The notes under the pieces: generated by a model | What the model was told of the DNA's origin: nothing | Databases searched by the model: none | The model's input: only the letters and a program-made list of their open reading frames with translations | Assembly (NCBI GenBank): GCA_963169695.1 | Contig: CAUJDS010000011.1 | Span: 121,499 to 185,498, forward strand | DNA length: 64,000 nt | Source: Bdellovibrionota bacterium | GTDB lineage: Bacteria > Bdellovibrionota > UBA1018 > CAUJDS01 | Reading direction: 5' to 3' | Translations under genes and position numbers: made by a program | In this document: positions 1 to 64,000 of the stretch, piece after piece | Layout: the number at the start of each line of letters is the position of its first letter | Numbering within the stretch: the first letter of the stretch is position 1

Positions 1-73
1 GACGGCTGAGACAGAGATCGTATCTGAACATACCGAGCTCAGTCGAAGTACTTACGGCATCCTCAGAAAATTT

Positions 74-3000
74 ATGGAGGCGTCGGGTCTTGAAGTCTTA
101 CCCCGAAGTGCGCACGCTACCGTAGCGCCGTTTCAAGCACGTGTTCGAAGCATGCTCGATAAGCTGATGAAGCCCGAGGAGAAGGATGGCAAAGTCTATT
201 TTATCCTTGCCAATGATCCTTCGTTCAATGCCTATTTCATTCAACTCGATAAAAATACTCGCGTCGTCACCATCCACGCGGGACTCCTCGAAGGACTCGA
301 GAATGATGACGAACTTGCCTTTGTCCTTGGACACGAACTGGAGCACGGATGGTCGACGCTGGAGAAGTATGCGGAGGGTCTCCAGAGTGAAATGCGAAAG
401 AAACTTCTTCAACGCGTAGTAGAGAACGAAGTCGACGCCAAGTCGGTAGCTAAGAGAATGATCCCCGCCGGTTTCAATCCCTACTCTGCGGATGACGTCA
501 TTACGCGTTGGCGCAAGGCAGCGCCCGATCACCTCTCCAAAACGCATACCGCTACCAGCTCGCGTTCGGATACGATGAGCTTAGCTCTCACTGCAATGCG
601 GAAAACTGAAGGCATGGAACTTCCCTCTCCAGATCGACCTCGAGAGCGGAGAGTTATCGGAGCGATCAAAGATCGCTGGATCGAGCAGCAAGCGTACGTT
701 GATTATTTTGTGAAGGAGGCTGAAAAAGTAGCCACCATAGAGATTCGACGAGGCAACCACTTAGAATCAACCCTCAAAAACGAAGCGGTCACCAGCGCGT
801 TTGATAATCCTTCAATCGCCGATGCCATCAAAGATCGCAATGATTTGGGACGCATTGGCCACCAATGGACCAAGAGTGCGGGGGATCGTGTGGAACGACT
901 TCTTCCCTCCAGGATTTCCGAGAGAACTCGCGCGGACCTTGTCCTTAAAGCCCGATCTGAAATGGTAGCCAAGTGGACGGACGAGATCAATGCATGGGCG
1001 GGAGACCCAAGCCACCCACTATCCCCAAAGGATCTCGCTCGCGGGCTCGCGCTCCTTCACTACGATACGAAGCCGGAGGCAATGGACCTTGAATACACAG
1101 AGCGCGACATCAAGGACAATAAACAAACCATTGATGAAACACGGGAGAGATTGAAAGCCCCTGGGCGAACCCAAAAACAAATCAAGGAAGACGAAGATTT
1201 TCTTGAATACACACTGAAGAAACAAGAAGTAGATCAGACCAGACTAAGGCGCGCTCAGCAGCAACTGAAAGAAGCCAGGGTCCACGCCAAAGCTGTGCAG
1301 AAAAAAGCGGACGCTTTTCTGTCCAGCCACGCGGAAGCGCTTCTTCTCAAGACCGACTCACCCACTCGCATGGCCATGGCCCCTCTTCTATCTGCGCATC
1401 CTGACAAGGACCTACGCGCGCGCTACCTGCCTAGAGTATTGGAGCAATTTGTCAAAGACTTCTCTGCACTCGATGCCAACGCTCGATTCCGCACTCTCAG
1501 CAATATGGGGGTCTACACGAGTGCGCACGCTCCGGTCATTGAGTTGTTTCAAAGTGCTTACGCCCATCAGCCAGCTCGCGCCAAGAAACTCTACGCAGCC
1601 TTCTTACGCAGCATCGATCCGAGCAACTTCGATCACTGGCAGCATTTCCAGGCTTTTATGGAGTTGAGCAGCGGCTTTAAGCAAGAGCCGGGACTGCTAG
1701 AGACCCATAAGAGCGTCCTTCACGAAGCGGGCAAGAAGCTCTTGCAGGCATGGGCCACTGAAGATCCCTTTACGGATTGGAAGGATATTCCCTTCGTCGC
1801 ACTTCGCCGCACCCTAGAGGATCGCCGAGAAATTGGCTCACTGATGAGTACGGGGGTTTTTGAAAACGGGCTAGAAGGTCCCGAATACTTAGAGGCCAGG
1901 CGCCTACGAACCTTCAACCTTGTAAAGATCTATAGAAGCAGCCTTTCAGAGCCAGAAAAGCAACTCCTTTCAGAAGAGGATATTCGGGACTATGTCGCCT
2001 TATTTAGAACCAGAGAAACCAAGCTCCTGCCAGAAGAAGTGAGAAAGCTTCCTAAAGTCATTGACGCCCTTTTATCTCGATCCAAAAATCCCATCCATAT
2101 AAAATGGCTTGCCTTAGCAGCCGAGAGCTTCGCTGAAGAATGGTCGCTGTACCGATTGATGCAAGACTATGGGCCCCTCGATTCACCCACAAAAAAAGAG
2201 AAGTTCTTTCAATTCGTCTTAGCTTACGGATCTCAGATGAAGACCCGACGGGTCGTAGATATGTCACGCCCTCTCGCTGATCCGGATATGAAGGTCACTC
2301 TCGAGCTTACCGATTGGATGGCGAAAAATCACCCCCAAGAAACCTGGCTGATCAGAAAGATCCTTACCCCCTATGACATGGTCCATAGAACACCTTCATT
2401 GACTTCAGGAGACGAAACTCCGTTTTACAGAATGTTGAAGAACATCGACTACAAAGAAGTACGAGAGCGCAAACTCCATCTCGAAGCCAACACGTTCAAG
2501 AAGCACTACCGGTCTTATGCTAAGCTTGGTCCTCGAGAGAGAGCACTGAGGAGTCTCCAAGCCACCGCCACTGAACTGAAACTTGAAGAGGTCCCTGCGG
2601 AAATATTCCAATGGCTCAATGCTGAAGGTTCTACGAAGCACCGGGCTCAGACACTCCTTGGAATGCTGGACTGGTCTGAAGTTGAGAATGCGCTCAAAGA
2701 CTTCCCTTTCAAGCAGGTGGTAGAAGGCGTCGCCGAGATCCTCAATCAGCCGCCACTTCATGGCCGGGGCAACGAAATTGAGCTTGCAGAAGCCTTTGTT
2801 CTTGCCTCAGTCAAAAGCAGAAAAAGCACTCGACAAACGGAGGAAATCTTTGAAGACCTCTGGAAGCGGGGTGAGAAATTACCTAAGCTGCGTGAGGTAC
2901 TCACTGACGAGAAGCTCTTGCCTTTCCTCACGCGCCACGCGCATCGAGAGCGTGTCGTCAAGGGCATCCTCTCGCGTGAGCTCGGAGTCTCTTGGAAACC

Positions 3001-4939
3001 CGTAAGAAATCGCCAGGCTGGGATTGCACTGGCGCCAGATAATCAGAAGTCCCAAAGAGAGGTGGTCAAGAAGAGTCGCGATCTCATCGAAAAGCTTCTG
3101 ACTAAGCCCTCGCCTCTCCGTGATGGAATCCTCGAAGACCTTGGCAATGCCTTGCTCACCAATGCCGCCGAAACGGACTATCTCTTCCAACACAAGATCT
3201 CACTTGAGAGGTGGGAGAGTATCGAAGGACTCGAAGCGCTCGATGCGCCCCAACATATTCGCAATATGCAAAAGCCCGACGAGCAACTGGCCCTGCTCGA
3301 ATACCTCACTCAGCAAATTGACTACCCAGAAGCTGCTCGTCGAATCAAAATCCATGAATGGCGGGAACCGGAGGCTATAGAAGCCGGCCTCAAACTCACG
3401 AGCGGAAACTTTCGGGACGCGCAGCCGTTGGTTCGCACTTATGTCTTGATGTCACTCTTGGATCCACAGAAAGGACTCCTCGCTCAGGCTGAAACCGCTG
3501 AACGAGTCTACGAAATGATCCTTGGCCCCAAAGCCTCTCGCTCGGTGCTTTCTGAGGCAGTATTTCGGGCCTATATGAAGGCACTCCCTGCTCCCGATCA
3601 GCGAGTGATCCTTGCAGGTCTTGTCGCCACTTTTACGGATCGTCCACGCGGCGCGAGCGGTGTATCGCTCAAGTCTATTTTGGAATCACTGGGCCCCATC
3701 GGCGTAAAGGCGGGGCAGTTCTTTCGTACGAGTGGTCTTGCTCCAAAGAAATACCACTCGGAACTCGATGACCTCTTCTCCCAAGCAATCCCTCCAACCA
3801 GAAAAGAAGTGATGGACCGCATGAGGAGGATCTATGGCAAGGACCTGGTTGATGTAGATCGAATCTATCACCTGCTTGGATCGGGATCGATCAACTACGT
3901 GGTATTGGCGGACATCAGGGATCCCACAACGGGAGTGGTTCGCCCGGTCGCCGTACGCTTTATGAGAGACAAAGTAATTGGCCAGATCCGCAACGAAGAA
4001 ACGCTATGGAAGAAAGTCACGGCGGAACTGAACGCTCACAGTGATCCCCATGTTCGTGCTTTTTCAGGACACGTCCAAGAGGCACTGAACTCTTCGATGG
4101 AAACACTACGCGAGGGCGGTAGCGAAGTGGACCTCATCAAGGACCGAGAACTGTCTCTCATTGCTAACCAAGGCTATGGTCAAGCCCATGCTCGATCCAG
4201 CGGATATGCGATTGAAGCGCTGTCCTTTGACAATCTCTTGCAGATGCAAGTGCCCGCAGGCGAGGCGAAGACATCTTCCATCCTCCCATTTGTGGACGCA
4301 ACAGAGATCCATGATGTTCAAGACGCTAAAAAACTCTCTCAAGACATACTTGACGCCGAGCTTCGCGCGATCTTTGAGGTCGGCGTCTTCGATCCCGACG
4401 GCCACCCAAAGAATTGGCTGGTTGACGCCAAAGCCAAGAAGCTCTATCGAATCGATACTTCGCAACTCAAGAGAGTCGAAGCCACTGAGCGAGAGAATCT
4501 TAAGAGAGTCTTTGCTTTTCTGCTTCAACCGTCACCTGGCAAAGCAGACCTCCGAGCGATGGCTCCTGCTCTAGAATCGATCTTCGACACCAAGGTCAAT
4601 GCCCTCGCCCTTCAAAACAGCGTCAAACAAGTCGTGGGATCGCCGGGCTACCGAAATAAAGCCAATCCTCTTGAGCGAATATTTTTTCTGAGGGACAAAG
4701 TCACAGAAATCCTGAAGTCTCAGGGGCTCATCAAAGACGACCTTATTTTTTCGAAACAGATTCGATGGGTCAATATGAGCCTGTCCAAACTCAATCTCTA
4801 TCGAGAAAGAGTTGGAAACCTCGCCTTCCTACAGGCTTTGGCCAATGCCACCAAGGCTTCAAAGACTCGAATCGCTCTGGGCTATGGCAAGAATCTCTTA
4901 AAACGCTGCCTTCTGCTACGCCTCAACGATGATCCTTGA
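74..4939 (+). CDS. Very large (1621 aa) multidomain protein: N-terminal M48-like Zn-metallopeptidase module, long alpha-helical/charged middle region, C-terminal ABC1/UbiB-type atypical kinase domain
   Basis: Single 4.9-kb ORF. The N-terminus 'FNAYFIQLDKNTRVVTIHAGLLEGLENDDELAFVLGHELEHG' matches the M48 (HtpX/Ste24-type) core 'NAFA..vvvtsGLL..L.n.dELaaVLaHElgH', including the HExxH. Around aa 1200-1480, 'LGPIGVKAGQFFRTSGL...LLGSGSINYVVLADIRDPTTGVVRPVAVRFMRDKV' and 'FDPDGHPKNWLVDAKAKKLYRIDTSQL' match ABC1/UbiB kinase motifs (iAaASiaQVHrA..dG..VAVKvqrP and HaDpHPGNilv....l.liDfG). No signal peptide or TM segment is evident. Confidence 0.6.
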   Translation: MEASGLEVLPRSAHATVAPFQARVRSMLDKLMKPEEKDGKVYFILANDPSFNAYFIQLDKNTRVVTIHAGLLEGLENDDELAFVLGHELEHGWSTLEKYAEGLQSEMRKKLLQRVVENEVDAKSVAKRMIPAGFNPYSADDVITRWRKAAPDHLSKTHTATSSRSDTMSLALTAMRKTEGMELPSPDRPRERRVIGAIKDRWIEQQAYVDYFVKEAEKVATIEIRRGNHLESTLKNEAVTSAFDNPSIADAIKDRNDLGRIGHQWTKSAGDRVERLLPSRISERTRADLVLKARSEMVAKWTDEINAWAGDPSHPLSPKDLARGLALLHYDTKPEAMDLEYTERDIKDNKQTIDETRERLKAPGRTQKQIKEDEDFLEYTLKKQEVDQTRLRRAQQQLKEARVHAKAVQKKADAFLSSHAEALLLKTDSPTRMAMAPLLSAHPDKDLRARYLPRVLEQFVKDFSALDANARFRTLSNMGVYTSAHAPVIELFQSAYAHQPARAKKLYAAFLRSIDPSNFDHWQHFQAFMELSSGFKQEPGLLETHKSVLHEAGKKLLQAWATEDPFTDWKDIPFVALRRTLEDRREIGSLMSTGVFENGLEGPEYLEARRLRTFNLVKIYRSSLSEPEKQLLSEEDIRDYVALFRTRETKLLPEEVRKLPKVIDALLSRSKNPIHIKWLALAAESFAEEWSLYRLMQDYGPLDSPTKKEKFFQFVLAYGSQMKTRRVVDMSRPLADPDMKVTLELTDWMAKNHPQETWLIRKILTPYDMVHRTPSLTSGDETPFYRMLKNIDYKEVRERKLHLEANTFKKHYRSYAKLGPRERALRSLQATATELKLEEVPAEIFQWLNAEGSTKHRAQTLLGMLDWSEVENALKDFPFKQVVEGVAEILNQPPLHGRGNEIELAEAFVLASVKSRKSTRQTEEIFEDLWKRGEKLPKLREVLTDEKLLPFLTRHAHRERVVKGILSRELGVSWKPVRNRQAGIALAPDNQKSQREVVKKSRDLIEKLLTKPSPLRDGILEDLGNALLTNAAETDYLFQHKISLERWESIEGLEALDAPQHIRNMQKPDEQLALLEYLTQQIDYPEAARRIKIHEWREPEAIEAGLKLTSGNFRDAQPLVRTYVLMSLLDPQKGLLAQAETAERVYEMILGPKASRSVLSEAVFRAYMKALPAPDQRVILAGLVATFTDRPRGASGVSLKSILESLGPIGVKAGQFFRTSGLAPKKYHSELDDLFSQAIPPTRKEVMDRMRRIYGKDLVDVDRIYHLLGSGSINYVVLADIRDPTTGVVRPVAVRFMRDKVIGQIRNEETLWKKVTAELNAHSDPHVRAFSGHVQEALNSSMETLREGGSEVDLIKDRELSLIANQGYGQAHARSSGYAIEALSFDNLLQMQVPAGEAKTSSILPFVDATEIHDVQDAKKLSQDILDAELRAIFEVGVFDPDGHPKNWLVDAKAKKLYRIDTSQLKRVEATERENLKRVFAFLLQPSPGKADLRAMAPALESIFDTKVNALALQNSVKQVVGSPGYRNKANPLERIFFLRDKVTEILKSQGLIKDDLIFSKQIRWVNMSLSKLNLYRERVGNLAFLQALANATKASKTRIALGYGKNLLKRCLLLRLNDDP

Positions 4940-5015
4940 ACTTCGACTAATGGCTAATGAAACGCAAAAAGGTAAGGATCCGCAAGTAAGTGAGATCAAC
5001 TCTTATTAAGTTACC

Positions 5016-5462
5016 CTATCGATTCTCTTTGCACTGAGGGTTGGTGCAAGAAAAGCCTGATTTGTCTTCTTTCATACATTTTCTTTCCACTTCTTTCTGA
5101 GCTTCCAGAAGCGTTGCTCCAAAAGCAAAGTGAGACTTTTCAAAGTTTTTAATTTCGCAAAAGAAAGGTCGAGCTGAATCGGCATTTTGAATATTGACTT
5201 GCACCTGCTGGACGGATGTAGGCCTCGATCCAAGGCCTGTTTGGTATCCATCGCGATAACCTTTCAGCGTCGCCTCTTTGGTAGCATCCGGACACGGCGA
5301 GAAGTACATGCTATTCATGGGATGCCCAGCCGTTGCGTCGTTGACTCCTTTTTCGTAACCCGCGTTGGCGTTGCAGGTCGTCGCTTCATAGCTTTTTTCC
5401 ATCGCAGCACAACCACCCATGGATAGAACCATCAAGAAACTCAATATTCTTAGCAACATCAT
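5016..5462 (-). CDS. Small lipoprotein, function unknown
   Basis: N-terminal hydrophobic segment ending in the lipobox 'LSMGGC'. The 148-aa product is Cys-containing. It lies in an intergenic gap with no better competing ORF. Confidence 0.5.
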   Translation of the reverse strand: MMLLRILSFLMVLSMGGCAAMEKSYEATTCNANAGYEKGVNDATAGHPMNSMYFSPCPDATKEATLKGYRDGYQTGLGSRPTSVQQVQVNIQNADSARPFFCEIKNFEKSHFAFGATLLEAQKEVERKCMKEDKSGFSCTNPQCKENR

Positions 5463-5578
5463 TCATCCTCTTTATTAAGTGCCGTCGTAGCATTTTCATT
5501 GGGCAGAGGAAAGACGGATCAACCGCAAATCTTTAGAAAATGGCACACATTCGCAAAAAGCACAGGAGCTGATTATTC

Positions 5579-5917
5579 CTATTTGACTGTTAGGATCGCA
5601 CCCAAACCATTAGCAATCCTATCCCCGGCTTCATCATAGCTATAGGTGGACATCAACTTTCCACCCTCAACCACCAGTATTTTTGAGCCCACTAGAACGT
5701 AGTTCAAGCGACTTGGCGGACTGCCAAAAAAAGTATTGTCGTTGTCAGTCATCACATCATCTTTAAAAGATACACAATGGTCTCTCTTTACGGGAGGCTC
5801 ACCAAACGGTCCTGAAGTCTCCACAGAGCGACAGAAATTCTTTCCATCTAACTCCCCGGCAAAAACTATTGCAGAAAATGAAATCACGCAAAATATCGCG
5901 GCCAATTTCTTCATCAT
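5579..5917 (-). CDS. Small secreted protein, function unknown
   Basis: 112-aa ORF with a signal peptide 'MMKKLAAIFCVISFSAIVFAGE'. Confidence 0.45.
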   Translation of the reverse strand: MMKKLAAIFCVISFSAIVFAGELDGKNFCRSVETSGPFGEPPVKRDHCVSFKDDVMTDNDNTFFGSPPSRLNYVLVGSKILVVEGGKLMSTYSYDEAGDRIANGLGAILTVK

Positions 5918-6203
5918 TTTTTTTCGATCCGCCCTTTAATTTAATGGTAGCTGTTTATTTTCAAAACCTACCACATGCACACCAGAACAGCCAAGGGTGG
6001 ATGAAAATCTTACACAGTAGTTATGCACTTATACGCGTCGCTCTAAAAATGAGCGCGTCATTTTTGTGAAAATAGTCTCAAAAAATTGCCAGTATCTATT
6101 CTTTTAGATTCTCCACGTTCAACAAGCCAGTCGGCACGGGTGATATTTAGACGAGAAGGTAGCATCGGAGAAACACCGCATTCCGGGTATAAATACTTAC
6201 TAT

Positions 6204-6449
6204 TTAGTGGCCATTCAATGCCTCTACCAGACATGGATCAACCGTAAGTCTAAGCCGACCTGCCCGAAAATCATCTTTCAACATTCGCTGAATTCGTGCG
6301 TAGATAGGTGCTTTTGTGGATTTTTCCTTCATGCGCTGAATGATACTATTCATGCGTTTGCCGTCCAATCGCGAAATCAAGTAAAACTTGCTCTCAATGA
6401 GACTGGCTACTTCTTCCGGCGATAGAATTTTTTTAAGTAGATCTAGCAC
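6204..6449 (-). CDS. Hypothetical small protein (81 aa)
   Basis: It is the only ORF in the topA upstream gap. It is charged and helical, and no family was recognised. Confidence 0.2.
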   Translation of the reverse strand: MLDLLKKILSPEEVASLIESKFYLISRLDGKRMNSIIQRMKEKSTKAPIYARIQRMLKDDFRAGRLRLTVDPCLVEALNGH

Positions 6450-6716
6450 TTCTTGAAGCCTTCCGACATTCGCTTTCGAAAAATTTCCGAAAGTCGTAAC
6501 CTTCCACTCTCAAATTTTTATTCTCCGCTCTGCTTATCTTCCACATTCTATTCACCACTGAGTTGCAGGAGGTAGCAACGTGGCTATTCTTAGAAATGCT
6601 GCACAATGCCTTCGGCTTATCATCCTTTATTTGCAATGCATAGAGTCACAGTCTTAACTCAATCTATTCATACTCTGGGTTGCGAAAATAGGTAGAATCG
6701 GAGAATAGTACCAAAA

Positions 6717-9233
6717 ATGCAGAAACGAAGTCTCGTCATTGTTGAGTCCCCCACTAAGGCAAAGACCATACGCAAGTTCTTACCCAAGACCTTTGTGGTG
6801 GAAGCCAGCATGGGCCATATCCGCGACCTTCCGCAGACCGCTGCTGACGTACCAGAGAAGTATAAGAAGGAAGCCTGGGCGCGGACCGGGGTCAACGTTG
6901 ATAAGGATTTCGAGCCTGTTTACGTCACTATTAAAGGAAAATCCAAAATCATCCAAAGCCTTCGCGCCCTCATGAAAGAGTCAGACGAACTCTTTCTGGC
7001 GACTGACGAAGACCGCGAAGGAGAGAGTATTTCGTGGCACCTGGTGGAGCTGCTGAAACCCAAGATTCCGGTGAAGCGAATGGTCTTCCACGAAATCACA
7101 AAGTCCGCGATTGAGAAGGCGCTTAGCAACAGCCGGGACATCGATAAGCGACTGGTGCAGGCCCAAGAAACGCGCCGCATCCTGGATCGGCTCTTCGGAT
7201 TTACGCTCTCGCCACTGATTTGGAAGAAGATCAGCTATGGGCTTTCGGCGGGTCGAGTCCAGTCCGTAGGGCTTCGCCTTCTCGTCGAACGGGAGAAGGA
7301 GCGCCTCAAGTTTAAGCGAGCCGAGTATTGGGATATCGATGCGGTGCTTGAGAAGTCAGGCCAACGCCCCTTTAACGCAAGACTGGTTTCGATTGGTGAT
7401 CAGAAAATTGCCAGCGGTAAGGATTTTGAAAACGATACGGGTCAGCTACGCGAAGCGGGCTCAGTACGTTGGGTGCGAGAGGATGAAGCCAAAGCCCTCG
7501 CTAAGAAACTGAACAGCGAAACCTGGAAAGTCATCAGCGTCGAAGAAAAGAAATCCACGTCGCGACCTGCACCACCTTTTATTACTTCCACTCTCCAACA
7601 AGAGTGCAATAAGAAGATCGGCCTGTCCACGCGCGAGGCCATGCGTGTTGCACAGAATTTATATGAGCAAGGTCTCATCACTTATATGAGAACGGACTCT
7701 CCCAATCTTTCGAGCGAAGCCATCCAAGGCGCACGCATGATGATTGAATCGCTTTATGGCAAGCAGTACTTGTCCGATGCCCCACGACAGTTCTCTGCCA
7801 AATCCAAAGGTGCGCAAGAAGCTCACGAAGCCATTCGCCCCGCAGGCGAGGCTCCCGTGCAACCGAAAGATTCGGGGCTTTCTGGCAAGCACCTCGAAGT
7901 CTATGAGCTGATCTGGAAGCGCACGCTTGCTACGCAAATGGCTGAGGCGAAGAAGGCATCCGTGATCGTACGCATGGAAGCGGGTAATTGTCTGTTTGGT
8001 GCTTCAGGCACCCGCGTGGAATTTCCGGGATACCTCTTGGTTTATGCCGACGATGAGAGTGACAAAGAAGAAATGCTTCTTCCCCCTCTCAAAGAAGGTG
8101 ACACTTTAAAGCTACAAAAGCTCGATGCCATATCCCATGAGACCAAACCTGTGGCGCGCTTCACGGAAGCCAGCATTGTGCAACGCTTAGAAAAAGAGGG
8201 CGTGGGTCGACCGTCAACCTATGCCGCAATTATTCATACGGTATTAGAAAGAAAATACGCCGTCAAAGCGGGCAATGCACTTGTCCCCACCTTAACGGGA
8301 TTTGCGGTGATTCAGCTTTTGGAAAAATACTTTCCGCAGCTCGTCTCCTATCAATTCACTTCAGACATGGAACAAGTCCTCGACGAAATTGCGGATGGGG
8401 ATAAAGAATGGCTTCCTTACTTGCGCGAATTTTATTCGGGCAAAGAAGGCATTCGTCAGAAAGTCGACCGCACCGAAAAAGAAATCGACGCCAAAGATGC
8501 GCGCAAAATTGACCTCTTCCCTATCAAAGACACCGAACTTTTGATTGGAAGATTTGGTGCCTACGTCGTACGCAAACTCCCCGACGGTCAGGAAATTCGT
8601 GCTTCCTTACCTGAGGAAATGGCACCGGCGGATATCACCGTAGAGAAGATTGAAGAAGTTTTGTCTGCGGCTCAACGTGGCCCCGAATCAGTAGGCGTTG
8701 ATCCCGAAACTGGAATGAAGATCTTTTGCCTGCTTGGACGCTATGGACCCTATGTCCAACTGGGTGAAGAGACCGAAGGCGGTCCCAAGCCCAAGCGCGC
8801 AAGTGTACCCAAAGAAATTGATTACCGCATTATCACCCAAGCAGAAGCGCTGAAGCTGCTTAGCCTACCTCGCGTCCTTGGCAATCATCCAACTTCTGGC
8901 AATCCCATATCGGCCAATCGCGGACGATTTGGGCCCTACATTGTACATGATGGGGACTATCGTTCACTGAAGAAAGAAGATGATGTCTTCACCGTATCGC
9001 TCGAGCGCGCGCTTGCCCTGCTCGCGGAAGAAAAAAAGGGACGACGCGGATCCAAGATTCTCAAGGACTTTGGCCAGCACCCCAAGACCAAAAAGAAAAT
9101 CTCCGTACTCGAAGGAATCTACGGACCCTACATCAAGTACGGTACCAAGAACGTCAGCGTCCCAAAAGAGACCGACGTCGCTGCCCTCACCATCGAGAAG
9201 GTGCTGGAGCTCGTGGACGCGAAGGGGAAGTAA
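6717..9233 (+). CDS. topA: DNA topoisomerase I
   Basis: Toprim start 'VIVESPTKAKTIRKFLPKTFVVEASMGHIRDLP', 'DEDREGE', 'ETRRILDRLFGFTLSPLIWKK' and 'LITYMRTDS' are all present. The C-terminal region has repeated Zn-ribbon-less Topo-I C-terminal repeats ('GRFGPYV...'). Confidence 0.95.
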   Translation: MQKRSLVIVESPTKAKTIRKFLPKTFVVEASMGHIRDLPQTAADVPEKYKKEAWARTGVNVDKDFEPVYVTIKGKSKIIQSLRALMKESDELFLATDEDREGESISWHLVELLKPKIPVKRMVFHEITKSAIEKALSNSRDIDKRLVQAQETRRILDRLFGFTLSPLIWKKISYGLSAGRVQSVGLRLLVEREKERLKFKRAEYWDIDAVLEKSGQRPFNARLVSIGDQKIASGKDFENDTGQLREAGSVRWVREDEAKALAKKLNSETWKVISVEEKKSTSRPAPPFITSTLQQECNKKIGLSTREAMRVAQNLYEQGLITYMRTDSPNLSSEAIQGARMMIESLYGKQYLSDAPRQFSAKSKGAQEAHEAIRPAGEAPVQPKDSGLSGKHLEVYELIWKRTLATQMAEAKKASVIVRMEAGNCLFGASGTRVEFPGYLLVYADDESDKEEMLLPPLKEGDTLKLQKLDAISHETKPVARFTEASIVQRLEKEGVGRPSTYAAIIHTVLERKYAVKAGNALVPTLTGFAVIQLLEKYFPQLVSYQFTSDMEQVLDEIADGDKEWLPYLREFYSGKEGIRQKVDRTEKEIDAKDARKIDLFPIKDTELLIGRFGAYVVRKLPDGQEIRASLPEEMAPADITVEKIEEVLSAAQRGPESVGVDPETGMKIFCLLGRYGPYVQLGEETEGGPKPKRASVPKEIDYRIITQAEALKLLSLPRVLGNHPTSGNPISANRGRFGPYIVHDGDYRSLKKEDDVFTVSLERALALLAEEKKGRRGSKILKDFGQHPKTKKKISVLEGIYGPYIKYGTKNVSVPKETDVAALTIEKVLELVDAKGK

Positions 9234-9241
9234 AAGGTGCC

Positions 9242-9275
9242 ATTCAGAGGTGCACTGCACCTTTGAATCCTTTTT
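9242..9275 (+). terminator. Rho-independent terminator of topA
   Basis: Hairpin attcagaggtgca / tgcacctttgaat with one mismatch. It is followed by the run ccTTTTT and sits immediately 3' of the topA stop at 9233. Confidence 0.55.
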
Positions 9276-9419
9276 GGCCCGAGGTGCGTCAAGAAAAGCT
9301 CCATAGATTCATACATTCCGCACAAACGGGGTATTGGCCAAAGTCAGTTTAAGTACGAATTTGCCTATGAGAGCTAAAGCGCCTGTAACACCTATCTTTG
9401 TCTGGAGGGATCACCCTCA

Positions 9420-10595
9420 CTAAGAAAACCCTGCGACCAGGGCTTCTTCGAAATCTCGTAGGGGAAGTATTTCGATTCCTTCAGCAGTCATTTGCTTTGA
9501 GTCTCCTGAGTATACAAGCACTCTTTTTTTTACGCCCTTCAATGCAGCAATGGATTGAAGACCCCTGAGGTGTTCCGGTCGAATCTTCTTGGATGCCTTT
9601 ACTTCAATGGCAAAGAGGTCTCTCCCAGACTTAAGAAGAAAATCAACTTCGGTCTGCCCTTTGGAAGGTGCCCAGTAAAACACCTCGTCGTAACGACGAG
9701 CATTCTCGATTTCGTTTCGGATCATCGCAAATACAAATCCTTCCAAAAGACTCCCTCGCTCTTCGGGCGCGAGAGTTCCATAGACCCCCTTTGCAGCCCG
9801 AACAATTCCCGGATCGACCCAGTAAAGCTTCGGTTTCTTTTTTTCTCGAACAGTAATCTTGGCCTGGTACGGTTGAAGCCTTTTTATGAGGAGAGTATCT
9901 TCAAGAATCTGCAGGTATCCTTCGACGGTCTTTCTTTCAATTTCGACATCTCGTGCGAGACTGGACACATTGACTACTTGTCCATGGTACAGCGCGGCCA
10001 CAGGAACACTCCTCGCAAAACCAGCCAAGTTTCTGACCAACGCTTCCGCTTGAATTTCCTCGCGGATATAAAGCTGGACATAATCCTTGAGAGCCTCGTC
10101 TCTATTTTCTTGATCCCATACCAAAGGAATACTTCCCCACCGAAGAACGCTATCAAGATCGAAGTCAGATCCTAGCTCTCTTGGCAAAAGTGGCAGCATA
10201 GAACGCAACTTAGCCCTGCCTGCAAGAAGATTCACTCCAGCACGATTAAGCTTTCTGGCACTTGAGCCCGTGAGAGCAAACCTCAATCCACCGTCTTCAA
10301 TTCCTCGATGAACCTCGTTCAGCAAATTGGGTAGACGCTGTACTTCATCCACCACTACCCAAGAACCCGGTTTGAGATGTCGGATTCGATTTCTAAATGC
10401 CTCGGGGTCTACCAGGAGGTTCTGGTAGAGTCCTTCGTCCAAAAAGTTGAACCAATGTGCCTGAGAGAAGTGCTCTTTTAACCAGGTGCTCTTCCCCGTT
10501 CCCCTTGCACCAAAGAGGAAGAAGGAACCTTCTGGAGGCAAAATCGTTCGTGAGTACATCACTTCCATTATTAGTCGCATTTTGGAACTATACAA
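9420..10595 (-). CDS. COG1373-family AAA+ ATPase (AAA_14 + DUF4143 architecture), paralog A
   Basis: Walker A 'FLFGARGTGKST' and Walker B 'WVVVDEVQRL'. The conserved 'LTGSSARKL..AGVNLLAGRA' block is typical of COG1373 ATPases. Protein identity to the ORF at 13909..15060 is about 55-60%. Confidence 0.85.
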   Translation of the reverse strand: MYSSKMRLIMEVMYSRTILPPEGSFFLFGARGTGKSTWLKEHFSQAHWFNFLDEGLYQNLLVDPEAFRNRIRHLKPGSWVVVDEVQRLPNLLNEVHRGIEDGGLRFALTGSSARKLNRAGVNLLAGRAKLRSMLPLLPRELGSDFDLDSVLRWGSIPLVWDQENRDEALKDYVQLYIREEIQAEALVRNLAGFARSVPVAALYHGQVVNVSSLARDVEIERKTVEGYLQILEDTLLIKRLQPYQAKITVREKKKPKLYWVDPGIVRAAKGVYGTLAPEERGSLLEGFVFAMIRNEIENARRYDEVFYWAPSKGQTEVDFLLKSGRDLFAIEVKASKKIRPEHLRGLQSIAALKGVKKRVLVYSGDSKQMTAEGIEILPLRDFEEALVAGFS

Positions 10596-10612
10596 CTCAA
10601 AAAGATCAAGGG

Positions 10613-10633
10613 CCCTGGTAAGTCCATGCTTTC
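10613..10633 (+). repeat. Degenerate copy of the 21-bp island motif (ccctggtaagtccatgc)
   Basis: 'ggtaagtccatgc' compared with the consensus 'agtaagtccgtac' matches at 11 of 13 positions. It lies 20-40 bp upstream of the ATPase A start codon. Confidence 0.3.
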
Positions 10634-10721
10634 ACTTAAGAGATTGACCTAATGCGTTAACCATTGTACCCAAGGGACAACTTTTGACTTTTTTGTCGCG
10701 TTTGCAAACGGAGGCCGTGAC

Positions 10722-11246
10722 GTGTTGAATTTTAGGAAACTCTGGGACTCGCACCCCTACCAAACTAGCGTAAACGATCCCTGCAGCAGCAATGGCAAGC
10801 CCAACTATTCAGATCAATGCGCGATCCGAATTGGAGCCACGCTCGCAAAATGCGGAGTAAAGTCCAATGCTCTGTCAGGCACCAGGCATTGCTGGTTTCA
10901 CAGTTCATCCGAAGGTCACATACTTTCTGCAGAGGAACTAGCGGGAGCACTAGAAAGGACCAGATTGCCTGGGTCTCAAAACATACGCAAGATACATCCA
11001 GATCTTTTTAAGAAGGAATTGATTGGAAAAACGGGAATCATTTTTTTTAAGGACTATTGGCAACGCACCTCAGGCAATTCCAAAGAAAGTTTCCGAAATC
11101 GATCCGGCGATCACATTGATCTATGGAATGGCTATCGCTTGGCCCACATGCGATCTATCGTTCAGCTGTATCTTAGAATCGGGTCTATCGGACTTGGTTC
11201 AGATCACTCTCAAAGCAAAGAAATCTGGTTTTGGGAGGTCCCATGA
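10722..11246 (+). CDS. Tae4-family (type VI amidase effector 4-like, papain-fold) peptidoglycan amidase toxin
   Basis: 'DQCAIRIGATLAKCG' compares with Tae4 'NACPIRMSYVLN', which carries the catalytic Cys. 'IGKTGIIFFKDYW......SGDHIDLWNGYRLAH' compares with Tae4 'IGKKGIIVVKGHGWSNARGHVTLWNGSICSD', which carries the catalytic His. The product is 174 aa with no signal peptide. Confidence 0.6.
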   Translation: MLNFRKLWDSHPYQTSVNDPCSSNGKPNYSDQCAIRIGATLAKCGVKSNALSGTRHCWFHSSSEGHILSAEELAGALERTRLPGSQNIRKIHPDLFKKELIGKTGIIFFKDYWQRTSGNSKESFRNRSGDHIDLWNGYRLAHMRSIVQLYLRIGSIGLGSDHSQSKEIWFWEVP

Positions 11247-11452
11247 AAACCATCTCCACCGTGATCGGCGCACTCAGTGGAGGGGTTCTTTCGTTTCTCT
11301 GCTTTTCGCTCATTTCATGGTGGCAAATGCGTCAGCTAGGTTACGAGCCGCGAGTATCGGATCAGCTCATTGACACCTTTCTTCTTTGTACGCCATTTTT
11401 GATGATGTTCACTGGATGGCTTGGCTATCGCCGAGCTAGAAAATCAGTTTAG
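11231..11452 (+). CDS. Small two-TM membrane protein, candidate cognate immunity protein of the Tae4-like toxin
   Basis: The ORF overlaps the toxin stop codon, with Met codons at 11231 and 11243. It has two hydrophobic helices: 'TVIGALSGGVLSFLCFSLISWW' and 'TFLLCTPFLMMFTGWLGY'. A 5'-truncated duplicate of its 3' end lies 186 bp downstream. Confidence 0.4.
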   Translation: MGGPMKTISTVIGALSGGVLSFLCFSLISWWQMRQLGYEPRVSDQLIDTFLLCTPFLMMFTGWLGYRRARKSV

Positions 11453-11500
11453 GCACCGGAGCTAGCTTCAACTTGCCAGTACAACATTTTGATGCGACGA

Positions 11501-11521
11501 GTCCCAGAAGTAAGTCCGTAC
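11501..11521 (+). repeat. 21-bp island motif copy (gtcccagaagtaagtccgtac)
   Basis: Close match to the consensus GTCCCATAAGTAAGTCCGTAC. It sits between the two tandem copies of the immunity-gene 3' end. Confidence 0.6.
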
Positions 11522-11533
11522 CATCCCCGCTAA

Positions 11534-11626
11534 CCGCGAGTATCAGATCAGCTCATTGACACCTTTCTTCTTTTTACTCCATTTTCGATGACGTTCACTG
11601 GATGGCTTGGCTATCGCCGAGCTAGG
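11534..11626 (+). repeat. Tandem duplicate (~93 nt, ~93% identical) of the 3' end of the 11231..11452 gene (copy A at ~11348-11440); an orphan immunity-gene fragment
   Basis: Copy B keeps the reading frame and encodes PRVSDQLIDTFLLFTPFSMTFTGWLGYRRARK*, against PRVSDQLIDTFLLCTPFLMMFTGWLGYRRARKSV* in the intact gene. An in-frame TAA lies just upstream. No start codon is present. Confidence 0.7.
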
Positions 11627-11935
11627 AAGTAAATCGTCTGCCCAAGTACGAACTTTCATCAGAGGTATTTTGCATCGCTACCTCAGTGGAGATCTTTTGG
11701 ACCCGCAGGCAGCAGATTTAGCAAAAATTAGAAAGTGGGCATAGATGTGAGTACTTCATCAATTTCTCACTTAGGACAGACAGCATAGGCTGAGATATTG
11801 GGCACCTGTTGAACTCATCTAACGGAACGAACAAAGGAAAGCGAGAATTTGCTTGGTTTTTTGGGGAATCAGAATCAAAGTGATTCTGAGAAGTTTCGCT
11901 ACACTGCACTAGAAAAAATTTTTTTATGGAATTGA

Positions 11936-13354
11936 ATGGATAAGTCTAAGAGCGAGGGACATCTTAAGCCGACCTGCATTTTCCCATTTTTAGGGACACT
12001 CCTCCTCTTCTCGTGTACACATCCAGGTAAGGTTTCCACGGAAAGGGATGATGCTTTTCCGCTTCACGATTCACCAGCAGACTATCAGTCCCCTTCCGAA
12101 AGCCTTCGCCTGTATTTTGAAACAATTGAAAAGGCCAACCTTCTTTCCAAGGCAAAGAAGAACCGTTTAAGTTCCGAGGAGCAAAGGTTCTTGAGTGCTG
12201 CAGCTTTTCTTCTGCAAGAGCAGTTAAAACTCGAATCGCAACTCAAACAGAAAAAAGAGATCGAAATTCTTCCCGGTCGCTCCTATTCGTTTGCACTGGA
12301 GTCATTCTGTGTCAATTCTGGAAAGGAGCGGCCGATACCAGGTGATGGATTCCGACTTGGTTCCCTAAAAGGAGCATCTGAGGAATGGTTGCCACTGATA
12401 CTTGATGGATATTTCGACAAAAAAATTCCGCAAGAGCGGATTCAGATTCTGATTTGGGCGCTTTTGTCCGACTCTCGATTTGATGAACTAACGCCGACAC
12501 AGCAAGCTGACCTTCTAAGACTTGTCCCAAATGCGAGAATGCGATTCGGAAACCGGCGACTTAAAAACGCTGCAAAAAGTATTCTAGATGATCTACTGCC
12601 AGATGAAGTCAGGGATCTGCAAAGTCGTTTTGAAAACCACCGCTTGATTCTGCGTGATGTATCCCAAACCTATAAGGAAATCTCTGAATTACTGGCGCCC
12701 ATTCCGACCCGAAATCAATCAATTGAGCAAGGGTGGATAAAGGTTCATTTGGGCTATTTGGCTCGAGTGAGCTCAATTACCGGATACTCTTCCGTGAGAC
12801 TCGAAATCTTTATGCCTCTAGGTGTGGATCCGCTCCTTCGTCCTTCTAAATACATCGCACTACCCGGCTCGGGGCAGCGATTAGCACTGAGCGCCAATGT
12901 AATTCCATTTTGGCATGCTCCTTATCGAGAGATCACCGATAGGCTGGCAAACTTGGGGGCGGGGCGTGAACTATCCAAGGCCGAACAAGACCTGATCCGA
13001 AAGTATCCCCTCGATGCGTACAAAGCTTACTCCAATTCTCTTACGGCGACTGAAAGTGCGCTAAAACACTTTCCTCAATTTCCAATCCCTCACAATAATC
13101 CAGCCGATGCTTTTCGCCATTTTGTCTGGGCTGCACTGAATACAAAGGATTTGGGCGCTTCTCGAGCGCGAGAATTTTTAGAAGCCCATGAAGATCGGCC
13201 CAACCAACCTAAAGGCGAGGCCGAAATCGATCGCTGGAATAACGAAAAAGGAATTGAAACGGCTGAAATACTCGGATCCCTTGCGACATTAACCGATTTC
13301 GAGAAAGCAGGTCTTGATGCACTTCAAAAGCAAGAACTTAGGACCTTGCGATGA
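11936..13354 (+). CDS. Lipoprotein with a conserved C-terminal domain (candidate secreted effector/toxin), function unknown
   Basis: The lipobox 'LLLFSC' follows a hydrophobic N-terminus. The C-terminal block 'NNPADAFRHFVWAALNTKDLGASRAREFLEAHEDRPNQPKGEAEIDRWNNEKG' looks like a conserved catalytic-type module. Its stop overlaps the start of the next gene (ATGA). Confidence 0.5.
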   Translation: MDKSKSEGHLKPTCIFPFLGTLLLFSCTHPGKVSTERDDAFPLHDSPADYQSPSESLRLYFETIEKANLLSKAKKNRLSSEEQRFLSAAAFLLQEQLKLESQLKQKKEIEILPGRSYSFALESFCVNSGKERPIPGDGFRLGSLKGASEEWLPLILDGYFDKKIPQERIQILIWALLSDSRFDELTPTQQADLLRLVPNARMRFGNRRLKNAAKSILDDLLPDEVRDLQSRFENHRLILRDVSQTYKEISELLAPIPTRNQSIEQGWIKVHLGYLARVSSITGYSSVRLEIFMPLGVDPLLRPSKYIALPGSGQRLALSANVIPFWHAPYREITDRLANLGAGRELSKAEQDLIRKYPLDAYKAYSNSLTATESALKHFPQFPIPHNNPADAFRHFVWAALNTKDLGASRAREFLEAHEDRPNQPKGEAEIDRWNNEKGIETAEILGSLATLTDFEKAGLDALQKQELRTLR

Positions 13355-13818
13355 AAGTTTTTCGGAGTTTTCTAACATTCTCAAAGAAAGCTCTGCTGGT
13401 ATACTTGGTTCTCTGTGTTTTTATGTTCTTTTTTTCAAAAACGGATACCTGTTTTTATTTGCTTCAGAAAATAGTTTACGGTCATGAGTTTCTTACCGCA
13501 GCTCAAGCCGAAAAAAAATGGGGCCGAATGCTATTTGATGCAACAAAATTTCGAACGAATCAAAATCGAAAGGAAATGGTAGCAGACATTATTCGCAGCC
13601 AAATTCTTATTGGGCTCACCTATGACGAAGTGAAAACCCTATTGGGAAATAGTGGAGGGGGCTATTATATCTCTGACGAAGTCCTCACATACCATGTATT
13701 TGTGGCTCACAATTCAAGGCGGGATGTGACTGAAGCTTATAGTCTCCTAGTTTTGACAAGCGACAATTCCGACCTGCGGAGTCGAGTAGATAGAGTTTAT
13801 CTTTGGAAAGACCGTTAA
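13351..13818 (+). CDS. Small membrane-anchored protein, candidate immunity/partner of the upstream lipoprotein
   Basis: The 155-aa ORF is translationally coupled by an ATGA overlap. It has an N-terminal TM segment 'ALLVYLVLCVFMFFF' followed by a soluble domain. Confidence 0.4.
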   Translation: MKVFRSFLTFSKKALLVYLVLCVFMFFFSKTDTCFYLLQKIVYGHEFLTAAQAEKKWGRMLFDATKFRTNQNRKEMVADIIRSQILIGLTYDEVKTLLGNSGGGYYISDEVLTYHVFVAHNSRRDVTEAYSLLVLTSDNSDLRSRVDRVYLWKDR

Positions 13819-13830
13819 CGATATGAGAAA

Positions 13831-13904
13831 CCGTACGGAGCTACTTCCTTATGGGACTTGGCGCATTACGATTGACGTAACCACTTACATAAGTAAGTCG
13901 TACC
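13831..13904. terminator. Inverted pair of the island motif forming an imperfect hairpin between convergent genes; candidate bidirectional terminator or recombination site
   Basis: 13831-13857 'ccgtacggagctacttccttatgggac' is the motif in reverse complement. 13884-13904 'cttacataagtaagtcgtacc' is in the direct orientation. The pair lies between the stop at 13818 on the + strand and the stop at 13909 on the - strand. Confidence 0.45.
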
Positions 13905-13908
13905 TTTT

Positions 13909-15060
13909 TCAAACCAATCCCGTTTTCAGTTCATCCGAAAATTGCTGAAATCCCATAACTTCAATCCCATCGCTCGTCTCTTGATGCTCGACTGAGGGAT
14001 AGACAAGAATCCGGCGCTTTAACTTTGGAAGATCCCCAATAGACTTCAGACCAGCAAGGTCATCCTTGCGAAGGCGCTCACCGGACTTGACTTCCACTGC
14101 AGCAAACTTTGAATGGGCTTTCACAATAAAATCTACTTCCAGATCCGGCGTACCCCAATAGGATATTTCGTCTATCGTCCCTTGATAATACTGAGCGGAT
14201 CGCAGTAGCATAAAAACAAGTCCCTCAAAAAGCGGGCCCCTTTCCGTAGCAACCAAGGGACCCCAGTCCTCCCGAATGGCACGTACCAAACCCGGATCTA
14301 CCCAATAAAACTTTGGATGCCTCCTCTCTTTCACTCTTAGGCCAGACTCAAAGGGGTACAGGAGCTTTCCTAAAAGGGTGTCTTCTAAAATAGAAAAATA
14401 ATTTTCTACCGTCGGGCGTTTCACAGCTGCATCACGCGCCACAGAAGACAAACTGAGCGTCTGCCCATGAAGGAGAGCACTCACCTTCAAAAATCTCAGA
14501 AAGCTTGGAAGATCCTTAACAAGTGCTTCGGTTTGGATTTCGTCTCGGATATAAGTTTGAACATAGGCTTTGAGTCGCTCTTTCTTGTCCTCAGAGGCAA
14601 ATACAATCGGCAAGGAGCCAAATCTAAGGATCTGGTCAAGATCAAAGTCCTTCCCCAATTCTTCGGGCACAAAGGGAAACATCAGTTTGGACAATGCTCT
14701 ACCTGCAAGCAGATTGACCCCGGCACGCTTCATTTTGCGCGCACTCGATCCAGAGAGCGCAAACTTCAATTGCTTGTTCTCGATCCCCCAATGAACTTCA
14801 TTCAGCAAGGAAGGAAGCCGTTGAACTTCATCGATCCAAACCCAGTCTCCTGCCTTCAGAACTTGAATCTTAGAACGAAATAATCCAGGTTCACTCGCAT
14901 AGCGTATGAATAACTCCTGTGAAAGCAGGTCCACATGCAGAGCGGGGCGTAGGTGTTCTTTGAGGAACGATGTCTTCCCGGACCCTCGTGGACCAAAAAG
15001 AAAAAAGCTCGTATTTGGGAGCTCAAAAAGTCTTCCGTACATGAAATCTATTTTATCCAC
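13909..15060 (-). CDS. COG1373-family AAA+ ATPase (AAA_14 + DUF4143), paralog B
   Basis: Walker A 'FLFGPRGSGKTS', Walker B 'WVWIDEVQRL' and the 'LSGSSARKMKRAGVNLLAGRA' block are present. It is collinear with the 9420..10595 product along its whole length. Confidence 0.85.
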   Translation of the reverse strand: MDKIDFMYGRLFELPNTSFFLFGPRGSGKTSFLKEHLRPALHVDLLSQELFIRYASEPGLFRSKIQVLKAGDWVWIDEVQRLPSLLNEVHWGIENKQLKFALSGSSARKMKRAGVNLLAGRALSKLMFPFVPEELGKDFDLDQILRFGSLPIVFASEDKKERLKAYVQTYIRDEIQTEALVKDLPSFLRFLKVSALLHGQTLSLSSVARDAAVKRPTVENYFSILEDTLLGKLLYPFESGLRVKERRHPKFYWVDPGLVRAIREDWGPLVATERGPLFEGLVFMLLRSAQYYQGTIDEISYWGTPDLEVDFIVKAHSKFAAVEVKSGERLRKDDLAGLKSIGDLPKLKRRILVYPSVEHQETSDGIEVMGFQQFSDELKTGLV

Positions 15061-15192
15061 ACCACATTAAAAACGACAGTCTTTTTTCATGTGACGTGAG
15101 CTTAATTTTTAGTCTGCAATTACAATTAGTTACGAGTTTTATTCGGGTATGGAGTTACATCCGGGATAGGTCGAGTCCGAATAACGCAGCCA

Positions 15193-15214
15193 GTCCCATA
15201 AGTAAGTCCGTACC
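15193..15214 (+). repeat. 21-bp island motif copy (gtcccataagtaagtccgtacc)
   Basis: Exact consensus copy. It lies 133 bp upstream of the ATPase B start and just 3' of the 15231..15851 gene, next to the inverted repeat ttattcgg/ccgaataa at 15141-15183. Confidence 0.6.
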
Positions 15215-15230
15215 TGGCTCGAAATAAAAC

Positions 15231-15851
15231 TTATTTATTTAGAGCGTCCTCATGGTAGCCATGTTTTCTAAAATAATCTTTAAAACAAAGTGCACTGATT
15301 CTTAATGTGTACTTTCCTCTACTTTCAGTGTGAGGAAGTGGATTTTTTCCATTGATGTTAGTCCAACTTTGATCGCGTCTCATTTCATAAACAAATTCCG
15401 CTTCGCTCAGATAATTTCGACCGAGAGCAAGATATTTGTAAGCAAAAGGAACGTCTTTCATTTCAACTTTTCCATCTCGATCAACAATCGGAAGAGACAA
15501 CCAAATCCCTCTATTAGGTCGATCAGTTGGAATGGAAAACGGGATACCCGCTTTTCCTAAATTGGTACTGAAAACCATTTTTCGCTCTTCTTTGACTTCA
15601 GCGTCTCCAAGCTTTGTAACGATGTCACCTCGACTTGCCGTAATGGAGACAACTTCAAGCCCACCTTCTTGCTTGTTCTCATGAAGACTGTAGATAGCCT
15701 CAAAGTTTTCGCCATTAGGATATAGATATCTCAGTCCTTCGTAATAGGTCGACCTCGCAAGAGTGGCTTTTCCGCAGGTAGCAGCAATAGAAAACGATGC
15801 AAAAACCGCCGATATCACAGAAAAAGATGCGAAGAGTTTAAAGGAATTCAT
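15231..15851 (-). CDS. Secreted/lipoprotein of unknown function
   Basis: A start at the internal Met gives the signal peptide 'MNSFKLFASFSVISAVFASFSIAATC'. The product is about 206 aa. Confidence 0.5.
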   Translation of the reverse strand: MNSFKLFASFSVISAVFASFSIAATCGKATLARSTYYEGLRYLYPNGENFEAIYSLHENKQEGGLEVVSITASRGDIVTKLGDAEVKEERKMVFSTNLGKAGIPFSIPTDRPNRGIWLSLPIVDRDGKVEMKDVPFAYKYLALGRNYLSEAEFVYEMRRDQSWTNINGKNPLPHTESRGKYTLRISALCFKDYFRKHGYHEDALNK

Positions 15852-16065
15852 GCTTCTTAGCCTCCAAGGTTCTAACATTTTGATAGAGCTTTATATCAAA
15901 GATTTAATTTAAATACCAGACTGTTTTAGTCATTTTTTTCATCTGTGAAATGCATGCGATTCTGATGATTTATGAGCTCCCAACAAAATCGTTCTCCTGG
16001 CCAAGCGTAGTTTTTGGGTAGCTGCCCGTAAAAGCTCTCTCTTTAGAGCAGGCTAAACTGATTGG

Positions 16066-16086
16066 TCCCATAAGTAAGTCCGTACT
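16066..16086 (+). repeat. 21-bp island motif copy (gtcccataagtaagtccgtac)
   Basis: Exact consensus copy. It lies between the start of the 15231..15851 gene and the 3' end of the GT2 gene. Confidence 0.6.
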
Positions 16087-16088
16087 TC

Positions 16089-16892
16089 CTAAAACCCGCG
16101 AGTCACCCGCTTATGCCAACTAGAAAAAAGAGGGCCTAGCAGGGGCGTGCCGCGTATCACTCGCTCCACCGGGGGGCGAGTGGTTTGGTAGCCAAGCCAG
16201 AAAAGACGCGAGCTCCAACCGCCGATTCCGTTTTTCTTTTTGGCGCGATAGCACTCAAGCGCTTCTTTCTTTCCGCGACTCGTGTCACTCACGCCGCCCG
16301 TACTCATCGTCGTCACCACTCGTGGAAAGTAATGATAGCGAGATTGGCCATATCCCCTTAGGTGCATTTCGTAGTCCATCGCGATCTTAAAGCTTGGGTC
16401 AAAGTCACCGTACTTTTCGAAGTAGGTGCGTCTCGTAAAAGTCGCTGGATGCGGGACGGTCATCCTCTGCCAGAGGTACTTCCACGCACGTTCATTGCCA
16501 ATGGTCATGACGGGTTGATCGGTATCACGATCAGCAATTACGACACGACCATAGGCTATATCGGCGTCATCTCGGAGTTCGGACAGGACCTCTTGAAGTA
16601 CGTTATCGTCCGCCAAACGATCGTCCGAATTGAGAAACAGAATCCAATCTCCCGTCGCACGTCGCACGCCCTTACTAAAGGCGTCCGAAATGCCCTTATC
16701 CGCCTCTGAAATCCACTTGGCGTGCGGGAAATTTTTTACGAGATCGATGGTTGCATCCTTGGAACCGCCATCAATTACCCAATGCTCAATAAGCTTCGGA
16801 TCACAGTTCTGAGCCACAACGCTTTCCAGAGTTCGAGCGATGGTCTTCTCAGAGTTCCAAGCGATAGTGATGATGCTCAATCGAGGATTCAT
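16089..16892 (-). CDS. Family 2 glycosyltransferase
   Basis: 'LSIITIAWNSEKTIARTLESVVAQ', 'HWVIDGGSKDAT' and 'ILFLNSDDRLADDNVL' match the GT2 DXD-type organisation. Confidence 0.85.
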   Translation of the reverse strand: MNPRLSIITIAWNSEKTIARTLESVVAQNCDPKLIEHWVIDGGSKDATIDLVKNFPHAKWISEADKGISDAFSKGVRRATGDWILFLNSDDRLADDNVLQEVLSELRDDADIAYGRVVIADRDTDQPVMTIGNERAWKYLWQRMTVPHPATFTRRTYFEKYGDFDPSFKIAMDYEMHLRGYGQSRYHYFPRVVTTMSTGGVSDTSRGKKEALECYRAKKKNGIGGWSSRLFWLGYQTTRPPVERVIRGTPLLGPLFSSWHKRVTRGF

Positions 16893-16946
16893 TGGGAACT
16901 AGCCTACCCAAAGCTCGCAAGGATCGCCAACTCCAATTTCTAATGC

Positions 16947-18851
16947 CTAGTTTCCGACGCGAAACTCCAAGGCTTTTGAAGAACCTAAAGTCCCGGGCGG
17001 CTCTATTCCCACCCACTGGAAGCGCCCGGACATACCGACGAAGGATGGATCGTTTGGAATCGCAATCGACTGTTGAAGAAGGTGCAATCCGCCAGGGCTC
17101 GATCCCGTATAGTAGAGGTTAGAAAATACCGAAGGCACCATATGCATCCAAATTCCCATGATCTGAAAATCGAGAGGCACTTCTCCATAGTTCAGCCCAG
17201 CAATAGTATTGTCGGGCGCGTTGAGCCAGTTAATCGTGAGTGTCGAACCTGGCTTTGCAGTTCCCAAGGCTGATATTTCCATGGGACCCTCGGAAAGGGG
17301 GGACCCTGTTCCGACTTCCTGCAAGAGCGGATCACTGAGCGGATCTCCCATCAAATTCTTAAGAAGGGTCGCACCCACCGGGGTAGTCACCCCCGACATT
17401 GCAGGTCGCGTGTCGGGCACGAGAATCTCCCTTCGACCGTCAGCATTTAAATCCAGCAAAACCAATTGATCCGGTGAGGTTCGTCCCGGCCCGTAAAAAT
17501 AACTCGTAAAAGTAGAGAAACCTAGCCCCGTAATCCATCGTTTATAAGGAGCACCAAGGTCCGTTAGTACTGGCGCGCCAAGTCCATAAATAGCGCCCGG
17601 TCCTGAGCCGAGCCGAGTCCCGAAGGAGACAAGGACCTGTCCATTTTGAGTTCCGGTATTGCCGATCAACGCCTCCACATCATTAATGCCATCGCCATTA
17701 AAGTCCTCCACTTGCACACTTGGCATCTCTGCCGCTGCTCCGCTGTTTGGAATTGTGAGTGTGGTGAGTGTTCCGTTCTCAAAATACCCACTGGCATCGC
17801 CCTGATAAATTTCTAAAGTACTCTGCAGGCTATTGAGAGATTGAGAACGTTGAACGGCGAATACAAAATCTTCCGCATCATCTCCTACGACGTTTTTGAC
17901 CTCAAAGGCCTGAACACGACCCGCTACCGCTGCAATCTGATTGCCCACATGTGGGCTACCACTAGGGTACTGAAATGTCGGAGTTCCGCCCAGCGAAGAA
18001 GTGATCCGAAATTGCTCTACATAATTGTCAAAAATAGTCCAACCGATGAAACTTGCTTCTTCCTCAGCAATAAAAAGCCGATCCATTGAACCATCCCCAT
18101 CGTCATCCTTCCACTCCAAATCCAATGGCGTGCGATGAGGAGGAAGAACAATAGCCAAGGGCGGAAGCTGTACGCCTCCTGATCCATCGCCTAGGTAGAC
18201 AAAAAGGGGATTTGAATTGGAGGTTCCACTTCCTAAGTTAGCGACCGTAGAAGCAATGACAATGTCCAAATGACCGTCTCGATTGACATCCACCAAAGAG
18301 ATCATAGGGCATAGAAGTCCGGCTGAGTTCGTAATTGGCAACGTATAGTTGAGACTGTGGCCCATCACTTCGACAGTCCGCGCTGGTGCGAATGCGACTT
18401 GTTTGCGTTCATAGGCCGCCTGAGCATTGATATTAAGCTGAATTCGAAGCGTACCGTCCGCGTGCAAGAAGACGAGATCATCCAGTTGATCCCCATTGAG
18501 ATCGCCCACTCCGGCCCTGATTTGTGGAGGTGCGGCCACACGTATCAAATCATTACGTACGGTCTGAAAAGAAGGCTCAAAATTGAAGAGCGATCCATCG
18601 CTCTGAAAAAGTAAAATGCGATTTTGAAAACCACTAGAACTTGAACTGCCAGTCATAAGTGGAATCAATAGGTCATCGACAGAATCCAAGTTGAAGCGGC
18701 CGACCACGGCACCATTGATCCCGGCATACGAAATCGGAAAATGCCGCGGCAACTCATAATTAGGAACTTGAGCCGAAGCCAAACCAATAGAAAAAAACAG
18801 AACCCCTAAATAGTTTCCCCAAACCATCCCAAAAATCCCCCTAACACCCAC
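16947..18851 (-). CDS. Secreted FG-GAP/VCBS-repeat protein
   Basis: Signal peptide 'VLFFSIGLASAQV'. There are multiple Ca-binding FG-GAP-like loops: 'DLNGDQLDDLVFL', 'DVNRDGHLDIVIAS', 'DFNGDGINDVEAL' and 'DLNADGRREILV'. Confidence 0.7.
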   Translation of the reverse strand: MGVRGIFGMVWGNYLGVLFFSIGLASAQVPNYELPRHFPISYAGINGAVVGRFNLDSVDDLLIPLMTGSSSSSGFQNRILLFQSDGSLFNFEPSFQTVRNDLIRVAAPPQIRAGVGDLNGDQLDDLVFLHADGTLRIQLNINAQAAYERKQVAFAPARTVEVMGHSLNYTLPITNSAGLLCPMISLVDVNRDGHLDIVIASTVANLGSGTSNSNPLFVYLGDGSGGVQLPPLAIVLPPHRTPLDLEWKDDDGDGSMDRLFIAEEEASFIGWTIFDNYVEQFRITSSLGGTPTFQYPSGSPHVGNQIAAVAGRVQAFEVKNVVGDDAEDFVFAVQRSQSLNSLQSTLEIYQGDASGYFENGTLTTLTIPNSGAAAEMPSVQVEDFNGDGINDVEALIGNTGTQNGQVLVSFGTRLGSGPGAIYGLGAPVLTDLGAPYKRWITGLGFSTFTSYFYGPGRTSPDQLVLLDLNADGRREILVPDTRPAMSGVTTPVGATLLKNLMGDPLSDPLLQEVGTGSPLSEGPMEISALGTAKPGSTLTINWLNAPDNTIAGLNYGEVPLDFQIMGIWMHMVPSVFSNLYYTGSSPGGLHLLQQSIAIPNDPSFVGMSGRFQWVGIEPPGTLGSSKALEFRVGN

Positions 18852-18923
18852 CTAAGGCCGTACCAAAGGAATCGACCGTCGTCAAATTGCAGGAAAAACT
18901 TTCACACTCTTTTTATTGAAACT

Positions 18924-20207
18924 TTGGCTAACCTTTTTTCTTCATTGCTTGAAACGCTAAGCTCGCAATACAACTTAGGAATATTCATGAAGAAACCTCA
19001 AATAGCTTACCTACTTGTTTTTGCTTTCCTCGCATTCTTATTGTCCTTGCGTGTAACCCTTACCTTTTTTGAACACAGCACCTATGTACCGACTGATTTT
19101 CGCACATATTGGCTTACTTCGGAGCGATTGACTCAGGGTGCATCACTCTATGTACCGTCAGACAGTTCTCCTTATAAATACTCTCCGGCCTTTGCGATGC
19201 TCTTTAGAGGAAGCTTCTTTGTTCTTCCTCAACCGCTGGCCATCTACCTTTGGTCGATCCTTTCTATTGCATTGTACTTAAGTGGCTTGGCTTTATTGGT
19301 TCATCGGACACTAAGAGATTCAAAACCTACTTTATTTTCGATTGCGGTATTTTCACTTTCGATGGCGCTTTCTTGGAGAGGAATCCTTGAGACATTAGCG
19401 TACGGGCAGATTGATTTGATCGTGGGTGGTGTGTTCTTGGTTTTGAGTATCGGAGCGCTTCGACCATCCCAGCGATCTTACACGCAAGGAATAGCCAATG
19501 CGCTTCTGTGGACTTTTTTGCTTTTAGTCAAACCCCAGTTGGGACTAAGCTTCCCCGCGTTTGCGTGGATCTTGGGTTTGAGATTTGTTATTCAAGTTAC
19601 AGGCTTCACAGTGCTTGCTTATTCAATTCCATTTATTGTCCTAGGTCCTTCGAAAGGATGGAACCAGCTTTTGGAATGGATTCACTGTCTCCAAATTCAA
19701 CAAACACCAGCTTTCATTGCTGGGAGCCTCAATCAATCTCTTGCGGCTACCCTTGCCAGGACCTTCCAAAGTCTGGAGAGTGTGGGATGGATGACAACTG
19801 CGGGGTGTTTCATGCACCTTGGAATTTTTTTGGTCTATGTCCTTCAGAGCATCAATCACAGAAAGAGGAAGCAAGGCGCATTCTCTACGGAAGATCGCTT
19901 CATCCTTTTAGGCTGGGGGCTAGGAGGATACCTTCTTTTCTCGCCGCTTAGCTGGAGGTGGTTCAACCTTTTCTGGCCACCTCTCGTGCTTTTCTTAGTG
20001 AGCGCGGGAAGAGGCCGAGTTGCAGCAATCAGTTGGGCGATTTTAGGAGTACTTTCTTGGGGTGGCTTATGGCGATTACTCAGCATAGACACCCACGACT
20101 TCGTCAGCCTGAGCGGATTTCAAACGTGGGCCAATCTCTCACTCTACCTTGGATTTCTTTGGATCATCCTACCACGACGTTCACTAGCTTATCGGGCACG
20201 ACAATAA
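18924..20207 (+). CDS. Polytopic membrane protein, possibly a GT-C-type glycosyltransferase (DUF2029/GT87-like)
   Basis: At least 9 predicted TM helices. It lies next to the GT2 gene and the FG-GAP surface protein. Its 3' end overlaps the convergent leuS by ~44 bp. Confidence 0.45.
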
Positions 20208-22701
20208 CCTTCTTGGGTTTTTTCCCATCCAAATGCCGCTGAATGCGTTCGTCTTCAAAAGCCAACTTCTCCAACGCAGCTTTGTCCAATCCCTTTGGAA
20301 CTTCCAAATCTCCTCGCTTTTTTCCGTTGATCATCAATACCAAGGTAGTGGTGGATTCCACCAACAAAGAAGGATCAAAAATCGGCCAATGCTCTCTGCA
20401 AATCAGTTCGGAATGTCCAAGTCGCTCCCAAATCTCTTCCGACAAATGAGGGGCATAGGGTGCCAAGACTTTCAGAAAAAGCTCCAGCGTTTCTTGCGAA
20501 AAGTGCGCACCCTTTGTTGCCTCATTGACGAAGATCATCATTTGCGAAATCCCCGTATTGAAATGCAATCCTTCAATGTCTTCCGAGACTTTTTTGATCG
20601 TCTGGTGCAAGAGCTTCCAAAGCGCGGCGTCGGAAGATCCAGGGAGCTTCTTGATTTTTGCACTCAATTGACCCGTCTCTTCATCCACTGCCAGTCGCCA
20701 GACTCGAGACAGAAATCGATAGACGCCCTCAACGCCTTCTGTTTGCCAGGGCTTCGTAGCATCCAAGGGCCCCATAAACATCTCATACAAACGTAAAGCA
20801 TCGGCGCCATACTGATCAATGACATCATCGGGATTGACGACATTGTTTTTAGACTTGGACATTTTTTCGACTTGAGACTTGAGTTTCTCTCCCGTTGATT
20901 TGAGAACGGGGCCGCCGGTTTCGTTACGGACTTCGCTAGGATGAAAATACTTTCCACGCGCATCTTGATAGCTATAGCTCAAGATCATCCCTTGATTAAA
21001 AAGGCCCTGAAATGGCTCTTTCGTGCTAACGAGCCCGCAATCAAATAGTACTTTATGCCAGAAGCGAGAATACAGAAGGTGCAATACGGCATGCTCAACT
21101 CCACCAATATAGAGATCCACTGGCATCCAGTATTTCTCGAGTTCGGGCTCCCACGCTTTCCGAGCATTTTTGGCGTCGAGATAACGAAGGTAGTACCAAC
21201 ACGATCCCGCCCACTGAGGCATGGTATTGGTTTCTCGAATTCCCTTTCGACCATCAGGGAGAGTCACTTCTAACCACTTTTTGCCAGCACGTCCCAATGG
21301 AGGTTTGCCATCTTCCGTAGGCTTGTATTCATCTACAGGCGGCAGTTCCACTGGCAAAGCATCGTCGGGCAATCTTACCACTTCACCGTTTTCCAAATGA
21401 ACTAACGGAAAAGGCTCACCCCAATAACGTTGACGAGAAAAAAGCCAATCTCGCAACCGGTACTGCACCTTGCGCTGACCTAGCTTTTGTTTCTCCAAGT
21501 GCTGAATCATTTTTTCTTTAGCTTGAGCAACGGGCATGCCGTTCAAAAAATCAGACTGGACGAGTTTGCCTTCGCCAGTGAAGGCTGAGTCTTCCACGGA
21601 CACCTGCCCGCCACATACGACTTCCAAAATCGGCAATTCGTATTGCTTGGCAAAGGCATGATCGCGCTCATCATGCCCTGGCACCGCCATAATGGCGCCA
21701 GTCCCGTATCCCATTAAGACGTAATCGGCGATCCAAATAGGTAGCTTTTGCTTTGTCAAAGGATGAAGTGCAAATCCGCCGGTAAAAACGCCTGTTTTGG
21801 AGTCACTTCGATCCGCGTCTGACTGTTTTTTGGACGCCTCTACAAAATCCCGCACCGCCTGCTTTTGAGCAGGAGAAGTAATCACTGCAACCAGTGGGTG
21901 TTCGGGCGCTAGGACGCAATAGGTGGCGCCAAAAAGCGTGTCCGGCCGAGTGGTAAAAATTTCGAGAGACTGCGAAGGATGACCTTGGATTCCAAACTGA
22001 ACCAAAGCCCCTTCGGATTTGCCAATCCAGTAGCGCTGCATTTCTTTGACAGGCTCTGGCCATTGAAGGTCATCGAGGTCAGTAAGCAACCGCTCGGCAT
22101 AGGAGGTGATTCGTAGCATCCATTGCTTCATGATGCGCTTTTCAACGACATCGCCTGTTTCGACATAGACGCCGTCTTTGACTTCTTCATTGGCAAGTAC
22201 GGTGCTGAGCGCGGGACACCAATTCACGGGAATATCGGCAAGATAGGCGAGACCTCTGTCATACAGCTTCAGAAAAATCCACTGCGTCCAACGATAGTAG
22301 TCGGCAGATGAGGTATCCACCTCGCGGTCCCAATCATAACTAAAGCCCAGACGCCGAATCTGCTTTCGAAAATTATCCACATTGCGTTTGGTAATAATCG
22401 CAGGATGAAGGTTCTCCCGCACTGCCGCGCGTTCCGCAGGTAATCCAAAGGCGTCCCACCCCATTGGATGAAGCACATTGAAGCCCTTGGCTCGCTTATA
22501 GCGACAATAAATATCCGTCGCTGTGTAACCTTCCGGATGTCCCACGTGTAAGCCGGCACCCGAGGGATACGGAAACATATCCAAGACATAACACTTGGGC
22601 TTGTCTCCCAATTCCGCTAGCGTTTGAGGGGTCCGAAAAGCCTTTTCAGATTCCCAGCGATCTTGCCACTTGGGCTCTAAGGAGGAAGGTTGATATTGCA
22701 T
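20164..22701 (-). CDS. leuS: Leucyl-tRNA synthetase
   Basis: '[47 protein letters not shown]' gives the HIGH region. '[15 protein letters not shown]' gives the KMSKS motif. Confidence 0.95.
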
Positions 22702-22739
22702 GGCCGCATGATACGAAGGGTCAGACCGTTTTTCAACCT

Positions 22740-23555
22740 ATGAACCTAAGAATCCTCTACGAAGATGCGCATTTAGTCGCTGTGGATAAACCCGCGGGAC
22801 TCCACTCTGTCCCCCCAGAAGACCCGAGGATTCGAGTCTCCCAGACCTGCATGAAGAACCTACGCAACCAGCTGGGGCACTGGGTCTATCCCATTCACCG
22901 CCTGGATCGAGCCACTTCGGGCATCTTACTCTTCGCCAAATCCTCGGAGGCTGCTCGAGGATATGCGGAGCTATTTCAGCGGCGCGAAATCACCAAGTCC
23001 TATATTGCGGCCGTGCGAGGCTGGACACCCGACGAAGGGCTCTGGGACTCCCCCCTTCGCAAGGATGATCGACCCGAATACGTGGAAGCTCGAACCCACT
23101 ACCGCACACTGGTGAAGACAGAACTCCCCCATCCAGTTGGGCGGTATGCAACGGCACGCTATTCGCTTTTAGAGATTCAACCCGAGACGGGACGGCGCAA
23201 CCAAATCCGCCGCCACAGCAATCGGGCATCCCATCCGATTCTAGGGGATTCGCATTATGGCGATCGGCAACACAACCTCTTTTTGAAGCAGACGCTTCTG
23301 ATGCAAGGCATGTTTCTCAATGCACACGAAGTCCGATTTGTGCATCCCGAATCGGGTGGCCCCATCATCATTCGTAGCCAATGGACGCATCGATGGCATC
23401 AGCTCTTTGAGCTATTTGGCTATTGTCCGTGGAATTCTGGATTTGTCAGAGATCGAGAAAAAGTCCCAGCCCCAACACTGCCGTCAGAAAGTACGGAACA
23501 AGACTCGCCGCTCCCGCATAATCCTTGGCAAGGCGTTGCCCAGCAAAGAGCATAA
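22740..23555 (+). CDS. truC: RluA-family pseudouridine synthase (TruC-like)
   Basis: 'LVAVDKPAGLHSVP' and the catalytic 'HRLDRATSGILLFAKS' are present. The length is TruC-like, with a non-conserved C-terminal tail. Confidence 0.8.
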   Translation: MNLRILYEDAHLVAVDKPAGLHSVPPEDPRIRVSQTCMKNLRNQLGHWVYPIHRLDRATSGILLFAKSSEAARGYAELFQRREITKSYIAAVRGWTPDEGLWDSPLRKDDRPEYVEARTHYRTLVKTELPHPVGRYATARYSLLEIQPETGRRNQIRRHSNRASHPILGDSHYGDRQHNLFLKQTLLMQGMFLNAHEVRFVHPESGGPIIIRSQWTHRWHQLFELFGYCPWNSGFVRDREKVPAPTLPSESTEQDSPLPHNPWQGVAQQRA

Positions 23556-23907
23556 CGAGGTTGAGTGCGGAAAGCTCAAGTCCATAGAGCGCCAATCCTG
23601 CCTGTTCAAAAAACAGCAACGACAGAAAACCCACTGCACAAAGTATCCCAGCCGCTAGCTCTGTCAGCGTAATCACACCAAACATCCATCCAACCTGATT
23701 TTTCAGCGGACTCTTAGAAAAATGCTGAGTTAGATATTCCAAATTGCCTTTTCGGTCGATGACCTTATCAACCCCTGACTGGAGAAATAAAATGGCAAAG
23801 AACAAAACAAAGAGAAGGTGTGCTGGCTTCAAATAAATGACATTTTGTAAGAATTGCAAAATGGCCAGCGTATCAAAGCACTCGCCAGGGGACAAGGTCT
23901 CCCCCAA
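23446..23907 (-). CDS. DoxX-family membrane protein
   Basis: Four TM helices. 'LLFVLFFAILFLQSGVDKVIDRKGNLEY' is DoxX-like. Confidence 0.65.
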   Translation of the reverse strand: MGETLSPGECFDTLAILQFLQNVIYLKPAHLLFVLFFAILFLQSGVDKVIDRKGNLEYLTQHFSKSPLKNQVGWMFGVITLTELAAGILCAVGFLSLLFFEQAGLALYGLELSALNLVMLFAGQRLAKDYAGAASLVPYFLTAVLGLGLFLDL

Positions 23908-23916
23908 TGTTACTTG

Positions 23917-25446
23917 CTAGGGCGAGGCCGCTCTACCAGGACTGGCGAGACTGATTGGCGTATAATTCACACTCAGCGAAAACTGATCGTTCGGTGATTC
24001 CTTCTGAAACGAAACTTCACTAGAAAACACCAAACACGATTCTTGGACTGTAAAATCACTCCCCATGGTCAGAGGGCGCTGTTGCAAAATAACCCCGGCA
24101 GCATTCTTAAGCACATAAAGTACTTCAACCACCTGATTGGGATCAGGGGTGTAACTCAGGCATAGCTGGTTGAGTGAAGCCTTCACTTGTTTTTCTAAGT
24201 CCTCTAAGACACTCGAAAAGACATTTTCGGCTCCGATATCGTAAGAAAAATGCGGAACCGAACTATCGCTCGAAATCGCCCGCAGGAGAATGGGAGCCGT
24301 GCGATAGAAATTATGCGCACCAGCATTTCCGCGATAGACGGGGTTCGTCAATGAAGCCCCCTCAGCAACTCCTGTGGCCTGCCACCGAGCAAGTAGCGCC
24401 TCGGTGGAGGTACCTTCATCGGGTCGATAGTCTCCATCCAAAACCAGACCCAACCAAGTGCGCAGGTCTTTGACGCTCACAGCAAAGTGAAGTGGCCGAA
24501 TGGATTGCGCCCTTAAGTTAGCGTGGAGCTGAGAGAAAAAGCTAGCGTAGTTCATGCCAATAAATTCAGGTCTACTAAGATCGGCGCGCCCACTATTGGC
24601 CCAACCGCCGAGATAGTAAGAATAGGCAATACCAGGAAACGGCTCCACCAAGGTAGCGGTGTTATTTAAGTGAGTGACTGCATTTTCAAAGTAAGATGCG
24701 GAATCTGGAGTCTCTGCGGATATATCGTCTTCGTCGGTGACGGTGAGCGTAGCAAAGGTAGAACCCGATGGACAAAACTCCTGGCCCTGATTGAGATCAT
24801 TGTACAAATAATTCTCCGCAAAGTACCTCATGGATTCCATGGGACGCTCGCTTCCTGAATTTAAATTCTTTGGTATCACCTCAGCAAATGCATCATTAAA
24901 TTCTCTTTGAAGGGCAACAAGATCTTTGAGTTCACCACTTTCGTCCAACGTACGAATGATCGCACTTACATGAGGAACCTTGGCCGGATTAACTCCTGAT
25001 GCCAAGCCCAAAGTTGCCAAGACTGAGGTCCATGCCGAATTAGAATACGGTGCCCCGTAAGTAACAGATGGATCATAAGAATGGGTCCAAGCATTGATGC
25101 CGAGGTAGCGGTCGACCCAGAGGTTGGTTGGAACCAATATAAATTGCCAGTCAAGGACGCGCTTATTCGTAACGCTTAGCCCATCATTGGACTCTGCGGA
25201 AGCCTGATAGAGCTCAGTGAAAAAATTACTAAGGGCTGATTGAAGTTCTTGCCTGTGCGGATCCATGCTTCCTGAATTATCAAAGTTCAGTACGATGCAC
25301 GCTCGCGGTGTCAGGCTTTGCTGCTTTAAAAAACTGGATTCATCGAATAGCTGAGTCTGCTCTAGAGGAGAAAATACAGACCGCCCCGTGCATCCCGATA
25401 AAACGAAAACCACCCCTAGGTATAAAAAACAACGATAACGGGTCAT
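23917..25446 (-). CDS. Lipoprotein with a vWA-like (MIDAS) N-terminal motif
   Basis: Lipobox 'FVLSGC'. 'CIVLNFDNSGSMD' resembles the vWA DxSxS motif. Confidence 0.45.
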   Translation of the reverse strand: MTRYRCFLYLGVVFVLSGCTGRSVFSPLEQTQLFDESSFLKQQSLTPRACIVLNFDNSGSMDPHRQELQSALSNFFTELYQASAESNDGLSVTNKRVLDWQFILVPTNLWVDRYLGINAWTHSYDPSVTYGAPYSNSAWTSVLATLGLASGVNPAKVPHVSAIIRTLDESGELKDLVALQREFNDAFAEVIPKNLNSGSERPMESMRYFAENYLYNDLNQGQEFCPSGSTFATLTVTDEDDISAETPDSASYFENAVTHLNNTATLVEPFPGIAYSYYLGGWANSGRADLSRPEFIGMNYASFFSQLHANLRAQSIRPLHFAVSVKDLRTWLGLVLDGDYRPDEGTSTEALLARWQATGVAEGASLTNPVYRGNAGAHNFYRTAPILLRAISSDSSVPHFSYDIGAENVFSSVLEDLEKQVKASLNQLCLSYTPDPNQVVEVLYVLKNAAGVILQQRPLTMGSDFTVQESCLVFSSEVSFQKESPNDQFSLSVNYTPISLASPGRAASP

Positions 25447-25611
25447 CTGAATACGGCCCCCTAAAACCCCTTAAAACTAACCACTAAAGAAGCAAGGTCT
25501 GGACCGTTTGGTAATACGCTAGGCATTTCAAAGGGATACAATGCGGCATGTCAATGCAAAGTGGAGAAGTCCTGGACAAGGGCCGATTTTGGTCACTAGA
25601 CTGGCTATCGA

Positions 25612-27069
25612 ATGAAAAAGAAACCCTCGCTCCGGCCTTCCGCGTGGATTTGGCTGGGCTACTTCCTACTCGCGGGTTTGGCCGCGCTTCCCCTTTTGAC
25701 CAATACCAAGGCCATCGCTCACCACTGCTACAATGCAGTGGATTTTTCGATCTATCAGCAGGCTATTTTCGACATTGGCCCGGGCAATTGGAATCCCTTC
25801 CTTACCATCCGGGACGTAAGAATTTTCAACGACCACTTTGATCCCATCCTTCTCCTTGCTTCGGGGTTTCTGGTGGTCATAGGAAAGGGCTACTTTCAGA
25901 TCCTGCTCTTTGAATGGATGGTCTATCTCGCACTTGGGCTGAGCATCTTTTGGGTCAATCGAAGGGACGGTGGCTCAGACCGTGAAGGCATTCTCTATTT
26001 ACTCTGTTTTTTGGGCACCAAATTTATTTTATTTTCGATGCTCTATCCTGTTCATCCAACCACCTGGGCAATGCTGCCCTTATTTTGGTTAGGCATTTTT
26101 CTTCGAGACAAAAACGACCGAGGCGTGGTTTTGATCTCACTCCTACTCTGCTTCTTTAAAGAAACCTATGCCTTCGCGCTTTTGCCTTTGGGGATCTTTC
26201 TCGCAGTCCGTAAGCCCAGAAAAACGGGTCTTAGCGTAGTGGCGATTAGCGGCTTCTTTGTGATCTTTGAGCTTTTCATCAGAAAACTTCTCTTCGGCAA
26301 AACCGTCGATTACTCCGGAAATATGGCGGCCCCTCTCCTCAGTCATCCTTTCCTCTATCTCACGAGCCAAATCGCTTCATTCGAATGGATAGGCTTTTTG
26401 AAATCGAGCTTTCCGTTTCTTGCTTTATTGGGCTTCTCTTTCTACCTAAAAAAACGGACCAAAAAGTCCGCGTCGCCTCCGTTCTGGATACTGGCCTACT
26501 CACTTCCATTTTGGGGTCTGCTTTTTATCCAAATCGTCCATGGCAAAATCAACTATCAATACGGCGCACAGTTTGGTGGAATTTTTTTAGCGATGGCCGT
26601 AGGACTCAAGGTTTTTCGGTCGATGGAAAAGAAGCAAGTCTGGGTGTTTTTGATCTTTTTCCTATTGTCCGCAATGGGCACCTATACACGCGCTTTCAAA
26701 CTTCTATTGAACAACCAAGGTACCTGCACCATTTCTGAAATCAAGAATCAAGAAGCAGAACAAATTGAAACAATCCTACACAGCCTCAGTCCGGAAGAAT
26801 CCGTTCTCTCAACGGGAGGTGCTATTCCACGGTTGCTTGAACCCAATCGCAAGTTCTATCATTTTATGGGATCCGGCTGGGTTCAGCCACGCTACGATTA
26901 CCTACTCCTCGAGAAAAACAGAAGTGGTGATCTCTACCCCGCCAAACCCAAAGAAGTTGCTCTAGCCTATCAGTACTGCAAACCAAGCGCGTCTCAGATT
27001 TTCGTAGATTCTGAGTACTTCTTTTTTGCGAGGGGATCTTTTAGCAAATGCTTGAAGGGCTTCTATTAA
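25612..27069 (+). CDS. Polytopic integral membrane protein (at least 10 TM), function unknown
   Basis: Hydrophobicity pattern only. It may be a GT-C/ArnT-like transferase. Confidence 0.45.
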   Translation: MKKKPSLRPSAWIWLGYFLLAGLAALPLLTNTKAIAHHCYNAVDFSIYQQAIFDIGPGNWNPFLTIRDVRIFNDHFDPILLLASGFLVVIGKGYFQILLFEWMVYLALGLSIFWVNRRDGGSDREGILYLLCFLGTKFILFSMLYPVHPTTWAMLPLFWLGIFLRDKNDRGVVLISLLLCFFKETYAFALLPLGIFLAVRKPRKTGLSVVAISGFFVIFELFIRKLLFGKTVDYSGNMAAPLLSHPFLYLTSQIASFEWIGFLKSSFPFLALLGFSFYLKKRTKKSASPPFWILAYSLPFWGLLFIQIVHGKINYQYGAQFGGIFLAMAVGLKVFRSMEKKQVWVFLIFFLLSAMGTYTRAFKLLLNNQGTCTISEIKNQEAEQIETILHSLSPEESVLSTGGAIPRLLEPNRKFYHFMGSGWVQPRYDYLLLEKNRSGDLYPAKPKEVALAYQYCKPSASQIFVDSEYFFFARGSFSKCLKGFY

Positions 27070-27710
27070 ATGCCTTTTGGCGCTTGGACAATTACAGGGT
27101 CCTTAGTCCCCTGGTCTCGTACGCCAATCGAAATTTCGTCCACACTGTTCGATTCGCCATCCAGGGCAAACGGGATCGGTGATTTATTTCCATCGGCATC
27201 CACCAGAGCCCATTGCATTTGAGTTTGCTGCAACCCTTCTGTGATTCCGTCATTGAGTACTTCGAGTGTCATACCCACCTTTGTATCTCCAGCAGCTAAT
27301 CGAATCCCAATTCGATTGGCTAGGGCATCAAACACCAGCCCCTCTCCGGCAATAAGAGCCCTAAAGTTTCTAACATTCAACGCAGCTTGATCCTTGAACT
27401 CCAAATAAATCATGGAATGATCCGCCACTGTTTCATCCCCTAATTCGATATTCAGCTGGAATTGATCACCCTCTACAAGACTGCTCATAAAAGCGCGGGT
27501 ACCTTGAGGTACCTGTTCCAGTCTGGGATAAGTCAGTGCTTTCACTCGAATCATTTTTTGATCTTGGCTGCAACAAGGTGGATCCACCGCAAGCAAATTT
27601 GACTGTAAATTGATATCAATGCCGTTCAACCCTTGACTACAACCCGCCAAGCTTGAAAGAAACGCCAGCCCAAAAGAAAAATCACGAAGTCTGTTTCGAT
27701 TCATTTTCAT
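27066..27710 (-). CDS. Lipoprotein, function unknown
   Basis: Lipobox 'SLAGC' follows a signal sequence. Confidence 0.5.
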   Translation of the reverse strand: MKMNRNRLRDFSFGLAFLSSLAGCSQGLNGIDINLQSNLLAVDPPCCSQDQKMIRVKALTYPRLEQVPQGTRAFMSSLVEGDQFQLNIELGDETVADHSMIYLEFKDQAALNVRNFRALIAGEGLVFDALANRIGIRLAAGDTKVGMTLEVLNDGITEGLQQTQMQWALVDADGNKSPIPFALDGESNSVDEISIGVRDQGTKDPVIVQAPKGI

Positions 27711-27908
27711 CCCTTAAAAACCCCGATAACCCAAAGTTAAATTTCCAATAGTATATCCGTGCAGAAACCATGCCCAAAGACCTTCTAATCATTTAGCCGA
27801 GTTGCAAAGACACAGGCTGACAAAGAATGTCCTCCGGCTAAGCAGTGCTGATTCTTTAGACAGGAAGGGAAGTGCACACCACCTTTGAATGGCACCTCTG
27901 GACGGTAC

Positions 27909-29498
27909 CTACTTTGCCTGAGTTGCGCTGGGACCCGCGGGACTATTAAGGGAGCCTATTACTGAGGCTGAGTTCATCTTACTCTTCTGATTCGAAACTT
28001 TTGGTGAATCGATCGATGGAGCATGCAATGAGGCTTCTATTTTTCCAATGGTTTTGAGCAGAATTGAGAGCTCACTTATAGCTACAGGATCTTTCTCTCG
28101 AACTTTATTGATCTGAGCTTGGTAGCCGAGCTCCGCTTCTTTGACTGAAACATTGTAACCCTTCGCGATTGCCCACATTATGGCTGGCAGAATCGTAGGA
28201 TTATCCTGAATGTAGGGTAAGGCGGCAATTTCTTTAAGGGATAGAAGTAGAGATCCAATCTCAGTTGTCTCTAATTCAGAAAGCTCTAAGGCGCTCGCAA
28301 CTTTATCTTTGTCACCTATAAAGCGCTTTTTCATTCTCATGCTATCGAGAAGAAAATGCTCAAAGACAGAGTGAGTGTCTTTTTTTCTGTTTTGCTTTGG
28401 ACTCAGGGCCGCAAACTTTGCAGCCGCAAGAAACTCAGGATCGGCCTTGATTTCTTCGGACAAGATCTTTTCATACTGTTTCTTAAATTCCATATCGGAA
28501 CGATTTGCGAGATAGATGAAATAGGAAGGCCCCGCCACCGCCCCATTATCCATTAACAGGTTCATTATCTGCGGAAGTCTAGTGGGAGCTGCAGAATCAA
28601 GGGGTGTTCTACCGAATTCGTCCTTCGCATTTACCGTCGCCCCATTATCGATTAACAGCCTTACCATGCTTTCATCTGCTGAAAAAGCTGCTCCATGAAG
28701 GGGCGTTGTACCTGAATTACTCTTAACGTTTACCTTCGCTCCATTCTTAATCAACAGGTTTACTATTGCCAAGTTACCTTTAAGGACGGCTCGGTGAATT
28801 GGAAAGACTCCGCTAATGTTCTGCGCAGATGCGACTGCACCCTTTTCTATTAGGAGAGCAACTGCGTCTAATTTTCCGGCATTGACTGCTTCGTGAAGTG
28901 GCGTGTCACCCTCGGCGTCTTTGGCGTTGACGTCCGCGCCCTTTGAGATCAGTAAGTTTATCGTTTCGAGACTGCCTTCGTGAGCTGCGAAGTGAAGGGC
29001 TGATTGTCCACTAAAATCTCTGACGTCTACATCCATTCCTTTTTTAATCAACAATTCAGCTGCTTTGGCCTTTCCTGCTCCAGCAGAACTATGAAGAACC
29101 GTTTCACCATACACATTCGATTTGCCTTTAAATTCTACGCCAACACTCATCAGCAGGATTAATGTGTCAATTTGACCCGCACGAGCTGCATAGTCCAGCA
29201 CCGTATCGCCACGAACGTCGCTGGCGGTTAGGTCTGCTCCGTTTGAAATTAATCGCATAACTATATTAGCACTCCCTTCGCTAGAAGCGCGAAATAGAGG
29301 TGAATCGCTACTGTATGAAAGGCTATTAATACTAGCGCCTGAATGAATCGCGGCGTTAACTCTTTTTTCATCTTTTGCCTCAATAGCGTACCTTAGCTCA
29401 CTCTGGAGTGCTTCCTTCTCGTCAGTGACTTGAGCATGAGCGAAAGTAGTCAAAAGGAGAAATCCCAGACTGGCACAGCAAACTCTTGGAGGTATCAT
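27909..29498 (-). CDS. Secreted ankyrin-repeat protein
   Basis: Signal peptide, then about 9 ANK repeats such as 'GDTPLHEAVNAGKLDAVALLIEKGA' and 'GTTPLHGAAFSADESMVRLLIDNGA'. There is a non-ANK C-terminal region. Confidence 0.85.
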   Translation of the reverse strand: MIPPRVCCASLGFLLLTTFAHAQVTDEKEALQSELRYAIEAKDEKRVNAAIHSGASINSLSYSSDSPLFRASSEGSANIVMRLISNGADLTASDVRGDTVLDYAARAGQIDTLILLMSVGVEFKGKSNVYGETVLHSSAGAGKAKAAELLIKKGMDVDVRDFSGQSALHFAAHEGSLETINLLISKGADVNAKDAEGDTPLHEAVNAGKLDAVALLIEKGAVASAQNISGVFPIHRAVLKGNLAIVNLLIKNGAKVNVKSNSGTTPLHGAAFSADESMVRLLIDNGATVNAKDEFGRTPLDSAAPTRLPQIMNLLMDNGAVAGPSYFIYLANRSDMEFKKQYEKILSEEIKADPEFLAAAKFAALSPKQNRKKDTHSVFEHFLLDSMRMKKRFIGDKDKVASALELSELETTEIGSLLLSLKEIAALPYIQDNPTILPAIMWAIAKGYNVSVKEAELGYQAQINKVREKDPVAISELSILLKTIGKIEASLHAPSIDSPKVSNQKSKMNSASVIGSLNSPAGPSATQAK

Positions 29499-30140
29499 AA
29501 CTATTTGCTCCTATTAATGATCGCTTCTATAAGGGAGCAAAACGCATGCCAGAGGCAAGTGTAGCAAATTACGCCCCCTGGCTAAAGCATTCAACGCGTA
29601 AGCCCTCAATTAGGCCCTAACTGTAATGGTGGATTTCGACCGGCGTAGAAATAGATTGAGCATGTGACTATTGAATCTTCACAATAAGGCTCCGATTCCC
29701 TAATTTTTTTAGGCAGGGAAAGTGCCTGCGGATGGGGCGGTGCCGGAGGCAGGGACTATTTTACATAATGTGAATATATTTTTCTAACAACCTTGCCCTA
29801 AGCAAAGCATTTTTCTACTTCGTGGCGCACGAACTGGACCGTCGTACAGTACGACGTGTGCACGATACTCGAGAAGCCCGCAGTGAACCTTTTGCGAACA
29901 TGGTCAGAGAAAAAGGGGCAAAGCTGGTTATTCCGATTGTGACTTGATTGTGAGTGCAAAATAAAATACAGACGATTTTCTTCTTGGTGCATTGATAAGC
30001 AACTTTATTTTTAACGCCTCGACAGTTGTCCAATCTTTCTCACTAGCTTGCTAAGGCTTCCCACTTTCATTCAGAGCAGCAAATGTTCATCGTGCAGGGA
30101 GGATGTCGTTCTTATGAAAGAAACGCAATAGAAGCCAAAG

Positions 30141-30794
30141 GTGCCAGAAAAAGTGAAGCAAAAAACCCGTGGTAAGTTCCATCTCGTTGAAAGGAACTCT
30201 CCAATGTCTCACCTACCTTGTTCTCTCCACGATCAAGCCTTGAAGCTTTCAAGACAGGACCTAGCTTGCGAGAAAGAACTTTTAGAAATTCTGGTAAAGA
30301 TTGATGCCAAGAAAGTCTATCTTGAGCAAGGCTATGCAAGTTTGACTGAGTATTCGCATAAGGCTCTCGGACTTTCTCGAGACGTCACCTGGATCCTTGT
30401 CTACATTGTCCATAAGTCCAAAGCCATACCGGAGCTTAAGCAAGCGGTGCAATTGGGAGTACTGCCTCTCAGTAAGGCTAGGCAGATTGCCCCCCATTTG
30501 ACGAAAGAAAATTCTGAAAAGTTCATCGCACTTGCGCAAGCCATGCCTAGAGAGAAACTCCAAGAAGCCCTCGCCAAAGAATGTCCTAAGATTCCAAGCG
30601 TGGAAGAGCGTGCTCGGGTAATCAACGCGACACAGGCTGAGCTTTCTTTGTGCCTGCCAAAAGAAGTCATGGAAAAAATCCGCCGTGCGCAAGACCGAGT
30701 ATCCTGTCATCCACTATCGACTTCCCAGGTTCAAACCCGCCTTGCTGGGGTTACACTAACTTTGTTTGAGTCCGGGATTATCAGTGGCCTTTAG
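30141..30794 (+). CDS. Hypothetical protein (217 aa)
   Basis: ORF only. It lies downstream of a 640-bp divergent intergenic region, and no family was confidently recognised. Confidence 0.35.
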   Translation: MPEKVKQKTRGKFHLVERNSPMSHLPCSLHDQALKLSRQDLACEKELLEILVKIDAKKVYLEQGYASLTEYSHKALGLSRDVTWILVYIVHKSKAIPELKQAVQLGVLPLSKARQIAPHLTKENSEKFIALAQAMPREKLQEALAKECPKIPSVEERARVINATQAELSLCLPKEVMEKIRRAQDRVSCHPLSTSQVQTRLAGVTLTLFESGIISGL

Positions 30795-30796
30795 AG

Positions 30797-31330
30797 ATGC
30801 GTCCCGGACCCTCAGCCCTCTGGATTGAACTTGGGAGCTGTGCTAGAACCATTTCAATTATGCATAGAACGTTGCAGATACTATTGGTTTTTTTTGTACT
30901 AAATTTCGTTGGGCAATCCAGCGCACTTGAAAATACTCCTCAAACAAAACCACAGATAGCAAAAGCTTCCTCCATAGCATCCTTCAAAAATGGCACCCGA
31001 GCACCCCTGGAAGCACTGCTTAAAAGCAAGTTCATGGAGTTGGATGGATCAGAAGCGCTTAACTTTAGGATCCAGCTCTTTGACTACTACCGCGTCAATC
31101 CTGTTCTTTTTATGAAAGCTTTTTTGTCGGTTACGACCCTGAAGGCAAAGGCACTCGCTGACCTCTGGGTTATTGAGGCGGAGCCAATTCCTCTGAATGA
31201 TCTAGCAGCCTTAACAAAAAAACATCTGCACCATAAGGAAGTGGGGGCCGCATTTACTGAACTTGAAAAAGCAATTCAAGAAAGAATTCGAATTCTAACC
31301 AATGAGAGACCCAAAGAATGGAAAGAGTAA
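30797..31330 (+). CDS. Hypothetical secreted protein
   Basis: An N-terminal hydrophobic segment 'LQILLVFFVLNFVGQSSALE' follows an extended N-terminus. Confidence 0.4.
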   Translation: MRPGPSALWIELGSCARTISIMHRTLQILLVFFVLNFVGQSSALENTPQTKPQIAKASSIASFKNGTRAPLEALLKSKFMELDGSEALNFRIQLFDYYRVNPVLFMKAFLSVTTLKAKALADLWVIEAEPIPLNDLAALTKKHLHHKEVGAAFTELEKAIQERIRILTNERPKEWKE

Positions 31331-31512
31331 TTGAATTCGTAGCAATTGTACCTAAGGATAGGTATTTTTCGGGAAGAGCGCGTATTTTTGAAAATGGAAA
31401 GCTACTGAGAGAAATCGAAGTTCTGGCCCGAGGCAGTCGTGGCCCGGGTGATACTCAATTTTTGAAATCTGGAAATCCACCACAGATAAAAGTGACCGTT
31501 TCTGAGAATTGA

Positions 31513-32172
31513 GTGAACTTAAGAAATAGTTATCAACTATGTCTCCTCCTCCTCTTCAATACCGCCGCATGGGCAGGCGAGACAGGGTCTTCTTCTGACT
31601 TGAACCAATGCAAAGCCGCGTTTCATCTTTCAACTTTTAGAAATCAGTTTCCTATTTCTGTGGAAGCGCTTCGTCGCTGGGAAGTAGCATTGCCGACTAA
31701 CTGGAGGCCGTCGTTTCTTCGACTCTTTCTTAGCGAATGGGACACCAGGGCAGTGAAGGATCTGCACCTCGAAGGTGCCGGAGTTGCCTCTAGCCGAGTG
31801 ATAGAAATTGCGCAAAGACTTCAAATGCATTGGGCACAATGGGAGTTTTTCAGGAAGGGGCATTGGACCCTTCGAAATATCCTTGTCACCAATCGACACA
31901 ACAAGGCGCGAGAGTCTTATAGGCAGTTTCTCAAAGTACTGATTGCGAATGACCTCATGACTGCCAACAGTGAAGTCATCTCCCAAAAACTAGAATGGGA
32001 CTTAGCCGTCGTAGAAACCCTATTAGGAATACGCGCAGAACTGGCCAAACTGATTGATAGCCTCTCAAACAAGAAACTCAAACTACTGGGTCAGAAACTC
32101 TACCTGGAAGGAAAGGTTTGGCCCGGTCCCCAAGAAGACCTTCATCGCGCTCTCTTGGACTTACTCCCATAG
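31513..32172 (+). CDS. Hypothetical secreted protein
   Basis: Signal peptide 'LCLLLLFNTAAWAGE'. Confidence 0.4.
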   Translation: MNLRNSYQLCLLLLFNTAAWAGETGSSSDLNQCKAAFHLSTFRNQFPISVEALRRWEVALPTNWRPSFLRLFLSEWDTRAVKDLHLEGAGVASSRVIEIAQRLQMHWAQWEFFRKGHWTLRNILVTNRHNKARESYRQFLKVLIANDLMTANSEVISQKLEWDLAVVETLLGIRAELAKLIDSLSNKKLKLLGQKLYLEGKVWPGPQEDLHRALLDLLP

Positions 32173-32591
32173 ACTGCGCCAGCTACCATAGATGCTCCCA
32201 CTGTCTGAACAATCCCCGCCAGAATCCATGCGACGATAAGATTAATGGGGATGGGGGAAACTGTATACTGAACCAAAATGGGAGCTATCATCAGTGGGGC
32301 CAATAAAAACCCAAACCGAAAACCTTCCGCCACTCCATTTCCGTTTTCGTATCCACGGGCGAAGAGAATGGTGAGGAACTTGGCAGAGATTAGCTGACTC
32401 AGAAACATCCAAAATATCCGCTTTTGCATTTCTTCTTCGGTCCGCCAGAGGCTAGCGGTGTCCATATAGGTCGTCTTAAGTAGCACTCCGTGAATCAAAA
32501 AGTCACTGGCCCATATAAACAAAAAAACAGCTACCATTGAAAAGGTCAATTTGGTTAGATTGATATTTTTAATGAATTTTCTGAAAATCAT
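32142..32591 (-). CDS. Small membrane protein (DUF1761-like)
   Basis: Four TM segments. The assignment is by resemblance only. Confidence 0.4.
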   Translation of the reverse strand: MIFRKFIKNINLTKLTFSMVAVFLFIWASDFLIHGVLLKTTYMDTASLWRTEEEMQKRIFWMFLSQLISAKFLTILFARGYENGNGVAEGFRFGFLLAPLMIAPILVQYTVSPIPINLIVAWILAGIVQTVGASMVAGAVYGSKSKRAR

Positions 32592-32845
32592 AGCGGCCCC
32601 TTGGGGTTAAGAATCTGATCTCATAAGATTACTTTGAATTTCAAATTGCGCGAAGTGACAAAATGAACCAAATCAATTTCAGAAAGCTTTTTCTCGTCGA
32701 ACTTCTCGACAGGCGCCCAGTCTGTTTTCGTTAGAAGCTGATTTTTAAAGATGCATTGCCCTCTGCTCCATTGCAGTGAGGACTCAGGACGACGCCCTGG
32801 CACACCCCTTGCTCTTCTCTTCCTTGCGGAAGTGAGCGCAGACGT

Positions 32846-34933
32846 ATGATGTGGCGGATGAAACAACTTGAAACACGAATGCAGGAGGTCCTATTCCTCT
32901 TGGCGTGGTCGGGTGCGCTTTCACTCTTCTTTGGCGCGGTCTTTTTCCTCGGCCTTGATCCCTTCTCACTGCTATCCCTTACAGGTTCTTCCGGGAGAAA
33001 AGCTCTCGATTGGCTCTTTCGCTATTTGGGATTTGCAACTTTCTATGGATCTTTTAGTTTGATTTTCTTGGGCCAATTCGTCTTGTCACGTGCTTCGCAG
33101 TGGGAAGACCTTTTTCGACTTTGGTCGGGACTTCTTTTCCAGATTGCTTTGCAAATTGGATCCTTGCTTCTATTGGCAAGTACCTTGACGGTTTTTCAAT
33201 CCTATTTTCTCTATCGCAGTCCCGTTTTGCTAGCACATGGATCAGGCGGCTGGCTCGGCCAAGTCATCGGAGGAAATCTTTTTATTCAATTTGGACTCTA
33301 TGGATCCTTGGTCCTACTCTCCGTTGGAAGTCTGTTGGTTGCTATTTTATCAGGAGCCCTCCAGCTTGCAACAGCATGGCAACTCTTAGTCGATGGCCTC
33401 CGGGCGATTCTTCACAAGACCATCGAGGCCAGTGCATGGATCTTTGATCATATTCTTTATACCTTTGGCTATGACCCCAAGACGCTTGATCGCTGGTTGA
33501 ATCGACGCTATGGAAATACTGAAGATGAACCTACGGACAATGTCGTACGGCTTCGAAGTTTAAGCATGGAACCCGTTTTCAAAGCGGAGGAAGCGAAAGC
33601 TCCCCAGTCGACGCCTTCAGAAAACAAATCGAATAAAACCACCTCAAACCACAAGAAAGCCTCGCCTAAGTCAGAACCTCAAGTAGAAGGAACCGCGGCA
33701 CTCGAGGTACAGCCCGAAGCGGTGGATCCTCACGAGTTGATTGATTTTGAAGGACGCTACACGAGGCCCGACGTACAGCTCCTCAAAAAAGGTATCAAGC
33801 CGCATTTTCTTTCAGACAAGGACGCAAAGAAGACAGCGGATGAGCTTGAAGAACGTCTGAAGAGCTTCCAGATCTTCGGAAAAATCACCGCCATCCACCA
33901 AGGCGTGCGATTGACTCTTTTTGAATTTCAGCCCGATGCGGGAGTGAAGGTGAGTAAAATTACCAGCCTATCCGATGACCTCGCATTGCTCCTTGGTGCA
34001 AGCTCTATTCGAATCATGGCTCCGATTCCCGGTAAGACCTCTGTAGGAATTGAAGTCCCCAACACCGACCCTTCGCCACTCTTGTTCTCAGATTTAGTCC
34101 GTGGCGTGCAGAATGAAGCCAAATCTCGAGCGCTGCCCATTGCCCTTGGAAAAGACGTAACCGGAAAAGTGATTATTGAAGACATCGCTACCATGCCCCA
34201 CCTATTGGTGGCGGGTACGACAGGATCAGGCAAGAGCGTGTTTATGAATACGCTGATTCAAAGTCTTCTTTTTACTCGTTCACCCAAAGAGCTACGGCTC
34301 CTTATGATCGACCCTAAGATGATTGAGCTGACTCCCTATAACGGAATCCCTCACCTGCTCCAGCCGGTGATCACGGATCTGGATCAAGCTAAGGATCTTC
34401 TGGTCTGGGCAGAAAAAGAAATGGACCTGCGCTACCAACGCTTTGCCGATTTGGGTGCCAGAAATATTACTTCCTTCAACGAAAAAATTACTACCAGCTC
34501 GCAAGCCGCAACCGAGCGAAGGGTTGCCAAAAAGCTCAACTGGGAATGGAAAGAAATGCCTTACATCGTCATCCTTGTGGATGAGTTGGCTGACCTGATG
34601 ATTACGCAAGGCAAGGACGTAGAAATTCCGATTACCCGAATCGCACAGAAAGCGCGCGCGGCCGGAATCCACTTGGTCCTTGCGACGCAGCGACCTTCTT
34701 CTGATATTGTTACGGGTTTGATCAAGACCAATTTTCCAACTCGAATTTCATTCAAAGTCTCTTCGGCCATTGATTCACGAACGATTCTGGATAGCTCCGG
34801 AGCCGAGAAGCTGCTAGGCAATGGCGATCTTCTTTTCATCCCCAATGGCAAATCCATGCAGCGAATTCAAGCCAGCTTTGTTTCTGAAGATGAAGTGAAG
34901 CGGGTTGTCAAAGCCATCTCAAATGGGAAGTAA
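32846..34933 (+). CDS. ftsK: DNA translocase FtsK (N-terminal membrane domain + motor; no gamma domain)
   Basis: Walker A 'LLVAGTTGSGKSVFMN', 'HLVLATQRPSSDIVTGLIKTNFPTRISFKVSS' and 'GNGDLLF'. The protein ends at '...EVKRVVKAISNGK*' with no winged-helix gamma domain. Confidence 0.9.
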   Translation: MMWRMKQLETRMQEVLFLLAWSGALSLFFGAVFFLGLDPFSLLSLTGSSGRKALDWLFRYLGFATFYGSFSLIFLGQFVLSRASQWEDLFRLWSGLLFQIALQIGSLLLLASTLTVFQSYFLYRSPVLLAHGSGGWLGQVIGGNLFIQFGLYGSLVLLSVGSLLVAILSGALQLATAWQLLVDGLRAILHKTIEASAWIFDHILYTFGYDPKTLDRWLNRRYGNTEDEPTDNVVRLRSLSMEPVFKAEEAKAPQSTPSENKSNKTTSNHKKASPKSEPQVEGTAALEVQPEAVDPHELIDFEGRYTRPDVQLLKKGIKPHFLSDKDAKKTADELEERLKSFQIFGKITAIHQGVRLTLFEFQPDAGVKVSKITSLSDDLALLLGASSIRIMAPIPGKTSVGIEVPNTDPSPLLFSDLVRGVQNEAKSRALPIALGKDVTGKVIIEDIATMPHLLVAGTTGSGKSVFMNTLIQSLLFTRSPKELRLLMIDPKMIELTPYNGIPHLLQPVITDLDQAKDLLVWAEKEMDLRYQRFADLGARNITSFNEKITTSSQAATERRVAKKLNWEWKEMPYIVILVDELADLMITQGKDVEIPITRIAQKARAAGIHLVLATQRPSSDIVTGLIKTNFPTRISFKVSSAIDSRTILDSSGAEKLLGNGDLLFIPNGKSMQRIQASFVSEDEVKRVVKAISNGK

Positions 34934-34982
34934 TTCAAGGAATTGACGCGGATACCTGAATTGAGAGAGTCTCCTCCCCACT

Positions 34983-36374
34983 ATGACAGAACGAGCCCTC
35001 CTTTGGTTTCGGCGCGACCTTCGCCTTGAAGATCACAAAGCGCTTTCCTTGGCCACTGAACTCCACTCCTGGGTGGCTCCCGTATTTGTTTTTGATACAA
35101 CCATCCTCTCAGCTTTGCAGAACCGACAAGACCGCCGGCTCACTTTTATTTGGGATTCCCTCCAAGTCATTCAAAAAAAACTCGCCCAGCAAGGCAAGCA
35201 CCTCATCGTCCTCCATGGAGACCCCAGGACAGAAATTCCACGGATCGCCAAGGAGCTGGGGATTCACACAGTCTTCACAAATGAAGACTATGAGCCCCAA
35301 GCCAAACTTCGAGATCAGAAGGTTCAAGCATCCCTTCAAGAGCTGGGTATCCAGTTTCGATCCCTCAAGGATCAGGTGATCTTTTCGGGATCCGAAGTAC
35401 TCAAATCCGACGGAACGCCTTATCAAGTCTTCACGCCTTACTCGAAGGCTTGGATTCAACACCTTCGCCCCTCTCACCTCGAAGAAAAGTGTGCGCGCCT
35501 GGAATCGCTAGCACCTGCGACAGACCTTAAGCATTACTTGGCCTTCCCGGACCTAGCGGCACTTGGCTTTCAGAGATGCTCTCTTTGGTTAGAACCAGGC
35601 GCTGATGCGGGACTTCGACGATTGAAACAGTTCATCCCTCATATGTCCGCTTATGCCGAGCAAAGAGATTTCCCGCAATTTGAGCTGGGTACTTCAGGGC
35701 TCTCGGGTCATCTGCGATTTGGTACGGTGTCCATTCGACAGCTCCTTAGAACGTATCGCGAAAATCGGAGCGCAGGTGCGCGTGTCTGGCTTTCCGAATT
35801 GATTTGGCGTGAATTCTATCAAATGTTGCTGGATCAGTTTCCTCACGTGGAGACCAAGACTTTTCGCCCCGAATGGAACTCCATTGTTTGGCCCGGCACT
35901 TCAGAACACCTTCAAGCATGGCAGAACGGAGAAACAGGCTACCCCATTGTTGATGCTGCCATGAGACACTTCAACGAAACAGGCTGGATGCACAATCGTT
36001 TGAGAATGATCGTTGCTTCTTTTTTGACCAAAGACCTCTTGATCGATTGGCGCAAAGGCGAAGCCTATTTTGCTTCAGGACTATTGGACTTCGATCTCGC
36101 TGCCAATAACGGAGGTTGGCAATGGTGCGCTTCCACAGGGTGCGATGCGCAGCCTTATTTTAGGATCTTCAATCCCACAAGCCAGTCACTGAAGTTTGAT
36201 CCACAGGGAAAATGGATCCGTGCGATACTGCCTGAATTAAGGAACCTTTCGGATAAGGAGATCCACGAACCATGGAAAGCCTCGGTGCCATCTTATCCCG
36301 CCCCTATAGTGGACCACGCTCAACAAAGGCCCCTGGCATTGGCTCTCTACGAAAAAGCGAGGAAGCACAAATGA
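34983..36374 (+). CDS. phr: Deoxyribodipyrimidine photolyase/cryptochrome family protein
   Basis: 'LLWFRRDLRLEDHKAL' and 'WREFYQ' are present. The FAD-binding block is 'MRHFNETGWMHNRLRMIVASFLTKDLLIDWRKGEAYFASGLLDFDLAANNGGWQW'. Confidence 0.9.
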   Translation: MTERALLWFRRDLRLEDHKALSLATELHSWVAPVFVFDTTILSALQNRQDRRLTFIWDSLQVIQKKLAQQGKHLIVLHGDPRTEIPRIAKELGIHTVFTNEDYEPQAKLRDQKVQASLQELGIQFRSLKDQVIFSGSEVLKSDGTPYQVFTPYSKAWIQHLRPSHLEEKCARLESLAPATDLKHYLAFPDLAALGFQRCSLWLEPGADAGLRRLKQFIPHMSAYAEQRDFPQFELGTSGLSGHLRFGTVSIRQLLRTYRENRSAGARVWLSELIWREFYQMLLDQFPHVETKTFRPEWNSIVWPGTSEHLQAWQNGETGYPIVDAAMRHFNETGWMHNRLRMIVASFLTKDLLIDWRKGEAYFASGLLDFDLAANNGGWQWCASTGCDAQPYFRIFNPTSQSLKFDPQGKWIRAILPELRNLSDKEIHEPWKASVPSYPAPIVDHAQQRPLALALYEKARKHK

Positions 36375-37138
36375 AACGGTTGCCTTCGCAGAAAATTCTG
36401 GCGATTTTTCTACTCGCGCTGCTCATCACCCCAGCAGAGGCCAAAGATCAGACCTACGAAACCACCAACAAGAAAGTCCACCTCCTCGAACTCTTTACTT
36501 CGGAAGGATGCAGTTTTTGTCCCGCAGGCGAGGAACGCTTCTCCTCCTTTCTCACTCCACAAAGGCTATGGAAGGAGATCGTGCCCGTTTCTTATCACGT
36601 CGATTATTGGGATCATCTGGGTTGGTTAGATGCACTCTCTCAACAGAAGTTCACCACGAGACAAAGAAACTACGCGCGTGGCAGCAAGACAGGAAACGTC
36701 TACACTCCGAGTTTCTTTCTGAACGGCGCGGAGTGGACTACTTGGCATCTCAAGCCCGTACCTAGCAATCCACTTTTCTATGGAACCTTGAAAGCCGTTT
36801 TTCATTCCTCGAGTGGCGTCCTTGACCTCAAATTCTGGCCCAGCACTGGGACCAAGGCACAGAACTGGAAGTTTGTTGCTAGTCTCACAAGCCTCTCAGG
36901 TTCCGTCGCCATTCAGGCGGGAGAAAACAAGGGCAAGCGGTTGCGGCACCGCTTTTCGGCTCTGAATCTTTTAGAAACTCCGGGCATCGCTCAAAAAGAC
37001 GGATCGTATTTGGGGAGCTTGAACCTCTTTCAAGATGCAAAGAAGGGATCAGCCGAATCGGGTCTGGGCTTTTCGGCATGGGTACTACCCGAAGGCTCTC
37101 ACATTCCGGTCCAGGCGCTAGGAGGCGAACTACCATGA
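36371..37138 (+). CDS. DUF1223 thioredoxin-like secreted protein
   Basis: The start overlaps the phr stop (ATGA). Signal peptide 'ILAIFLLALLITPAEA', then 'LFTSEGCSFCPAGEERF' and 'VSYHVDYWDHLGW'. Confidence 0.65.
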   Translation: MKRLPSQKILAIFLLALLITPAEAKDQTYETTNKKVHLLELFTSEGCSFCPAGEERFSSFLTPQRLWKEIVPVSYHVDYWDHLGWLDALSQQKFTTRQRNYARGSKTGNVYTPSFFLNGAEWTTWHLKPVPSNPLFYGTLKAVFHSSSGVLDLKFWPSTGTKAQNWKFVASLTSLSGSVAIQAGENKGKRLRHRFSALNLLETPGIAQKDGSYLGSLNLFQDAKKGSAESGLGFSAWVLPEGSHIPVQALGGELP

Positions 37139-38922
37139 ATATTCTAAAACGACTTCTCCCCTACCTCTGGTCCAAGTCCCGACCCGATCTCAACAAGCGG
37201 GTCATTCTCAGCCTCACTTGTCTTGTGCTTGGAAAACTGCTGAACGTCATGGTGCCCTTTTTCTACAAAGGGGCGATCGATCAGCTTTCCAAAGAACACC
37301 TTGCGTTGATACTTCCTCTTGGATTTGTTTTGGCTTACGGGTTGGCCCGTGTCTTTTCACAAGCCTTTGGTGAATTGCGAGATTTTCTTTTTATTCGCGT
37401 CTCCCAAAATGCTCAACGCGTACTCGCACTCAAAACTTTTGAGCACCTGCATTCCATGTCCCTGCAGTTTCATCTCGATCGCCAAACGGGTGGTTTGACT
37501 CGAGCTATTGATCGCGGAACCAAGGGAATTCAGTACCTCTTGAGCTTCATGTTATTCAATATTATACCGACACTTTTTGAGATCCTTCTGGTTACAGGAA
37601 TTCTCTACTTCACCTTCGGCTGGTGGATTGCAACCATTACCTTTGCCACCCTGGTAGGGTATATCGCCTACACACTTGGGGTGACAGAATTTAGACTCAA
37701 GTATCGAAAGCAAATGAATGAGACCGACAACGAGGCAAGCACCAAAGCGATTGACAGCCTCCTCAATTACGAAACGGTTAAGTACTTTAATAACGAAAAA
37801 TTAGAATTTAATCGCTTTGACAAGGCCCTTGCACGCTACGAAACAGCCGCGGTGAGAAGCCAATCCACCCTTTCGCTTCTCAACGTGGGACAAGGCGCGA
37901 TTATTGGAGTCGGACTCATTGCCGTCATGTACCTCACCGCTAAAGGAATTCAAGAAGGCAAGATGACCGTCGGCGACTTCGTGCTTGCCAATACCTACTT
38001 GATTCAGCTCTATATGCCACTCGGCTTTTTGGGTTTTGTCTATCGTGAAATCAAACAAAGCCTTTTGGACATGGACCAAATGTTTAAGCTCCTCGACATG
38101 CCCAAGGATGTGCAAGATCTACCGAATGCCTATCCTCTTATCGCAAAGGAAGGTCGCTTGGAGTTTCGTAATGTGACCTTCGGCTACGGTCCCGACCGAG
38201 TGATCCTTAAAGATCTATCTTTTGTCATCGAACCTGGTCAGACGGTCGCTGTCGTTGGACCTAGTGGGAGCGGAAAGTCGACGCTCGTTCGACTCTTATT
38301 TCGATTCTATGATTTGCAGGGAGGGAAGATCCTTTTCGATGGCTCGGACATCAAAGAAGTCACGCAAGCTTCCTTGAGACGCGCCATTGGCGTCGTCCCT
38401 CAGGATTGCGTTCTCTTCAATGACACCATTGAATACAACCTTCAGTACGGCAATCCCGAAGCGACTCCTGCACAATTGGAATCTGCTGCAAAGCTCGCAC
38501 AGATAGACGGACTGATCACAAAACTCCCTCAGGGATATCAGACCCGAGTAGGAGAGCGCGGATTGAAACTTTCTGGCGGTGAAAAGCAACGAGTGGCCAT
38601 TGCAAGAACGATTCTCAAGGATCCCCGTCTCTTGATTCTCGATGAGGCGACTTCGGCGCTCGACTCCCAGACAGAAAAGGACATCCAGCACGCGATCGAC
38701 TTGGTTTCTAAGAATCGCACGACCCTTGCCATTGCGCACCGCCTGTCAACGATCGTCGATGCTGATCAAATTCTGGTACTCCAAGACGGCGTTCTTTTGG
38801 AAAGTGGCCGTCACGAGGACCTGCTTAGAAAAAACGGCGCCTACGCCGCACTGTGGCATAAGCAGCAAGAAGCCCATGGATCGCAGGATGCTCCTTCATC
38901 CCAGGTCTCGGTTGGAAGCTAA
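37135..38922 (+). CDS. ABC transporter, fused permease/ATPase (ATM1/HMT1-type exporter)
   Basis: The start overlaps the DUF1223 stop (ATGA). A six-TM domain is followed by Walker A 'GPSGSGKST', the signature 'LSGGEKQRVAIAR' and Walker B 'LILDEATSALD'. Confidence 0.9.
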   Translation: MNILKRLLPYLWSKSRPDLNKRVILSLTCLVLGKLLNVMVPFFYKGAIDQLSKEHLALILPLGFVLAYGLARVFSQAFGELRDFLFIRVSQNAQRVLALKTFEHLHSMSLQFHLDRQTGGLTRAIDRGTKGIQYLLSFMLFNIIPTLFEILLVTGILYFTFGWWIATITFATLVGYIAYTLGVTEFRLKYRKQMNETDNEASTKAIDSLLNYETVKYFNNEKLEFNRFDKALARYETAAVRSQSTLSLLNVGQGAIIGVGLIAVMYLTAKGIQEGKMTVGDFVLANTYLIQLYMPLGFLGFVYREIKQSLLDMDQMFKLLDMPKDVQDLPNAYPLIAKEGRLEFRNVTFGYGPDRVILKDLSFVIEPGQTVAVVGPSGSGKSTLVRLLFRFYDLQGGKILFDGSDIKEVTQASLRRAIGVVPQDCVLFNDTIEYNLQYGNPEATPAQLESAAKLAQIDGLITKLPQGYQTRVGERGLKLSGGEKQRVAIARTILKDPRLLILDEATSALDSQTEKDIQHAIDLVSKNRTTLAIAHRLSTIVDADQILVLQDGVLLESGRHEDLLRKNGAYAALWHKQQEAHGSQDAPSSQVSVGS

Positions 38923-38946
38923 GGCAAATCCTGTTACTAAGTCTCC

Positions 38947-39477
38947 ATGCGCCTTGCGAGCCTGGCCCTTCTATCGCTCTTGGTTCCTACGCTTGCATGG
39001 TCTCTGGACCTCCCGCAGTCTTTGCGACAGGTCGGCTCAAAGGGCAATTCCAGCTCGGCCACCATTGTCGTATTTCTCTCTCCCACTTGCCCTTGTTCGC
39101 AGAGCCATCTCGCAGCATTGACCGAATTGTATGATCGCTATCAGGGTGAGGGAGTGCGATGGATTGGAATCGACTCGAGCACTCCGGCAGAAAAAGCAGC
39201 AGAGGGTCGTGACTACTTTTCGAGTGTGAGACTGCCCTTCCCTGTTTTGGGAGATGCGGACCTTCACTATGCCAACCTTTTTTCGGCGGTAGCAACTCCG
39301 CACGCCTTCTTTTTTGATTCGAATGGAAAGCTCCTCTATCGCGGTGGTGTTAGCGATCGGTCCAACTATCCCAAATCGAAGGATCACTATTTGGAAGCCA
39401 ACCTTCGCGCTTGGAGCCAGGGTCTGGCACTGCCCTGGACCGTCACTCGAGCCCTCGGATGCCCGATTCCACATTGA
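38947..39477 (+). CDS. Secreted thioredoxin-fold (TlpA/AhpC-TSA-like) protein
   Basis: Signal peptide 'LLSLLVPTLAWS'. 'VVFLSPTCPCSQSH' is a CxxC-like redox motif. Confidence 0.55.
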   Translation: MRLASLALLSLLVPTLAWSLDLPQSLRQVGSKGNSSSATIVVFLSPTCPCSQSHLAALTELYDRYQGEGVRWIGIDSSTPAEKAAEGRDYFSSVRLPFPVLGDADLHYANLFSAVATPHAFFFDSNGKLLYRGGVSDRSNYPKSKDHYLEANLRAWSQGLALPWTVTRALGCPIPH

Positions 39478-39490
39478 AAGGATCAGACCA

Positions 39491-39973
39491 ATGAAGCAAA
39501 GCCTTTTATCTATTATGCTTATTTGCTTTCTTATGGCATGCGGAATGGAGCCACCGCGCGAACGAAGTGTGGTCACTGCTGAATCGCAGGCCGCCACGTC
39601 CAAAATTCAACTTCGACCTTCGCCCTATGACCTTGCTTTTGCCAATCATCCACTCCGAATGAAGCTTAAATGGAGCAACCCTCTTCAGCGAGGGAGTGAT
39701 TCCACTCTCGCTTTTTTGTTTTATCAAATTCAAGATCAAGACCTTGCAGACCCATGGTCCCATCCAAATTTCGAAATCGAGTTGGTTCGAGCGGTATCAT
39801 GCTGCGGAAAGGAACTCCCCTTGGGGCGCACCCTCCATCCGGATGCACAGGGTTGGTACCAAGCTGGAACCATTGCGGTAGCCACCGCAGGATACTGGAC
39901 ATTTACGTTAGTACTAAAGGACTCTGATGCGCAGATCGTAGATCAGCTAACCTTTGAAGTGGAGGTCCGATGA
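39491..39973 (+). CDS. Lipoprotein, function unknown
   Basis: A start at the internal Met gives 'MKQSLLSIMLICFLMACG', which is a lipobox. Confidence 0.4.
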   Translation: MKQSLLSIMLICFLMACGMEPPRERSVVTAESQAATSKIQLRPSPYDLAFANHPLRMKLKWSNPLQRGSDSTLAFLFYQIQDQDLADPWSHPNFEIELVRAVSCCGKELPLGRTLHPDAQGWYQAGTIAVATAGYWTFTLVLKDSDAQIVDQLTFEVEVR

Positions 39974-40884
39974 TTCTATTATTTCTTAAGCTTTGGACCC
40001 TTCTTTCGTGGGGAGCCGCATGTTGTGGTGGTGGAGCAAGCTACCCCGGACTTCTCACCACCCCGTCGTTTGCACAGCTTAGCCTCTCCACCTCTATGAG
40101 CAGTGTGGCAGCTCGACGGGACGTACGAGACGGAAAAATTTATGACACGGCAGCGTGGGATTCCGACCAAACTCAGACACTGCAATTGGCTTCTGCTTTT
40201 CTGCTCAATCAGGATTGGCAGGCGGGATTTCGAATACCGCTAACTCGGCACTCCCTCCAAGTAGACCAAACCAAATCGCAAAGCCTTCAGCTAGGTGATA
40301 GCTTTGCCACGGTAGCTTGGGAATACTGGCCCACTTACGAATACAGCAAAATCAAGCCTCGCGGATTTGCCTTTGCGGAAATTCGAATTCCATTTGCTAA
40401 TTCTTTCTACGACTCACGTGACTCCTTGGGATCGGATATCGTGGGATCCGGACAATGGGAGCTTGCACTCGGCAACCTTTGGCTCAAGGAGTGGGGAAAA
40501 TCCATTGATGCCAGCTTCGGCATACGTGGCGGATTGATCCTTCCTCGAACTTTTGAAGAGCGCCAAAATTTACGGCTTCCTGCCCACTTTGGCCTTAGTA
40601 CCAACCTAGGACTGGGCTATTCGCCAGGAGGTGGTCGATTTCGAATTGGTGCGGCACTTGCGCCGAATTGGGAACAAGGCTTTGAAACAGAATCGCAGCT
40701 TGGAAAGTCGGATCAGGCAGAGCGTTTCCACTGGAGCACAACGTTGAAGGTCAATTACCTGGTAGGAGAATCGCTCTCTACCGAATTGAACTACACGGAC
40801 GAAACGCTGGTACGAATCGGCACTCGCCAAGTTGCCCTATCCAGAACCGTAGGACTTCAATTGCTCTATCATTGGAATTTGTAG
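39970..40884 (+). CDS. Putative outer-membrane beta-barrel protein
   Basis: ATGA overlap with the previous gene. Signal sequence present. Alternating amphipathic strands run to the end '...VGLQLLYHWNL'. Confidence 0.4.
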   Translation: MILLFLKLWTLLSWGAACCGGGASYPGLLTTPSFAQLSLSTSMSSVAARRDVRDGKIYDTAAWDSDQTQTLQLASAFLLNQDWQAGFRIPLTRHSLQVDQTKSQSLQLGDSFATVAWEYWPTYEYSKIKPRGFAFAEIRIPFANSFYDSRDSLGSDIVGSGQWELALGNLWLKEWGKSIDASFGIRGGLILPRTFEERQNLRLPAHFGLSTNLGLGYSPGGGRFRIGAALAPNWEQGFETESQLGKSDQAERFHWSTTLKVNYLVGESLSTELNYTDETLVRIGTRQVALSRTVGLQLLYHWNL

Positions 40885-41094
40885 AGCTGAGGTTGTCCAG
40901 AGATGAACATTTTCCCTTGCTAATAAAAAATTTTAAAGAGAGGCACTTTTTTGACCAGATTTTAGACAGCCGCATTACTTTTAGGCAGGCGCTCTTGTGT
41001 AGACACCAAGTAAATACCTAATCCCCCTGACCAAATTTCAGAATAATCTGGCATCTAAATTGCCTTAGTAGACACCCTAAGAGGGAAACAGCTT

Positions 41095-42747
41095 ATGCGA
41101 TCGGTACGATGGTTCATAAACAAAGTTTTCATAGCTTTTTCCTTTTTTGGAATACTAGCCACGGTTGGCACCTCGTCGGTTCAAGCGCAAAAGCCTGTAG
41201 AAGATCCAACTTTGCGGACACCTGATCTCTCTCAATGCCTTAAACAAGCGAGTGACGCCGGTGTAGAAATTTTTTTGATGCCCGAAGACCACAGTGACGG
41301 AATTTGCGCAGGACATCGCTTCATTTGTGAAGCTGGCGCCATAGCTGGAAAATCTATCCACCTTGCAGAAGGATCCGCATTTGACCCTAAAGAGGGTAGG
41401 GCTGGAATCACGGGATGGGAAGGACCACGCTCCTCCTACGAATCGAGTTTGTATTTAACAAACCTCTATATTCAGCCTTTGAGTTCGAGGTCCAAGTTAT
41501 CTCAACGCACCATGCTTCAAAGTCCGCAAATAAAAGAATGGCTTTGGGATATTTTTTCTCAACTCAAGCAGGAGGACGTGGAACTGTTGACTAAATTTGG
41601 TGCGTCAAGACCTCAACTTCAACAGTCCGATCTTTGGAAAGAATTAACTGTGTTTCTGAAGGATCACGACCGCAGTCTACTTGAAGATCGTTTCTCTAAT
41701 GGCCTACTCGTACCAAAGAACGACACAGACCACGAAAAAGAAATAACGGTTGCCCTTCTGAAAGCAATCATCAAGAATCCAGCAGAGAGTTCTCAGGTTC
41801 TATCAGCGCTCATGGAGCCTTTAGTAAAAAGCGTTAGTTCGCAAGCGGGGGGGGCAATAGATCCTTATACTCTTGAAGGCTTTCAACACTTCGTTGGAAT
41901 AAGGAGAAACAAGTTTGCCTCGCAGTCAATCTTAAGAGCGGCGTGCATAGCAGCCGAAAAAGGACTGAAGCGAGTCACGGTCCAAATGGGTTGGGCGCAT
42001 ACCGCCGGCATATTTGAAGAACTTCAAAAGAGCCTAGCAGCCTACTCAGCTCCAATTGGTATTAAGGTTGAGCATGGAATTCACAGGCTTGCTAGACTTG
42101 GCGATCAGACTGGCTCGTCATCAAATAATTTCACAGCCTCAGAATCTGCCAATCCTATGAATTTTATGGAAATTTCTCAAAAAATTGAGCAAGAACGCTT
42201 AGCGAAACTACCAATGCCAGAGGTGACATTTAACCCATTCGATACGCTTGGCTTCATCATCGAGCAATATGCATTGAAAAAGAACGAATCACCACTTCCA
42301 ACCAAAGAAGAGGTAATCGCGGAACTTCAGAGATCACTCCACAAAGAGGGCAATGAAGGAAATAAAGCAATCGTGAATGATCTTATCCAAACCCTTACTA
42401 TTTGCCCGGCTCCATCCGAAATTCTAGAACAAGGAAGACCCAATGCGGAAGCACTTAGAAAATATGTCTTAGATCTCGTGGGTAAAATCAATGCTGGTGC
42501 TCTCAAAAATGGTACCATTCGCAGCGAGAGCTGGGCCAATGACATCCTACCTCATATGGGCTTAGATTGTAGAGATGCTGCAATGGTCCGCAGGACAGGT
42601 GAAAACCTCCTCTCTTACTACCGAACCTTGCTCAAACCTGAGCCAATTTCAGATGCTACGCTTAAATCAATAGTAAGCGACGTCAAAAACAGCAATGATT
42701 TTTGGCAGATTCAGAAAAGCTTTTCAACCTCGACCAAAGCTAAATAA
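41095..42747 (+). CDS. Hypothetical secreted protein (550 aa)
   Basis: Signal peptide 'FSFFGILATVGTSSVQAQ'. No family was recognised. Confidence 0.45.
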   Translation: MRSVRWFINKVFIAFSFFGILATVGTSSVQAQKPVEDPTLRTPDLSQCLKQASDAGVEIFLMPEDHSDGICAGHRFICEAGAIAGKSIHLAEGSAFDPKEGRAGITGWEGPRSSYESSLYLTNLYIQPLSSRSKLSQRTMLQSPQIKEWLWDIFSQLKQEDVELLTKFGASRPQLQQSDLWKELTVFLKDHDRSLLEDRFSNGLLVPKNDTDHEKEITVALLKAIIKNPAESSQVLSALMEPLVKSVSSQAGGAIDPYTLEGFQHFVGIRRNKFASQSILRAACIAAEKGLKRVTVQMGWAHTAGIFEELQKSLAAYSAPIGIKVEHGIHRLARLGDQTGSSSNNFTASESANPMNFMEISQKIEQERLAKLPMPEVTFNPFDTLGFIIEQYALKKNESPLPTKEEVIAELQRSLHKEGNEGNKAIVNDLIQTLTICPAPSEILEQGRPNAEALRKYVLDLVGKINAGALKNGTIRSESWANDILPHMGLDCRDAAMVRRTGENLLSYYRTLLKPEPISDATLKSIVSDVKNSNDFWQIQKSFSTSTKAK

Positions 42748-43013
42748 TCGCAGGTTTCGAAGCAGGGAGTGTTAACAAGTGCTTTCTTTAAATTCCAATA
42801 AATCAAAAATGTTCGTGAAATCCTTAAAGCATTGCTTCATTATTAGTGTTGCTGCTTTTTCTTCTCCGGGACAATGGGCTATAGCTCAGCAACTGCTCCA
42901 GTCAGGAACCCTCAGTAGGTCTAGTCAGAAGTTACTTTAAGCTCTCGATCACATACATGTTGCTGTCCATCATGATTCTATCCGCAGCGATCGAGCGAAA
43001 TAGCGGCGGAATT

Positions 43014-43982
43014 TCAAGAACCTGTTAGATCTCGAACAACTTCCTTCACGGATATCACGCGATTGATACCTTCCACGCTTTGCCCCGCCTGGAAGAGATC
43101 CTTAGAAGACACTTGTCCTGGACGAGCCATTTTTCTTAGGCGCACCAAAGACATCAAGGAATAAAATAGCCTAACCCAGTGTTTGGTTTTTCTACCCTTC
43201 AACATCCATCGAGCAAAGAATCCTGCTTCCGTCCCTATGGATTCGACATAGGGAGTTTTGATCACCGCCAATGGTACCCCTGTCACACGCCAGGTCTTGA
43301 CGATGTCCTTGGCATGGGCTTCGAGGATTGCTTTTTTATAATCCGGATTCGCGCTGCACTCGTTGGTAGCGATAAATCGAGTTCCCATTTGAACAGCGTC
43401 GTAGCCTAACTTCAGGGCCTTTTGATAGCCCTCTCGTGTGCTGATGCCTCCAGCAGCTACTTTGGGTACCTTCAATCCATCAAGATCTGCCCAGAGCTCT
43501 TCTAAATTCAAATCACCAGCGTGTCCACCCGCTGTACCGTTGACACAAATCAAGCCATGGACGCCCTCTTCTAATGCCCGCTGCGCGTGAGAGCGCCGAG
43601 TAACATCATGATAGACAATGCCACCCAAGGACTGAACCTTGCGAACCACCCAGCCAGGCTTTCCGAGGTAGGTGACAAAAAATCGTATGCCTGCCTCCAA
43701 TGCGATATCAACCGATTCTTCCATCCGCTTCTGATATATTTTTGCTGACTTCTCGGTAAGGACATTCAAAGCCAATGGCTTTGAAGTCAATTTTCGAATC
43801 TCTGTGATTCCATCCTTGAGCCCGGTTCCGTGTACAAAACGCAAAGTGAGTGGCTGAATCACTCCAAGCGCACCAGATTCCGACGCAGCAGCCACCAATT
43901 CCACATTACTACAGGGATACATCGCACCGCAGATGATTGGATATTGAACTTTTGATTGTGTAAGAAACGGATTATTGCTCAC
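43014..43982 (-). CDS. Nitronate monooxygenase / enoyl-ACP reductase FabK-like (NMO family)
   Basis: 'YPIICGAMYPCSNVELVAAASESGALGVIQ' and 'VAAGGISTREG' match the NMO TIM-barrel FMN enzymes. Confidence 0.8.
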   Translation of the reverse strand: MSNNPFLTQSKVQYPIICGAMYPCSNVELVAAASESGALGVIQPLTLRFVHGTGLKDGITEIRKLTSKPLALNVLTEKSAKIYQKRMEESVDIALEAGIRFFVTYLGKPGWVVRKVQSLGGIVYHDVTRRSHAQRALEEGVHGLICVNGTAGGHAGDLNLEELWADLDGLKVPKVAAGGISTREGYQKALKLGYDAVQMGTRFIATNECSANPDYKKAILEAHAKDIVKTWRVTGVPLAVIKTPYVESIGTEAGFFARWMLKGRKTKHWVRLFYSLMSLVRLRKMARPGQVSSKDLFQAGQSVEGINRVISVKEVVRDLTGS

Positions 43983-44461
43983 GACTTTTTCTCAATCTGC
44001 ATGGCGCCGATTTTCCAATGGGCCCGAACCTTGGCTACGACTTCGCCTTCACCATTTTTAAGCTCTGCTTCTAATATACGAGTTTGATCTGGAATCCACG
44101 CTTCTGCACTTACTTGGGCGTCTGCCGTGATCCAACCGCGTGCTTTCTTAAAAAAATCTATTTCAAGATGAACCGGAATTCCTCGATATTGGGGTGGCAT
44201 GATGGAATACATGGCTAGTCCCGTTGCCATTTCTCCCAGATTCATCAATGCCAACGCATGAATCGAGCGAAAATGATTACGAACGGCCCTTCGGTCCGCC
44301 ATTCGCACTTTGCAACGACCTTTTTCTAGAACTTCCACACGGGCATGAATGCTGCCGGTGTAAGGTGCAGCGCGCCCCAAAATTTGAGAAAAAATCCATC
44401 GCCCACTGGCCGTGCGACCTAACATCTTCCACAAACCCATAATACTTTGTACAGTGTTCAT
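43979..44461 (-). CDS. Hotdog-fold thioesterase-like protein (DUF4442-like)
   Basis: Its stop overlaps the NMO start by 4 bp. The size and sequence pattern are consistent with the hotdog fold. Confidence 0.45.
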   Translation of the reverse strand: MNTVQSIMGLWKMLGRTASGRWIFSQILGRAAPYTGSIHARVEVLEKGRCKVRMADRRAVRNHFRSIHALALMNLGEMATGLAMYSIMPPQYRGIPVHLEIDFFKKARGWITADAQVSAEAWIPDQTRILEAELKNGEGEVVAKVRAHWKIGAMQIEKKS

Positions 44462-44510
44462 TCTTGGTGGATAGTACCATAGCTTTTCAATGGCCTAAGG
44501 TGAAAACTTT

Positions 44511-45413
44511 ATGAATCTCTTGATCACAGGCGCATCTGGTTTTATCGGTCGAAGTCTTTGCCAACTCCTCCATCAAGGAGGTCACTCATTGACTCTGGTA
44601 AGTCGGAAACCGAAATCTCTTGCCGCAGTTTTTTCTTTTCCGTTCAACACCCTTGAGTGGGATCTTGCGTCAGACACCTTACCCAAAGAGCGCCTAACCT
44701 TTGATGGCGTCATCCATTTAGCGGGAGAATCCATCGCTCAAGGGCGCTGGACCGAGTCACGCAAAGCGGCGATTCTCGATTCTCGTGTGCAAGGCATTGA
44801 GCGATTGAAAGACTACCTAGTCTCTCCCCCTAGTGTTTTCGTAAGCTCATCTGCCATAGGGATTTATGGTGATCGTGGGGACGAGGTCCTCACTGAAGCC
44901 TCAAGCTTGGGATCAGATTTCTTAGCAAATGTATGTCGAGCGTGGGAAGACACTGCGACTCGGTGCTTTTCGGAATCCAAAACTCGAGTCGCAAGCCTTC
45001 GAACAGGAATCGTACTTGGAAAGGAAGGTGGAATCCTTGAAAAGCTTTGTCCGATTTTCAAAATGGGCCTCGGTGGAAGGATTGGTTCAGGTCAACAATG
45101 GATGAGCTGGATCCATGTGGAGGACCTGTGCAAACTATTTGCTTTGGCCCTCAATGACCATCGCTGGAGTGGAGCTATCAACGCAGTAGCTCCACAACCT
45201 GTTACCAACCAAGTCTTTACGCATACCCTAGCGCAGCACCTCCATCGCCCAGCACTGCTTCCAGTGCCTGCATTTGCCTTGAAATTGGCGATGGGTGAGA
45301 TGGCAACCATCGCCTTGGCAAGTCAAAGAGTTACCCCTGCGAAGGCATTGAAATGGGATACGACCTTCCGCTTCTCTACCCTCGACGATGCGCTAACAAA
45401 TCTGGTGGGCTAG
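44511..45413 (+). CDS. TIGR01777-family NAD-dependent epimerase/dehydratase (YfcH-like)
   Basis: Rossmann start 'LITGASGFIGRSLCQLL'. The C-terminal DUF1731-like tail is '...KALKWDTTFRFSTLDDAL'. Confidence 0.75.
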   Translation: MNLLITGASGFIGRSLCQLLHQGGHSLTLVSRKPKSLAAVFSFPFNTLEWDLASDTLPKERLTFDGVIHLAGESIAQGRWTESRKAAILDSRVQGIERLKDYLVSPPSVFVSSSAIGIYGDRGDEVLTEASSLGSDFLANVCRAWEDTATRCFSESKTRVASLRTGIVLGKEGGILEKLCPIFKMGLGGRIGSGQQWMSWIHVEDLCKLFALALNDHRWSGAINAVAPQPVTNQVFTHTLAQHLHRPALLPVPAFALKLAMGEMATIALASQRVTPAKALKWDTTFRFSTLDDALTNLVG

Positions 45414-45416
45414 TTT

Positions 45417-45641
45417 TCAATTTTCTTCTTCTTCGTAGCTCGTCCCTGACGAAGACCCCTCTTCACCACCTGCCGGAATAATGGCTTTGACTGGACAAAC
45501 TGGAACACAAACCTTGCATCCCGTGCAAGTATCTAAGTCGATAACGTATTGACCGTGGCCGTAAAAGATACTCTCTGTCGGACAAACCTGTCCGCATGCG
45601 TGACAGGAAGTGCACTTATTGGTGATCTGGTGCTTAGACAC
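45417..45641 (-). CDS. 2x[4Fe-4S] ferredoxin
   Basis: 'CTSCHACGQVCP' and 'CTGCKVCVPVCP' are two CxxCxxCxxxCP motifs. Confidence 0.85.
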   Translation of the reverse strand: MSKHQITNKCTSCHACGQVCPTESIFYGHGQYVIDLDTCTGCKVCVPVCPVKAIIPAGGEEGSSSGTSYEEEEN

Positions 45642-46727
45642 TTATTTTTCCTTCTTCTTGGGGCGACATCGATTATAAATTTCTACCAACTGAGCTTCCG
45701 TCAATTTCAATTGAGCCAGCTGTTTTCGTTCAAAATCCGTCATAGCCAAGACACGTTTGGACATTTCGAGGACCTTGCCCTCGGCCAAGCGATTGGCAAA
45801 ATACAAAGTCAGGGCTGCCCGATAGAGACCCTGATCCTCTGTTTTTAAATAAAAAGGCTCTCGAAAATAGTGCACCGCTTTGTCCAAGCCAGCGAGTGGC
45901 GCAAAGTGCCGAACCACAAAGGAAGCTATTTCGTTATGACTGACGCCATAGGACCGCTGCTCCAATCTCAAAACTAGCTCGGGCGCCTTTTCAAATAGCG
46001 GCTCTGTTTGTTTTTCGTATTCCTTCCAAGGAAGTTTTTGAGATCCATTCGCATAGTTGGCAAATAGAAGGAACTTGGCCACTCCAATAGCGAGCGACGC
46101 CGCATACATATAGTCCTTCAAAGGAAACTCAGGGGCCCGCTTAGAGATTTCGTAGGAAAGCTGCGCAACCATGAGGTGCTTTTCGTATTGTTTGGTCGCT
46201 TGTTCTTGCAACGACGCGGACCAGGCGTTTTTTTTCTTGAATGGAATATCGATGAAATCAAAAAGCAATGCGCCATAGTACGCTTGCTTAAAGCTCATGA
46301 CCTCTTTGTCTTCCAAGAGATCGTCAATCACTGCTGCACGAGGTAGAAACTCTTCAATTCGTGGATTGTAGGTATCAGTATCTTTACGCGGCAATTGCCC
46401 CTTCATCATCCGCATTTTTCGAAGGGCACAGAGAAGGTTACGACACCCCTTCTTTCCAAAGAAGGCCAGAAACCTCACCGGCTTTTCGAGCTTTGTTGAG
46501 CCTTCTGCGTCATCATCCTTAAGACTGGACTTGCCCTGCCCTAACTTTGCCTTGAGGTACCGCTGAAAGAAATGCCGATACATAGGATTCGAGGCGAGAT
46601 CTTGCGCCAGCGTGTCATCTGGCGTTTTGGCGTCCTCGTAATCTAATAGATAGGCTTGAACCGTATCACCCAGATCTAGTGCTGGAACCAGATCATAAAT
46701 GAGCGGTGAATAAACAGAATTCCCCAC
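45642..46727 (-). CDS. Hypothetical protein, possibly a signal-transduction HD-related (HDOD-like) protein
   Basis: It is contiguous with the ferredoxin gene on the same strand. No strong motif was seen. Confidence 0.3.
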   Translation of the reverse strand: MGNSVYSPLIYDLVPALDLGDTVQAYLLDYEDAKTPDDTLAQDLASNPMYRHFFQRYLKAKLGQGKSSLKDDDAEGSTKLEKPVRFLAFFGKKGCRNLLCALRKMRMMKGQLPRKDTDTYNPRIEEFLPRAAVIDDLLEDKEVMSFKQAYYGALLFDFIDIPFKKKNAWSASLQEQATKQYEKHLMVAQLSYEISKRAPEFPLKDYMYAASLAIGVAKFLLFANYANGSQKLPWKEYEKQTEPLFEKAPELVLRLEQRSYGVSHNEIASFVVRHFAPLAGLDKAVHYFREPFYLKTEDQGLYRAALTLYFANRLAEGKVLEMSKRVLAMTDFERKQLAQLKLTEAQLVEIYNRCRPKKKEK

Positions 46728-46790
46728 AACACCAGGTTAGAGAGAGATTGTATTGAAGTCAATTTGAGTTCGCCTTAAGATAGGGAAGGT

Positions 46791-47198
46791 ATGGACACGC
46801 TAGCAAAAAATATTATGAGTACTGAAATCATAAGCATCACGCCAGACACCCATGTGGAGGAGGCGCTGAAAGTACTGGTGAACAACAAAGTCACGGGACT
46901 ACCTGTGGTAACCGACAGCGGTAAATTTGTCGGAATCCTTTCAGAACTCGATATTATCGAGCAAATCATGGCAAGCAAGACTTTGGATGATGTAGACTTT
47001 TCCGAGGAAATCCACTTTTCAAAGAACATTACTTCCGTTCAAGAGACAACGACACTGAAGGAAGTTCTTGTCTTGTTTGCAGAATCCAAATTCAGACGCT
47101 TGCCCGTTGTGAATGGCAAAGGACGACTCGTTGGAATCATTACACGACGCGATATAATGAGACTCCTTTTCTATCGCGCCCGAATGGGACGTGAATGA
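46791..47198 (+). CDS. CBS-pair domain protein
   Basis: Two CBS motifs: 'IISITPDTHVEEALKVLVNNKVTGLPVV' and 'GKGRLVGIITRRDIMRL'. Confidence 0.8.
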   Translation: MDTLAKNIMSTEIISITPDTHVEEALKVLVNNKVTGLPVVTDSGKFVGILSELDIIEQIMASKTLDDVDFSEEIHFSKNITSVQETTTLKEVLVLFAESKFRRLPVVNGKGRLVGIITRRDIMRLLFYRARMGRE

Positions 47199-47869
47199 AA
47201 CTTAGAATGGAAGATAAGGTCGGTGTGCGGATCCTTCACATCGAAGGCGCGGTAGATGCACATCAATTCAGTGTTATCCGCGCTGGAATGGTCAAGATTC
47301 TCAAGAACGGTAAAAATAAGATCCTTGTGAACTTTGAGTCCTCCGCTAACGTGGATCAAGATGCCATTCGCCAAGTCAGCGAGCTCAATGCTGCTGCCCG
47401 AGAGCTTTCTGGCGAAATTGTCTTGGTGATGAGTGACCCGAAGATGCGCGGCTTAGTAGAGAATTTTTCTAAACCCCCACTGGTCATGTGTTTCAGTGCA
47501 GTACAAGAGGGGCTCGATCATTTCAACAAGTCGAAGGCTAAGGCTGCCCCGGAGCCCGAAGATGCTGCGACGAAGAATGATGAAGAACTGCTCAAACAGA
47601 ACCAGACCCTGAAATCCGAAGTCGAGCAGCTCCGAAAGCAGCTGACCGAAACCTCCAAGGGTGAGGCCAAAAACGCTAAGGACGAAAGCACGCGTTCCAA
47701 AGGCCTTTTAGAAAAGCTTGAAATTGACATAGAGAAGCTCCAGTCAGGAAGGCGTGTCGCTCCAGACGCAGAGACCTATGAAGCCAAGATAGGTCAATTG
47801 GAAGGCCGGATTCACCAGCTCGTGGAAGAACTCAAGACCCACCAAAATGACAAGCCTAAGTCCCCGTAA
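47195..47869 (+). CDS. STAS-like (anti-sigma-factor-antagonist-like) domain protein with a coiled-coil C-terminus
   Basis: ATGA overlap with the CBS gene. The N-terminal region 'VGVRILHIEGAVDAHQFSVIRAGMVKILKNGKNKILVNFESSANVDQDAI' is STAS-like. The C-terminal half is heptad-rich. Confidence 0.45.
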   Translation: MKLRMEDKVGVRILHIEGAVDAHQFSVIRAGMVKILKNGKNKILVNFESSANVDQDAIRQVSELNAAARELSGEIVLVMSDPKMRGLVENFSKPPLVMCFSAVQEGLDHFNKSKAKAAPEPEDAATKNDEELLKQNQTLKSEVEQLRKQLTETSKGEAKNAKDESTRSKGLLEKLEIDIEKLQSGRRVAPDAETYEAKIGQLEGRIHQLVEELKTHQNDKPKSP

Positions 47870-47934
47870 TAGAAGGCAGACCTTAAAATACTTTACTAAA
47901 TCAATACGGTACTTTAAACTCTAGCTTAGGGTTT

Positions 47935-48978
47935 TTGTTTTATTTTTGGGGGACGTCTGTGAAGCGACTACGCTGTCGGAAAAATTCCGAAATTCTGCGC
48001 TCGAACTCGGGCTACGCCATGCTGCAAGCCGCGCTAATCCTTTCTAGCGTTGCCTACCTCATCCATTGGGCAGGCGAGTCCGTAATCAACTCCATGAAGC
48101 AGTCTGCCAACGCCGGCCTCAACGTTGCCCTAACTCGCGACGAAGTCACCATGAACAATATGGCAAGCTACGCCCCTATTTGTTCGCGGTCCTTTGACTT
48201 TGGTGAAGATTTTCCAAAACTCGCTCTTTCGGAGGAGTCAAGGCAAAGCATCAACGTCAGAATTCTGAATCCGTATTCTACCACCGCGGCTACCGGTAAT
48301 GAAATTTTGGCTGAGACTGGATTAGTCAAACCAGAGGGATATCGCTACACACAAGTCATCATGAAACCCGCTCAAGAGGGCGGAAGTTTCATACCTTTTG
48401 CTCCATTCAATACTCAGTGGGAAACCAGCGCCGGAAAACTCACCTACAACAATGGAAAATTCAGCCTCCCAACTGGAGATCTCGCCGAAGGTCGCCAGAT
48501 CAACATCATCGACTCGGCCACCGGAGAAATTTCTGATACGGTGGTTCTCAATTCCAGCATCCTCTATCGCACTGGCAGTTCCGGAAATGGAATTCCTGAC
48601 TATGCCCTTCCTCCTTTTGCCGTACCAAGCAATGTTGCTTCGACCTTTGCCATCCCCATCCAACTCATCATCGAAACCCAGGCTATTAAAAAAGCAATGG
48701 GTGTATCCGCCAATCGAAAAAGAAATTGGCTGCTTACCCTCCAGGTTCAAGCAGACCCCGATGGAGTCGTAAAAGTCTTAGGCTGCTTTGATCCTGCCGC
48801 CAATGTAGCGGCCAAAACGTGCCTTCGCGTAGGTGGAAAGCCCACCAATACCGGATGTAGTTTTACGGATTATTACAACAACCTAGCTGAATCGATTTGT
48901 CGATCCAACGGAGGATTCTATGGGCCAGATAAGCCGGGCGACTCTTCCAAGCCATCAGCGTGTAGAAGGAGAACCTAG
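47935..48978 (+). CDS. Type IV pilin/pseudopilin-like protein (minor pilin candidate)
   Basis: A basic leader is followed by 'NSG|YAMLQAALILSSVAYLI', a prepilin-peptidase-like cleavage context with a hydrophobic N-terminal helix. A GTG at ~47959 may be the true start. Confidence 0.45.
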   Translation: MFYFWGTSVKRLRCRKNSEILRSNSGYAMLQAALILSSVAYLIHWAGESVINSMKQSANAGLNVALTRDEVTMNNMASYAPICSRSFDFGEDFPKLALSEESRQSINVRILNPYSTTAATGNEILAETGLVKPEGYRYTQVIMKPAQEGGSFIPFAPFNTQWETSAGKLTYNNGKFSLPTGDLAEGRQINIIDSATGEISDTVVLNSSILYRTGSSGNGIPDYALPPFAVPSNVASTFAIPIQLIIETQAIKKAMGVSANRKRNWLLTLQVQADPDGVVKVLGCFDPAANVAAKTCLRVGGKPTNTGCSFTDYYNNLAESICRSNGGFYGPDKPGDSSKPSACRRRT

Positions 48979-50502
48979 ATGAATCCCCTTATCAGTCAGC
49001 GCGGATTCGCGGCCATTGAAGCTTTGATCGCTGCTGCGGTTTTACTCACTGCGGCTGCTGCAGTAGGAACTTTTTCACAATGGTTCGGAAATACCAATAA
49101 ACGAATTTCTGACGCCAATGATATCAGTAATTTTGCATCCGATCTGACTCGAATTGCTGGATTTCCAGCGACTTGCTCCAGCGCCCTCCCACCCAATCTC
49201 TCCTATAATTTAGAGTCCGGAGAAGTCTCTGGCATCGTGATTTTGGATCCCAGTCATCCTGACATCAACCACCCGCGGTACGACGTAGGAAAAAAGGTAG
49301 GAAAGCATCTTCAAATTTCTGAAATCACACTCAAAGTGATCACTCCTCCTCCTGTCACAACGAATTTCAGTATTGGCGCTGATGGAAGCGCGACCTTTAT
49401 AACTTCTCCTACCCCTTCTTGGGTTATTGCAGGCCATACACTTGCCAATGGTCAGTCTTACACCTCAACATCTACCGGCATTCGATACATTAATATTGAC
49501 CAAGCTTTATACAAGCAGGAACTCGGTGTTGGAGGTGGTGGCGGAGGTGGAGTTGGTACGCCCGATGCTATGAGAAATCCGCACTTAGAAGACCCCCTTT
49601 ATTTTACCTGGCAACCTAGGGTTATTGCTGTTGTGGCTGCTACGGAAGGTGGCTCGCCACCCCCTGAGGGAGAAGGTGGCGGCACCGTCTATACGGTTAA
49701 CGACCAGGTGACAAGCCAGGAAGCCCTTACTGCCAATCCCGTTGCCAATGTGGCAATGACATTAGTGGCAACTGCGCCAAACTCCAAATTTACCGTACAG
49801 GCCAAATTAGACGCTTCCGTTATTGATACGCGCACTCAACAATTGACCCGAAAAGTGAGTCAAACCATCTATGTCGACATTGAAGCTACGGGCAGTACTG
49901 CCATACTAAAAGGCTGCTCCCAATGGTCAGGCCAAATTGCCAGTACAGTCTGCACCACTGTAGGTGGCATCAAAACGGCATGGGGGGCTTGCGATCGTTC
50001 TTCGTTCTATCGAGAAAAAATCTATCAGCCACTTTGTGCCGCATACAATGGCACCTTTCAGCCACCCAATGGCAGCGGTGTTGGAGAATGCCAGTTTGGC
50101 AATACGAGTTTCCGCGGAATTGCGATGGCCTCTTGCACAAAGAATGAAGACTGTGAATCGGGCGTATGCGACCCCAAGACTCTGCAGTGTACAGGTACAT
50201 TGACTTGTAAAGACTCTGGCGCAAGCTGCGACCCTGCGGCACCAAACAACGACGGCTGTTGCTCCAATCAGTGCCGAGAAAAGGAACAAGGATCTGGTAC
50301 GTTTCAATGCGGAAAACGAGATGCTGGAATATACGGCGCAGCTTGCAGCGACAACTTTGACTGCACTTCCAATAATTGTACTGAACAAAATTACTGCGGG
50401 CTACCGCTTTGCGTTGCTGTACAGGGTACCTGCAATAAAAGTTCGGATTGTTGTGCCGGCAATACCTGCCAAAATGGAGCTTGCAGGCGGCCTGAAATTT
50501 AA
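48979..50502 (+). CDS. Prepilin-type N-terminal cleavage/methylation domain protein with a Gly tract and Cys-rich C-terminal domain (putative pilus-tip or minor pilin adhesin)
   Basis: 'MNPLISQRG|FAAIEALIAAAVLL' is the canonical G|F...E5 prepilin signature. A 'VGGGGGGGVG' tract lies mid-protein. The last ~150 aa hold about 24 Cys in repeated modules: 'CTKNEDCESGVCD', 'CSDNFDCTSNNC' and 'CNKSSDCCAGNTCQNGAC'. Confidence 0.7.
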   Translation: MNPLISQRGFAAIEALIAAAVLLTAAAAVGTFSQWFGNTNKRISDANDISNFASDLTRIAGFPATCSSALPPNLSYNLESGEVSGIVILDPSHPDINHPRYDVGKKVGKHLQISEITLKVITPPPVTTNFSIGADGSATFITSPTPSWVIAGHTLANGQSYTSTSTGIRYINIDQALYKQELGVGGGGGGGVGTPDAMRNPHLEDPLYFTWQPRVIAVVAATEGGSPPPEGEGGGTVYTVNDQVTSQEALTANPVANVAMTLVATAPNSKFTVQAKLDASVIDTRTQQLTRKVSQTIYVDIEATGSTAILKGCSQWSGQIASTVCTTVGGIKTAWGACDRSSFYREKIYQPLCAAYNGTFQPPNGSGVGECQFGNTSFRGIAMASCTKNEDCESGVCDPKTLQCTGTLTCKDSGASCDPAAPNNDGCCSNQCREKEQGSGTFQCGKRDAGIYGAACSDNFDCTSNNCTEQNYCGLPLCVAVQGTCNKSSDCCAGNTCQNGACRRPEI

Positions 50503-50514
50503 TGGAATCACCTC

Positions 50515-51750
50515 ATGAACCCTAAAAGGATTTCATTCAACTCCGGTCAAACACTCCTACAAACCGTCGTCGCAATGGGCGTCATGAGTTTCGTCGCAGC
50601 TCTCATGATGGACTATACGTTTCGAGAATCTGCCAACGTCCAATCACAAATGGAACGTACTGCGGCAGTCGATGGAGCCGGTCAACTCGTCGATCTAATT
50701 CTTGAAAATACCAATGCCTGCACCTACGCACTTCAGGGGCAATTCATAACCTCCCCGCGAATTCATCTCTTTACCCAAAACACCAAGACTCAAGACCCAA
50801 GTGCTCGCCTACCACTGTATTGGCAGGGACAGAAACTTTCTCCCAATTGGAGAATCACGGGCCTTTCTTTTACTCAGGGAGTCCCAGACGGCATTATGTT
50901 AGACACCACACCCGTCAATGCCTACGGAAGGTATCAACGGAATAAAGCCGAAATATCCGATCACTGGCCATTCAAACTCACGCTAGAGACTTACGTTGCA
51001 GATGGTAGCTATCTAACGCTCAACCCAACAACCCTGAACTGGGAGCATCGGGACAATGGAGATACCTTGCTTGCTACTTTTATCAATACATCGCAAAATA
51101 TCGTGCTCTATGATGGAGCTCCGGGAGCCAAGACTACGATCTATCGACCCGGACCAAGCGGCTCGGGGCTTATGGTTCATCAGATCGGAATCTACTATCT
51201 CCCAAAAAATACCTCTGCCAATAGTGGAGTTGTCAAACTTGAAGACGCGCTTGTGCCCCAACCCATTCAGAACACCGCTACGACGCTGAACCTTCAAGTC
51301 ACCCGTACGGGCATTGGCACCGGAATACCACAGGTCAATCATGCTACCCCTGTCAATCTCACAGTCGTAGCGGGAGCCCAGATTCTCTGGTGCAATGCCT
51401 TGACTCAGGGAAATAAGACCGTGAATCAAATCGCCTGTGAGCAAGTAAGTGGTGCTTACTCTGCAGTCAACGACTCCTGCGACACTACGTGGAATAAAGA
51501 CTTTATGGCACTCTATGCTTGCGGTACTTTGCCCACTAGCGTCCGCAATGTGGTCGTGGATGGGAAGCAGACCAACACCTGTTTCGAAATGTTTTCTCCT
51601 TGCTATCGAGATTGGTGGATCGACAAATGGAACCGCTATGGCGCCGACATCCTCACCTCCAATTCCATTCCGCTAGAAATCCTAGGAGAGTTTATGGCCT
51701 ATGTATCCATCTTTGGACTCAATGTCTGTCCACTAGCTGCCGGCGGCTAA
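50515..51750 (+). CDS. Type IV pilin/pseudopilin-like protein (PilW/PilX-like minor pilin candidate)
   Basis: 'MNPKRISFNSG|QTLLQTVVAMGVMSFVAAL' is a prepilin-like leader followed by a hydrophobic helix. Confidence 0.5.
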   Translation: MNPKRISFNSGQTLLQTVVAMGVMSFVAALMMDYTFRESANVQSQMERTAAVDGAGQLVDLILENTNACTYALQGQFITSPRIHLFTQNTKTQDPSARLPLYWQGQKLSPNWRITGLSFTQGVPDGIMLDTTPVNAYGRYQRNKAEISDHWPFKLTLETYVADGSYLTLNPTTLNWEHRDNGDTLLATFINTSQNIVLYDGAPGAKTTIYRPGPSGSGLMVHQIGIYYLPKNTSANSGVVKLEDALVPQPIQNTATTLNLQVTRTGIGTGIPQVNHATPVNLTVVAGAQILWCNALTQGNKTVNQIACEQVSGAYSAVNDSCDTTWNKDFMALYACGTLPTSVRNVVVDGKQTNTCFEMFSPCYRDWWIDKWNRYGADILTSNSIPLEILGEFMAYVSIFGLNVCPLAAGG

Positions 51751-51751
51751 T

Positions 51752-52840
51752 CTAGAACTTTGCTATTAAATCGAGTTGAATAGACTGGGACGGAATCCGA
51801 GCACTTCCCAACTCATACCGATAGTGAAGAAAACTTCCCTTAAAGTCGACTTTGTCAAATAAGCGATAAATACCAGAAAGCTGATAGCCCTTAAGTCCCG
51901 TGCGCATATTGAAAAGATCGGAACTACCAAATGCTCCAATAGCAGAATCCGGCGCCTGAGAGAGGTAGGCAATTTTTGCGATCCAATCACCTTTTTCGTG
52001 AAGTTCTCCGCACTGAATTCCAAAGTAAATGCCCTGATCACCACCCTTTGCTTGGTTAATGATCCAGTCCGAAAACACACTCCACGTTCTGTTGATCAGC
52101 TCGAAGTGTGCATCCACTCCAAGATTCCATACTCGATAATCGTAGAGGTACCGACTATTGCCATCCGTCGAATTGCCATAGCTCTGAGTCGTACTCGCTA
52201 GAAGCGAATAGCCTTGTATCTGCATAAAGTGAAAATAGTTGGCACCGATCGATATCCAAGGGCCCTGGACTCCCACGGAGGCATTGAGGTAAGCAGAATC
52301 TGCGGCAAACTCTCGCTCCGAAATCCAATAGCCACCGAACGAAGAGAAGATTCGCCAATTCAGTGATTCCGAGGCGAGGTATCCGAGCGAGATTCCTTCG
52401 GGTGTTGTATCTGAATCAAAAACCAACTGAGAATCATGGGCGCGAAAAAAAGGCATAGGCTGTTTTCCAGCTCGAACCTTCCAACGTGCTTCACCCTCTT
52501 CATGAAATTCAAGGTAAGCCAAATCAAGGTAGATGGACTTCTTGCTAGCGGAATCACCGAGCGTCACAAAGGAAGACCCACTCAACCCTCCGGCCGAAGT
52601 CGTAAGTCCAAATCCAAGTCTCCACTGAGAAGAAAGCTCTGGAAGCAATGAACCTCGCAGTTTTATCTGATGGAGGCTGCGATTTCTTTGGCCTTCCTCA
52701 TTCTGATATTGCTGACGATAGGTAAACTCACCCGAGGCATGAAGCTTCTCTGCCCACGAAAAATCCTCAGCACTCCATACTTGACTTGCTCCTACCAATG
52801 CAATTGCGCCTGCAATCAAACTCCAACGTCGGATCATCAT
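51752..52840 (-). CDS. Outer-membrane porin, probably Pho-regulon (OprO/OprP-like) phosphate porin
   Basis: A start at the internal 'MMIRRW' gives the signal peptide 'LIAGAIALVGASQVWSA'. The beta-barrel pattern ends in 'LIAKF' with a C-terminal Phe. It lies directly downstream of phoR on the same strand. Confidence 0.5.
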   Translation of the reverse strand: MMIRRWSLIAGAIALVGASQVWSAEDFSWAEKLHASGEFTYRQQYQNEEGQRNRSLHQIKLRGSLLPELSSQWRLGFGLTTSAGGLSGSSFVTLGDSASKKSIYLDLAYLEFHEEGEARWKVRAGKQPMPFFRAHDSQLVFDSDTTPEGISLGYLASESLNWRIFSSFGGYWISEREFAADSAYLNASVGVQGPWISIGANYFHFMQIQGYSLLASTTQSYGNSTDGNSRYLYDYRVWNLGVDAHFELINRTWSVFSDWIINQAKGGDQGIYFGIQCGELHEKGDWIAKIAYLSQAPDSAIGAFGSSDLFNMRTGLKGYQLSGIYRLFDKVDFKGSFLHYRYELGSARIPSQSIQLDLIAKF

Positions 52841-52853
52841 ACATTTAGGTTTC

Positions 52854-54650
52854 TCATGCACTTGGGCGCGAGTGAAGCTGGATTTCAAAAGTACTTCCTT
52901 TTCCCAAGGTGCTTTCGACCAAAATCTGGCCCTGATGAGCCGCGGCAATATGCTTTACAATGGCAAGCCCCAATCCAGTGCCACCCATGGTTCGGCTACG
53001 GGCCTTGTCGACTCGATAGAATCGCTCAAAGAGTCTCGGCAGATGCTCGGGCGCAATGCCAGCCCCTTCATCCCGAACATAGACGCGAACCCACTCACCA
53101 TCATGCTTGGCCGAAATCCAAATCGACTTTCCAGAATCCGAATATTTCAAAGCATTATCCACCAAATTGATGATCGCTTGCTCCAATAGAGGCGGATTCA
53201 TCCAAGCAGTCAAACCTTCCATTTCTTCGATATGAATGGCAATCTGCTTTTGTCTTGCCTTGCTCTGACAAATTTCCACCGCGGAAGAAAGAACGGGCCT
53301 AAGCTTCTCAACCCTGAGTTCAATCTCCAGGTGATCGACATCACGCTCAAGCCGACTGAGCGCCAAGAGATCTTCGATGATAGCGCCCAGTCGATTGGTA
53401 TGTCGACTCATGATTTCTAAGAATTTTCTCGCTGTCGCAGGATCATCCAAGGCACCTTCCATAAGGGTTTCAACAAAACCTTTGATAGACGTCAATGGCG
53501 TACGCAATTCATGCGAGACATTAGCGACAAAATCTCTTCGATGATTCTCCAGCTGTCTGAGCCGCGTAATATCATTAAAAACAAAAACAGCTCCCGATCG
53601 TTCTCCCTGGCCCCCAATCAACGGGGCGCCATGAATTTGAATGGACCTTAGGTGGGTACCAAGTATTTCGACTTCGGATTCAATCGGAAAAAGCCCTTCC
53701 CCGACGCGTTGAAAAAAATCGATCAGGACTTCATTCTTTAATAGTTCTCGCGCCTCTTTGCCAGTCGCAGAATCGAGGTCCACTTCAAGAATTTCGGCTG
53801 CTGCTTGATTGATATGAAGGATCAAGCCCTTTTGATCAATAGCCATCAACCCTTCCACCATACTAGAAAGAATGGCATGAATCTCATTTCGCTGAGAAGT
53901 GACCGTTTGGATGCGCTGATTGAGCTGGGTCGATATGCTTTGAATGGCCTCACCCAATAAGACCACCTCTTCGGGAGCACCTTCCATAAGCTCCATCTCA
54001 CTTCCGAAGTCGCCATGAGATATTTTCCTAGCTTGGCTTCGAATGATTTCAAGCGGCTGCGTGATCTTCAACGAAACTCGCCAGGTCACGGCAGCAATGA
54101 CCACGACAACAAATGCTGTACCTAAGAAAAATAAAAGAAAGAGCGACCGTAATGCACTCGATATAGAAACCAAGGGCACGGACACACGGACAACCGCTAC
54201 CGGCGATCCTTTAGGAGCCTGAGTAACCCTTAAGGCTAGGTACATGGAGTCTTCATGAACCGTTCCACTAAATCTTACCGAGCGACCCACCCCACCACTT
54301 TTGAGAGCTTCCTGAATTTCTATACGCGCGAGGTGATTATCCATCCGAGAGGGATCTTCGCGAGAATCGGCCAAGACACTTCCGTCCACAGCTAGTGCAG
54401 TAATGCGTGTCTCCGAGGCATGCCCCAATTCCTTCACCAGCGATTGAAGCTGCTGGGTACTCTCCCGATCCACCGAGGTCAATCGCGCTACTACTAGGCT
54501 CGCCCTAGCTTCTAGGTCTCTGGCCGTTTGGGTGATGTAGAAGGATCGAAAGCTAAGGTAGGCAATTGAAAAAAGCGCGGCTACTGCGGTTACAGAAATA
54601 ACAAGATAACGAAAATAGAGTTTCCAAAAAAGGCGCCGCCCACCGATCAT
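52854..54650 (-). CDS. phoR: Phosphate-regulon sensor histidine kinase
   Basis: Two N-terminal TM segments, a PAS-like region and the H-box 'HELRTPLTSIKGF'. The HATPase_c motifs are 'VDNALKYS', 'DEGAGI' and 'GGTGLGLAIVK'. Confidence 0.8.
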   Translation of the reverse strand: MIGGRRLFWKLYFRYLVISVTAVAALFSIAYLSFRSFYITQTARDLEARASLVVARLTSVDRESTQQLQSLVKELGHASETRITALAVDGSVLADSREDPSRMDNHLARIEIQEALKSGGVGRSVRFSGTVHEDSMYLALRVTQAPKGSPVAVVRVSVPLVSISSALRSLFLLFFLGTAFVVVVIAAVTWRVSLKITQPLEIIRSQARKISHGDFGSEMELMEGAPEEVVLLGEAIQSISTQLNQRIQTVTSQRNEIHAILSSMVEGLMAIDQKGLILHINQAAAEILEVDLDSATGKEARELLKNEVLIDFFQRVGEGLFPIESEVEILGTHLRSIQIHGAPLIGGQGERSGAVFVFNDITRLRQLENHRRDFVANVSHELRTPLTSIKGFVETLMEGALDDPATARKFLEIMSRHTNRLGAIIEDLLALSRLERDVDHLEIELRVEKLRPVLSSAVEICQSKARQKQIAIHIEEMEGLTAWMNPPLLEQAIINLVDNALKYSDSGKSIWISAKHDGEWVRVYVRDEGAGIAPEHLPRLFERFYRVDKARSRTMGGTGLGLAIVKHIAAAHQGQILVESTLGKGSTFEIQLHSRPSA

Positions 54651-54656
54651 CGAATT

Positions 54657-55349
54657 TCACGATTCTCGAATACGATAGCCAACACCCCGCACCGTTTCCA
54701 AATAATCTCCCGCTGTGCCCAACTTCCGGCGCAGTCCTACGACATGAACGTCAACTGATCGATCCGTGACGGGATAATCCTCGCCCTTGATAGCATCCAC
54801 AATCTGAGACCTCGTAAATACCCAACCTGGACGGCTGACAAGAAACTGCAGAAGAGAAAACTCTGTATGGGTCAATTCGATCTTTTCATGATGGACTCGC
54901 ACTTCGTGCTTACCGATGTGGATCACAATTTCGTGGTAACGAAGTTCATCACCGGGTGTTCCATCCACTCGATTTCTACTGCGCCGAAGCACAGCCTGAA
55001 CTCTTGCCATAGCGATTTTGGGACTAAAGGGCTTGGTGATATAGTCTTCGGCTCCTGCTTCAAGTCCTCTTACGATATCCTCTTCTTCCCCTCGAGCGGT
55101 TACCATAATGATAGGGATTCCTGCCGTCGAAGGCTCTGACTTGAGGTTGGCGCAAACTTCAATGCCATCAAGCCCTGGAAGCATAATATCCAGAAGCACT
55201 AAATCTGGCTTCTGCCTTCGCACTTGAGAAAGACCGGCCTCGCCTGAAGCCGCCCACATTGGAGTATAGCCATTTTTTTTGAGGTTATAGCTGAGCAACT
55301 CAGCAATATCCTCTTCGTCCTCAATTACTAAAACCTTTTTGTTTTCCAC
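54657..55349 (-). CDS. phoB: OmpR-family response regulator PhoB
   Basis: Receiver domain 'KVLVIEDEEDIAELL...LVLLDIMLPGLDG'. Winged-helix C-terminus 'LETVRGVGYRI'. Confidence 0.85.
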   Translation of the reverse strand: MENKKVLVIEDEEDIAELLSYNLKKNGYTPMWAASGEAGLSQVRRQKPDLVLLDIMLPGLDGIEVCANLKSEPSTAGIPIIMVTARGEEEDIVRGLEAGAEDYITKPFSPKIAMARVQAVLRRSRNRVDGTPGDELRYHEIVIHIGKHEVRVHHEKIELTHTEFSLLQFLVSRPGWVFTRSQIVDAIKGEDYPVTDRSVDVHVVGLRRKLGTAGDYLETVRGVGYRIRES

Positions 55350-55427
55350 TCGCCCACCTTAAACGATCTCGATTAGAAATGGGTTAGATTTCAGAGGAAT
55401 CTTGAAGAGCAACCTCAAACCAACGAA

Positions 55428-56135
55428 TTAGGTTAAGGCCTCAAGCAGGAGGTAAAGCACAACCGTCAGAGCAAATCCTGAGTGGATGACGCCTTTTACG
55501 GAAGTCATAGGACCTAGTTTGCCCTTAACTCCATTGAGTTCCAGAAGAGCGATCATGCCACCGATCACACCAAAAACGAGCCACCCACTATATTCCATTC
55601 CGACATTCAACGGAAGGTGCGAAGCCGCCCCCATAAAGAACAACATGGGTATTGAGAAAAGCGTATTGGTTCGAGATGCAAGCGCAGCCCTTGCTCCGCA
55701 TGCTGCAACATCTTGAGCAACGTTTTCACCATTCGCTTTAGCAATCACGATTTTTTGATTGGGCCAAATAATGAGCCAAACATTCAGAAACATCAAGGTG
55801 CCCATTCCTGCACCGGTCAAAATGGTTAAACCCCATGCACTGGAATAGACTTCCCAACCAGCAACATGACCTTTTTGCATCAAAATAAAGGCGCCTGTTA
55901 AAAACGTAAATAGCGCTGCCCATCGAAACCACCAAAGAGCTCGAGGAACCAGCTTCTGAACTGCGGCAGATTTATGGGACGCGTCGGTTTCTTTGAACCA
56001 CTCTCCTTGCACAAAATTAAAATAATAAAGGAGTCCAATCCAAGTCACTCCAGACATGTAGTGAAACCATCGAAAGAGAAATTCTATGCCGGCCATTCCA
56101 GAAAAAATGCTGAGTTCCATAAAACGATTCTCCAA
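55428..56135 (-). CDS. Polytopic membrane protein resembling the membrane domain of urate hydroxylase PuuD-type proteins
   Basis: 'HYMSGVTWIGLLYYFNFVQ' resembles the conserved first helix of the PuuD/DUF989-type membrane domain. No cytochrome c domain is present. Confidence 0.35.
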   Translation of the reverse strand: MENRFMELSIFSGMAGIEFLFRWFHYMSGVTWIGLLYYFNFVQGEWFKETDASHKSAAVQKLVPRALWWFRWAALFTFLTGAFILMQKGHVAGWEVYSSAWGLTILTGAGMGTLMFLNVWLIIWPNQKIVIAKANGENVAQDVAACGARAALASRTNTLFSIPMLFFMGAASHLPLNVGMEYSGWLVFGVIGGMIALLELNGVKGKLGPMTSVKGVIHSGFALTVVLYLLLEALT

Positions 56136-56177
56136 TGACCAAAGAACTAGCTCATTATGATGCTCATTGCAACCCAG

Positions 56178-56558
56178 CTAACGATCAGGGTCATGACGGG
56201 TGGAGGATTTTTCTACGCCACGTTCGTAGCGCTTTTCTAGGACCCGTGCTCCCGACTCGTCGAATTCAACCCAATCACCTTGCTTTTTGCCCATGTAAAA
56301 TTGACCTTCGAGTCGAATTTTTTTATTCGTATCTAAGTAACGATATTCCCCATGGTTCACGATCTGACCCGATGCGTCTTTCACTTGAAAACAAGTTTGA
56401 TCCCCATCAAACCTTATTCGCCAACGCGTGTCACCACCTTCAGCACAGGGACGAGTGATCGCACAACCCGACAAAAGTTGGCAGACTCCTAAGACACTAC
56501 TGATTCTGCAAATCCACTTCATTTGAGCTACTCTATCTCTAATCTCGGGGGTACGCAA
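56178..56558 (-). CDS. Lipoprotein with MORN/YwqK-like repeats
   Basis: Lipobox 'LLSGC'. 'GEYRYLDTNKKIRLEGQFYMGKKQGDWVEFDESG' is MORN-like. Confidence 0.45.
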   Translation of the reverse strand: MRTPEIRDRVAQMKWICRISSVLGVCQLLSGCAITRPCAEGGDTRWRIRFDGDQTCFQVKDASGQIVNHGEYRYLDTNKKIRLEGQFYMGKKQGDWVEFDESGARVLEKRYERGVEKSSTRHDPDR

Positions 56559-56603
56559 AATGCTGCAAATCGACAGGAAGCGGAAACAACGTCCGCTGGG
56601 TCT

Positions 56604-57227
56604 ATGAAGTTTTGGGATCTTTCCCCGATGATCAGCGAGCGTATAGCGGTTTTTCCGGGAGATCAGGTCTTCACTCGAAAATGGTCGATGAGCACGTTAG
56701 CGGAGGGTCACCTCACTTTATCTAGCATTCACACGACGCTTCATCTTGGCGCGCATGCTGACGCTCTCAATCATACTGAGGTTTCGCACGAGGGAATTGA
56801 TCAACGGAGTCTCTTTCCCTATTTTGGTCCATGCCAAGTTTTGGAGGTCGACCTTATTCCCGGAACGCGAATCTATCCTGACCATCTAGGAAACAAAGTC
56901 CTCGAAGCTCCAAGGATTCTGTTCAAAACCCATTCTTATCCCAATCCAGAGCAGTGGAATGAAAACTTCAACTCACTCTCTCCCGAGCTGATTGACTTCT
57001 TAGCCCATCAAAAAATCTGCCTTGTTGGCATCGACACACCATCCGTAGATCCGTGGGATAGCAAAGCGCTAGAAAGCCATCACGCGCTGAACCGTCATCG
57101 CATTGCCAATCTCGAAGGTCTCGTCCTCACAGACGTCAAAGAAGGACTTTACACGGTTTCGGCCTTTCCGCTAAGGATAGAGGGCGCTGATGCATCTCCC
57201 GTTCGTGCGGTGCTCATGCGCGAATAG
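56604..57227 (+). CDS. kynB: Kynurenine formamidase (cyclase family)
   Basis: 'WDLSPMISERIAVFPGD' and the metal-binding 'TTLHLGAHADALNH' (HxGTHxDAPxH type). The start is taken at the internal Met to avoid overlap with the convergent lipoprotein gene. Confidence 0.75.
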   Translation: MKFWDLSPMISERIAVFPGDQVFTRKWSMSTLAEGHLTLSSIHTTLHLGAHADALNHTEVSHEGIDQRSLFPYFGPCQVLEVDLIPGTRIYPDHLGNKVLEAPRILFKTHSYPNPEQWNENFNSLSPELIDFLAHQKICLVGIDTPSVDPWDSKALESHHALNRHRIANLEGLVLTDVKEGLYTVSAFPLRIEGADASPVRAVLMRE

Positions 57228-57235
57228 GAGTTTCC

Positions 57236-58447
57236 ATGAATTTCACCGATTCCTTGAGTCACGTGCGCAATCAATTTCATATCCCCGCCGGTAAAATCTA
57301 TTTCTGTGGTCACTCGCTCGGCCTTCAACCCAAAACGGCCGAAGCGTCCGTACTAACTGAGTTGGAAAGTTGGAGAGAAATTGCCATTCGTGGCTTCACG
57401 CAAGGCAAGAATGCTTGGGCAAAATACGTGGAGCCCCTTCGCGAAACTCTGGCGCCGTGGGTGGGGGCATCCGCTTCAGAAATAGGGTTTATGAATACCC
57501 TCACTACCAACCTTCATATTTTATTGGAGGACTTCTACCAACCCACCTCCGAGCGATTCAAAATTATGATCGAAGACCGCGCATTCCCCTCGGACCAGTA
57601 CGCGCTCGCCTCGCACCTACGATTGCACGGATTCGACCCCGAAAGTGCTTTGATTCGAGTCAAGCCTCAGCAAGGCACTTACGCTATTACTGAAGAGGAT
57701 TGGACACGCGCTTTTCAACAACATGGAAACAGCATCGCGTTGGTATTGATCGGTCATCCCAATTACCTAACGGGTCAGGCCTTCCCGATCCCTTTCCTTC
57801 AACAACGCGCTAAAGAATGTGGTGCTATCTTCGCGCTAGATCTAGCCCACGGTGTCGGCAATTTGGAATTAAGCCTTCACGACTGGCAGGTCGACTTCGC
57901 AGTCTGGTGCAACTACAAATACCTCAATGGCGGCCCTGGGGCAGTCGGTGGCTACTTTGTTCATGAGAAGCACGCTCATAGAAGCCGCAGCCATCGCTTA
58001 GAGGGATGGTGGGGAAATCGTGCAGAAACGCGATTCGAAATGCGCGATACGATCGATGCAGATTCTGGAGCCAATGGCCGTCAGATCAGCACTCCTAACA
58101 TCTTGTCACTGGCTTCACTTCGTGCAGGACTCGATATTTTTTCGAAGCTAGATCCAAAGGCTTACTTTAAAAGAAGACTTCAACTTACAAGCCATTTAGA
58201 AAAAGGTCTCTTAGCCCTTCAAAGCAAAGCCTTTTCTATTATTACGCCTTCAGATCCTTCACAGCGAGGCGCCGCGTTGACTCTTTTTTTTCACAGTGAC
58301 GCTGTTCCAGTAGAAGCGAAGCTCTCGGCCGCGGGAGTACTCTGTGACTTTCGAAGGCCCAATATGATTCGCGTTGCACCATCACCACTTTACACAAGTT
58401 TTGAAGAAGTCGATCGCTTCTGCGAAATACTTAAGAGCTGCATTTAG
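57236..58447 (+). CDS. kynU: Kynureninase
   Basis: 'IYFCGHSLGLQPK' and the PLP region 'DFAVWCNYKYLNGGPGAVGGYFVHEKH'. Length 403 aa. Confidence 0.85.
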   Translation: MNFTDSLSHVRNQFHIPAGKIYFCGHSLGLQPKTAEASVLTELESWREIAIRGFTQGKNAWAKYVEPLRETLAPWVGASASEIGFMNTLTTNLHILLEDFYQPTSERFKIMIEDRAFPSDQYALASHLRLHGFDPESALIRVKPQQGTYAITEEDWTRAFQQHGNSIALVLIGHPNYLTGQAFPIPFLQQRAKECGAIFALDLAHGVGNLELSLHDWQVDFAVWCNYKYLNGGPGAVGGYFVHEKHAHRSRSHRLEGWWGNRAETRFEMRDTIDADSGANGRQISTPNILSLASLRAGLDIFSKLDPKAYFKRRLQLTSHLEKGLLALQSKAFSIITPSDPSQRGAALTLFFHSDAVPVEAKLSAAGVLCDFRRPNMIRVAPSPLYTSFEEVDRFCEILKSCI

Positions 58448-58537
58448 TCATTTAAGAAAATATTACTTAACACAATTCTCATTGACAAATTCCCCACCCC
58501 ATCGCTATTTCTAAATGCTGGGGATAGGGGAAATCAT

Positions 58538-59872
58538 ATGGGGATGGGGATTGGGCGCATTGCGGCGCTTTCTTTTTTGGCATTTTCTTTTTCGAATTCA
58601 TGGGCAGCTCCTTCTTTGGAGAAAACACCCCTTCACTTTCCAGCAATTCAGCCAAGCACTTTACCGTCCAGTATTGGCTCTTGCCCAATAACTGGCGTAG
58701 CGCCGGATTTAGTGAGTCCCTGGGGAATATGGAAAGTCAAATTCATCGACATGGACGGCGACTTCATCGTCATTCACTATCAAAACACTAACGCTCCCAC
58801 GAGTCGCCCAGGATTTTTTAAGAACTTCATCATTAGTTGGCATAAAGCCGCTGGACTTGCGCCGTGGATTGTCTACGGCGGAAATGAAAATATCCAATAT
58901 CCTCGCATCAGCTCTTTGGGACACGTAGCCTTTCGGCATACCCAGGCTATTTCGCCCAATAATACCTTCGTGGAGGAGCAGCTCGTTGTTTGTCCCTTGG
59001 ATTTCAATCGAGGACTTGGGCAGTTTGATCCCTATGCGTGTGGCAGTGACCCTACACAACGAATGCTAGTGGAAGCCAAGCCCTACAATCAGCAGCTAGC
59101 CGGAATACCCAATTCCACCACGGACGGCGATCTCACTTCATGGGATTGGAGCGGAGACTACTTGGCCTACGGCCATAGCAGCATTAGCCAATACAGCGCA
59201 TTCCTCAGCGAATGGTACCTCCCTACCTCTACGAGTAACCTACTGGACTCAGCTCCTCCCCGTGCAGCGGTTTCCATTGCAAGTTACAATGGCGGTCGTG
59301 CAATGGGTTACTCATGGCTCTTTGCAAGTGGAACAATCTTTACACCTGGCTTCTCAATTCAAACGGGCTACTCCGCATCTTATCCAACCGGGACAGCCTT
59401 AAATCAGATGATCAATTATCATACAGAAACAACCGTCCCCGGAAGCTATGCCCTATTTTCTACGAATGCGAATGCATTCTTTTTTATCGGTGGAGAATGG
59501 CATCAAGTCTATGGGACCAGGGCTTCGGCAACTACCTACGGAAATCAGCTCAACTATCATTCTTCGGCCAATAACTATGCAACAACGACTGCAATCACTC
59601 CGTTGAGTTCCACCACCACAACTTACTCTCATCCGGTAAGGACCCAGTTTCAAGGAAATGAATACTTGCTCTTTGAAGCGCGTCCTCAGAATGGACCCGC
59701 ACGTCTAGATTTGTATCAATACAACTCTAGCTACTTTTTTGATCGAAGCATCACGGCATCCAGTCCCTTTACGGGCATCTTTATTCGGGGAGTTTCAGAC
59801 AATGTCATTTTAGCTCTTCAGTCGAACGGAAACGCTTCCTTCGACCAATACGCACTTCTTAAATGCCACTAG
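58538..59872 (+). CDS. Secreted protein rich in Ser/Thr/Tyr/Asn, function unknown
   Basis: Signal peptide 'ALSFLAFSFSNSWAAP'. The C-terminal half has low-complexity Y/S/T/N content. Confidence 0.45.
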   Translation: MGMGIGRIAALSFLAFSFSNSWAAPSLEKTPLHFPAIQPSTLPSSIGSCPITGVAPDLVSPWGIWKVKFIDMDGDFIVIHYQNTNAPTSRPGFFKNFIISWHKAAGLAPWIVYGGNENIQYPRISSLGHVAFRHTQAISPNNTFVEEQLVVCPLDFNRGLGQFDPYACGSDPTQRMLVEAKPYNQQLAGIPNSTTDGDLTSWDWSGDYLAYGHSSISQYSAFLSEWYLPTSTSNLLDSAPPRAAVSIASYNGGRAMGYSWLFASGTIFTPGFSIQTGYSASYPTGTALNQMINYHTETTVPGSYALFSTNANAFFFIGGEWHQVYGTRASATTYGNQLNYHSSANNYATTTAITPLSSTTTTYSHPVRTQFQGNEYLLFEARPQNGPARLDLYQYNSSYFFDRSITASSPFTGIFIRGVSDNVILALQSNGNASFDQYALLKCH

Positions 59873-59883
59873 GAATCTAATCT

Positions 59884-60663
59884 TTAGTAAAAATTCGACG
59901 TCATTTGCATGGCGTGTTCGGTGATGTAGGACATTAAGAAATCCTCTTGAGACTTCTGAATCTTTACAAAACTGGCGCCAGCTCTCAGACCATCGGGTCC
60001 AGGTACCGTGTTTCGAATGACAAGATCGAGGCTGATCTCTTGAGAGCGAATGGTAAATCGAAAACCACGAATAACCCGATTCGAAAAAAACTCACTCTTC
60101 CATTCCGCCGGAATGAAAAAGGAAAGTCCGCCCACACTGATGTCATAAATGGTCGAGCGAGTTTCCTCATTTGGTTTCTCTTTGGTAGGGTTGGGATGAG
60201 GATAAATACACTCTACACTATAGGCTTTTGGAATCGTCAGTCGTAAATCCTTGCGCCGTTGTGCTCGATAGACCTTATCACGCACCTGTAGAACAAAAAG
60301 TCCTTCCTTGAGCTTCTTATCCACAAAGATTTCAACTTGAATTCCATAGGCCACCTGTTTGGGAAACATCACCATTACGAAAGCATAACGACTTGGTGCT
60401 TCCGCAAAGGCCTTATAGGCTTCTAATTCTTTTTGATCGGACCGCAAATCGACGACGAACTGATTTTCTTTATTTTTGACGGTGGAAACGTACTTGCCGT
60501 GAAGGACAAGCTTCTTTCCCTCTGTCCATAGGATGATGCCAGCGTGAATGCTCTCCGCCCTCAAAAAGAACGCCTTCACCTTGCCCGGATCTTCTACAGG
60601 CACAAAGCGTTGATGAGTCGAGTTCTTTACTTGGAGATCAAACTGGGAACGCCCCTGAGACAT
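59884..60663 (-). CDS. PilZ-domain (YcgR-like) c-di-GMP-binding protein
   Basis: 'RRKDLRL' gives the RxxxR motif and 'DISVGGLSFF' gives the DxSxGG motif, in the order expected for a PilZ domain. The N-terminal region is a YcgR-like beta barrel. Confidence 0.6.
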   Translation of the reverse strand: MSQGRSQFDLQVKNSTHQRFVPVEDPGKVKAFFLRAESIHAGIILWTEGKKLVLHGKYVSTVKNKENQFVVDLRSDQKELEAYKAFAEAPSRYAFVMVMFPKQVAYGIQVEIFVDKKLKEGLFVLQVRDKVYRAQRRKDLRLTIPKAYSVECIYPHPNPTKEKPNEETRSTIYDISVGGLSFFIPAEWKSEFFSNRVIRGFRFTIRSQEISLDLVIRNTVPGPDGLRAGASFVKIQKSQEDFLMSYITEHAMQMTSNFY

Positions 60664-60737
60664 CTTTCTATTGTAACCATAGAAAAATCTCTCGTCTTTT
60701 TTTCTTTTGACTCGGCAGGTCTATCTCCTGTCATCTG

Positions 60738-63062
60738 CTACTTAGGACTCTCGTCACTGTATCGCGCCGTTTCCTTATCAAAAGTCACCCGAGGGTATTT
60801 GGGAGGAAAAAATTGTGATCCCAATTCATTCATTTTAAGCCCCTCGGGAGAGTAGAACTCGCCATTTTGAAAGATCAGAGGTTGCATTTCACCGTAGTCG
60901 GTCACCAAAGTAACTACTTTGACCCAGCTACTAAATCCACCCGAGTTATAAGGCAGTTCAAAGAAAGTAGAGGTGCCATCATTCACCGTACCGTTTTCCC
61001 AGCCTAAGGTGTGAGTGTGCCCAAAAATAGCCCTATCCGCTCCTCGTCTAAAGTCAGCCATGCTACCGCGTTTTCCATTGGCGCCCTTGTGTCCGTGCTC
61101 GCCCACCAATACTTTTCGGCCTTCGAGACTTCCAACCTTCCAGGATTCGCCATTCTCCATTATGGTCAGCCTGGCCTCATACTCCGGAGCCAATCCAAAC
61201 TTTCTTAGAGCATAAAGCAGGACGTTTTCGCCACGCTTGGCAATTACAGCGAGCTCCTCTGCCAAATCCTTGTTGTGAGGCTCATCTCGATAGGCTTCGT
61301 CCATCAAGTAACGAACCAACCAGAAGTCATGATTGGCAGGAATAACTCCAACTCTGGTTTTTTGAAACTTTCCAAAAAAGGCATTCAGAAAGGATGCCAC
61401 GTTTTCTAGCTCTCCCTGAAGGCTGTACTTGTCCTCTTTGATTCGGCGTGAAACGGAAAGGGCATTCTGCTTGTCCCAGTGACTAATCGAATGTCCGTTG
61501 ACAAGGTCTTGAAATCGAACGGCCTCTGGGTCGAAACCCATTAACTGCTCCATGCTTGCCATCATCAGCCATGGATCCGTATCACCGACGTGAGTATCCC
61601 CAAAGGTCAGCATTCTCACTGGCGAACTTCGGACCTCCTTCGCCGTATAGAACTTCCCTAGGTCGCTAAATCCGCCCATCTCTTCGACATACTCAATCCG
61701 TCTCAGATGCCAATCACCCACCGTTGCATCGGGAAGGGTATTTTTGCGCGAGGCGTTCTTTTCCAAAACAACCGCACCAAACCAATGTTCGTGCTTAGCA
61801 ATTTTTCTCCGTCGCGCTTTTTCTACCCCTCCAGGCTCATGCTTACTGTCATTGCTATTTTCAGTAAGCGCACCCGTGGAAACCCGAAACATATGGCGCT
61901 GACTATTTTCAGCAGTGGATACCGTTTTTGCAAAGGCCTTCGGAGATGCCACCACCCAAGTCTGACCACGAGGCCCGAGCCGATCGAGACTCATCAAGGG
62001 ATTCATCTGGGTCTGAAGTATGTTGATATTGCTTACCTTGAGCCAAGGTGCCAGCTCCACGGAATTAAACACCACATGAACTCGATCCGTCTCGACGAGC
62101 CCCACTGGAAGTCCAAACGTGCGATTGTTCTCCGGAATGACCAAGATAACGGCGTTCTTCTCCTTGGCATAAAGGAGCAGGGATTGAAAAAACCCCTCAT
62201 TCAACTCCTTGCCTGAAACCGCTGTCGTGATGACAACTCGATCCGCACGCACAATATCATCGAGCATCTCCTGAGCACGCTCAGGGGTATAAAGAAACTT
62301 GGTCTCCGTAACATCCAAAAAGGCTTTGGGCGCCTTTGCACGCGCTTGATCGTCGAGGTCCTTTTCGTCTCTGAACAGCTTCCCCTCTCCAATAAGTCGC
62401 ATGGCATCCGGAATGCTGATGCTTAACGCCCCAGCTATTTCATTCATGCTCGGAGTTTCTTGGATTTCCTTTGCACGTTTTGCGTAAGCCGTCAGTACGC
62501 GATGCCGAAGGGTCGCAATTTGATCGGTGGCGTACTTTGGATCTGCGAAAATCTCAGCGTAAAGATCCTTGGTCTCACCAAAAATCAACTCCAACTGACC
62601 AACAGGAGTCCCTAGGCGATCCGACAGCACTTCTTCGGTCGGCACAACGTAATGACCTTTGAGGTATTCGGCGGCAAAAGCAAGCATGCGCGCGCGGACA
62701 CTTGCAAAGCCCTCTCCATGCTTTTTCTTAGCGGAAGCCAAGAGTGCTTCAAAGTTCTTGGGAGCACCTTTTGCAGAAAAGAATGCTTGGACTTGCTGAA
62801 GTTCTATTCCGCTAAATGCTGCAAACTCTTCCAAGGTGGGAAGACGAAGCTTTTGTTTGACAAACTCCACTAAGACTCTTGAGTAGTCCTGTTTTTTGGA
62901 ATCTCCGGAGAGTCCGGAAGATGCCTTGCCCCTTCCACCATCAAAGGCCGCTTTGCATTGGCCAGAGAGTCTTGCAGCCTCCGCACCAGGAATGCTTGCT
63001 AGCAATAAAGCGAAAACCAGCCCTTTGGATTGCTTTGAATTTATTCCCATACATCCCCACAA
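60738..63062 (-). CDS. Large secreted calcineurin-like metallophosphoesterase
   Basis: Signal peptide 'LVFALLLASIPGAEA'. Phosphoesterase motifs 'FGDTHVGD', 'IPANHDFW' and 'GHTHTLGWENG' are present. A long unassigned N-terminal region precedes the catalytic domain. Confidence 0.5.
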   Translation of the reverse strand: MWGCMGINSKQSKGLVFALLLASIPGAEAARLSGQCKAAFDGGRGKASSGLSGDSKKQDYSRVLVEFVKQKLRLPTLEEFAAFSGIELQQVQAFFSAKGAPKNFEALLASAKKKHGEGFASVRARMLAFAAEYLKGHYVVPTEEVLSDRLGTPVGQLELIFGETKDLYAEIFADPKYATDQIATLRHRVLTAYAKRAKEIQETPSMNEIAGALSISIPDAMRLIGEGKLFRDEKDLDDQARAKAPKAFLDVTETKFLYTPERAQEMLDDIVRADRVVITTAVSGKELNEGFFQSLLLYAKEKNAVILVIPENNRTFGLPVGLVETDRVHVVFNSVELAPWLKVSNINILQTQMNPLMSLDRLGPRGQTWVVASPKAFAKTVSTAENSQRHMFRVSTGALTENSNDSKHEPGGVEKARRRKIAKHEHWFGAVVLEKNASRKNTLPDATVGDWHLRRIEYVEEMGGFSDLGKFYTAKEVRSSPVRMLTFGDTHVGDTDPWLMMASMEQLMGFDPEAVRFQDLVNGHSISHWDKQNALSVSRRIKEDKYSLQGELENVASFLNAFFGKFQKTRVGVIPANHDFWLVRYLMDEAYRDEPHNKDLAEELAVIAKRGENVLLYALRKFGLAPEYEARLTIMENGESWKVGSLEGRKVLVGEHGHKGANGKRGSMADFRRGADRAIFGHTHTLGWENGTVNDGTSTFFELPYNSGGFSSWVKVVTLVTDYGEMQPLIFQNGEFYSPEGLKMNELGSQFFPPKYPRVTFDKETARYSDESPK

Positions 63063-63940
63063 GTTCCGTACCCCAGGAGTGAGTTGCGAATGGACTTCGT
63101 GAATCGCTCCAATTGCTTTCCTCGAAATGCCTTCGGAAGATCAATGGATTCTCCAAGGATTTCGATATCACTCGCCTCCATTGGCTGCCCGTCCGCGCCT
63201 ATGATTGAATACCGAGGACGTGGCGTACGATAGGCTTGTCCCGATATACCCAAACGTCGCGCCTCATATCGATCTTCGGGAAGTCCAAGGTCAAAGATTC
63301 CGATTTTTACAGGGGCTAACTGTCCCGTCACTACGGTACGCAAGGCCTTCCAGTAGGCTTCAATCATCCCAGGAGTGTCATCTATGAGGTTGATCGTATG
63401 AACGGATTCCAAAGGCTTGCCCGCGCCCCTGCGAGATAGCCGAAGGTCACTTGTATCTAAAGGCTCGTCGGCGAGCGCCATGGCTAATGTCTTGACGAGT
63501 TTGGCTTTTCGATCGGCCATATCATGATCGAGCTCCAGGATATCGAACTCCGTCCGACTCAAGGAATAAATGCGAGCAAAATTGGGAAGGAATTTTATGT
63601 ATTCCTGCTTTCTGAGGTAAGTGAAAAATTCTTTCCATTCCTCGGTGCTATGGCCCCGCGCAGTGATAATACCAAAATTCTTAGCGGTTTCCTCGTGACT
63701 AAGCAGGAGCTCAATGACTCCCCAGAATCGCCCCTTCCATGTTCGACCACCGCCTTTTTCTGCTTCTTTCTCCGCTCGCTTAAAACTTCTTAGGAGGTGA
63801 TTCTGCCCCTTTTCGGCTTCCATGTAGTAGCGAAGGGAATCAAGGCCATCGAAAAGGTAGTTACCAGGACGGAATTTATTTCCGTTGAGATCCTCCGTCT
63901 CAAGATTCTGCGCACCCAATTTGCCGTGGTCGCGGGCCAA
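63041..63940 (-). CDS. Hypothetical protein (299 aa)
   Basis: ORF only. It overlaps the downstream gene by ~22 bp. Confidence 0.3.
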   Translation of the reverse strand: MARDHGKLGAQNLETEDLNGNKFRPGNYLFDGLDSLRYYMEAEKGQNHLLRSFKRAEKEAEKGGGRTWKGRFWGVIELLLSHEETAKNFGIITARGHSTEEWKEFFTYLRKQEYIKFLPNFARIYSLSRTEFDILELDHDMADRKAKLVKTLAMALADEPLDTSDLRLSRRGAGKPLESVHTINLIDDTPGMIEAYWKALRTVVTGQLAPVKIGIFDLGLPEDRYEARRLGISGQAYRTPRPRYSIIGADGQPMEASDIEILGESIDLPKAFRGKQLERFTKSIRNSLLGYGTCGDVWE

Positions 63941-64000
63941 TCGATGTTCTCGCTTGAGGCGTTGATAGGTTTCCCACGAAACTTCAACTTCTTCGGGTCC

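Follow-up and report, generated by a model that had tools for sequence, protein, structure and literature searches.

A single real gene in the DNA analysed here codes for a giant multidomain protein, predicted from its sequence to be exported by the Sec route and to have ~1,645 residues after signal peptide removal. The window (the whole stretch that was analysed) comprises 64,000 nt of a Bdellovibrionota contig (CAUJDS010000011.1, positions 121,499 to 185,498, forward strand). In the full product, named P0001, a signal peptide is followed by an M48 zinc-peptidase domain, a helical stretch of ~930 residues, a domain with the UbiB/COQ8 fold, and a short tail that carries the only cysteine. The family is undescribed and centred on Bdellovibrionota; its domain architecture and subfamily are new, both component folds being already known. 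The literature searches gave no match for an M48-ABC1 fusion, for UbiB in Bdellovibrio, or for a secreted UbiB. Our best guess, which we favour tentatively, is that the protein may be an exported enzyme with two activities that acts on the cell envelope or on prey.

The UbiB/COQ8 family is old, occurs widely, and has links to disease, and its biochemical role was debated for decades. Bdellovibrionota is a phylum known above all for its predators of other bacteria. Recent work on UbiB/COQ8 describes ATP-driven extraction of isoprenoid lipids (PMC13418538). An exported UbiB-like branch would be a natural experiment: it would operate where ATP is usually absent, with Asp/Asn/Asp kept, Lys replaced by Arg, and the Ala-rich loop replaced by a Gly/Ser loop. 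These kept and changed features can show which parts of the fold serve ligand handling and which serve phosphotransfer. The pairing with a BepA-type protease in a phylum noted for its predators may mark an unrecognised class of envelope-directed effectors.

Reading Frame and Gene Context

1..4939, + strand: giant ORF, its 5' end cut by the window edge; stop TGA at 4937-4939

The gene is one uninterrupted frame, open from window base 2 at the left edge and reaching the TGA. Its true start ATG lies 62 nt upstream of window base 1, and the full product is 1,666 aa long; this database protein (P0001) is identical to the window ORF product. The preliminary description began the gene at ATG 74, which is not the start, since the frame is open from base 2 and P0001 begins 62 nt upstream; its ORF call omitted window bases 2-73, which encode P0001 residues 22-45. 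The signal-peptide-like N-terminus reads MVRNLWALLFLFGIGTWHSYA/TAE, of which residues 1-21 (the signal peptide MVRNLWALLFLFGIGTWHSYA) are encoded outside the window. The window holds no detectable RNA gene and no paralogue of the giant protein, and the promoter and terminator scans of it gave chance-level matches only. The chromosomal neighbours are housekeeping genes (icmF-like, topA, and leuS). Among named proteins, those nearest to the TopA encoded in the window belong to MAGs of Bdellovibrionales and Bdellovibrionota.

Distribution of the Family

An exhaustive profile search recovered 121 cluster representatives at E<=1e-30; at E<=1e-10 there are 445 hits. Both domains are present in 85/104 representatives of at least 1,400 aa, which come from independent assemblies of many studies, and a divergent sister clade repeats the domain layout. 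The protein is therefore not an assembly chimera, the possibility that the preliminary description had named as its refuter, and the M48 + ABC1/UbiB fusion that it proposed is borne out by the shared domain order. The identical 1,666-aa product is encoded by a Logan contig and also, as the collection's source and contig-length records indicate, by one of 185 kb from NCBI.

All relatives are from MAGs, mostly of Bdellovibrionota. The long protein has strong matches at 17 loci in a set of 185,579 species genomes, and 12 of these loci lie in Bdellovibrionota MAGs; the gene is rare and patchy, with paralogues within single MAGs. Word-indexed protein searches under-reported the family, with six matches for the whole protein and three for the kinase profile, and missed the query's own relatives. 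Gene neighbours were compared all-vs-all at 13 loci (ORFs of at least 80 aa within 7 kb on each side), and no family was common to more than three loci, which leaves no operon partner as a guide. A secretion system, immunity gene, or partner is not conserved beside the gene at these 13 loci. Two longer relatives were inspected for extra domains (an ORF of >8,349 aa at locus L008 and one of 2,640 aa at locus L016), and Pfam yielded nothing useful.

The M48 Zinc-Peptidase Domain

50..697, + strand: soluble BepA/3C37-type M48 zinc-peptidase domain (P0001 residues 38-253)
332..346, + strand: HELEH, the HExxH zinc-binding/catalytic motif (H132, E133, H136), invariant in 16/16 family N-domains
413..436, + strand: RVVENEVD (R159, E162, E164, D166), the M48 R-x-x-E-x-x-A-D motif with the third zinc ligand (alignment)
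545..565, + strand: HTATSSR (H203, R209), the M48 HP-x4-R C-terminal motif (alignment)

Pfam Peptidase_M48 (PF01435) matches the N-terminal domain with E 2.7e-9 and 37.6 bits (cut-off 20.3 bits), and it also matches 15/16 and 24/27 family members in the two sets checked. The Pfam match covers only profile positions 8-75 and ends at HExxH. The rest of the domain is revealed by the M48 family profile (A4), which matches 3C37 (E 4.4e-14) and BepA (E 5.5e-9) in the PDB; the preliminary report of an M48-type HExxH near the N-terminus is thus confirmed by both profiles. RVVENEVD aligns to REYENQAD of 3C37 and NEQEAD of BepA, with E, E, and D invariant, and HTATSSR aligns to THPLTSER of 3C37 and THPLPESR of BepA, with H and R invariant. 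All three motifs (HExxH, R-x-x-E-x-E-x-D, and H-x5-R) are invariant in the family N-domains, and the zinc-binding residues that the preliminary description wished to see, HExxH and a downstream Glu, are in place. In the AF2 model the M48 core has pLDDT 80-90, whereas the mean of the whole model is 58; the best PDB matches in the fold search are BepA structures 6ait and 6sar, with a probability of 0.99 but E of only 4e-3.

It had also been presumed that M48 peptidases are polytopic membrane proteins. This premise does not apply here, the domain grouping with the soluble periplasmic BepA and 3C37. No TM helices of the membrane-embedded M48 type (HtpX, Ste24, Oma1) flank or interrupt the domain; the spacer between HExxH and the Glu motif consists of only about 25 polar residues, and the equivalog models for HtpX reach just 12-15 bits, where the cut-offs lie at 245-355. 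We concluded that the N-terminal domain is a complete soluble M48 domain with all catalytic motifs intact, for which peptidase activity is predicted.

The UbiB/COQ8-Type Domain

3494..4915, + strand: UbiB/COQ8-type atypical kinase-like domain (residues 1186-1659)
3692..3718, + strand: GPIGVKAGQ, the KxGQ motif of the UbiB-specific N-terminal lid (aligned to GPIFIKFGQ of the canonical UbiB protein P0009)
3878..3895, + strand: GSGSIN, a Gly/Ser loop replacing the UbiB Ala-rich loop (ASAS/AAAS; alignment)
3956..3958, + strand: R1340, replacing the invariant beta3 lysine (VAVK to VAVR; aligned to the K of AVAIKILRP in P0009)
4118..4147, + strand: GSEVDLIKDR with the alphaC Glu equivalent E1396 (aligned to GDELDQMREA of P0009)
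4382..4462, + strand: catalytic loop GVFDPDGHPKNWL (D1487, N1492) and metal-binding RIDTS (D1506, the DFG equivalent; alignment)

The relationship to COQ8A was recovered only by fold search and hhalign. With the AF2 model of this domain (mean pLDDT 80), the top nine Foldseek matches in the PDB are COQ8A, MSMEG_1954, and Rv3197: COQ8A entries 7udq, 4ped, and 5i35 have E 5e-9 to 6e-8 (TM 0.64-0.65 normalised by target, with a range of 0.60-0.65 for the COQ8A matches as a whole), followed by MSMEG_1954 and Rv3197 at E 1e-7 to 4e-6. Alignment by hhalign to P0009 gave a probability of 97.9% and E 5.5e-13. When the kinase-domain profile was run against the PDB by HMM search, no match was significant and COQ8A was missed. 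The NCBIfam UbiB model TIGR01982 matches window-ORF residues 1176-1325 (E 2.9e-9) with 36 bits against an equivalog cut-off of 487.55, and Pfam ABC1 matches window-ORF residues 1410-1481 (E 0.0033) with 17.1-19.5 bits against a 22.9-bit cut-off; ABC1 matches 18/21 family members, other members reaching E 5.5e-10. The curated UbiB/ABC1 thresholds are missed by this protein, and its domain is a distant branch and not a UbiB orthologue.

Conservation was read from the family alignment. In the KxGQ motif the Q is invariant and the K position holds K in 82 and R in 17 sequences. The four GSGS positions hold G in 100, S in 88, G in 98, and S in 96 among 104 aligned sequences, in place of the Ala-rich loop. 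At the beta3 position, where UbiB proteins have an invariant Lys, 105 family sequences hold R (92), Q (5), or K (5). The alphaC position is E in 100/107 sequences. GVFDPDGHPKNWL and RIDTS align to GFFHADMHPGNILV and ALDFG of P0009, and D1487, N1492, and D1506 are near-invariant in >100 family sequences whose overall identity is just 20-30%. The UbiB family has two hallmarks, the Ala-rich loop and the KxGQ lid, the latter unique to it; in ADCK3, an Ala-to-Gly change in the loop unlocks kinase activity (PMC8956952).

The ABC1/UbiB assignment made earlier therefore stands on the fold and profile matches (COQ8A, TIGR01982, hhalign), but two hallmark positions differ (Arg and GSGS). The kinase motifs that it quoted are absent in that form: the protein has GSGSINYVV and not AAASxxQVH, VAVR and not VAVK, FDPDGHPKN and not HADPHPGN, and RIDTS and not DFG. 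As to the catalytic residues, the alphaC Glu, the Asp/Asn pair, and the metal-binding Asp are kept, and the beta3 Lys is Arg. A Lys-to-Arg change at beta3 is a classic kinase-dead change, and the periplasm is without ATP; taken together, these suggest that the kinase-fold domain may be non-catalytic. The conservation of the active-site Asp/Asn/Asp/Glu across >100 divergent sequences argues against a decayed pseudo-enzyme.

The Helical Middle Region

698..2827, + strand: poorly conserved all-alpha region (P0001 residues 254-963)
2828..3493, + strand: family-specific conserved helical region before the kinase-like domain (residues 964-1185)

The helix-prone sequence between the two domains, put at about 1000 residues in the preliminary description, measures about 930 residues. 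Residues 254-963 are all-helical in the AF2 model, at low confidence, and two long helices at approximately residues 363-471 possibly form a coiled-coil-like hairpin (also low confidence). The last ~220 residues (964-1185) are conserved across the family, with R1040, E1078, W1092, D1102, and R1166 invariant or nearly so. The middle region matched no Pfam family in 27 members and no fold significantly; its PDB sequence matches were compositional coiled-coil only.

Export Signal and Cysteine Depletion

4907..4936, + strand: C-terminal tail CLLLRLNDDP with C1657, the conserved lone Cys

Signal peptides were called by a home-made hydrophobic-segment heuristic, not by SignalP. By this heuristic, a Sec-type signal peptide is present in 47/59 full-length relatives and in 8/119 cytoplasmic TopA controls, which together with the signal peptide of P0001 indicates that the giant protein is exported. 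The hydrophobic segment is preceded by a net charge of +1.5 and followed by -1.0, giving the N-in orientation in 41/47 relatives. The uncharged segment is short (median 18 residues), and small residues are visible at the -3/-1 sites of the listed N-termini (e.g., SYA/T and AQA/D), both of which point to export of the C-terminal bulk. The "soluble giant" of the preliminary description is thus not simply soluble, having a Sec-type signal peptide.

Cysteine content is 0.06% in the giant protein vs. 0.885% in neighbouring ORFs (P about 6e-6), and strong Cys depletion is a trait of the family that fits an exported protein. Taken together, the signal peptide, charge bias, and Cys depletion (heuristic, sequence-based evidence) place the kinase domain away from the ATP-containing side of the membrane. 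By inspection only, with no TM predictor, a hydrophobic anchor is not apparent at the C-terminus. Some relatives differ: a minor subclade (P0006, P0069) has normal Cys content and neither signal peptide nor Cys tail, and the proteins at loci L015 (labelled Nitrospirales) and L016 (labelled Pseudomonadota), whose kinase domains resemble that of P0006, have no obvious signal peptide. It follows that the fusion can also take a form that is probably cytoplasmic.

Family proteins usually end in a lone Cys ~10 residues from the C-terminus. In P0001, C1657 is the only Cys among 1,666 residues, and the short tail after it is basic and amphipathic. Of 93 members, 70 have a single conserved Cys at a distance of 8-25 residues from the C-terminus, as against 3.6% expected by chance, and in many members it is the sole Cys in >1,500 residues. 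The tail pattern is heptad-like, hydrophobic and basic. The Cys tail together with an N-terminal HExxH recurs in the divergent sister clade (19/25 sequences), and the tail is entirely missing from ~15 members whose HExxH is intact (e.g., P0003, P0012, and P0013). Ste24-type CaaX processing of this Cys was considered and rejected, because 5-25 residues follow the Cys instead of 3 and the M48 domain is BepA-like, not Ste24-like.

Proposed Function and Alternative Explanations

If the protein is an exported enzyme with two activities, it would act beyond the cytoplasm of the producing cell, whether in that cell's periplasm, at its surface, or in the prey. Like BepA, the M48 domain would cut proteins of the envelope or associated with membranes. 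The UbiB-like domain would still bind a metal-phosphate ligand and, by analogy with COQ8/UbiB, might either handle an isoprenoid or other lipid ligand or couple nucleotide turnover to a conformational change. The periplasm being free of ATP, the prey contents would have to supply it. As an ATPase, COQ8 extracts lipid intermediates and acts as their chaperone (PMC13418538). Predation by the organisms that carry the gene is our assumption from their taxonomy. The regulated protease-kinase scaffold suggested in the preliminary description is a conjecture on which the present findings are neutral.

The protein could instead be a periplasmic housekeeping protease for quality control, in effect an oversized BepA, in which a non-catalytic UbiB-like domain would be a lipid/ligand sensor or a docking module; we regard this explanation as possible, though on the unlikely side. 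It is consistent with a signal peptide that comes without any recognisable outer-membrane secretion signal, with periplasmic BepA and 3C37 as the closest solved relatives of the N-domain, with Arg for the beta3 Lys in 92/105 sequences, with the textbook view of an ATP-free periplasm, and with the icmF-like, topA, and leuS neighbours. The near-invariance of the catalytic Asp, Asn, and metal Asp in >100 sequences, however, would be unusual for a pseudokinase, and a core envelope function would be expected to be more widespread than a gene at 17 loci among 185,579 species genomes. Cys depletion this extreme, too, is more usual in proteins that pass through the outer membrane (general knowledge).

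Another explanation, improbable in our estimate, starts from the C-terminal Cys, which might bind the M48 zinc (within the chain or in a dimer) and keep the protein as a self-latched zymogen until lipid or nucleotide binding by the UbiB-like domain releases it. Such cysteine-switch latency is established in the matrixin and adamalysin zinc proteases (general knowledge), and the position of the lone Cys in 70/93 members and its recurrence with HExxH in the sister clade would fit it. On the other hand, the ~15 tailless members keep HExxH, no model brings the tail close to the M48 site (each half was modelled on its own), and the heptad-like tail fits a dimerising or membrane-binding helix equally well. 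The same latch could be extended to a self-latching attack machine of predatory bacteria, a combination that we consider very unlikely. Nucleotide leaking from the prey would let the UbiB-like domain, which has the conserved Arg and the Gly-rich loop, hold or extract an isoprenoid lipid (quinone or undecaprenyl phosphate); the grip would pull the C-terminal Cys off the M48 zinc, and the freed protease would dismantle envelope proteins of the prey. If true, the UbiB family would gain its first member that works outside the cytoplasm, and the M48 peptidases their first cysteine switch.

It is just as hard to credit that the protein is cytoplasmic or anchored in the membrane facing inward, with the hydrophobic segment as the anchor and the kinase domain meeting cytoplasmic ATP. 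Canonical UbiB/COQ8 proteins are indeed anchored with the kinase domain on the ATP-containing side (PMC13418538; otherwise established knowledge), and the minor subclade without signal peptide has normal Cys content; yet the positive charge before and negative charge after the hydrophobic segment in 41/47 sequences, the shortness of that segment (median 18) with small -3/-1 residues, and the strong Cys depletion all speak for export. An assembly or annotation artefact, in which a mis-assembly or missed stop would have fused two unrelated genes, is refuted by the same domain order in 85/104 long representatives (MAGs of many studies) and in the sister clade, and by the identical 1,666-aa product on both the Logan and the 185-kb NCBI contig.

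Comparison With Known Systems

Fam20C-type secretory kinases and the kinase-fold effectors of pathogens resemble the giant protein in concept only, having a kinase fold outside the producer's cytoplasm. They are unrelated kinase-fold families, and we know of none that is UbiB-like or fused to an M48 peptidase. Rv3197 and MSMEG_1954, the mycobacterial UbiB-like ATPases, share the bacterial UbiB fold but are without a protease domain. They are cytoplasm-facing membrane proteins with C-terminal transmembrane helices and the canonical lysine.

Like BepA (YfgC) of E. coli and the Geobacter M48 peptidase 3C37, the giant protein has an exported, non-membrane M48 domain with HExxH and, downstream of it, the R-x-x-E-x-x-(A/V)-D motif with the third zinc ligand. 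It also shares with BepA an H-x5-R motif (aligned with THPLPESR) and a helical region after the peptidase. In contrast to BepA and 3C37, it lacks ~25 residues between HExxH and the Glu motif (alignment gaps). Unlike BepA, neither the giant protein nor 27 of its relatives have a TPR domain detectable by Pfam. The giant protein is also four times longer, ends with a kinase-fold domain, and is not a BepA orthologue.

With UbiB, COQ8A (ADCK3), and ABC1K proteins it shares the bilobal kinase fold, the KxGQ lid, the alphaC Glu, the D-x-H-P-G-N catalytic loop, and the metal-binding Asp, and it differs from them at the beta3 position (Arg, not Lys) and in the loop (GSGS, not Ala-rich). A Gly of this loop probably occupies the position at which the Ala-to-Gly change gives ADCK3 its kinase activity (PMC8956952). 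What further sets the giant protein apart from UbiB, COQ8A, and ABC1K proteins is its Sec signal peptide and its fusion to a protease.

The true start of the giant gene lies outside the window

The ORF listing of the window gave a 1,621-codon ORF (74..4939, + strand), and the preliminary description took it as the complete gene. The open frame was confirmed, but the start was wrong: translation from window base 2 showed that the frame is already open 5' of ATG 74. Word-indexed searching of protein collections turned up a 1,666-aa protein identical to it (P0001, listed under NCBI and Logan; longest contig 185 kb), which begins outside the window and whose residue numbering is used here. On L001, the 11.9-kb Logan contig that holds this gene, the start ATG was found 62 nt left of window base 1, with GAGAAGAGGGG before it. 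ATG 74 is the internal methionine M46. The N-terminal 45 residues absent from the ORF as first described start with MVRNLWALLFLFGIGTWHSYA, followed by TAE. P0001 begins with a basic segment, then has a hydrophobic core and small residues at -3/-1, the pattern of a predicted Sec signal peptide.

Features of the giant gene and its surroundings
L001 2546-2607 plus window 2-73: 5' stretch of the giant gene, which the window edge cuts; the true start and the predicted signal peptide lie in the L001 part
Window 4907-4936: C-terminal tail CLLLRLNDDP, C1657 to the end; C1657 is the only Cys of P0001, ten residues from the end
L001 3-2450 (-): IcmF-like gene, fused B12-binding/MeaB GTPase/methylmalonyl-CoA-mutase; divergent, just upstream of the window
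Window 5016-5462 (-): small ORF with a lipoprotein-like signal (…LSMGGC) at its start; convergent, downstream of the giant gene
Window 5579-5917 (-): small ORF with a signal-peptide-like N-terminus; convergent, downstream of the giant gene

The two small convergent ORFs have no Pfam match and are not kept beside homologues elsewhere. TopA is also encoded among the neighbors in the window, and flanking genes showed no conservation across the 13 family loci compared. Elsewhere in the window, two paralogous ATPase genes (AAA_14 + DUF4143) flank a DUF6973-containing ORF (9420-10595 (-), 11936-13354 (+), and 13909-15060 (-)). Ankyrin repeats (Ank_2 E 3.7e-49) make up most of the 529-aa protein encoded at 27909-29498 (-); an ankyrin-repeat-rich protein is unusual in a free-living bacterium. 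A 507-aa ORF at 48979-50502 (+) contains 26 cysteines (5.1%) and lacks a Pfam match, as does the adjoining ORF 50515-51750.

The N-terminal M48 domain and the helical middle region

Pfam Peptidase_M48 scored 37.6 bits on P0001 vs a gathering score of 20.3 (E 2.7e-9), the match stopping at HExxH. Profile A4, built from 16 family N-domains (6 database proteins and 10 genome loci), covered the entire soluble M48 peptidase 3C37 in the PDB (E 4.4e-14) and matched E. coli BepA (E 5.5e-9). The family motif H-T-x-x-S-S-R aligns on THPLTSER of 3C37 and THPLPESR of BepA, and R-V-V-E-N-E-V-D, of the type that bears the third zinc ligand of M48 peptidases, on REYENQAD and NEQEAD, respectively. H132, E133, H136, E162, E164, D166, H203, and R209 are invariant in 16/16 N-domains. 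These matches and invariant motifs bear out the M48-type metallopeptidase motif proposed earlier for the N-terminus. Compared with 3C37 and BepA, the stretch from HExxH to the Glu motif is shorter by ∼25 residues in the family. Because these residues are missing and no hydrophobic stretch was found between the two motifs, the domain is assigned by sequence to the soluble periplasmic branch rather than to HtpX, Ste24, or Oma1; HtpX equivalog models gave P0001 only 12-15 bits, and the polytopic membrane type, taken at first as the norm for M48 peptidases, is not what this domain resembles. In the AF2 model of residues 22-963 the M48 domain is the sole confident part (pLDDT 80-90), and the best PDB fold matches of this model were BepA 6ait and 6sar (probability 0.99 but E 4e-3).

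Residues 254-963 were predicted by AF2 to be all-helical at low confidence, in line with the helix-prone stretch noticed between the domains, and two long helices within them may form a coiled-coil-like hairpin. Residues 964-1185 form a family-specific conserved helical region that AF2 modeled confidently jointly with the kinase domain. Twenty-seven full-length members contained no Pfam families besides M48 and ABC1, and PDB profile and fold searches with the middle region gave nothing significant.

A C-terminal UbiB fold with altered hallmarks

NCBIfam UbiB (TIGR01982) matched residues 1176-1325 of the window ORF (E 2.9e-9) at 36 bits vs the 487-bit equivalog cut-off. Pfam ABC1 was slightly under threshold on P0001 and matched 18/21 family kinase domains (best E 5.5e-10). 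The AF2 model of the final 703 residues had a mean pLDDT of 80. When Foldseek compared it with the PDB, the top nine matches were all UbiB-family structures: COQ8A (7udq, 4ped, 5i35; E 5e-9 to 6e-8, TM 0.64-0.65 normalized by target) was the nearest, MSMEG_1954 and Rv3197 followed, and ordinary protein kinases appeared only later. Alignment of the family profile with P0009, a canonical UbiB protein used as reference, gave a probability of 97.9% and E 5.5e-13 (hhalign).

UbiB motifs in P0009 and P0001 (hhalign)
KxGQ lid: P0009 GPIFIKFGQ; P0001 GPIGVKAGQ
Ala-rich loop: P0009 ASASVAQVH; P0001 GSGSINYVV
beta3 Lys: P0009 AVAIKILRP; P0001 PVAVRFMRD
alphaC Glu: P0009 GDELDQMREA; P0001 GSEVDLIKDR
Catalytic loop: P0009 GFFHADMHPGN; P0001 GVFDPDGHPKN
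Metal-binding Asp: P0009 ALDFG; P0001 YRIDTS

The UbiB fold and its family-specific lid are retained in P0001, as are the alphaC Glu, the metal-binding Asp, and the catalytic Asp/Asn. Two UbiB hallmarks are altered, with Gly/Ser in place of the Ala-rich loop and Arg in place of the beta3 Lys. The C-terminal ABC1/UbiB domain of the preliminary description is thus upheld by its fold, but the motifs quoted for it differ from those found (GSGSINYVV, PVAVRFMRD, FDPDGHPKN, and RIDTS). Of 105 family sequences, 92 have Arg at the beta3 position, five Gln, and five Lys. D1487, N1492, D1506, and E1396 are near-invariant, and the UbiB-like active-site acids are under strong constraint. The defining features of ABC1 proteins are the KxGQ domain and the Ala triad, and ADCK3 gains kinase activity upon an Ala-to-Gly change in the triad, A339G (PMC8956952). 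The P0001 family appears to carry a natural Gly at this position.

Export and proposed function

A simple hydrophobic-segment heuristic, applied to full-length relatives with the M48 domain starting at residues 20-110, detected a signal-peptide-like N-terminus in 47/59, vs 8/119 TopA controls. P0001 has one too, and the plain "soluble giant" first proposed needs revising. Mean net charge was +1.5 ahead of the hydrophobic segment and -1.0 behind it, and the more positive side was N-terminal in 41/47; under the positive-inside rule, this bias argues for translocation of most of the protein. The 1,666 residues of P0001 include a single cysteine, vs 0.885% Cys in the 38 other window ORFs (binomial P ∼6e-6), and the family mean is 0.2%. 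Such depletion agrees with an oxidizing compartment or outer-membrane passage.

P0001 is best described as a predicted exported protein that combines the full catalytic set of a BepA-type M48 peptidase with a domain of UbiB fold. We tentatively place its action within the envelope, or on or inside prey, exerted through the protease and a metal-phosphate-binding UbiB-like domain. The M48 domain would cleave envelope or membrane-associated proteins. A metal-phosphate ligand would be bound by the UbiB-like domain, which, by analogy with COQ8, might act on a membrane lipid or control a change of conformation; in COQ8, ATP hydrolysis drives extraction and hand-over of isoprenoid lipid intermediates (PMC13418538). 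Because the periplasm contains no ATP, catalysis by this domain would depend on nucleotide from prey or some other phosphate donor. The main alternative, somewhat unlikely in our estimate, is that P0001 is a large BepA-like protease for quality control, in which the UbiB-like domain has lost catalysis and serves as a module that binds a ligand.

The lone cysteine bears on a further alternative. A Cys 8-25 residues from the C-terminus is present in 70/93 members with a complete C-terminus (chance expectation 3.6%), as the sole Cys of the listed sequence in ∼35; 19/25 sequences of a divergent sister clade have a near-terminal Cys as well, and ∼15 M48-bearing members lack the entire tail. The tail after the Cys is short, basic, and amphipathic, with hydrophobic peaks at +1, +3/+4, and +7 and basic peaks at +2, +5/+6, and +9/+10. 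Candidate roles are a disulfide-locked dimerization helix, a membrane-binding amphipathic helix, a sorting signal of a novel sort, and a cysteine-switch ligand of the M48 zinc; a zymogen latched in the last way is improbable.

P0006 and P0069, of a small subclade with normal Cys content (0.65-1.03%), lack both the signal peptide and the Cys tail, and may represent a cytoplasmic form of the fusion. Loci L015 (Nitrospirales-labeled) and L016 (Pseudomonadota-labeled) have no obvious signal peptide and kinase domains like that of P0006, and appear to group with this pair. The fusion as such is thus not tied to export. For P0001, we regard a cytoplasmic location as very improbable.

Family and distribution

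The word-indexed protein search found five relatives only. When a profile of the C-terminal 700 residues was run with HMMER exhaustively against 1.84 billion cluster representatives, 1,020 proteins reached E<=1e-3, of which 445 passed E<=1e-10 and 121 passed E<=1e-30. The 150 matches listed include 104 of 1,400 aa or more, and both M48-like and kinase-like domains are present in the same order in 85 of the 104; the rest were mostly fragments. The sister clade (P0122-P0153; 1,500-2,700 aa) follows the same plan: HExxH is N-terminal, and the catalytic loop reads D[PA]D[GR]HxGN. We concluded that the fusion is a real family architecture with relatives of the same layout; given this shared domain order, the assembly chimera considered at the outset, or an annotation artifact, has a negligible chance of being correct. 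The beta3 Lys is commoner in the sister clade (11/32), where alignment is less certain.

In contigs from one genome per species, 17 loci matched the long protein strongly. Twelve are in MAGs labeled Bdellovibrionia, Bdellovibrionota, Bacteriovoracaceae, Pseudobdellovibrionaceae, or Oligoflexia, and the other five are labeled Elusimicrobia (2), Nitrospirales, Pseudomonadota, and "bacterium". Two or three loci are possible within one MAG, and all carriers are uncultured. The named TopA proteins closest to that of the window (61-63% identity) come from MAGs of Bdellovibrionales and Bdellovibrionota. At L008 (2-25048; Elusimicrobia-labeled groundwater MAG) the M48-helical-UbiB module lies inside an uninterrupted frame of >8,349 codons that passes both ends of the 25-kb locus, and at L016 (7043-14962) it makes up the C-terminal portion of an ORF of 2,640 aa; no Pfam domains were found in the extra parts of these ORFs. 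Seven members (P0005, P0017, P0018, P0033, P0038, P0065, and P0075) carry 150-300 extra residues beyond the kinase-like domain, most with a recurring "…VGFPD…Q.GFE.FGV…" motif.

Comparison with known systems

The literature searched contained no M48-ABC1 fusion, exported UbiB-like protein, or Bdellovibrio ABC1 protein. Judged from its sequence and predicted fold, P0001 belongs distantly to two superfamilies, the UbiB/ABC1 kinase-like family and the soluble M48 peptidases, and is expected to work like both. It is not an orthologue of BepA, which has a TPR domain where P0001 has none, nor of UbiB, from which it differs in equivalog score, Ala-rich loop, beta3 Lys, and cytoplasmic location. Its architecture, a UbiB subfamily with changed hallmark residues, and the predicted cellular location are new. 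P0001 would be surprising to UbiB or kinase specialists, and its family offers a handle on the role of a UbiB fold without cytoplasmic ATP.

What the first reader, a model, noticed from the sequence alone, without database searches (positions are those of the whole stretch)
9420..16090. Compact conflict/defence-like island: two paralogous COG1373 ATPases in direct orientation flank toxin-immunity cassettes bounded by a shared 21-bp motif
Paralog A (9420..10595) and paralog B (13909..15060) are 55-60% identical AAA_14/DUF4143 ATPases on the same strand, with motifs read directly from the sequence.

Between them lie:
- a Tae4-family amidase gene;
- an overlapping small membrane-protein gene, followed by a truncated duplicate of its 3' end;
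- a lipoprotein with a conserved C-terminal module;
- a small membrane-protein gene overlapping that lipoprotein gene by ATGA.

Each unit is delimited by a copy of GTCCCATAAGTAAGTCCGTAC. COG1373 ATPases have been reported as enriched in prokaryotic defence islands (established knowledge), but their function is unknown. A fixed association of these ATPases with swappable toxin/immunity cassettes and a dedicated boundary motif would be an undescribed system organisation (inference).
Basis: partly seen in the sequence, partly recalled or inferred. Interest (0 to 1): 0.78.

Follow-up and report, generated by a model that had tools for sequence, protein, structure and literature searches.

The report
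Patchwork toxin and defence gene island
A 6.7-kb stretch in a Bdellovibrio-like genome holds two candidate anti-phage ATPase-nucleases and two toxin/immunity-type gene pairs that are found separately in other genomes, and its 21-bp 'boundary motif' is one arm of a palindromic repeat also found beside housekeeping genes in a related genome, so this is an ordinary accretion island, not a new integrated system.

Summary
The genes are real and mostly as described. There are two AAA_14+DUF4143 ATPases, a Tae4 amidase with an ATGA-overlapping 69-aa two-TM partner, a 95-nt duplicate of that partner's 3' end, a DUF6973 lipoprotein with an ATGA-overlapping 155-aa membrane protein, and three (near-)exact copies of GTCCCATAAGTAAGTCCGTAC.

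Corrections:
- The ATPases are 49% identical, not 55-60%.
- ATPase A is closer (57-70%) to homologues named from other phyla than to ATPase B.
- No motif copy separates ATPase A from Tae4.

The proposed "system" is not supported:
- Both ATPases match PADLOC PDC-S01, an abundant, already catalogued single-gene defence candidate.
- Three close ATPase A homologues sit in unrelated neighbourhoods with no Tae4 or DUF6973.
- The Tae4+partner pair and a DUF6973 lipoprotein recur elsewhere with no COG1373 ATPase called within 6-8 kb.
- The 21-mer is one arm of a 67-103-nt palindromic repeat that lies next to housekeeping genes in a related Bdellovibrionaceae MAG.

Added value: DUF6973 looks like a Wnt-like (Min-Wnt/Lipocone) toxin tip on a polymorphic lipoprotein, which a 2025 paper described as a class.

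Unexplained: one arm is conserved perfectly while the other has decayed, and copies sit just after stop codons. A cassette-recombination role is therefore not excluded.

The parts
9353..9373 (-). Degenerate left-arm-like copy of the palindromic repeat at the left edge of the island (6 of 21 mismatches)
   Evidence: Hamming scan. Hits with <=6 mismatches are expected 1.37 times per 64 kb, so about 0.004 in this 187-nt spacer. topA's own intrinsic terminator lies at 9242-9268.
9420..10595 (-). ATPase A: AAA_14 P-loop ATPase + DUF4143 (PD-(D/E)xK) = COG1373 / PADLOC PDC-S01 candidate. The probable real start is at 10568 (382 aa).
   Evidence: Pfam; PADLOC PDC-S01 E 1.9e-57; 100% match to P0001, 382 aa.
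10722..11246 (+). Tae4-family peptidoglycan amidase, 174 aa; no obvious N-terminal signal peptide by eye (no predictor run)
   Evidence: Pfam PF14113 E 4.8e-22. Homologues are 49-69% identical, several named T6SS Tae4. Invariant C33, H131 and D133 (A7). The family profile hits Ssp1 4BI3 and Tae4 6IJF across the C33 region, CAIR aligned to CAVR.
11243..11452 (+). 69-aa two-TM partner of Tae4 (putative immunity). It overlaps Tae4 by ATGA and has a conserved inter-TM loop GYxPxxSDxLID and a basic C-terminus.
   Evidence: Sequence. The same overlapping pair occurs in L017 and L021/22 with 48% and 39% identical partners. Only about 8 short homologues exist among 1.84 billion representatives.
11455..11521 (+). 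Palindromic-repeat copy: right arm 11501-11521 (1 mismatch) plus 14 nt of spacer identical to L006; the left arm is barely recognisable
11534..11632 (+). In-frame remnant (codons ~36-67 plus stop) of a second copy of the Tae4-partner gene, 94% identical to 11348-11442
   Evidence: Public assemblies of the same strain break at 11436/11596, on either side of this repeat.
11936..13354 (+). Polymorphic lipoprotein effector: lipobox, conserved ~330-aa N-terminal region, and a C-terminal DUF6973 that is a Wnt-like (Min-Wnt/Lipocone-type) five-helix toxin tip
13351..13818 (+). 155-aa membrane-anchored protein overlapping the lipoprotein gene by ATGA; candidate immunity protein
   Evidence: Sequence. 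No family hit. AF2 single-sequence model is poor (pLDDT 48); its predicted order, TM helix then two helices then strands, is compatible with a BamE-like fold but does not show it.
13833..13899 (+). Decayed complete palindromic unit between the convergent 155-aa gene and ATPase B
13909..15060 (-). ATPase B: second COG1373/PDC-S01 protein, 49% identical to A. The probable real start is at 15042 (377 aa).
15147..15213 (+). Palindromic unit: decayed left arm 15147-15167, perfect right arm 15193-15213, which ends 18 nt before the stop-codon end (15231) of the 215-aa gene
15231..15878 (-). 215-aa protein with a signal-peptide-like N-terminus (read by eye), no family assignment, and the lowest G+C of the island (40%)
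16065..16085 (+). Solo perfect 21-mer at the right edge of the island, ending 4 nt before the stop-codon end (16089) of the GT2 glycosyltransferase gene

Best explanation
Window ~9350-16085 is a small variable island between topA and a GT2 glycosyltransferase gene. It was built by accretion of independent modules, most or all probably acquired horizontally, and each module works on its own. The modules are as follows.

1. Two stand-alone AAA+ ATPase / PD-(D/E)xK nuclease proteins (COG1373 = PADLOC PDC-S01). Their presumed role, which is inferred and not validated for this family, is nucleic-acid-directed anti-phage or anti-mobile-element defence.

2. A Tae4 cysteine amidase that would cut peptidoglycan. 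It is translationally coupled to a 69-aa two-TM protein whose conserved loop, by the positive-inside rule, should face the periplasm. This is most likely a toxin/immunity pair. A vestigial 3' fragment of an older copy of the immunity gene lies just downstream.

3. A lipoprotein effector with a conserved N-terminal delivery region and an exchangeable C-terminal tip. Here the tip is a Wnt-like Lipocone domain, predicted to attack phosphate-linked lipid head groups such as lipid II or undecaprenyl carriers. It is coupled to a membrane-anchored candidate immunity protein.

4. A probably secreted protein of unknown role.

The shared 21-mer is the right arm of a lineage-specific, sharply bounded 67-103-nt palindromic repeat of REP/REPIN- or MITE-like type. 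It also occurs beside ordinary genes in a related genome. It punctuates the island because such repeats settle in intergenic spacers just after genes, and possibly because they provide homology for recombination (inferred). It is not a dedicated component of an ATPase-toxin system.
For: MODULE IDENTITIES
- Pfam and PADLOC assignments.
- PDC-S01 is described as a widespread, unvalidated single-gene candidate: an ATPase fused to a PD-(D/E)xK nuclease (PMC12988326). DUF4143 is listed in the PD-(D/E)xK superfamily (PMC3424549).

MODULE INDEPENDENCE
- ATPase A homologues lie beside a NotI-type R-M pair, housekeeping genes or a PIN toxin-antitoxin.
- Tae4+partner pairs occur in L017 and L021/22, and a DUF6973 lipoprotein in L025, with no COG1373 ATPase called nearby.
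- None of those loci holds the motif.
- A versus B is 49% identical, while A versus homologues named from other phyla is 57-70%.
- L007's topA is only 41% identical to the window's, while its ATPase is 70% identical. This points to horizontal transfer.

TOXIN ARCHITECTURE
- The family shares an N-terminal region but swaps the C-terminal tip between DUF6973 and NlpC/P60.
- The structural match to Wnt and the H/E/D plus sNxxG residues fit the Min-Wnt definition (PMC12419801).

REPEAT
- Perfect palindromic units occur in MAG HK-STAS-BDEL-4 on three contigs beside ordinary genes.
- One copy in a metagenome contig is interrupted by an IS30-family transposase gene.
- Copies share internal spacer sequence, and homology ends sharply at ...GTAC.

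COMPOSITION
- Island G+C is 45% against 52% for topA and GT2.
Against: - The repeat is strikingly concentrated. Six of the seven hits with <=6 mismatches in 64 kb lie in the 6.7-kb island.
- Its right arm is perfectly kept while the left arms have decayed. A passive-repeat view does not explain either fact.
- Only a handful of neighbourhoods were inspected: 3 for ATPase A, 2 for Tae4 and 2 for the lipoprotein family. No enrichment statistic was computed.
- The topA-GT2 interval of related genomes could not be fetched, so variability of the island is inferred from composition and mosaic homology, not seen directly.
- The four public assemblies of the same strain all show the same arrangement.
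- Immunity roles of the 69-aa and 155-aa proteins are inferred from linkage and topology only. The gene after the L025 homologue is unrelated to the 155-aa protein.
Confidence: 0.7

Rival explanations
1. Cassette-capture array. The 21-mer arm is a site-specific recombination site (attC- or att-like) used by a recombinase encoded elsewhere. Small gene cassettes were inserted one after another at a palindromic unit downstream of the GT2 gene, each insertion leaving a copy of the arm.
For: - Four right arms share the same orientation, at 11501, 13879, 15193 and 16065.
- Three arms are (near-)perfect while left arms are decayed and show no compensatory changes.
- Solo perfect 21-mers have no adjacent unit sequence.
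- Arms lie 4-18 nt after the stop-codon end of a minus-strand gene in 3 of 4 window copies, and 3-7 nt in L003 and L004.
- The segments between copies hold one or two genes of unrelated origin.
- The whole island lies between an inverted decayed arm (9353) and a perfect arm (16065).
- A vestigial gene fragment abuts the copy at 11501.
Against: - No tyrosine recombinase or IS30-type transposase was found in the 64-kb window by tblastn. This is a weak test with two query proteins.
- No integron-type core sites (RYYYAAC / GTTRRRY) are present at the unit ends.
- Genes between copies point in both directions.
- In the related MAG, units occur singly beside housekeeping genes rather than in arrays.
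- No copy separates ATPase A from Tae4.
- Homologous cassettes elsewhere lack the motif.
- No alternative cassette order was seen in four public assemblies.
Confidence: 0.1
2. One reading: an integrated system in which COG1373 ATPases are functionally tied to exchangeable toxin/immunity cassettes, with the 21-bp motif as its dedicated boundary or recognition element.
For: Two ATPases, two toxin-type cassettes and the motif co-occur within 6.7 kb. ATPase B is bracketed by two palindromic units.
Against: - Close ATPase homologues lack toxin cassettes, the motif and any flanking repeat.
- Both toxin modules recur elsewhere with no COG1373 ATPase called nearby.
- The motif lies beside ordinary genes in a related MAG, with no island protein nearby.
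- The ATPases are not recent duplicates.
Confidence: 0.04
3. The repeat is mainly a cis-acting expression element, such as a 3'-end hairpin, mRNA stabiliser, terminator or protein-binding site placed after genes. Its abundance here reflects the need to insulate convergently and divergently transcribed foreign modules. This concerns the repeat's function only and is compatible with the best explanation.
For: - Every copy lies in an intergenic spacer, and most lie directly downstream of a stop codon.
- Intact units in the related MAG have 21-28-nt perfectly complementary arms.
- Two window units fold better than shuffles, with z about -2.3.
Against: - In the window, pairing is not maintained. 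Left arms have decayed with no compensatory change, and the units at 11501 and 16065 fold no better than shuffles.
- The copies were not reported by the terminator scan of the region, which needs a short stem-loop followed by a T-run.
- No Rfam match was found.
Confidence: 0.15
4. For the first cassette only: Tae4 plus the small two-TM protein is a holin/endolysin-like lysis or export module, not a toxin/immunity pair.
For: - The amidase has no obvious signal peptide (read by eye).
- The partner is 69 aa with two TM segments and a strongly basic C-terminus, and the two genes overlap.
- Tae4 matches a phage protein family of unknown function, phrog_27157, at E 3.4e-16.
- No T6SS gene is called within 6 kb of the pair in L017 or L021.
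Against: - The closest named relatives are annotated as T6SS effectors.
- There is no prophage context in L017, L021 or the window.
- The most conserved part of the partner is the loop predicted to face the periplasm, as expected for an inhibitor of a periplasm-acting enzyme.
- A vestigial extra copy of the partner gene is typical of immunity-gene turnover.
Confidence: 0.12

Closest known systems
PADLOC PDC-S01 (COG1373; AAA_14 + DUF4143 ATPase-nuclease), a candidate single-gene phage-defence system
   Same: Both ATPases match several PDC-S01 models strongly (E down to 1.9e-57 and 8.1e-41) and have the same two-domain architecture. The family is reported as among the most abundant 'defence' calls in prokaryotes (PMC12988326, PMC13356809).
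   Different: Nothing distinctive. Defence activity is unvalidated for the family and was not tested here. Two divergent copies 3.3 kb apart is a local peculiarity, not a new architecture.
Tae4-Tai4 type VI amidase effector / immunity pairs (e.g. Serratia Ssp1-Rap1a, Agrobacterium Tae4)
   Same: The Pfam Tae4 domain is matched over its full length, Cys/His/Asp are invariant, and the gene is immediately followed by a small partner gene.
   Different: The partner is a 69-aa two-TM protein, not a soluble periplasmic Tai4-type protein. No T6SS gene is called next to this pair or its two homologous pairs. From my own knowledge, not tested here: the well-studied Bdellovibrio bacteriovorus is not known to have a T6SS.
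Lipocone-superfamily (Min-Wnt) polymorphic lipoprotein toxins with membrane-anchored BamE-like immunity proteins (Burroughs, Nicastro & Aravind, eLife 2025, PMC12419801)
   Same: Shared features are a lipobox, a conserved N-terminal region and an exchangeable C-terminal tip. The tip is a five-helix domain structurally matching Wnt, with His (H2), Glu (end of H3) and Asp plus sNxxG (H4). The gene is coupled to a small membrane-anchored protein.
   Different: - The paper does not mention Pfam DUF6973, so the equation DUF6973 = Min-Wnt is my inference from structure and motifs.
- The motif lacks the final Arg (NNxKGI).
- The cystatin-like nature of the N-terminal region and the BamE-like fold of the 155-aa protein were not established.
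- The best structural match, B. fragilis BteO, is reported as a non-enzymatic OmpA binder (PMC12541434).
REP/REPIN elements and MITEs (short dispersed palindromic repeats of bacterial genomes)
   Same: The units are 67-103 nt with 21-28-nt terminal inverted repeats and sharp ends. They are intergenic, often just after genes, occur in several copies on different contigs of a related genome, and one copy is hit by an IS element.
   Different: - Copy number appears low: 3 loci with an exact arm in the one MAG found, and none outside the island in this 64-kb window.
- No associated RAYT or transposase was identified, and no clear target-site duplication.
- Arm conservation in the island is strongly asymmetric.
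Integron attC sites / CALIN cassette arrays
   Same: Imperfect palindromes of similar size lie right after ORFs. They share one orientation and separate one- or two-gene units that include toxin-type modules.
   Different: There is no integron core sequence and no integrase in 64 kb. Gene orientation is mixed. Units also occur singly beside core genes in a related genome.

Membership tests
COG1373 / PADLOC PDC-S01 | N-terminal AAA_14 P-loop ATPase domain with Walker A and B | tested here: met
   PF13173 E 2.3e-17 (A) and 5e-15 (B), both above cut-off. The motifs are visible in the translations.
COG1373 / PADLOC PDC-S01 | C-terminal DUF4143 (PD-(D/E)xK-type) domain | tested here: met
   PF13635 E 1.1e-33 (A) and 1.4e-27 (B). 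The superfamily assignment is from PMC3424549.
COG1373 / PADLOC PDC-S01 | Match to the PADLOC PDC-S01 profile HMMs | tested here: met
   A matches 7 PDC-S01 models (best 1.9e-57). B matches 7 models (best 8.1e-41).
COG1373 / PADLOC PDC-S01 | Protects against phage | not testable with these tools
   Described as awaiting experimental validation (PMC12988326).
Tae4 (T6SS amidase effector 4) | Pfam PF14113 domain above the gathering score | tested here: met
   78.8 bits against a cut-off of 27, covering profile positions 1-125 of 125.
Tae4 (T6SS amidase effector 4) | Conserved catalytic Cys and His of the papain-like amidase | tested here: met
   C33, H131 and D133 are invariant in 27 homologues. 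The C33 region aligns to the CAVR segment of Ssp1 4BI3. That this Cys is the catalytic residue comes from my own knowledge of the family.
Tae4 (T6SS amidase effector 4) | Genomic linkage to a T6SS (Hcp/VgrG/PAAR or a T6SS cluster) | tested here: inconclusive
   None is called in the island or within 6 kb of the homologous pairs in L017 and L021. Only about 20 ORFs of the window were scanned, and the rest of the genome was not available.
Tae4 (T6SS amidase effector 4) | Adjacent soluble periplasmic Tai4-type immunity protein | tested here: not met
   The partner is a 69-aa two-TM protein whose only Pfam hit is a sub-threshold FtsX match.
Min-Wnt / Lipocone polymorphic toxin | Helical Lipocone core with the fifth helix of the SAA-Wnt clade | tested here: met
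   [not shown]
Min-Wnt / Lipocone polymorphic toxin | Active-site His (H2), Glu (H3), Asp (H4) and the sNxxGR motif | tested here: met
   H395, E419, D432, N435, N436 and G439 are invariant in 23 sequences. The final R of the motif is not conserved. The criteria are from PMC12419801.
Min-Wnt / Lipocone polymorphic toxin | Polymorphic architecture: shared N-terminal region with alternative C-terminal tips | tested here: met
   P0265 and P0266 share the first ~330 aa and carry NlpC/P60 instead of DUF6973.
Min-Wnt / Lipocone polymorphic toxin | Cognate membrane-anchored BamE-like immunity protein downstream | tested here: inconclusive
   A 155-aa protein with an N-terminal TM segment overlaps by ATGA. 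The model is too poor (pLDDT 48) to assign a fold. The gene downstream of the L025 homologue is not homologous. The paper calls these proteins rapidly evolving.
Min-Wnt / Lipocone polymorphic toxin | Cleavage or exchange of phosphate-linked lipid head groups | not testable with these tools
   Needs biochemistry.
REP/REPIN- or MITE-like dispersed repeat | Short unit with terminal inverted repeats and sharp ends | tested here: met
   L003 has a 101-nt unit with 28-nt perfect arms. L005 (70 nt) and L004 (74 nt) also have complete units. Homology stops at GTAC in all 9 copies.
REP/REPIN- or MITE-like dispersed repeat | Several copies dispersed in intergenic DNA of a genome | tested here: met
   There are 4-5 copies on three contigs of MAG HK-STAS-BDEL-4, all intergenic. 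The full copy number is unknown.
REP/REPIN- or MITE-like dispersed repeat | Target-site duplication or an associated transposase (RAYT or parent IS) | tested here: inconclusive
   Possible 4-nt repeats near the ends are offset by 0-3 nt. No transposase is present in the window. The genomes could not be scanned.
Integron attC / cassette array | Conserved core sites R'' RYYYAAC and R' GTTRRRY at the ends of the palindrome | tested here: not met
   The unit ends are GGTACGGAC...GTCCGTACC.
Integron attC / cassette array | Integron integrase nearby | tested here: not met
   tblastn with a XerC-type recombinase against the 64-kb window found nothing better than E 7.6. This is a weak test. CALIN arrays lack an integrase by definition.
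Integron attC / cassette array | Sites confined to arrays of co-oriented cassettes | tested here: not met
   Gene orientation in the island is mixed. Single units lie beside housekeeping genes in the related MAG.

The most novel reading that the evidence does not exclude
The 21-nt arm GTCCCATAAGTAAGTCCGTAC is the recombination site of a lineage-specific, integron-like but non-integron cassette-capture system in Bdellovibrionaceae. A recombinase encoded elsewhere inserts one- or two-gene conflict modules (defence ATPases, toxin/immunity pairs) at palindromic units just downstream of genes. This would explain the same-orientation perfect arms, the solo arms, the decayed partner arms and the vestigial gene fragment.
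Probability: 0.08. Interest if true: 0.72.

Novelty: new member of a known kind. Interest (0 to 1): 0.25.

Why it matters
As an 'ATPase-toxin-motif system' it does not hold up, so it opens no new mechanism.

Its modest value is descriptive:
- It is a compact example of how candidate defence genes (PDC-S01) and interbacterial toxin modules pile up in one variable spot of a predatory-lineage genome.
- It links the uncharacterised Pfam family DUF6973 to the recently defined Wnt-like Lipocone toxins.
- It shows a Tae4 amidase paired with a rare two-TM partner outside any visible T6SS context.
- It exposes a lineage-specific palindromic repeat whose one-sided conservation is unexplained. If that repeat proved to be a recombination site, the locus would become interesting.

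Tried and rejected
- Exact look-up of ATPase A failed twice: with the TTG start and as its 100% identical cluster representative P0001. The source contig of 185,531 bp therefore could not be fetched beyond the window.
- Look-ups of the lipoprotein, GT2 and Tae4 returned only contigs of the same strain (>=99.95% identical). All show the same arrangement and break at the 95-nt duplication, so no population variants were seen.
- The metagenome scan for the motif gave one 1.4-kb contig. The viral scan gave none.
- Rfam found no match in 9000-16300 at E <= 1.
- NCBIfam found nothing for any island protein. PHROGs gave one unknown-function family for Tae4.
- Pfam at E <= 10 found nothing for the 155-aa and 215-aa proteins.
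- PDB sequence searches with single proteins gave no hit for Tae4 or ATPase A, and only chance-level hits (E 0.4-0.6) for the lipoprotein.
- The single-sequence AF2 model of the 155-aa protein was too poor to search. The afdb50 fold library was unavailable.
- A search for target-site duplications around intact units was inconclusive.
- No other palindromic repeat family is present in the window.
- No repeats flank ATPase homologues in L007, L008 or L010. I therefore dropped the idea that COG1373 genes are themselves mobile units bounded by repeats.
- One literature search ('AAA_14' + 'defense') returned only irrelevant papers because the underscore is ignored.

Full report
WHAT IS IN THE SEQUENCE

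ORFs 9420..10595(-) and 13909..15060(-) both carry AAA_14 plus DUF4143 above Pfam thresholds. Walker A, Walker B and a D...E-x-K motif are visible in the translations. Gene calls in public assemblies start slightly later, giving 382/386 aa for A and 377 aa for B.

Between the two ATPases lie the following.
- A 174-aa Tae4 amidase at 10722..11246 (PF14113, E 4.8e-22).
- A 69-aa ORF whose ATG at 11243 overlaps the Tae4 stop as ATGA.
- A 95-nt, 94% identical, in-frame copy of that ORF's 3' end at 11534-11628.
- A 472-aa lipoprotein with a C-terminal DUF6973 at 11936..13354.
- A 155-aa membrane protein overlapping it by ATGA at 13351..13818.

A 215-aa protein with a signal-peptide-like N-terminus and no family match follows ATPase B at 15231..15878(-). 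The region sits between topA (6717..9233), which has its own terminator at 9242-9268, and a GT2 glycosyltransferase (16089..16892, -). Island G+C is 45%, falling to 40% in the 215-aa gene, against 52% for the two flanking genes.

CORRECTIONS TO THE OBSERVATION

The two ATPases are 49% identical over 380 residues, not 55-60%.

The 21-mer GTCCCATAAGTAAGTCCGTAC occurs exactly at 15193 and 16065 and with one mismatch at 11501, against 0 expected by chance. It does not delimit every unit. Nothing recognisable separates ATPase A from Tae4, and the left edge has only a 6-mismatch inverted copy at 9353-9373.

The motif is not free-standing. Reverse-complement partners lie 25-45 nt upstream at 13833-13857 and 15147-15167, and a degenerate direct copy lies at 13879-13899. 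The 21-mer is therefore the right arm of a palindromic unit about 67 nt long.

WHAT THE MOTIF IS

An exact-match scan of one genome per species found the 21-mer in a single other genome, MAG Bdellovibrionaceae HK-STAS-BDEL-4, on three contigs. There the units are intact.
- L003 has 28-nt perfect arms in a 101-nt unit.
- L005 has a 70-nt unit.
- L004 has a 74-nt unit with one mismatch per arm, plus a solo arm.

These copies lie between ordinary genes: a TIGR02147-like protein and a ClpX-like ATPase, an FkbM-type methyltransferase and a lipoprotein, upstream of a DivIVA-like gene, and downstream of an OmpA-like gene. These labels are my reading of the translations. tblastn found no island protein in those loci.

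The metagenome scan found one small contig in which an IS30-family transposase gene interrupts the left arm of a unit. Viral contigs hold none.

Copies share internal spacer sequence. For example, TTTTGATGCGACGA precedes the arm in both window 11501 and L006. In all nine copies, homology stops sharply at ...GTAC.

None of the loci fetched for homologues of the ATPase, Tae4 or the lipoprotein in other organisms holds the motif. The motif therefore belongs to the lineage, not to the cassettes. It behaves as a REP/REPIN- or MITE-like dispersed palindromic repeat. Rfam has no match.

THE ATPASES

Both match PADLOC's PDC-S01 models (E 1.9e-57 and 8.1e-41). PDC-S01 is an already catalogued single-gene phage-defence candidate, described as an ATPase fused to a PD-(D/E)xK nuclease. 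It is reported as the fourth most common defence call across prokaryotes and still awaits experimental validation (PMC12988326; also PMC13356809). DUF4143/COG1373 was placed in the PD-(D/E)xK superfamily in 2012 (PMC3424549).

The homologue search saturated: 7,998 of the 8,000 candidates scored had E <= 1e-30. Proteins 57-60% identical to ATPase A are named by their sources as coming from Planctomycetota, Thermoanaerobaculia and Solirubrobacterales. A is thus closer to these than to B, so the pair is not a local duplication.

The three close homologues whose contigs could be read lie in different settings.
- L007: next to a D12 methyltransferase plus NotI-type endonuclease and a DUF4325/HATPase pair.
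- L008: among housekeeping genes.
- L010: near a PIN toxin and the tuf-secE-nusG cluster.

None has Tae4 or DUF6973, and none has flanking repeats. L007's topA is only 41% identical to the window's while its ATPase is 70% identical, which points to horizontal transfer.

THE TAE4 CASSETTE

Homologues are 49-69% identical, and several are named as T6SS Tae4 effectors of Proteobacteria. Cys33, His131 and Asp133 are invariant. A family profile reaches the solved Tae4-family structures Ssp1 (4BI3) and Agrobacterium Tae4 (6IJF) and aligns across the Cys33 region.

The overlapping small gene is a conserved partner. In L017 (Tae4 69% identical) and L021/22 (65%), a 72-76-aa ORF overlaps the Tae4 stop by 4 nt. 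These partners are 48% and 39% identical to the window's. The strongest conservation is in the loop between the two TM segments, GYxPxxSDxLID.

By the positive-inside rule (C-terminal RRARK), that loop should face the periplasm, which fits an immunity role against a periplasm-acting amidase. This is an inference.

Neither locus has a COG1373 ATPase or a T6SS gene called within 6 kb. The partner family is rare, with about eight short homologues among 1.84 billion cluster representatives. It is not a Tai4-type protein.

A holin/endolysin-like reading cannot be excluded. The amidase has no obvious signal peptide, the partner is small with two TM segments and a basic tail, and Tae4 hits a phage family of unknown function. 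I rate this reading lower than the toxin/immunity reading.

The truncated duplicate downstream looks like a vestige of immunity-gene turnover.

THE LIPOPROTEIN CASSETTE

Only 25 homologues were found. Twenty-two carry DUF6973. Two others (P0265, P0266) share the first ~330 residues and instead end in an NlpC/P60 domain. A shared N-terminal region with an exchangeable tip is the hallmark of a polymorphic toxin.

Foldseek also ranks BteO first (probability 0.99).

The C-terminal domain has five helices (348-464). Its invariant residues are His395, Glu419, Asp432 and Asn435-Asn436-x-x-Gly439. This fits the definition of the prokaryotic Min-Wnt family of the Lipocone superfamily: His in H2, Glu in H3, Asp in H4, an sNxxGR motif and a fifth helix (PMC12419801).

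That paper also describes lipobox-bearing Min-Wnt toxins fused to a shared N-terminal domain with alternative tips, including papain-like ones. These are coupled to rapidly evolving, membrane-anchored BamE-like immunity proteins.

The 155-aa protein has an N-terminal TM segment, and its predicted secondary-structure order is compatible with that fold. The model is too poor to decide (pLDDT 48). The gene after the L025 homologue is unrelated in sequence.

The paper does not mention DUF6973, so that link is my inference. BteO is reported to act non-enzymatically by binding OmpA (PMC12541434). The invariant His/Glu/Asp set here favours an enzyme.

In L025 the lipoprotein sits beside tig-clpP-clpX-lon and a PIN-type toxin-antitoxin, with no COG1373 ATPase within 8 kb.

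SYNTHESIS

Each module of the island recurs elsewhere without the others, and the motif recurs elsewhere without any of them. The region is best read as an accretion island of autonomous conflict modules, punctuated by a lineage-specific palindromic repeat.

The evidence base is a handful of neighbourhoods, not a statistic. Four public assemblies of the same strain show the identical arrangement and break only at the 95-nt duplication.

WHAT REMAINS ODD

Six of the seven hits with <=6 mismatches in the 64-kb window lie inside the 6.7-kb island, where 1.37 are expected in the whole window. No other palindromic family is present.

The right arms at 11501, 15193 and 16065 have 0-1 mismatches. The left arms have at least 5-6 or are unrecognisable, with no compensating changes, so the hairpin is not being maintained.

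The copy at 16065, and the one at L004 1166, are solo perfect 21-mers with no unit sequence beside them.

In three of four window copies, and in L003 and L004, the arm lies 3-18 nt beyond the stop-codon end of a gene reading towards it.

The whole island is bracketed by a decayed inverted arm at 9353 and the perfect arm at 16065.

These features would fit a site used for recombination. Against that reading:
- the unit ends carry no integron-type core sequence;
- tblastn with two query proteins found no recombinase in the window;
- gene orientation in the island is mixed;
- single units lie beside core genes in the related MAG.

I give the cassette-capture reading about 0.1.

VERDICT

The components are known kinds: the PDC-S01 candidate, the Tae4 family, a Min-Wnt/Lipocone polymorphic toxin and a REP/MITE-like repeat. 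Overall interest is low, at 0.25.

Noticed in passing
[not shown]
   Followed up: yes
window 10722-11452; L017 6001-6740; L021 6001-6752: A Tae4 amidase with an ATGA-overlapping 69-76-aa two-TM partner is a conserved two-gene module found in unrelated contexts, with no T6SS gene called within 6 kb. The partner family is rare (about 8 short representatives) and has no Pfam family. Whether it is an immunity protein or holin-like is open.
   Followed up: partly
window 11501-11521, 15193-15213, 16065-16085 versus 13833-13857, 15147-15167, 9353-9373: Conservation of the palindromic repeat is one-sided. Right arms are (near-)perfect and left arms are decayed with no compensatory change. Solo perfect arms sit 3-18 nt after stop codons of genes reading towards them, also in L003 and L004.
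   Followed up: partly
L006 221-1322: In a metagenome contig, an IS30-family transposase gene interrupts the left arm of a palindromic unit. This suggests the repeat can be a target for IS insertion.
   Followed up: no
window 9341-9373 and 11629-11664: Short similarities (AAAGTCAGTTTAAGTACGAA... and ...AAGTACGAACTTTCATCAGAG) resemble the end of the Tae4-partner gene plus the start of a left arm. They lie at the left island edge and after the truncated duplicate. They may be further vestiges of cassette turnover, but the similarity is weak.
   Followed up: partly
window 11436/11596: Public read-set assemblies of the same strain (ERR10643333-5, ERR15459719) all break on either side of the 95-nt duplication. 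Otherwise they match the window at >=99.95%.
   Followed up: yes
L007 8164-12110: The closest retrievable ATPase A homologue (70% identity) lies directly after a D12 adenine methyltransferase plus NotI-type endonuclease pair and before a DUF4325 / HATPase_c_2 pair. This is a typical defence-island setting, about 6 kb from that genome's topA.
   Followed up: no
window 27909-29498 (-) and 74-4939 (+): A 529-aa protein made largely of ankyrin repeats, and a 1621-aa protein whose only Pfam match is an N-terminal M48 peptidase segment. Both are unusual-looking bacterial proteins unrelated to the finding.
   Followed up: no
window 15231-15878 (-): A 215-aa protein with a signal-peptide-like N-terminus has no match in Pfam, NCBIfam, PHROGs or PADLOC. 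It has the lowest G+C of the region (40%) and is neatly bracketed by two perfect 21-mers.
   Followed up: partly

Follow-up and report, generated by a model that had tools for sequence, protein, structure and literature searches.

A Tae4-family peptidoglycan amidase gene and its putative membrane-hairpin immunity partner in a chromosomal island of a Bdellovibrionota bacterium

[quoted passage not shown] Described members of the family (Pfam PF14113) include Tae4 of S. Typhimurium and E. cloacae, Ssp1 and Ssp2 of Serratia marcescens, and Tae4 of A. tumefaciens. Papers on Pantoea and on P. fluorescens F113 report the canonical arrangement, in which tae4 and tai4 are linked to hcp.

The 64,000 nt stretch of Bdellovibrionota sequence analysed here, referred to below as the window, carries a gene pair that belongs to a large sister clade of the textbook Tae4 proteins. 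This clade differs in three respects, as members examined at 43% identity or more lie away from T6SS genes, the partner is a hairpin of ∼70 aa that is not Tai4, and the closest members are mobilised by integrons. Literature searches on Tae4 combined with integrons, or with orphan, Hcp or immunity terms, turned up no description of any of the three. While the enzyme family is established, neither this type of partner nor the mobile setting was described in the Tae4 literature found. Features of the locus are listed in Table 1.

Table 1. Features of the amidase locus and its surroundings, numbered from the first base of the window.
Feature	Position	Strand	Characteristics or basis
AAA_14/DUF4143 ATPase gene, left flank of island	9420..10595	-	Pfam
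Divergent intergenic region 5′ of amidase gene	10596..10721	+	GGAGG 8 nt before GTG; sequence
Tae4-family peptidoglycan amidase gene	10722..11246	+	GTG start; 174 aa; GGAGG 8 nt 5′ of start
Partner gene	11243..11452	+	ATG start (favoured); 69 aa; 4-nt ATGA overlap with amidase gene; GGGAGG 5 nt upstream
Repeat copy 1, 3′ part of partner gene (loop end, TM2, tail)	11348..11442	+	Repeat search
Unique 81-nt spacer between partner gene and fragment	11453..11533	.	Ends in in-frame TAA (11531-11533)
Putative pseudogene, 5′-truncated piece of another partner copy	11534..11632	+	32 codons and stop, no start codon
Neighbouring two-gene unit of island	11936..13818	+	472-aa predicted lipoprotein and ATGA-overlapping 155-aa ORF
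Second AAA_14/DUF4143 ATPase paralogue, right flank of island	13909..15060	-	Sequence and comparison

The amidase and its overlapping partner

The initial annotation had assigned the 174-aa product to Tae4 from two catalytic blocks recognised by eye, and both are present as DQCAIRIG (C33) and GKTGIIFFKDYW...GDHIDLWNG (H131). The comparison with Pfam Tae4 that it had proposed gave 78.8 bits (E 4.8e-22) against a curated cut-off of 27 bits. The full profile (1-125 of 125) aligns with residues 29-171, which leaves no room for the PAAR, VgrG or Rhs fusion whose absence had been noted. Likewise, neither a signal peptide nor any other recognisable export signal was found in the protein by sequence inspection and Pfam scan, and its N-terminus is not hydrophobic. 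A search of the PDB with the amidase sequence alone returned marginal matches (E ∼0.08), and the assignment came from profile and fold searches, the latter giving a papain-like fold of the Tae4 type. From the alignment and the predicted structure, C33 corresponds to the catalytic C50 of Ssp1 and opens a helix (residues 33-43), and the invariant sequence D130-H131-I132-D133 is on a strand (residues 129-135), with H131 and D133 invariant across 61 sequences. C33 and H131, the latter with D133, are the predicted catalytic residues. Two additional, non-catalytic cysteines, C21 and C57, are also invariant in the family, which suggests a disulfide and thus a protein built for work outside the cytoplasm.

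HMM match, fold and conserved Cys/His motifs all identify the product of the first gene as a Tae4-family amidase, and by family precedent the enzyme would be expected to cut the γ-D-glutamyl-mDAP bond of peptidoglycan stems in the periplasm. The ORF is full length and all of the invariant family residues are present. Both genes of the pair have strong Shine-Dalgarno sequences and uninterrupted reading frames, and no consensus sigma-70 promoter was found in the divergent intergenic region.

The second gene had been annotated as a 73-aa ORF with two transmembrane (TM) segments that overlaps the amidase gene. The overlap and the two TM segments stand. However, the TTG start at 11231 that gives 73 aa is possible but less well supported than the ATG at 11243 (69 aa), which is most likely the start according to the homologues and two independent gene calls. 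The two hydrophobic segments and basic C-terminal tail predict a hairpin with both ends inside the cell and a short periplasmic loop of ∼17 residues that contains GYEPRVSDQ. For immunity against a peptidoglycan amidase, a loop of this length would be an uncommon determinant, and to that extent speaks against an immunity role. Neither Tai4 nor any significant Pfam family was detected in the partner, where FtsX reached a sub-threshold 22 bits, and it matched no PHROG family. A word-indexed database search with the 69-aa sequence returned only the partner itself, while a full HMMER search of 1.84 billion representatives gave six small relatives and three spurious matches to long proteins.

The arrangement is widely shared, with a small two-TM ORF overlapping or abutting the stop codon of nearly every Tae4 homologue and a homologous partner located 3′ of every close relative. 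A partner HMM run on the related loci found 83 partner-like ORFs, 76 of them directly 3′ of a Tae4 gene. Charges are also conserved, the C-terminal tail being net positive and the N-terminus non-negative in all 73 partners compared, and the loop acidic in 62 of the 73, though about neutral in the sub-clade that includes the window. Variations on the arrangement include a tandem second full-length partner (locus L052), stand-alone partner genes (L064 and L082), and a decayed Tae4 fragment followed by a partner gene that is still intact (L053). Pseudomonas brassicacearum, P. corrugata and Pseudescherichia vulneris, the last being the source of L052, have the pair at 47-50% identity. In some loci the slot is occupied by unrelated proteins, either with 4 TM segments or ∼177 aa long and carrying a hydrophobic (signal-like) segment at the N-terminus, the latter in L025 and L040. 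Judged from sequence, the second gene encodes a conserved cognate partner of the amidase that is not Tai4-like. Its occurrence as an orphan, its replacement by non-homologous proteins and its survival after decay of Tae4 fit the behaviour of immunity genes, in line with the role first suggested by its position, and the full-length orphans together with the intact partner beside a decayed Tae4 favour an immunity role over that of a holin.

Relatives in integron cassettes and linkage to T6SS genes

A search of genome contigs identified 523 relatives, the best match being 68% identical. At 63-69% identity, the nearest relatives take the form of integron gene cassettes that end in canonical attC sites. 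An attC covariance model was built from the related loci themselves and gave 45 matches, all on the same strand as the Tae4 gene and arrayed, with as many as 7 in a single locus. In the structure of the model 82.6% of cells are paired, compared to 31-39% when the pairing partners are slid. An attC is found directly 3′ of the partner gene in 6 of the 7 closest relatives, and the closest of all (L091) has an attC on both sides. Among Gammaproteobacteria, Burkholderiales and Desulfobacterota the two genes together form a mobile unit.

No attC was detected in the 64-kb window, where the best covariance match (11 bits, E 2.9) is away from the locus, and the window ORFs scanned with Pfam include no member of the integron integrase family. 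An R′ box (GTTAGGTG) precedes the ATG of the cassette-borne relatives by ∼35 nt. In the window, a lone GCGTTAACC ∼70 nt 5′ of the amidase start has a weak likeness to this box but is a single short match and not significant. The sequences CTAGAAAA and TAGCTT resemble pieces of R″ and L′ by eye, but matches this short are not evidence and the covariance model found no attC. In a neighbour-joining tree, drawn without support values and with a long window branch, the window gene is sister to the cassette clade. Given this position, the lack of attC and the location in an island within a housekeeping region, the pair most likely entered by horizontal transfer out of the cassette pool and was then fixed in place. 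For the window copy, descent from a cassette is proposed on phylogenetic grounds, and the locus includes no attC relic. The presence of the pair in a Bdellovibrionota-like genome would indicate that the cassette pool reaches well beyond its usual hosts.

None of the ∼45 window ORFs scanned belongs to a T6SS Pfam family, and the initial statement that the window is free of T6SS genes is upheld. T6SS genes were also not found within 10 kb on either side in seven related loci (L083-L087, L090 and L091), within 8 kb on either side in L095, or among the genes preceding the pair at 10 other loci, and no T6SS gene is beside any relative examined that shares at least 43% identity. The only T6SS-linked relative found is a PAAR-Tae4 moron in Burkholderia phage ST79, which is distant (32% identity). 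Lack of T6SS linkage is therefore not special to the window genome, and the integron context is more informative. As no T6SS gene is linked in the loci examined at 43% identity or above, it is homology and database naming that connect the clade with T6SS, and if the clade is T6SS-independent, automated annotations as T6SS effectors would be misleading for hundreds of genes. In the literature on Bdellovibrionota and T6SS, no statement was found on T6SS in that phylum.

The island and the partner-gene fragment

The amidase pair and another secreted-protein pair make up a 3.3 kb island between two paralogous ATPase genes, the products of which are 49% identical. The GC content of the island (0.43-0.48) is slightly below that of most of the window, and the genes around it are housekeeping genes. 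In the neighbouring pair, the predicted lipoprotein has a C-terminal DUF6973 domain (Pfam E 3.4e-15), for which a literature search found no paper, and the smaller ORF has a hydrophobic N-terminus. A relationship of this pair to the 509/136-aa pair found behind a Limnobacter Tae4 cassette was considered and ruled out, as there is no homology. The closest matches to TopA from the window are Bdellovibrionales/Bdellovibrionota MAG proteins (61-67% identity). Behind topA, the nearest available relative lacks an island of this kind. Apart from the window, none of the named amidase homologues, which are a minority of the matches, is from Bdellovibrionota.

Downstream of the partner gene, the initial annotation had described an in-frame, 5′-truncated duplicate of the last ∼32 codons as the classic footprint of cassette displacement. 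The duplicate itself is real. Positions 11348-11442 and 11534-11628 form a 95-nt direct repeat with 89 of 95 positions identical (94%), and the two copies are in the same frame, 186 nt or 62 codons apart from start to start. Three of the 6 differences in the second copy are non-synonymous, and two of them place Ser and Thr in TM2. The flanks of the two copies show no similarity beyond the repeat, and a simple tandem duplication of a 186-nt unit is ruled out because the 91-nt tails behind the copies are dissimilar. The spacer contains neither an attC nor a Tae4 remnant, and no second Tae4 remnant was found between or near the copies when all stop-to-stop ORFs of the window were searched with the Tae4 HMM. 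The repeat is not peculiar to one assembly, since independent Logan contigs break inside each copy. In runs ERR10643334 and ERR10643335 such contigs stop at 11436 within the first copy, and in ERR10643334 and ERR10643333 they start at 11596 within the second and match the window at 100% identity. Across several independent runs the contigs agree with the window save for one difference, which is outside the amidase and partner genes. With 94% identity, truncation and half of its differences non-synonymous, the fragment appears to be the decaying remnant of a second, near-identical partner copy and not a divergent orphan left by an earlier module, and the term cassette displacement is only loosely apt.

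Possible roles and comparison with known systems

The interpretation favoured here, with moderate confidence, is a horizontally acquired module of the effector-immunity type, consisting of a Tae4 amidase, a membrane-hairpin immunity protein other than Tai4 and a pseudogenised second copy of the partner gene. The first gene would supply a papain-like (NlpC/P60-type) cysteine amidase of the Tae4 family that acts on periplasmic peptidoglycan. The second, translationally coupled to the first, would supply an inner-membrane hairpin with its ends in the cytoplasm and its loop facing the periplasm, which most likely shields the producer, or any carrier, from the amidase. After capture from the cassette pool the attC would have been lost and the pair fixed in the chromosomal island. 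The amidase may be exported as orphan Hcp-type cargo of a T6SS encoded elsewhere, or the module may be kept mainly for the immunity gene. If the hairpin is an immunity protein, it would rank with the smallest proteins that give immunity to a wall-degrading toxin, and one that acts from the membrane.

The loss of attC, the adjoining pseudogenised partner copy and the precedent of L053 would also suit an inert hitch-hiker or immunity-only relic, which is decaying in a host that has no delivery route and persists by chance or as a shield against Tae4 attacks by neighbours or prey. The slightly lower GC of the island and the lack of another named homologue from Bdellovibrionota, where most matches are nameless, are consistent with this. 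However, such a relic is unlikely given that the amidase is full length with every invariant residue kept, that both genes retain strong ribosome-binding sites, and that several independent runs yield the same sequence for both genes. A further reading, raised in the initial annotation, is that of a T6SS-less predator whose amidase would reach the periplasm of the prey by another route and there remodel or breach the wall, with the hairpin for self-protection. The Bdellovibrio ankyrin protein Bd3460, which guards against the cell's own DacB endopeptidases, offers an analogue for such protection, and the Bdellovibrionota-like host, an enzyme that by family precedent would attack the Gram-negative wall, and a window free of T6SS genes agree with the proposal. 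Yet the amidase has no recognisable export signal, and the gene looks like a recent import from a cassette pool common to non-predators, absent after topA in the nearest available relative, and not like a predation gene conserved in the lineage, making this role very improbable. A broader proposal, that the whole clade works without T6SS as an integron-mobilised toxin/immunity pair with minimal hairpin immunity and an unrecognised means of export, captured by a Bdellovibrio-like host for use against, for example, the prey wall or competitors, is also thought improbable.

Small size, a two-TM layout and a basic tail are typical of class II holins, and the partner could in principle be a holin or pinholin that allows a cytoplasmic amidase to reach the wall, as in holin/endolysin-like autolysis or a module resembling type 10 secretion. 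The cell would then lyse itself or let out other proteins, neighbouring toxins for example. The missing signal peptide of the amidase, the tight translational coupling of the two genes and the absence of T6SS linkage in all close loci agree with such a module, as do a Pyocin_S/Cytotoxic bacteriocin gene directly 3′ of the pair in L087 and the location of the pair at a prophage end in L065. However, a Tae4-family gene occurs in only 1 of 50,697 phage genomes, as a PAAR-linked moron and not as part of a lysis cassette. The partner is without a PHROG match and the amidase matches only phrog_27157, a family without functional annotation. The enzyme gene comes before that of the membrane protein, and the partner slot can hold the ∼177-aa signal-like protein. 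Partners that stand alone, are duplicated or lack a toxin can be understood if they are immunity genes, but not if they are holins, and the putative C21/C57 disulfide suggests a protein meant for outside the cytoplasm. We accordingly attach little probability to a holin function.

Compared with class II holin/endolysin cassettes, the locus is similar in coupling a small two-TM protein with a basic tail to a wall hydrolase that has no signal peptide and belongs to the NlpC/P60 superfamily, but differs in its reversed gene order, the lack of a phage lysis context or PHROG match, and the existence of orphan and duplicated partners. Sedentary chromosomal integron cassettes are resembled by the closest homologous pairs, which are promoter-poor, in a single orientation, in arrays and followed by a canonical attC of ∼57 nt, whereas the window copy has no attC or nearby integrase and is in an ordinary chromosomal island. 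As in the orphan immunity genes and immunity arrays of T6SS effector loci, such as the auxiliary clusters of V. cholerae, extra partner sequence is present 3′ of the resident pair, and full-length orphans are known from L052, L064 and L082. In the window, however, the extra copy is a start-less fragment of 32 codons that is 94% identical, and not a divergent full-length gene for another effector.

Relative to the Tae4/Ssp1 effectors, the window amidase is 16-24% identical to the solved members, has no hcp, vgrG or further T6SS gene next to it, and has integron cassettes as its closest relatives. Its predicted two-TM hairpin partner, of 69 aa with a loop of ∼17 residues, shares no sequence relationship with Tai4 or Rap1a/Rap2a, which are helical periplasmic proteins exported via a signal peptide. 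It does share with them the position directly 3′ of the amidase gene, and presumably a mode of neutralisation that faces the periplasm.

The amidase gene and its overlapping partner

The initial annotation proposed a Tae4 core from two motif blocks, and both blocks are present in the product ('DQCAIRIG' and 'GKTGIIFFKDYW...GDHIDLWNG'), which belongs to the Tae4 family. The full Pfam Tae4 profile (PF14113) is covered by residues 29-171 at 78.8 bits, against a cut-off of 27, and no extra domain or signal peptide was found by Pfam scan or in the sequence. A protein search returned 552 homologues at E ≤ 0.001; PF14113 is present in all 120 among the matches listed, and source-given names among these are 'T6SS effector amidase Tae4 family protein'. 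The fold is assigned as well by an AF2 model (pLDDT 81.6, pTM 0.81) derived from an alignment of 61 sequences. The model's best six Foldseek matches in the PDB are all Tae4-family effectors, namely A. tumefaciens Tae4, Serratia Ssp1 (two entries), the S. Typhimurium protein (twice) and E. cloacae Tae4, and the match ranked seventh has an E value of 0.5. C33, where a helix begins in the model, aligns with the catalytic C50 of Ssp1, and D130-H131-I132-D133 lies on a strand and is invariant in the 61-sequence alignment, as are two more cysteines, C21 and C57. Identity to the structurally solved members is only 16-24%, so the enzyme represents a distinct clade inside the family.

The small overlapping ORF reported previously is also present, but ATG 11243 (69 aa) is more likely than the TTG start at 11231 (73 aa), as it is backed by two independent gene calls and by alignment of homologues. 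From this start, the partner overlaps the amidase gene in an ATGA stop/start arrangement, with GGGAGG 5 nt upstream. In 80 related loci compared, a small ORF comes after the Tae4 homologue almost without exception, the overlap being ATGA or a few bases; it usually has 68-90 aa and two hydrophobic segments. The slot is filled by a 4-TM protein of ~145 aa in a few loci, and in two by a ~177 aa protein with a single N-terminal hydrophobic segment. The window partner is plainly homologous to those of its closest relatives (...FSLISKYQIAQVGYTPSQSDELIDIF... vs ...FSLISWWQMRQLGYEPRVSDQLIDTF...). Coupling of a Tae4 gene to a membrane hairpin gene is conserved: an HMM of the small partners matched 83 ORFs over all loci, 76 of which immediately follow a Tae4 gene. 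All 73 partners analysed have a net positive C-terminal tail, none has a negative N-terminus and 62 have an acidic loop, a charge pattern that, by the positive-inside rule, predicts a hairpin with both termini inside (N-in/C-in) and a short loop in the periplasm. A Pfam scan of the partner gave no match to Tai4 and no other significant match. Rapid evolution is indicated, since HMMER over 1.84 billion representatives yields only about six small relatives.

Truncated partner copy and surrounding island

A 5′-truncated, in-frame duplicate of the partner had been described downstream, and a repeat search recovered it as a 95 nt direct repeat, 94% identical and 186 nt start-to-start. Copy 2 shares the reading frame of copy 1, is directly preceded by an in-frame TAA, carries no start codon and translates as PRVSDQLIDTFLLFTPFSMTFTGWLGYRRARK*. 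Three of the six differences between the copies are non-synonymous (C->F, L->S and M->T), and the flanks of the two copies show no similarity beyond the repeat. Some short-read contigs from other runs stop at 11436, inside copy 1, and others start at 11596, inside copy 2, with 100% identity to the window, as expected of a k=31 assembly graph at a 33-nt exact repeat. These contigs rule out an artefact of the window assembly. The fragment is real and a pseudogene in nature. It is probably what is left of another partner copy that was almost identical to the first, for which successive cassettes or tandem partners, as found in loci L004 and L052, would be plausible precursors.

The pair lies in a 3.3-kb island of slightly low GC between two paralogous AAA_14/DUF4143 ATPase genes on the same strand (49% identity), recombination between which could gain or lose the island. 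The nearest relative available for comparison is a Tara Oceans MAG, and in it topA is not followed by any such island. Around the island the chromosome is ordinary, with topA, leuS, ftsK, a photolyase gene and two-component genes. The TopA protein shares 61-67% identity with 'Bdellovibrionales/Bdellovibrionota bacterium' MAG proteins, so the host is taken to be a deep-branching, uncultured Bdellovibrionota-like organism.

The island also encodes a predicted 472 aa lipoprotein with lipobox LLFSC near the N-terminus and a C-terminal DUF6973 (E 3.4e-15), its gene overlapping by ATGA that of a 155 aa product with a hydrophobic N-terminus. These may form another secreted pair of the toxin/immunity type; neither a PDB sequence match nor a PHROG match was found for them, and no paper mentioning DUF6973 was found. 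Elsewhere in the window are genes for a 1621 aa protein, in which an N-terminal M48 peptidase segment is the sole Pfam match, and a 529 aa ankyrin-repeat protein.

Coordinates of features in the window and in related loci
Sequence	Feature	Position	Strand	Remarks
Window	M48-segment protein gene	74-4939	+	
Window	AAA_14/DUF4143 ATPase gene, left flank	9420-10595	-	Pfam
Window	Amidase ORF	10722..11246	+	GTG start, 174 aa
Window	Direct repeat, copy 1	11348-11442		
Window	Direct repeat, copy 2	11534-11628		
Window	DUF6973 lipoprotein gene and overlapping 155-aa ORF	11936-13818	+	Pfam, sequence
Window	AAA_14/DUF4143 ATPase gene, right flank	13909-15060	-	Paralogue of left flank
Window	Ankyrin-repeat protein gene	27909-29498	-	
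L004	attC matches	780, 3372, 4220, 5051, 5905, 6906, 9240		
L052 (Pseudescherichia vulneris)	Second full-length partner, in tandem	10805-11053		
L053	Decayed Tae4 C-terminal fragment and intact partner	8783-9249		
L064 (Thalassomonas)	Stand-alone partner	12655-12915		
L065 (Erwinia psidii)	Tae4 pair after phage genes	6610-10731		
L082 (Kangiellaceae MAG)	Stand-alone partner	4293-4514		
L087 (metagenomic gammaproteobacterial contig)	Tae4 pair and bacteriocin gene	10001-12189		
L094 (Burkholderia phage ST79, NC_021343.1)	Moron	1603-3119		PAAR-domain gene, Tae4-family gene, 112-aa ORF

Integron cassettes and T6SS linkage among relatives

Partner ORFs in many loci read into a conserved sequence, e.g. 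CCTAACAAAAAGCTCAAGCGGACGCTGAAAAGCGCACCGCTTAGCTTGGCGTTAGG, which is a canonical integron attC with R′′-L′′...L′-R′ boxes. The recurrent partner C-terminus 'LTKSSSGR' is translated attC; unrelated partners share it through this read-in, a trap for annotation that may also make conservation seem present where it is spurious. In a covariance model trained on 12 sites from partner ends, the structure pairs 82.6% of cells, vs 31-39% with partners slid, and compensatory changes occur at 9 pairs. The model located 45 sites in 79 loci, every one on the Tae4 strand, in arrays of up to 7 (L004), 6 (L014) and 4-6 (L010, L029 and L064). In L091, the closest relative (69% identity), attC is present on both sides. 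Of the seven closest relatives, six have attC directly after the partner, and the R′ box GTTAGGTG lies ~35 nt before their start codons. Successive Tae4 cassettes occur in L004 and L083. The Tae4-partner pairs of the nearest relatives are integron cassettes, and the window protein is sister to the cassette clade in a neighbour-joining tree drawn without support values.

The window itself contains neither attC nor T6SS genes. The best match to the attC model (11 bits, E 2.9) lies away from the pair, and neither integrase nor T6SS families were detected among the ~45 ORFs scanned, which bears out the earlier statement on T6SS. T6SS families were likewise not found near homologues in annotated Cellvibrionaceae, Limnobacter, Ectopseudomonas, Thalassomonas and metagenomic loci, near that on a Pantoea plasmid, or among upstream neighbours in ten additional loci. 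The lack of T6SS linkage characterises the clade as a whole and not the window genome in particular.

Other neighbourhoods vary. In L087, the Tae4 pair is directly followed by a Pyocin_S/Cytotoxic-domain bacteriocin gene, a 79-aa ORF and an IS66 transposase, and the segment looks like a small competition island. In L065, the pair occupies a moron position, terminating a P2-like prophage right behind its terminase and portal genes.

Role of the partner and comparison with known systems

A small two-TM product might also be holin-like, but this is a minor rival to immunity, which is probably the function of the partner. Partners are found in tandem (L052), alone (L064 and L082), or as an intact cassette preceded only by a decayed Tae4 C-terminal fragment (L053), and they are replaced by non-homologous proteins elsewhere; this is how immunity genes behave. 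The phage evidence agrees. The window partner matches no PHROG family, and a Tae4-family gene was found in only 1 of 50,697 phage genomes, that of the P2-like Burkholderia phage ST79, where it is a moron gene adjacent to a PAAR gene and does not belong to a lysis cassette. The ST79 protein is 32% identical to the window amidase, and its moron, which adjoins tail genes, resembles a T6SS effector module carried by a phage.

The amidase would cleave gamma-D-Glu-mDAP in the periplasm, and the periplasmic loop of the hairpin would neutralise it. The pair was probably gained from the integron cassette pool, with attC subsequently lost. The conservative guess for export is as an orphan cargo of the Hcp type, using a T6SS whose genes lie elsewhere; a T6SS-independent role is also possible because T6SS linkage is consistently missing across the clade.

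The enzyme itself is ordinary, and it is the hairpin partner, integron mobility and cross-phylum transfer that are worth a short follow-up. Strictly speaking, the window pair is no Tae4-Tai4 system, as its immunity type differs and it lacks T6SS linkage. Nor is it an integron cassette in the window genome, whereas the pairs of its relatives are.
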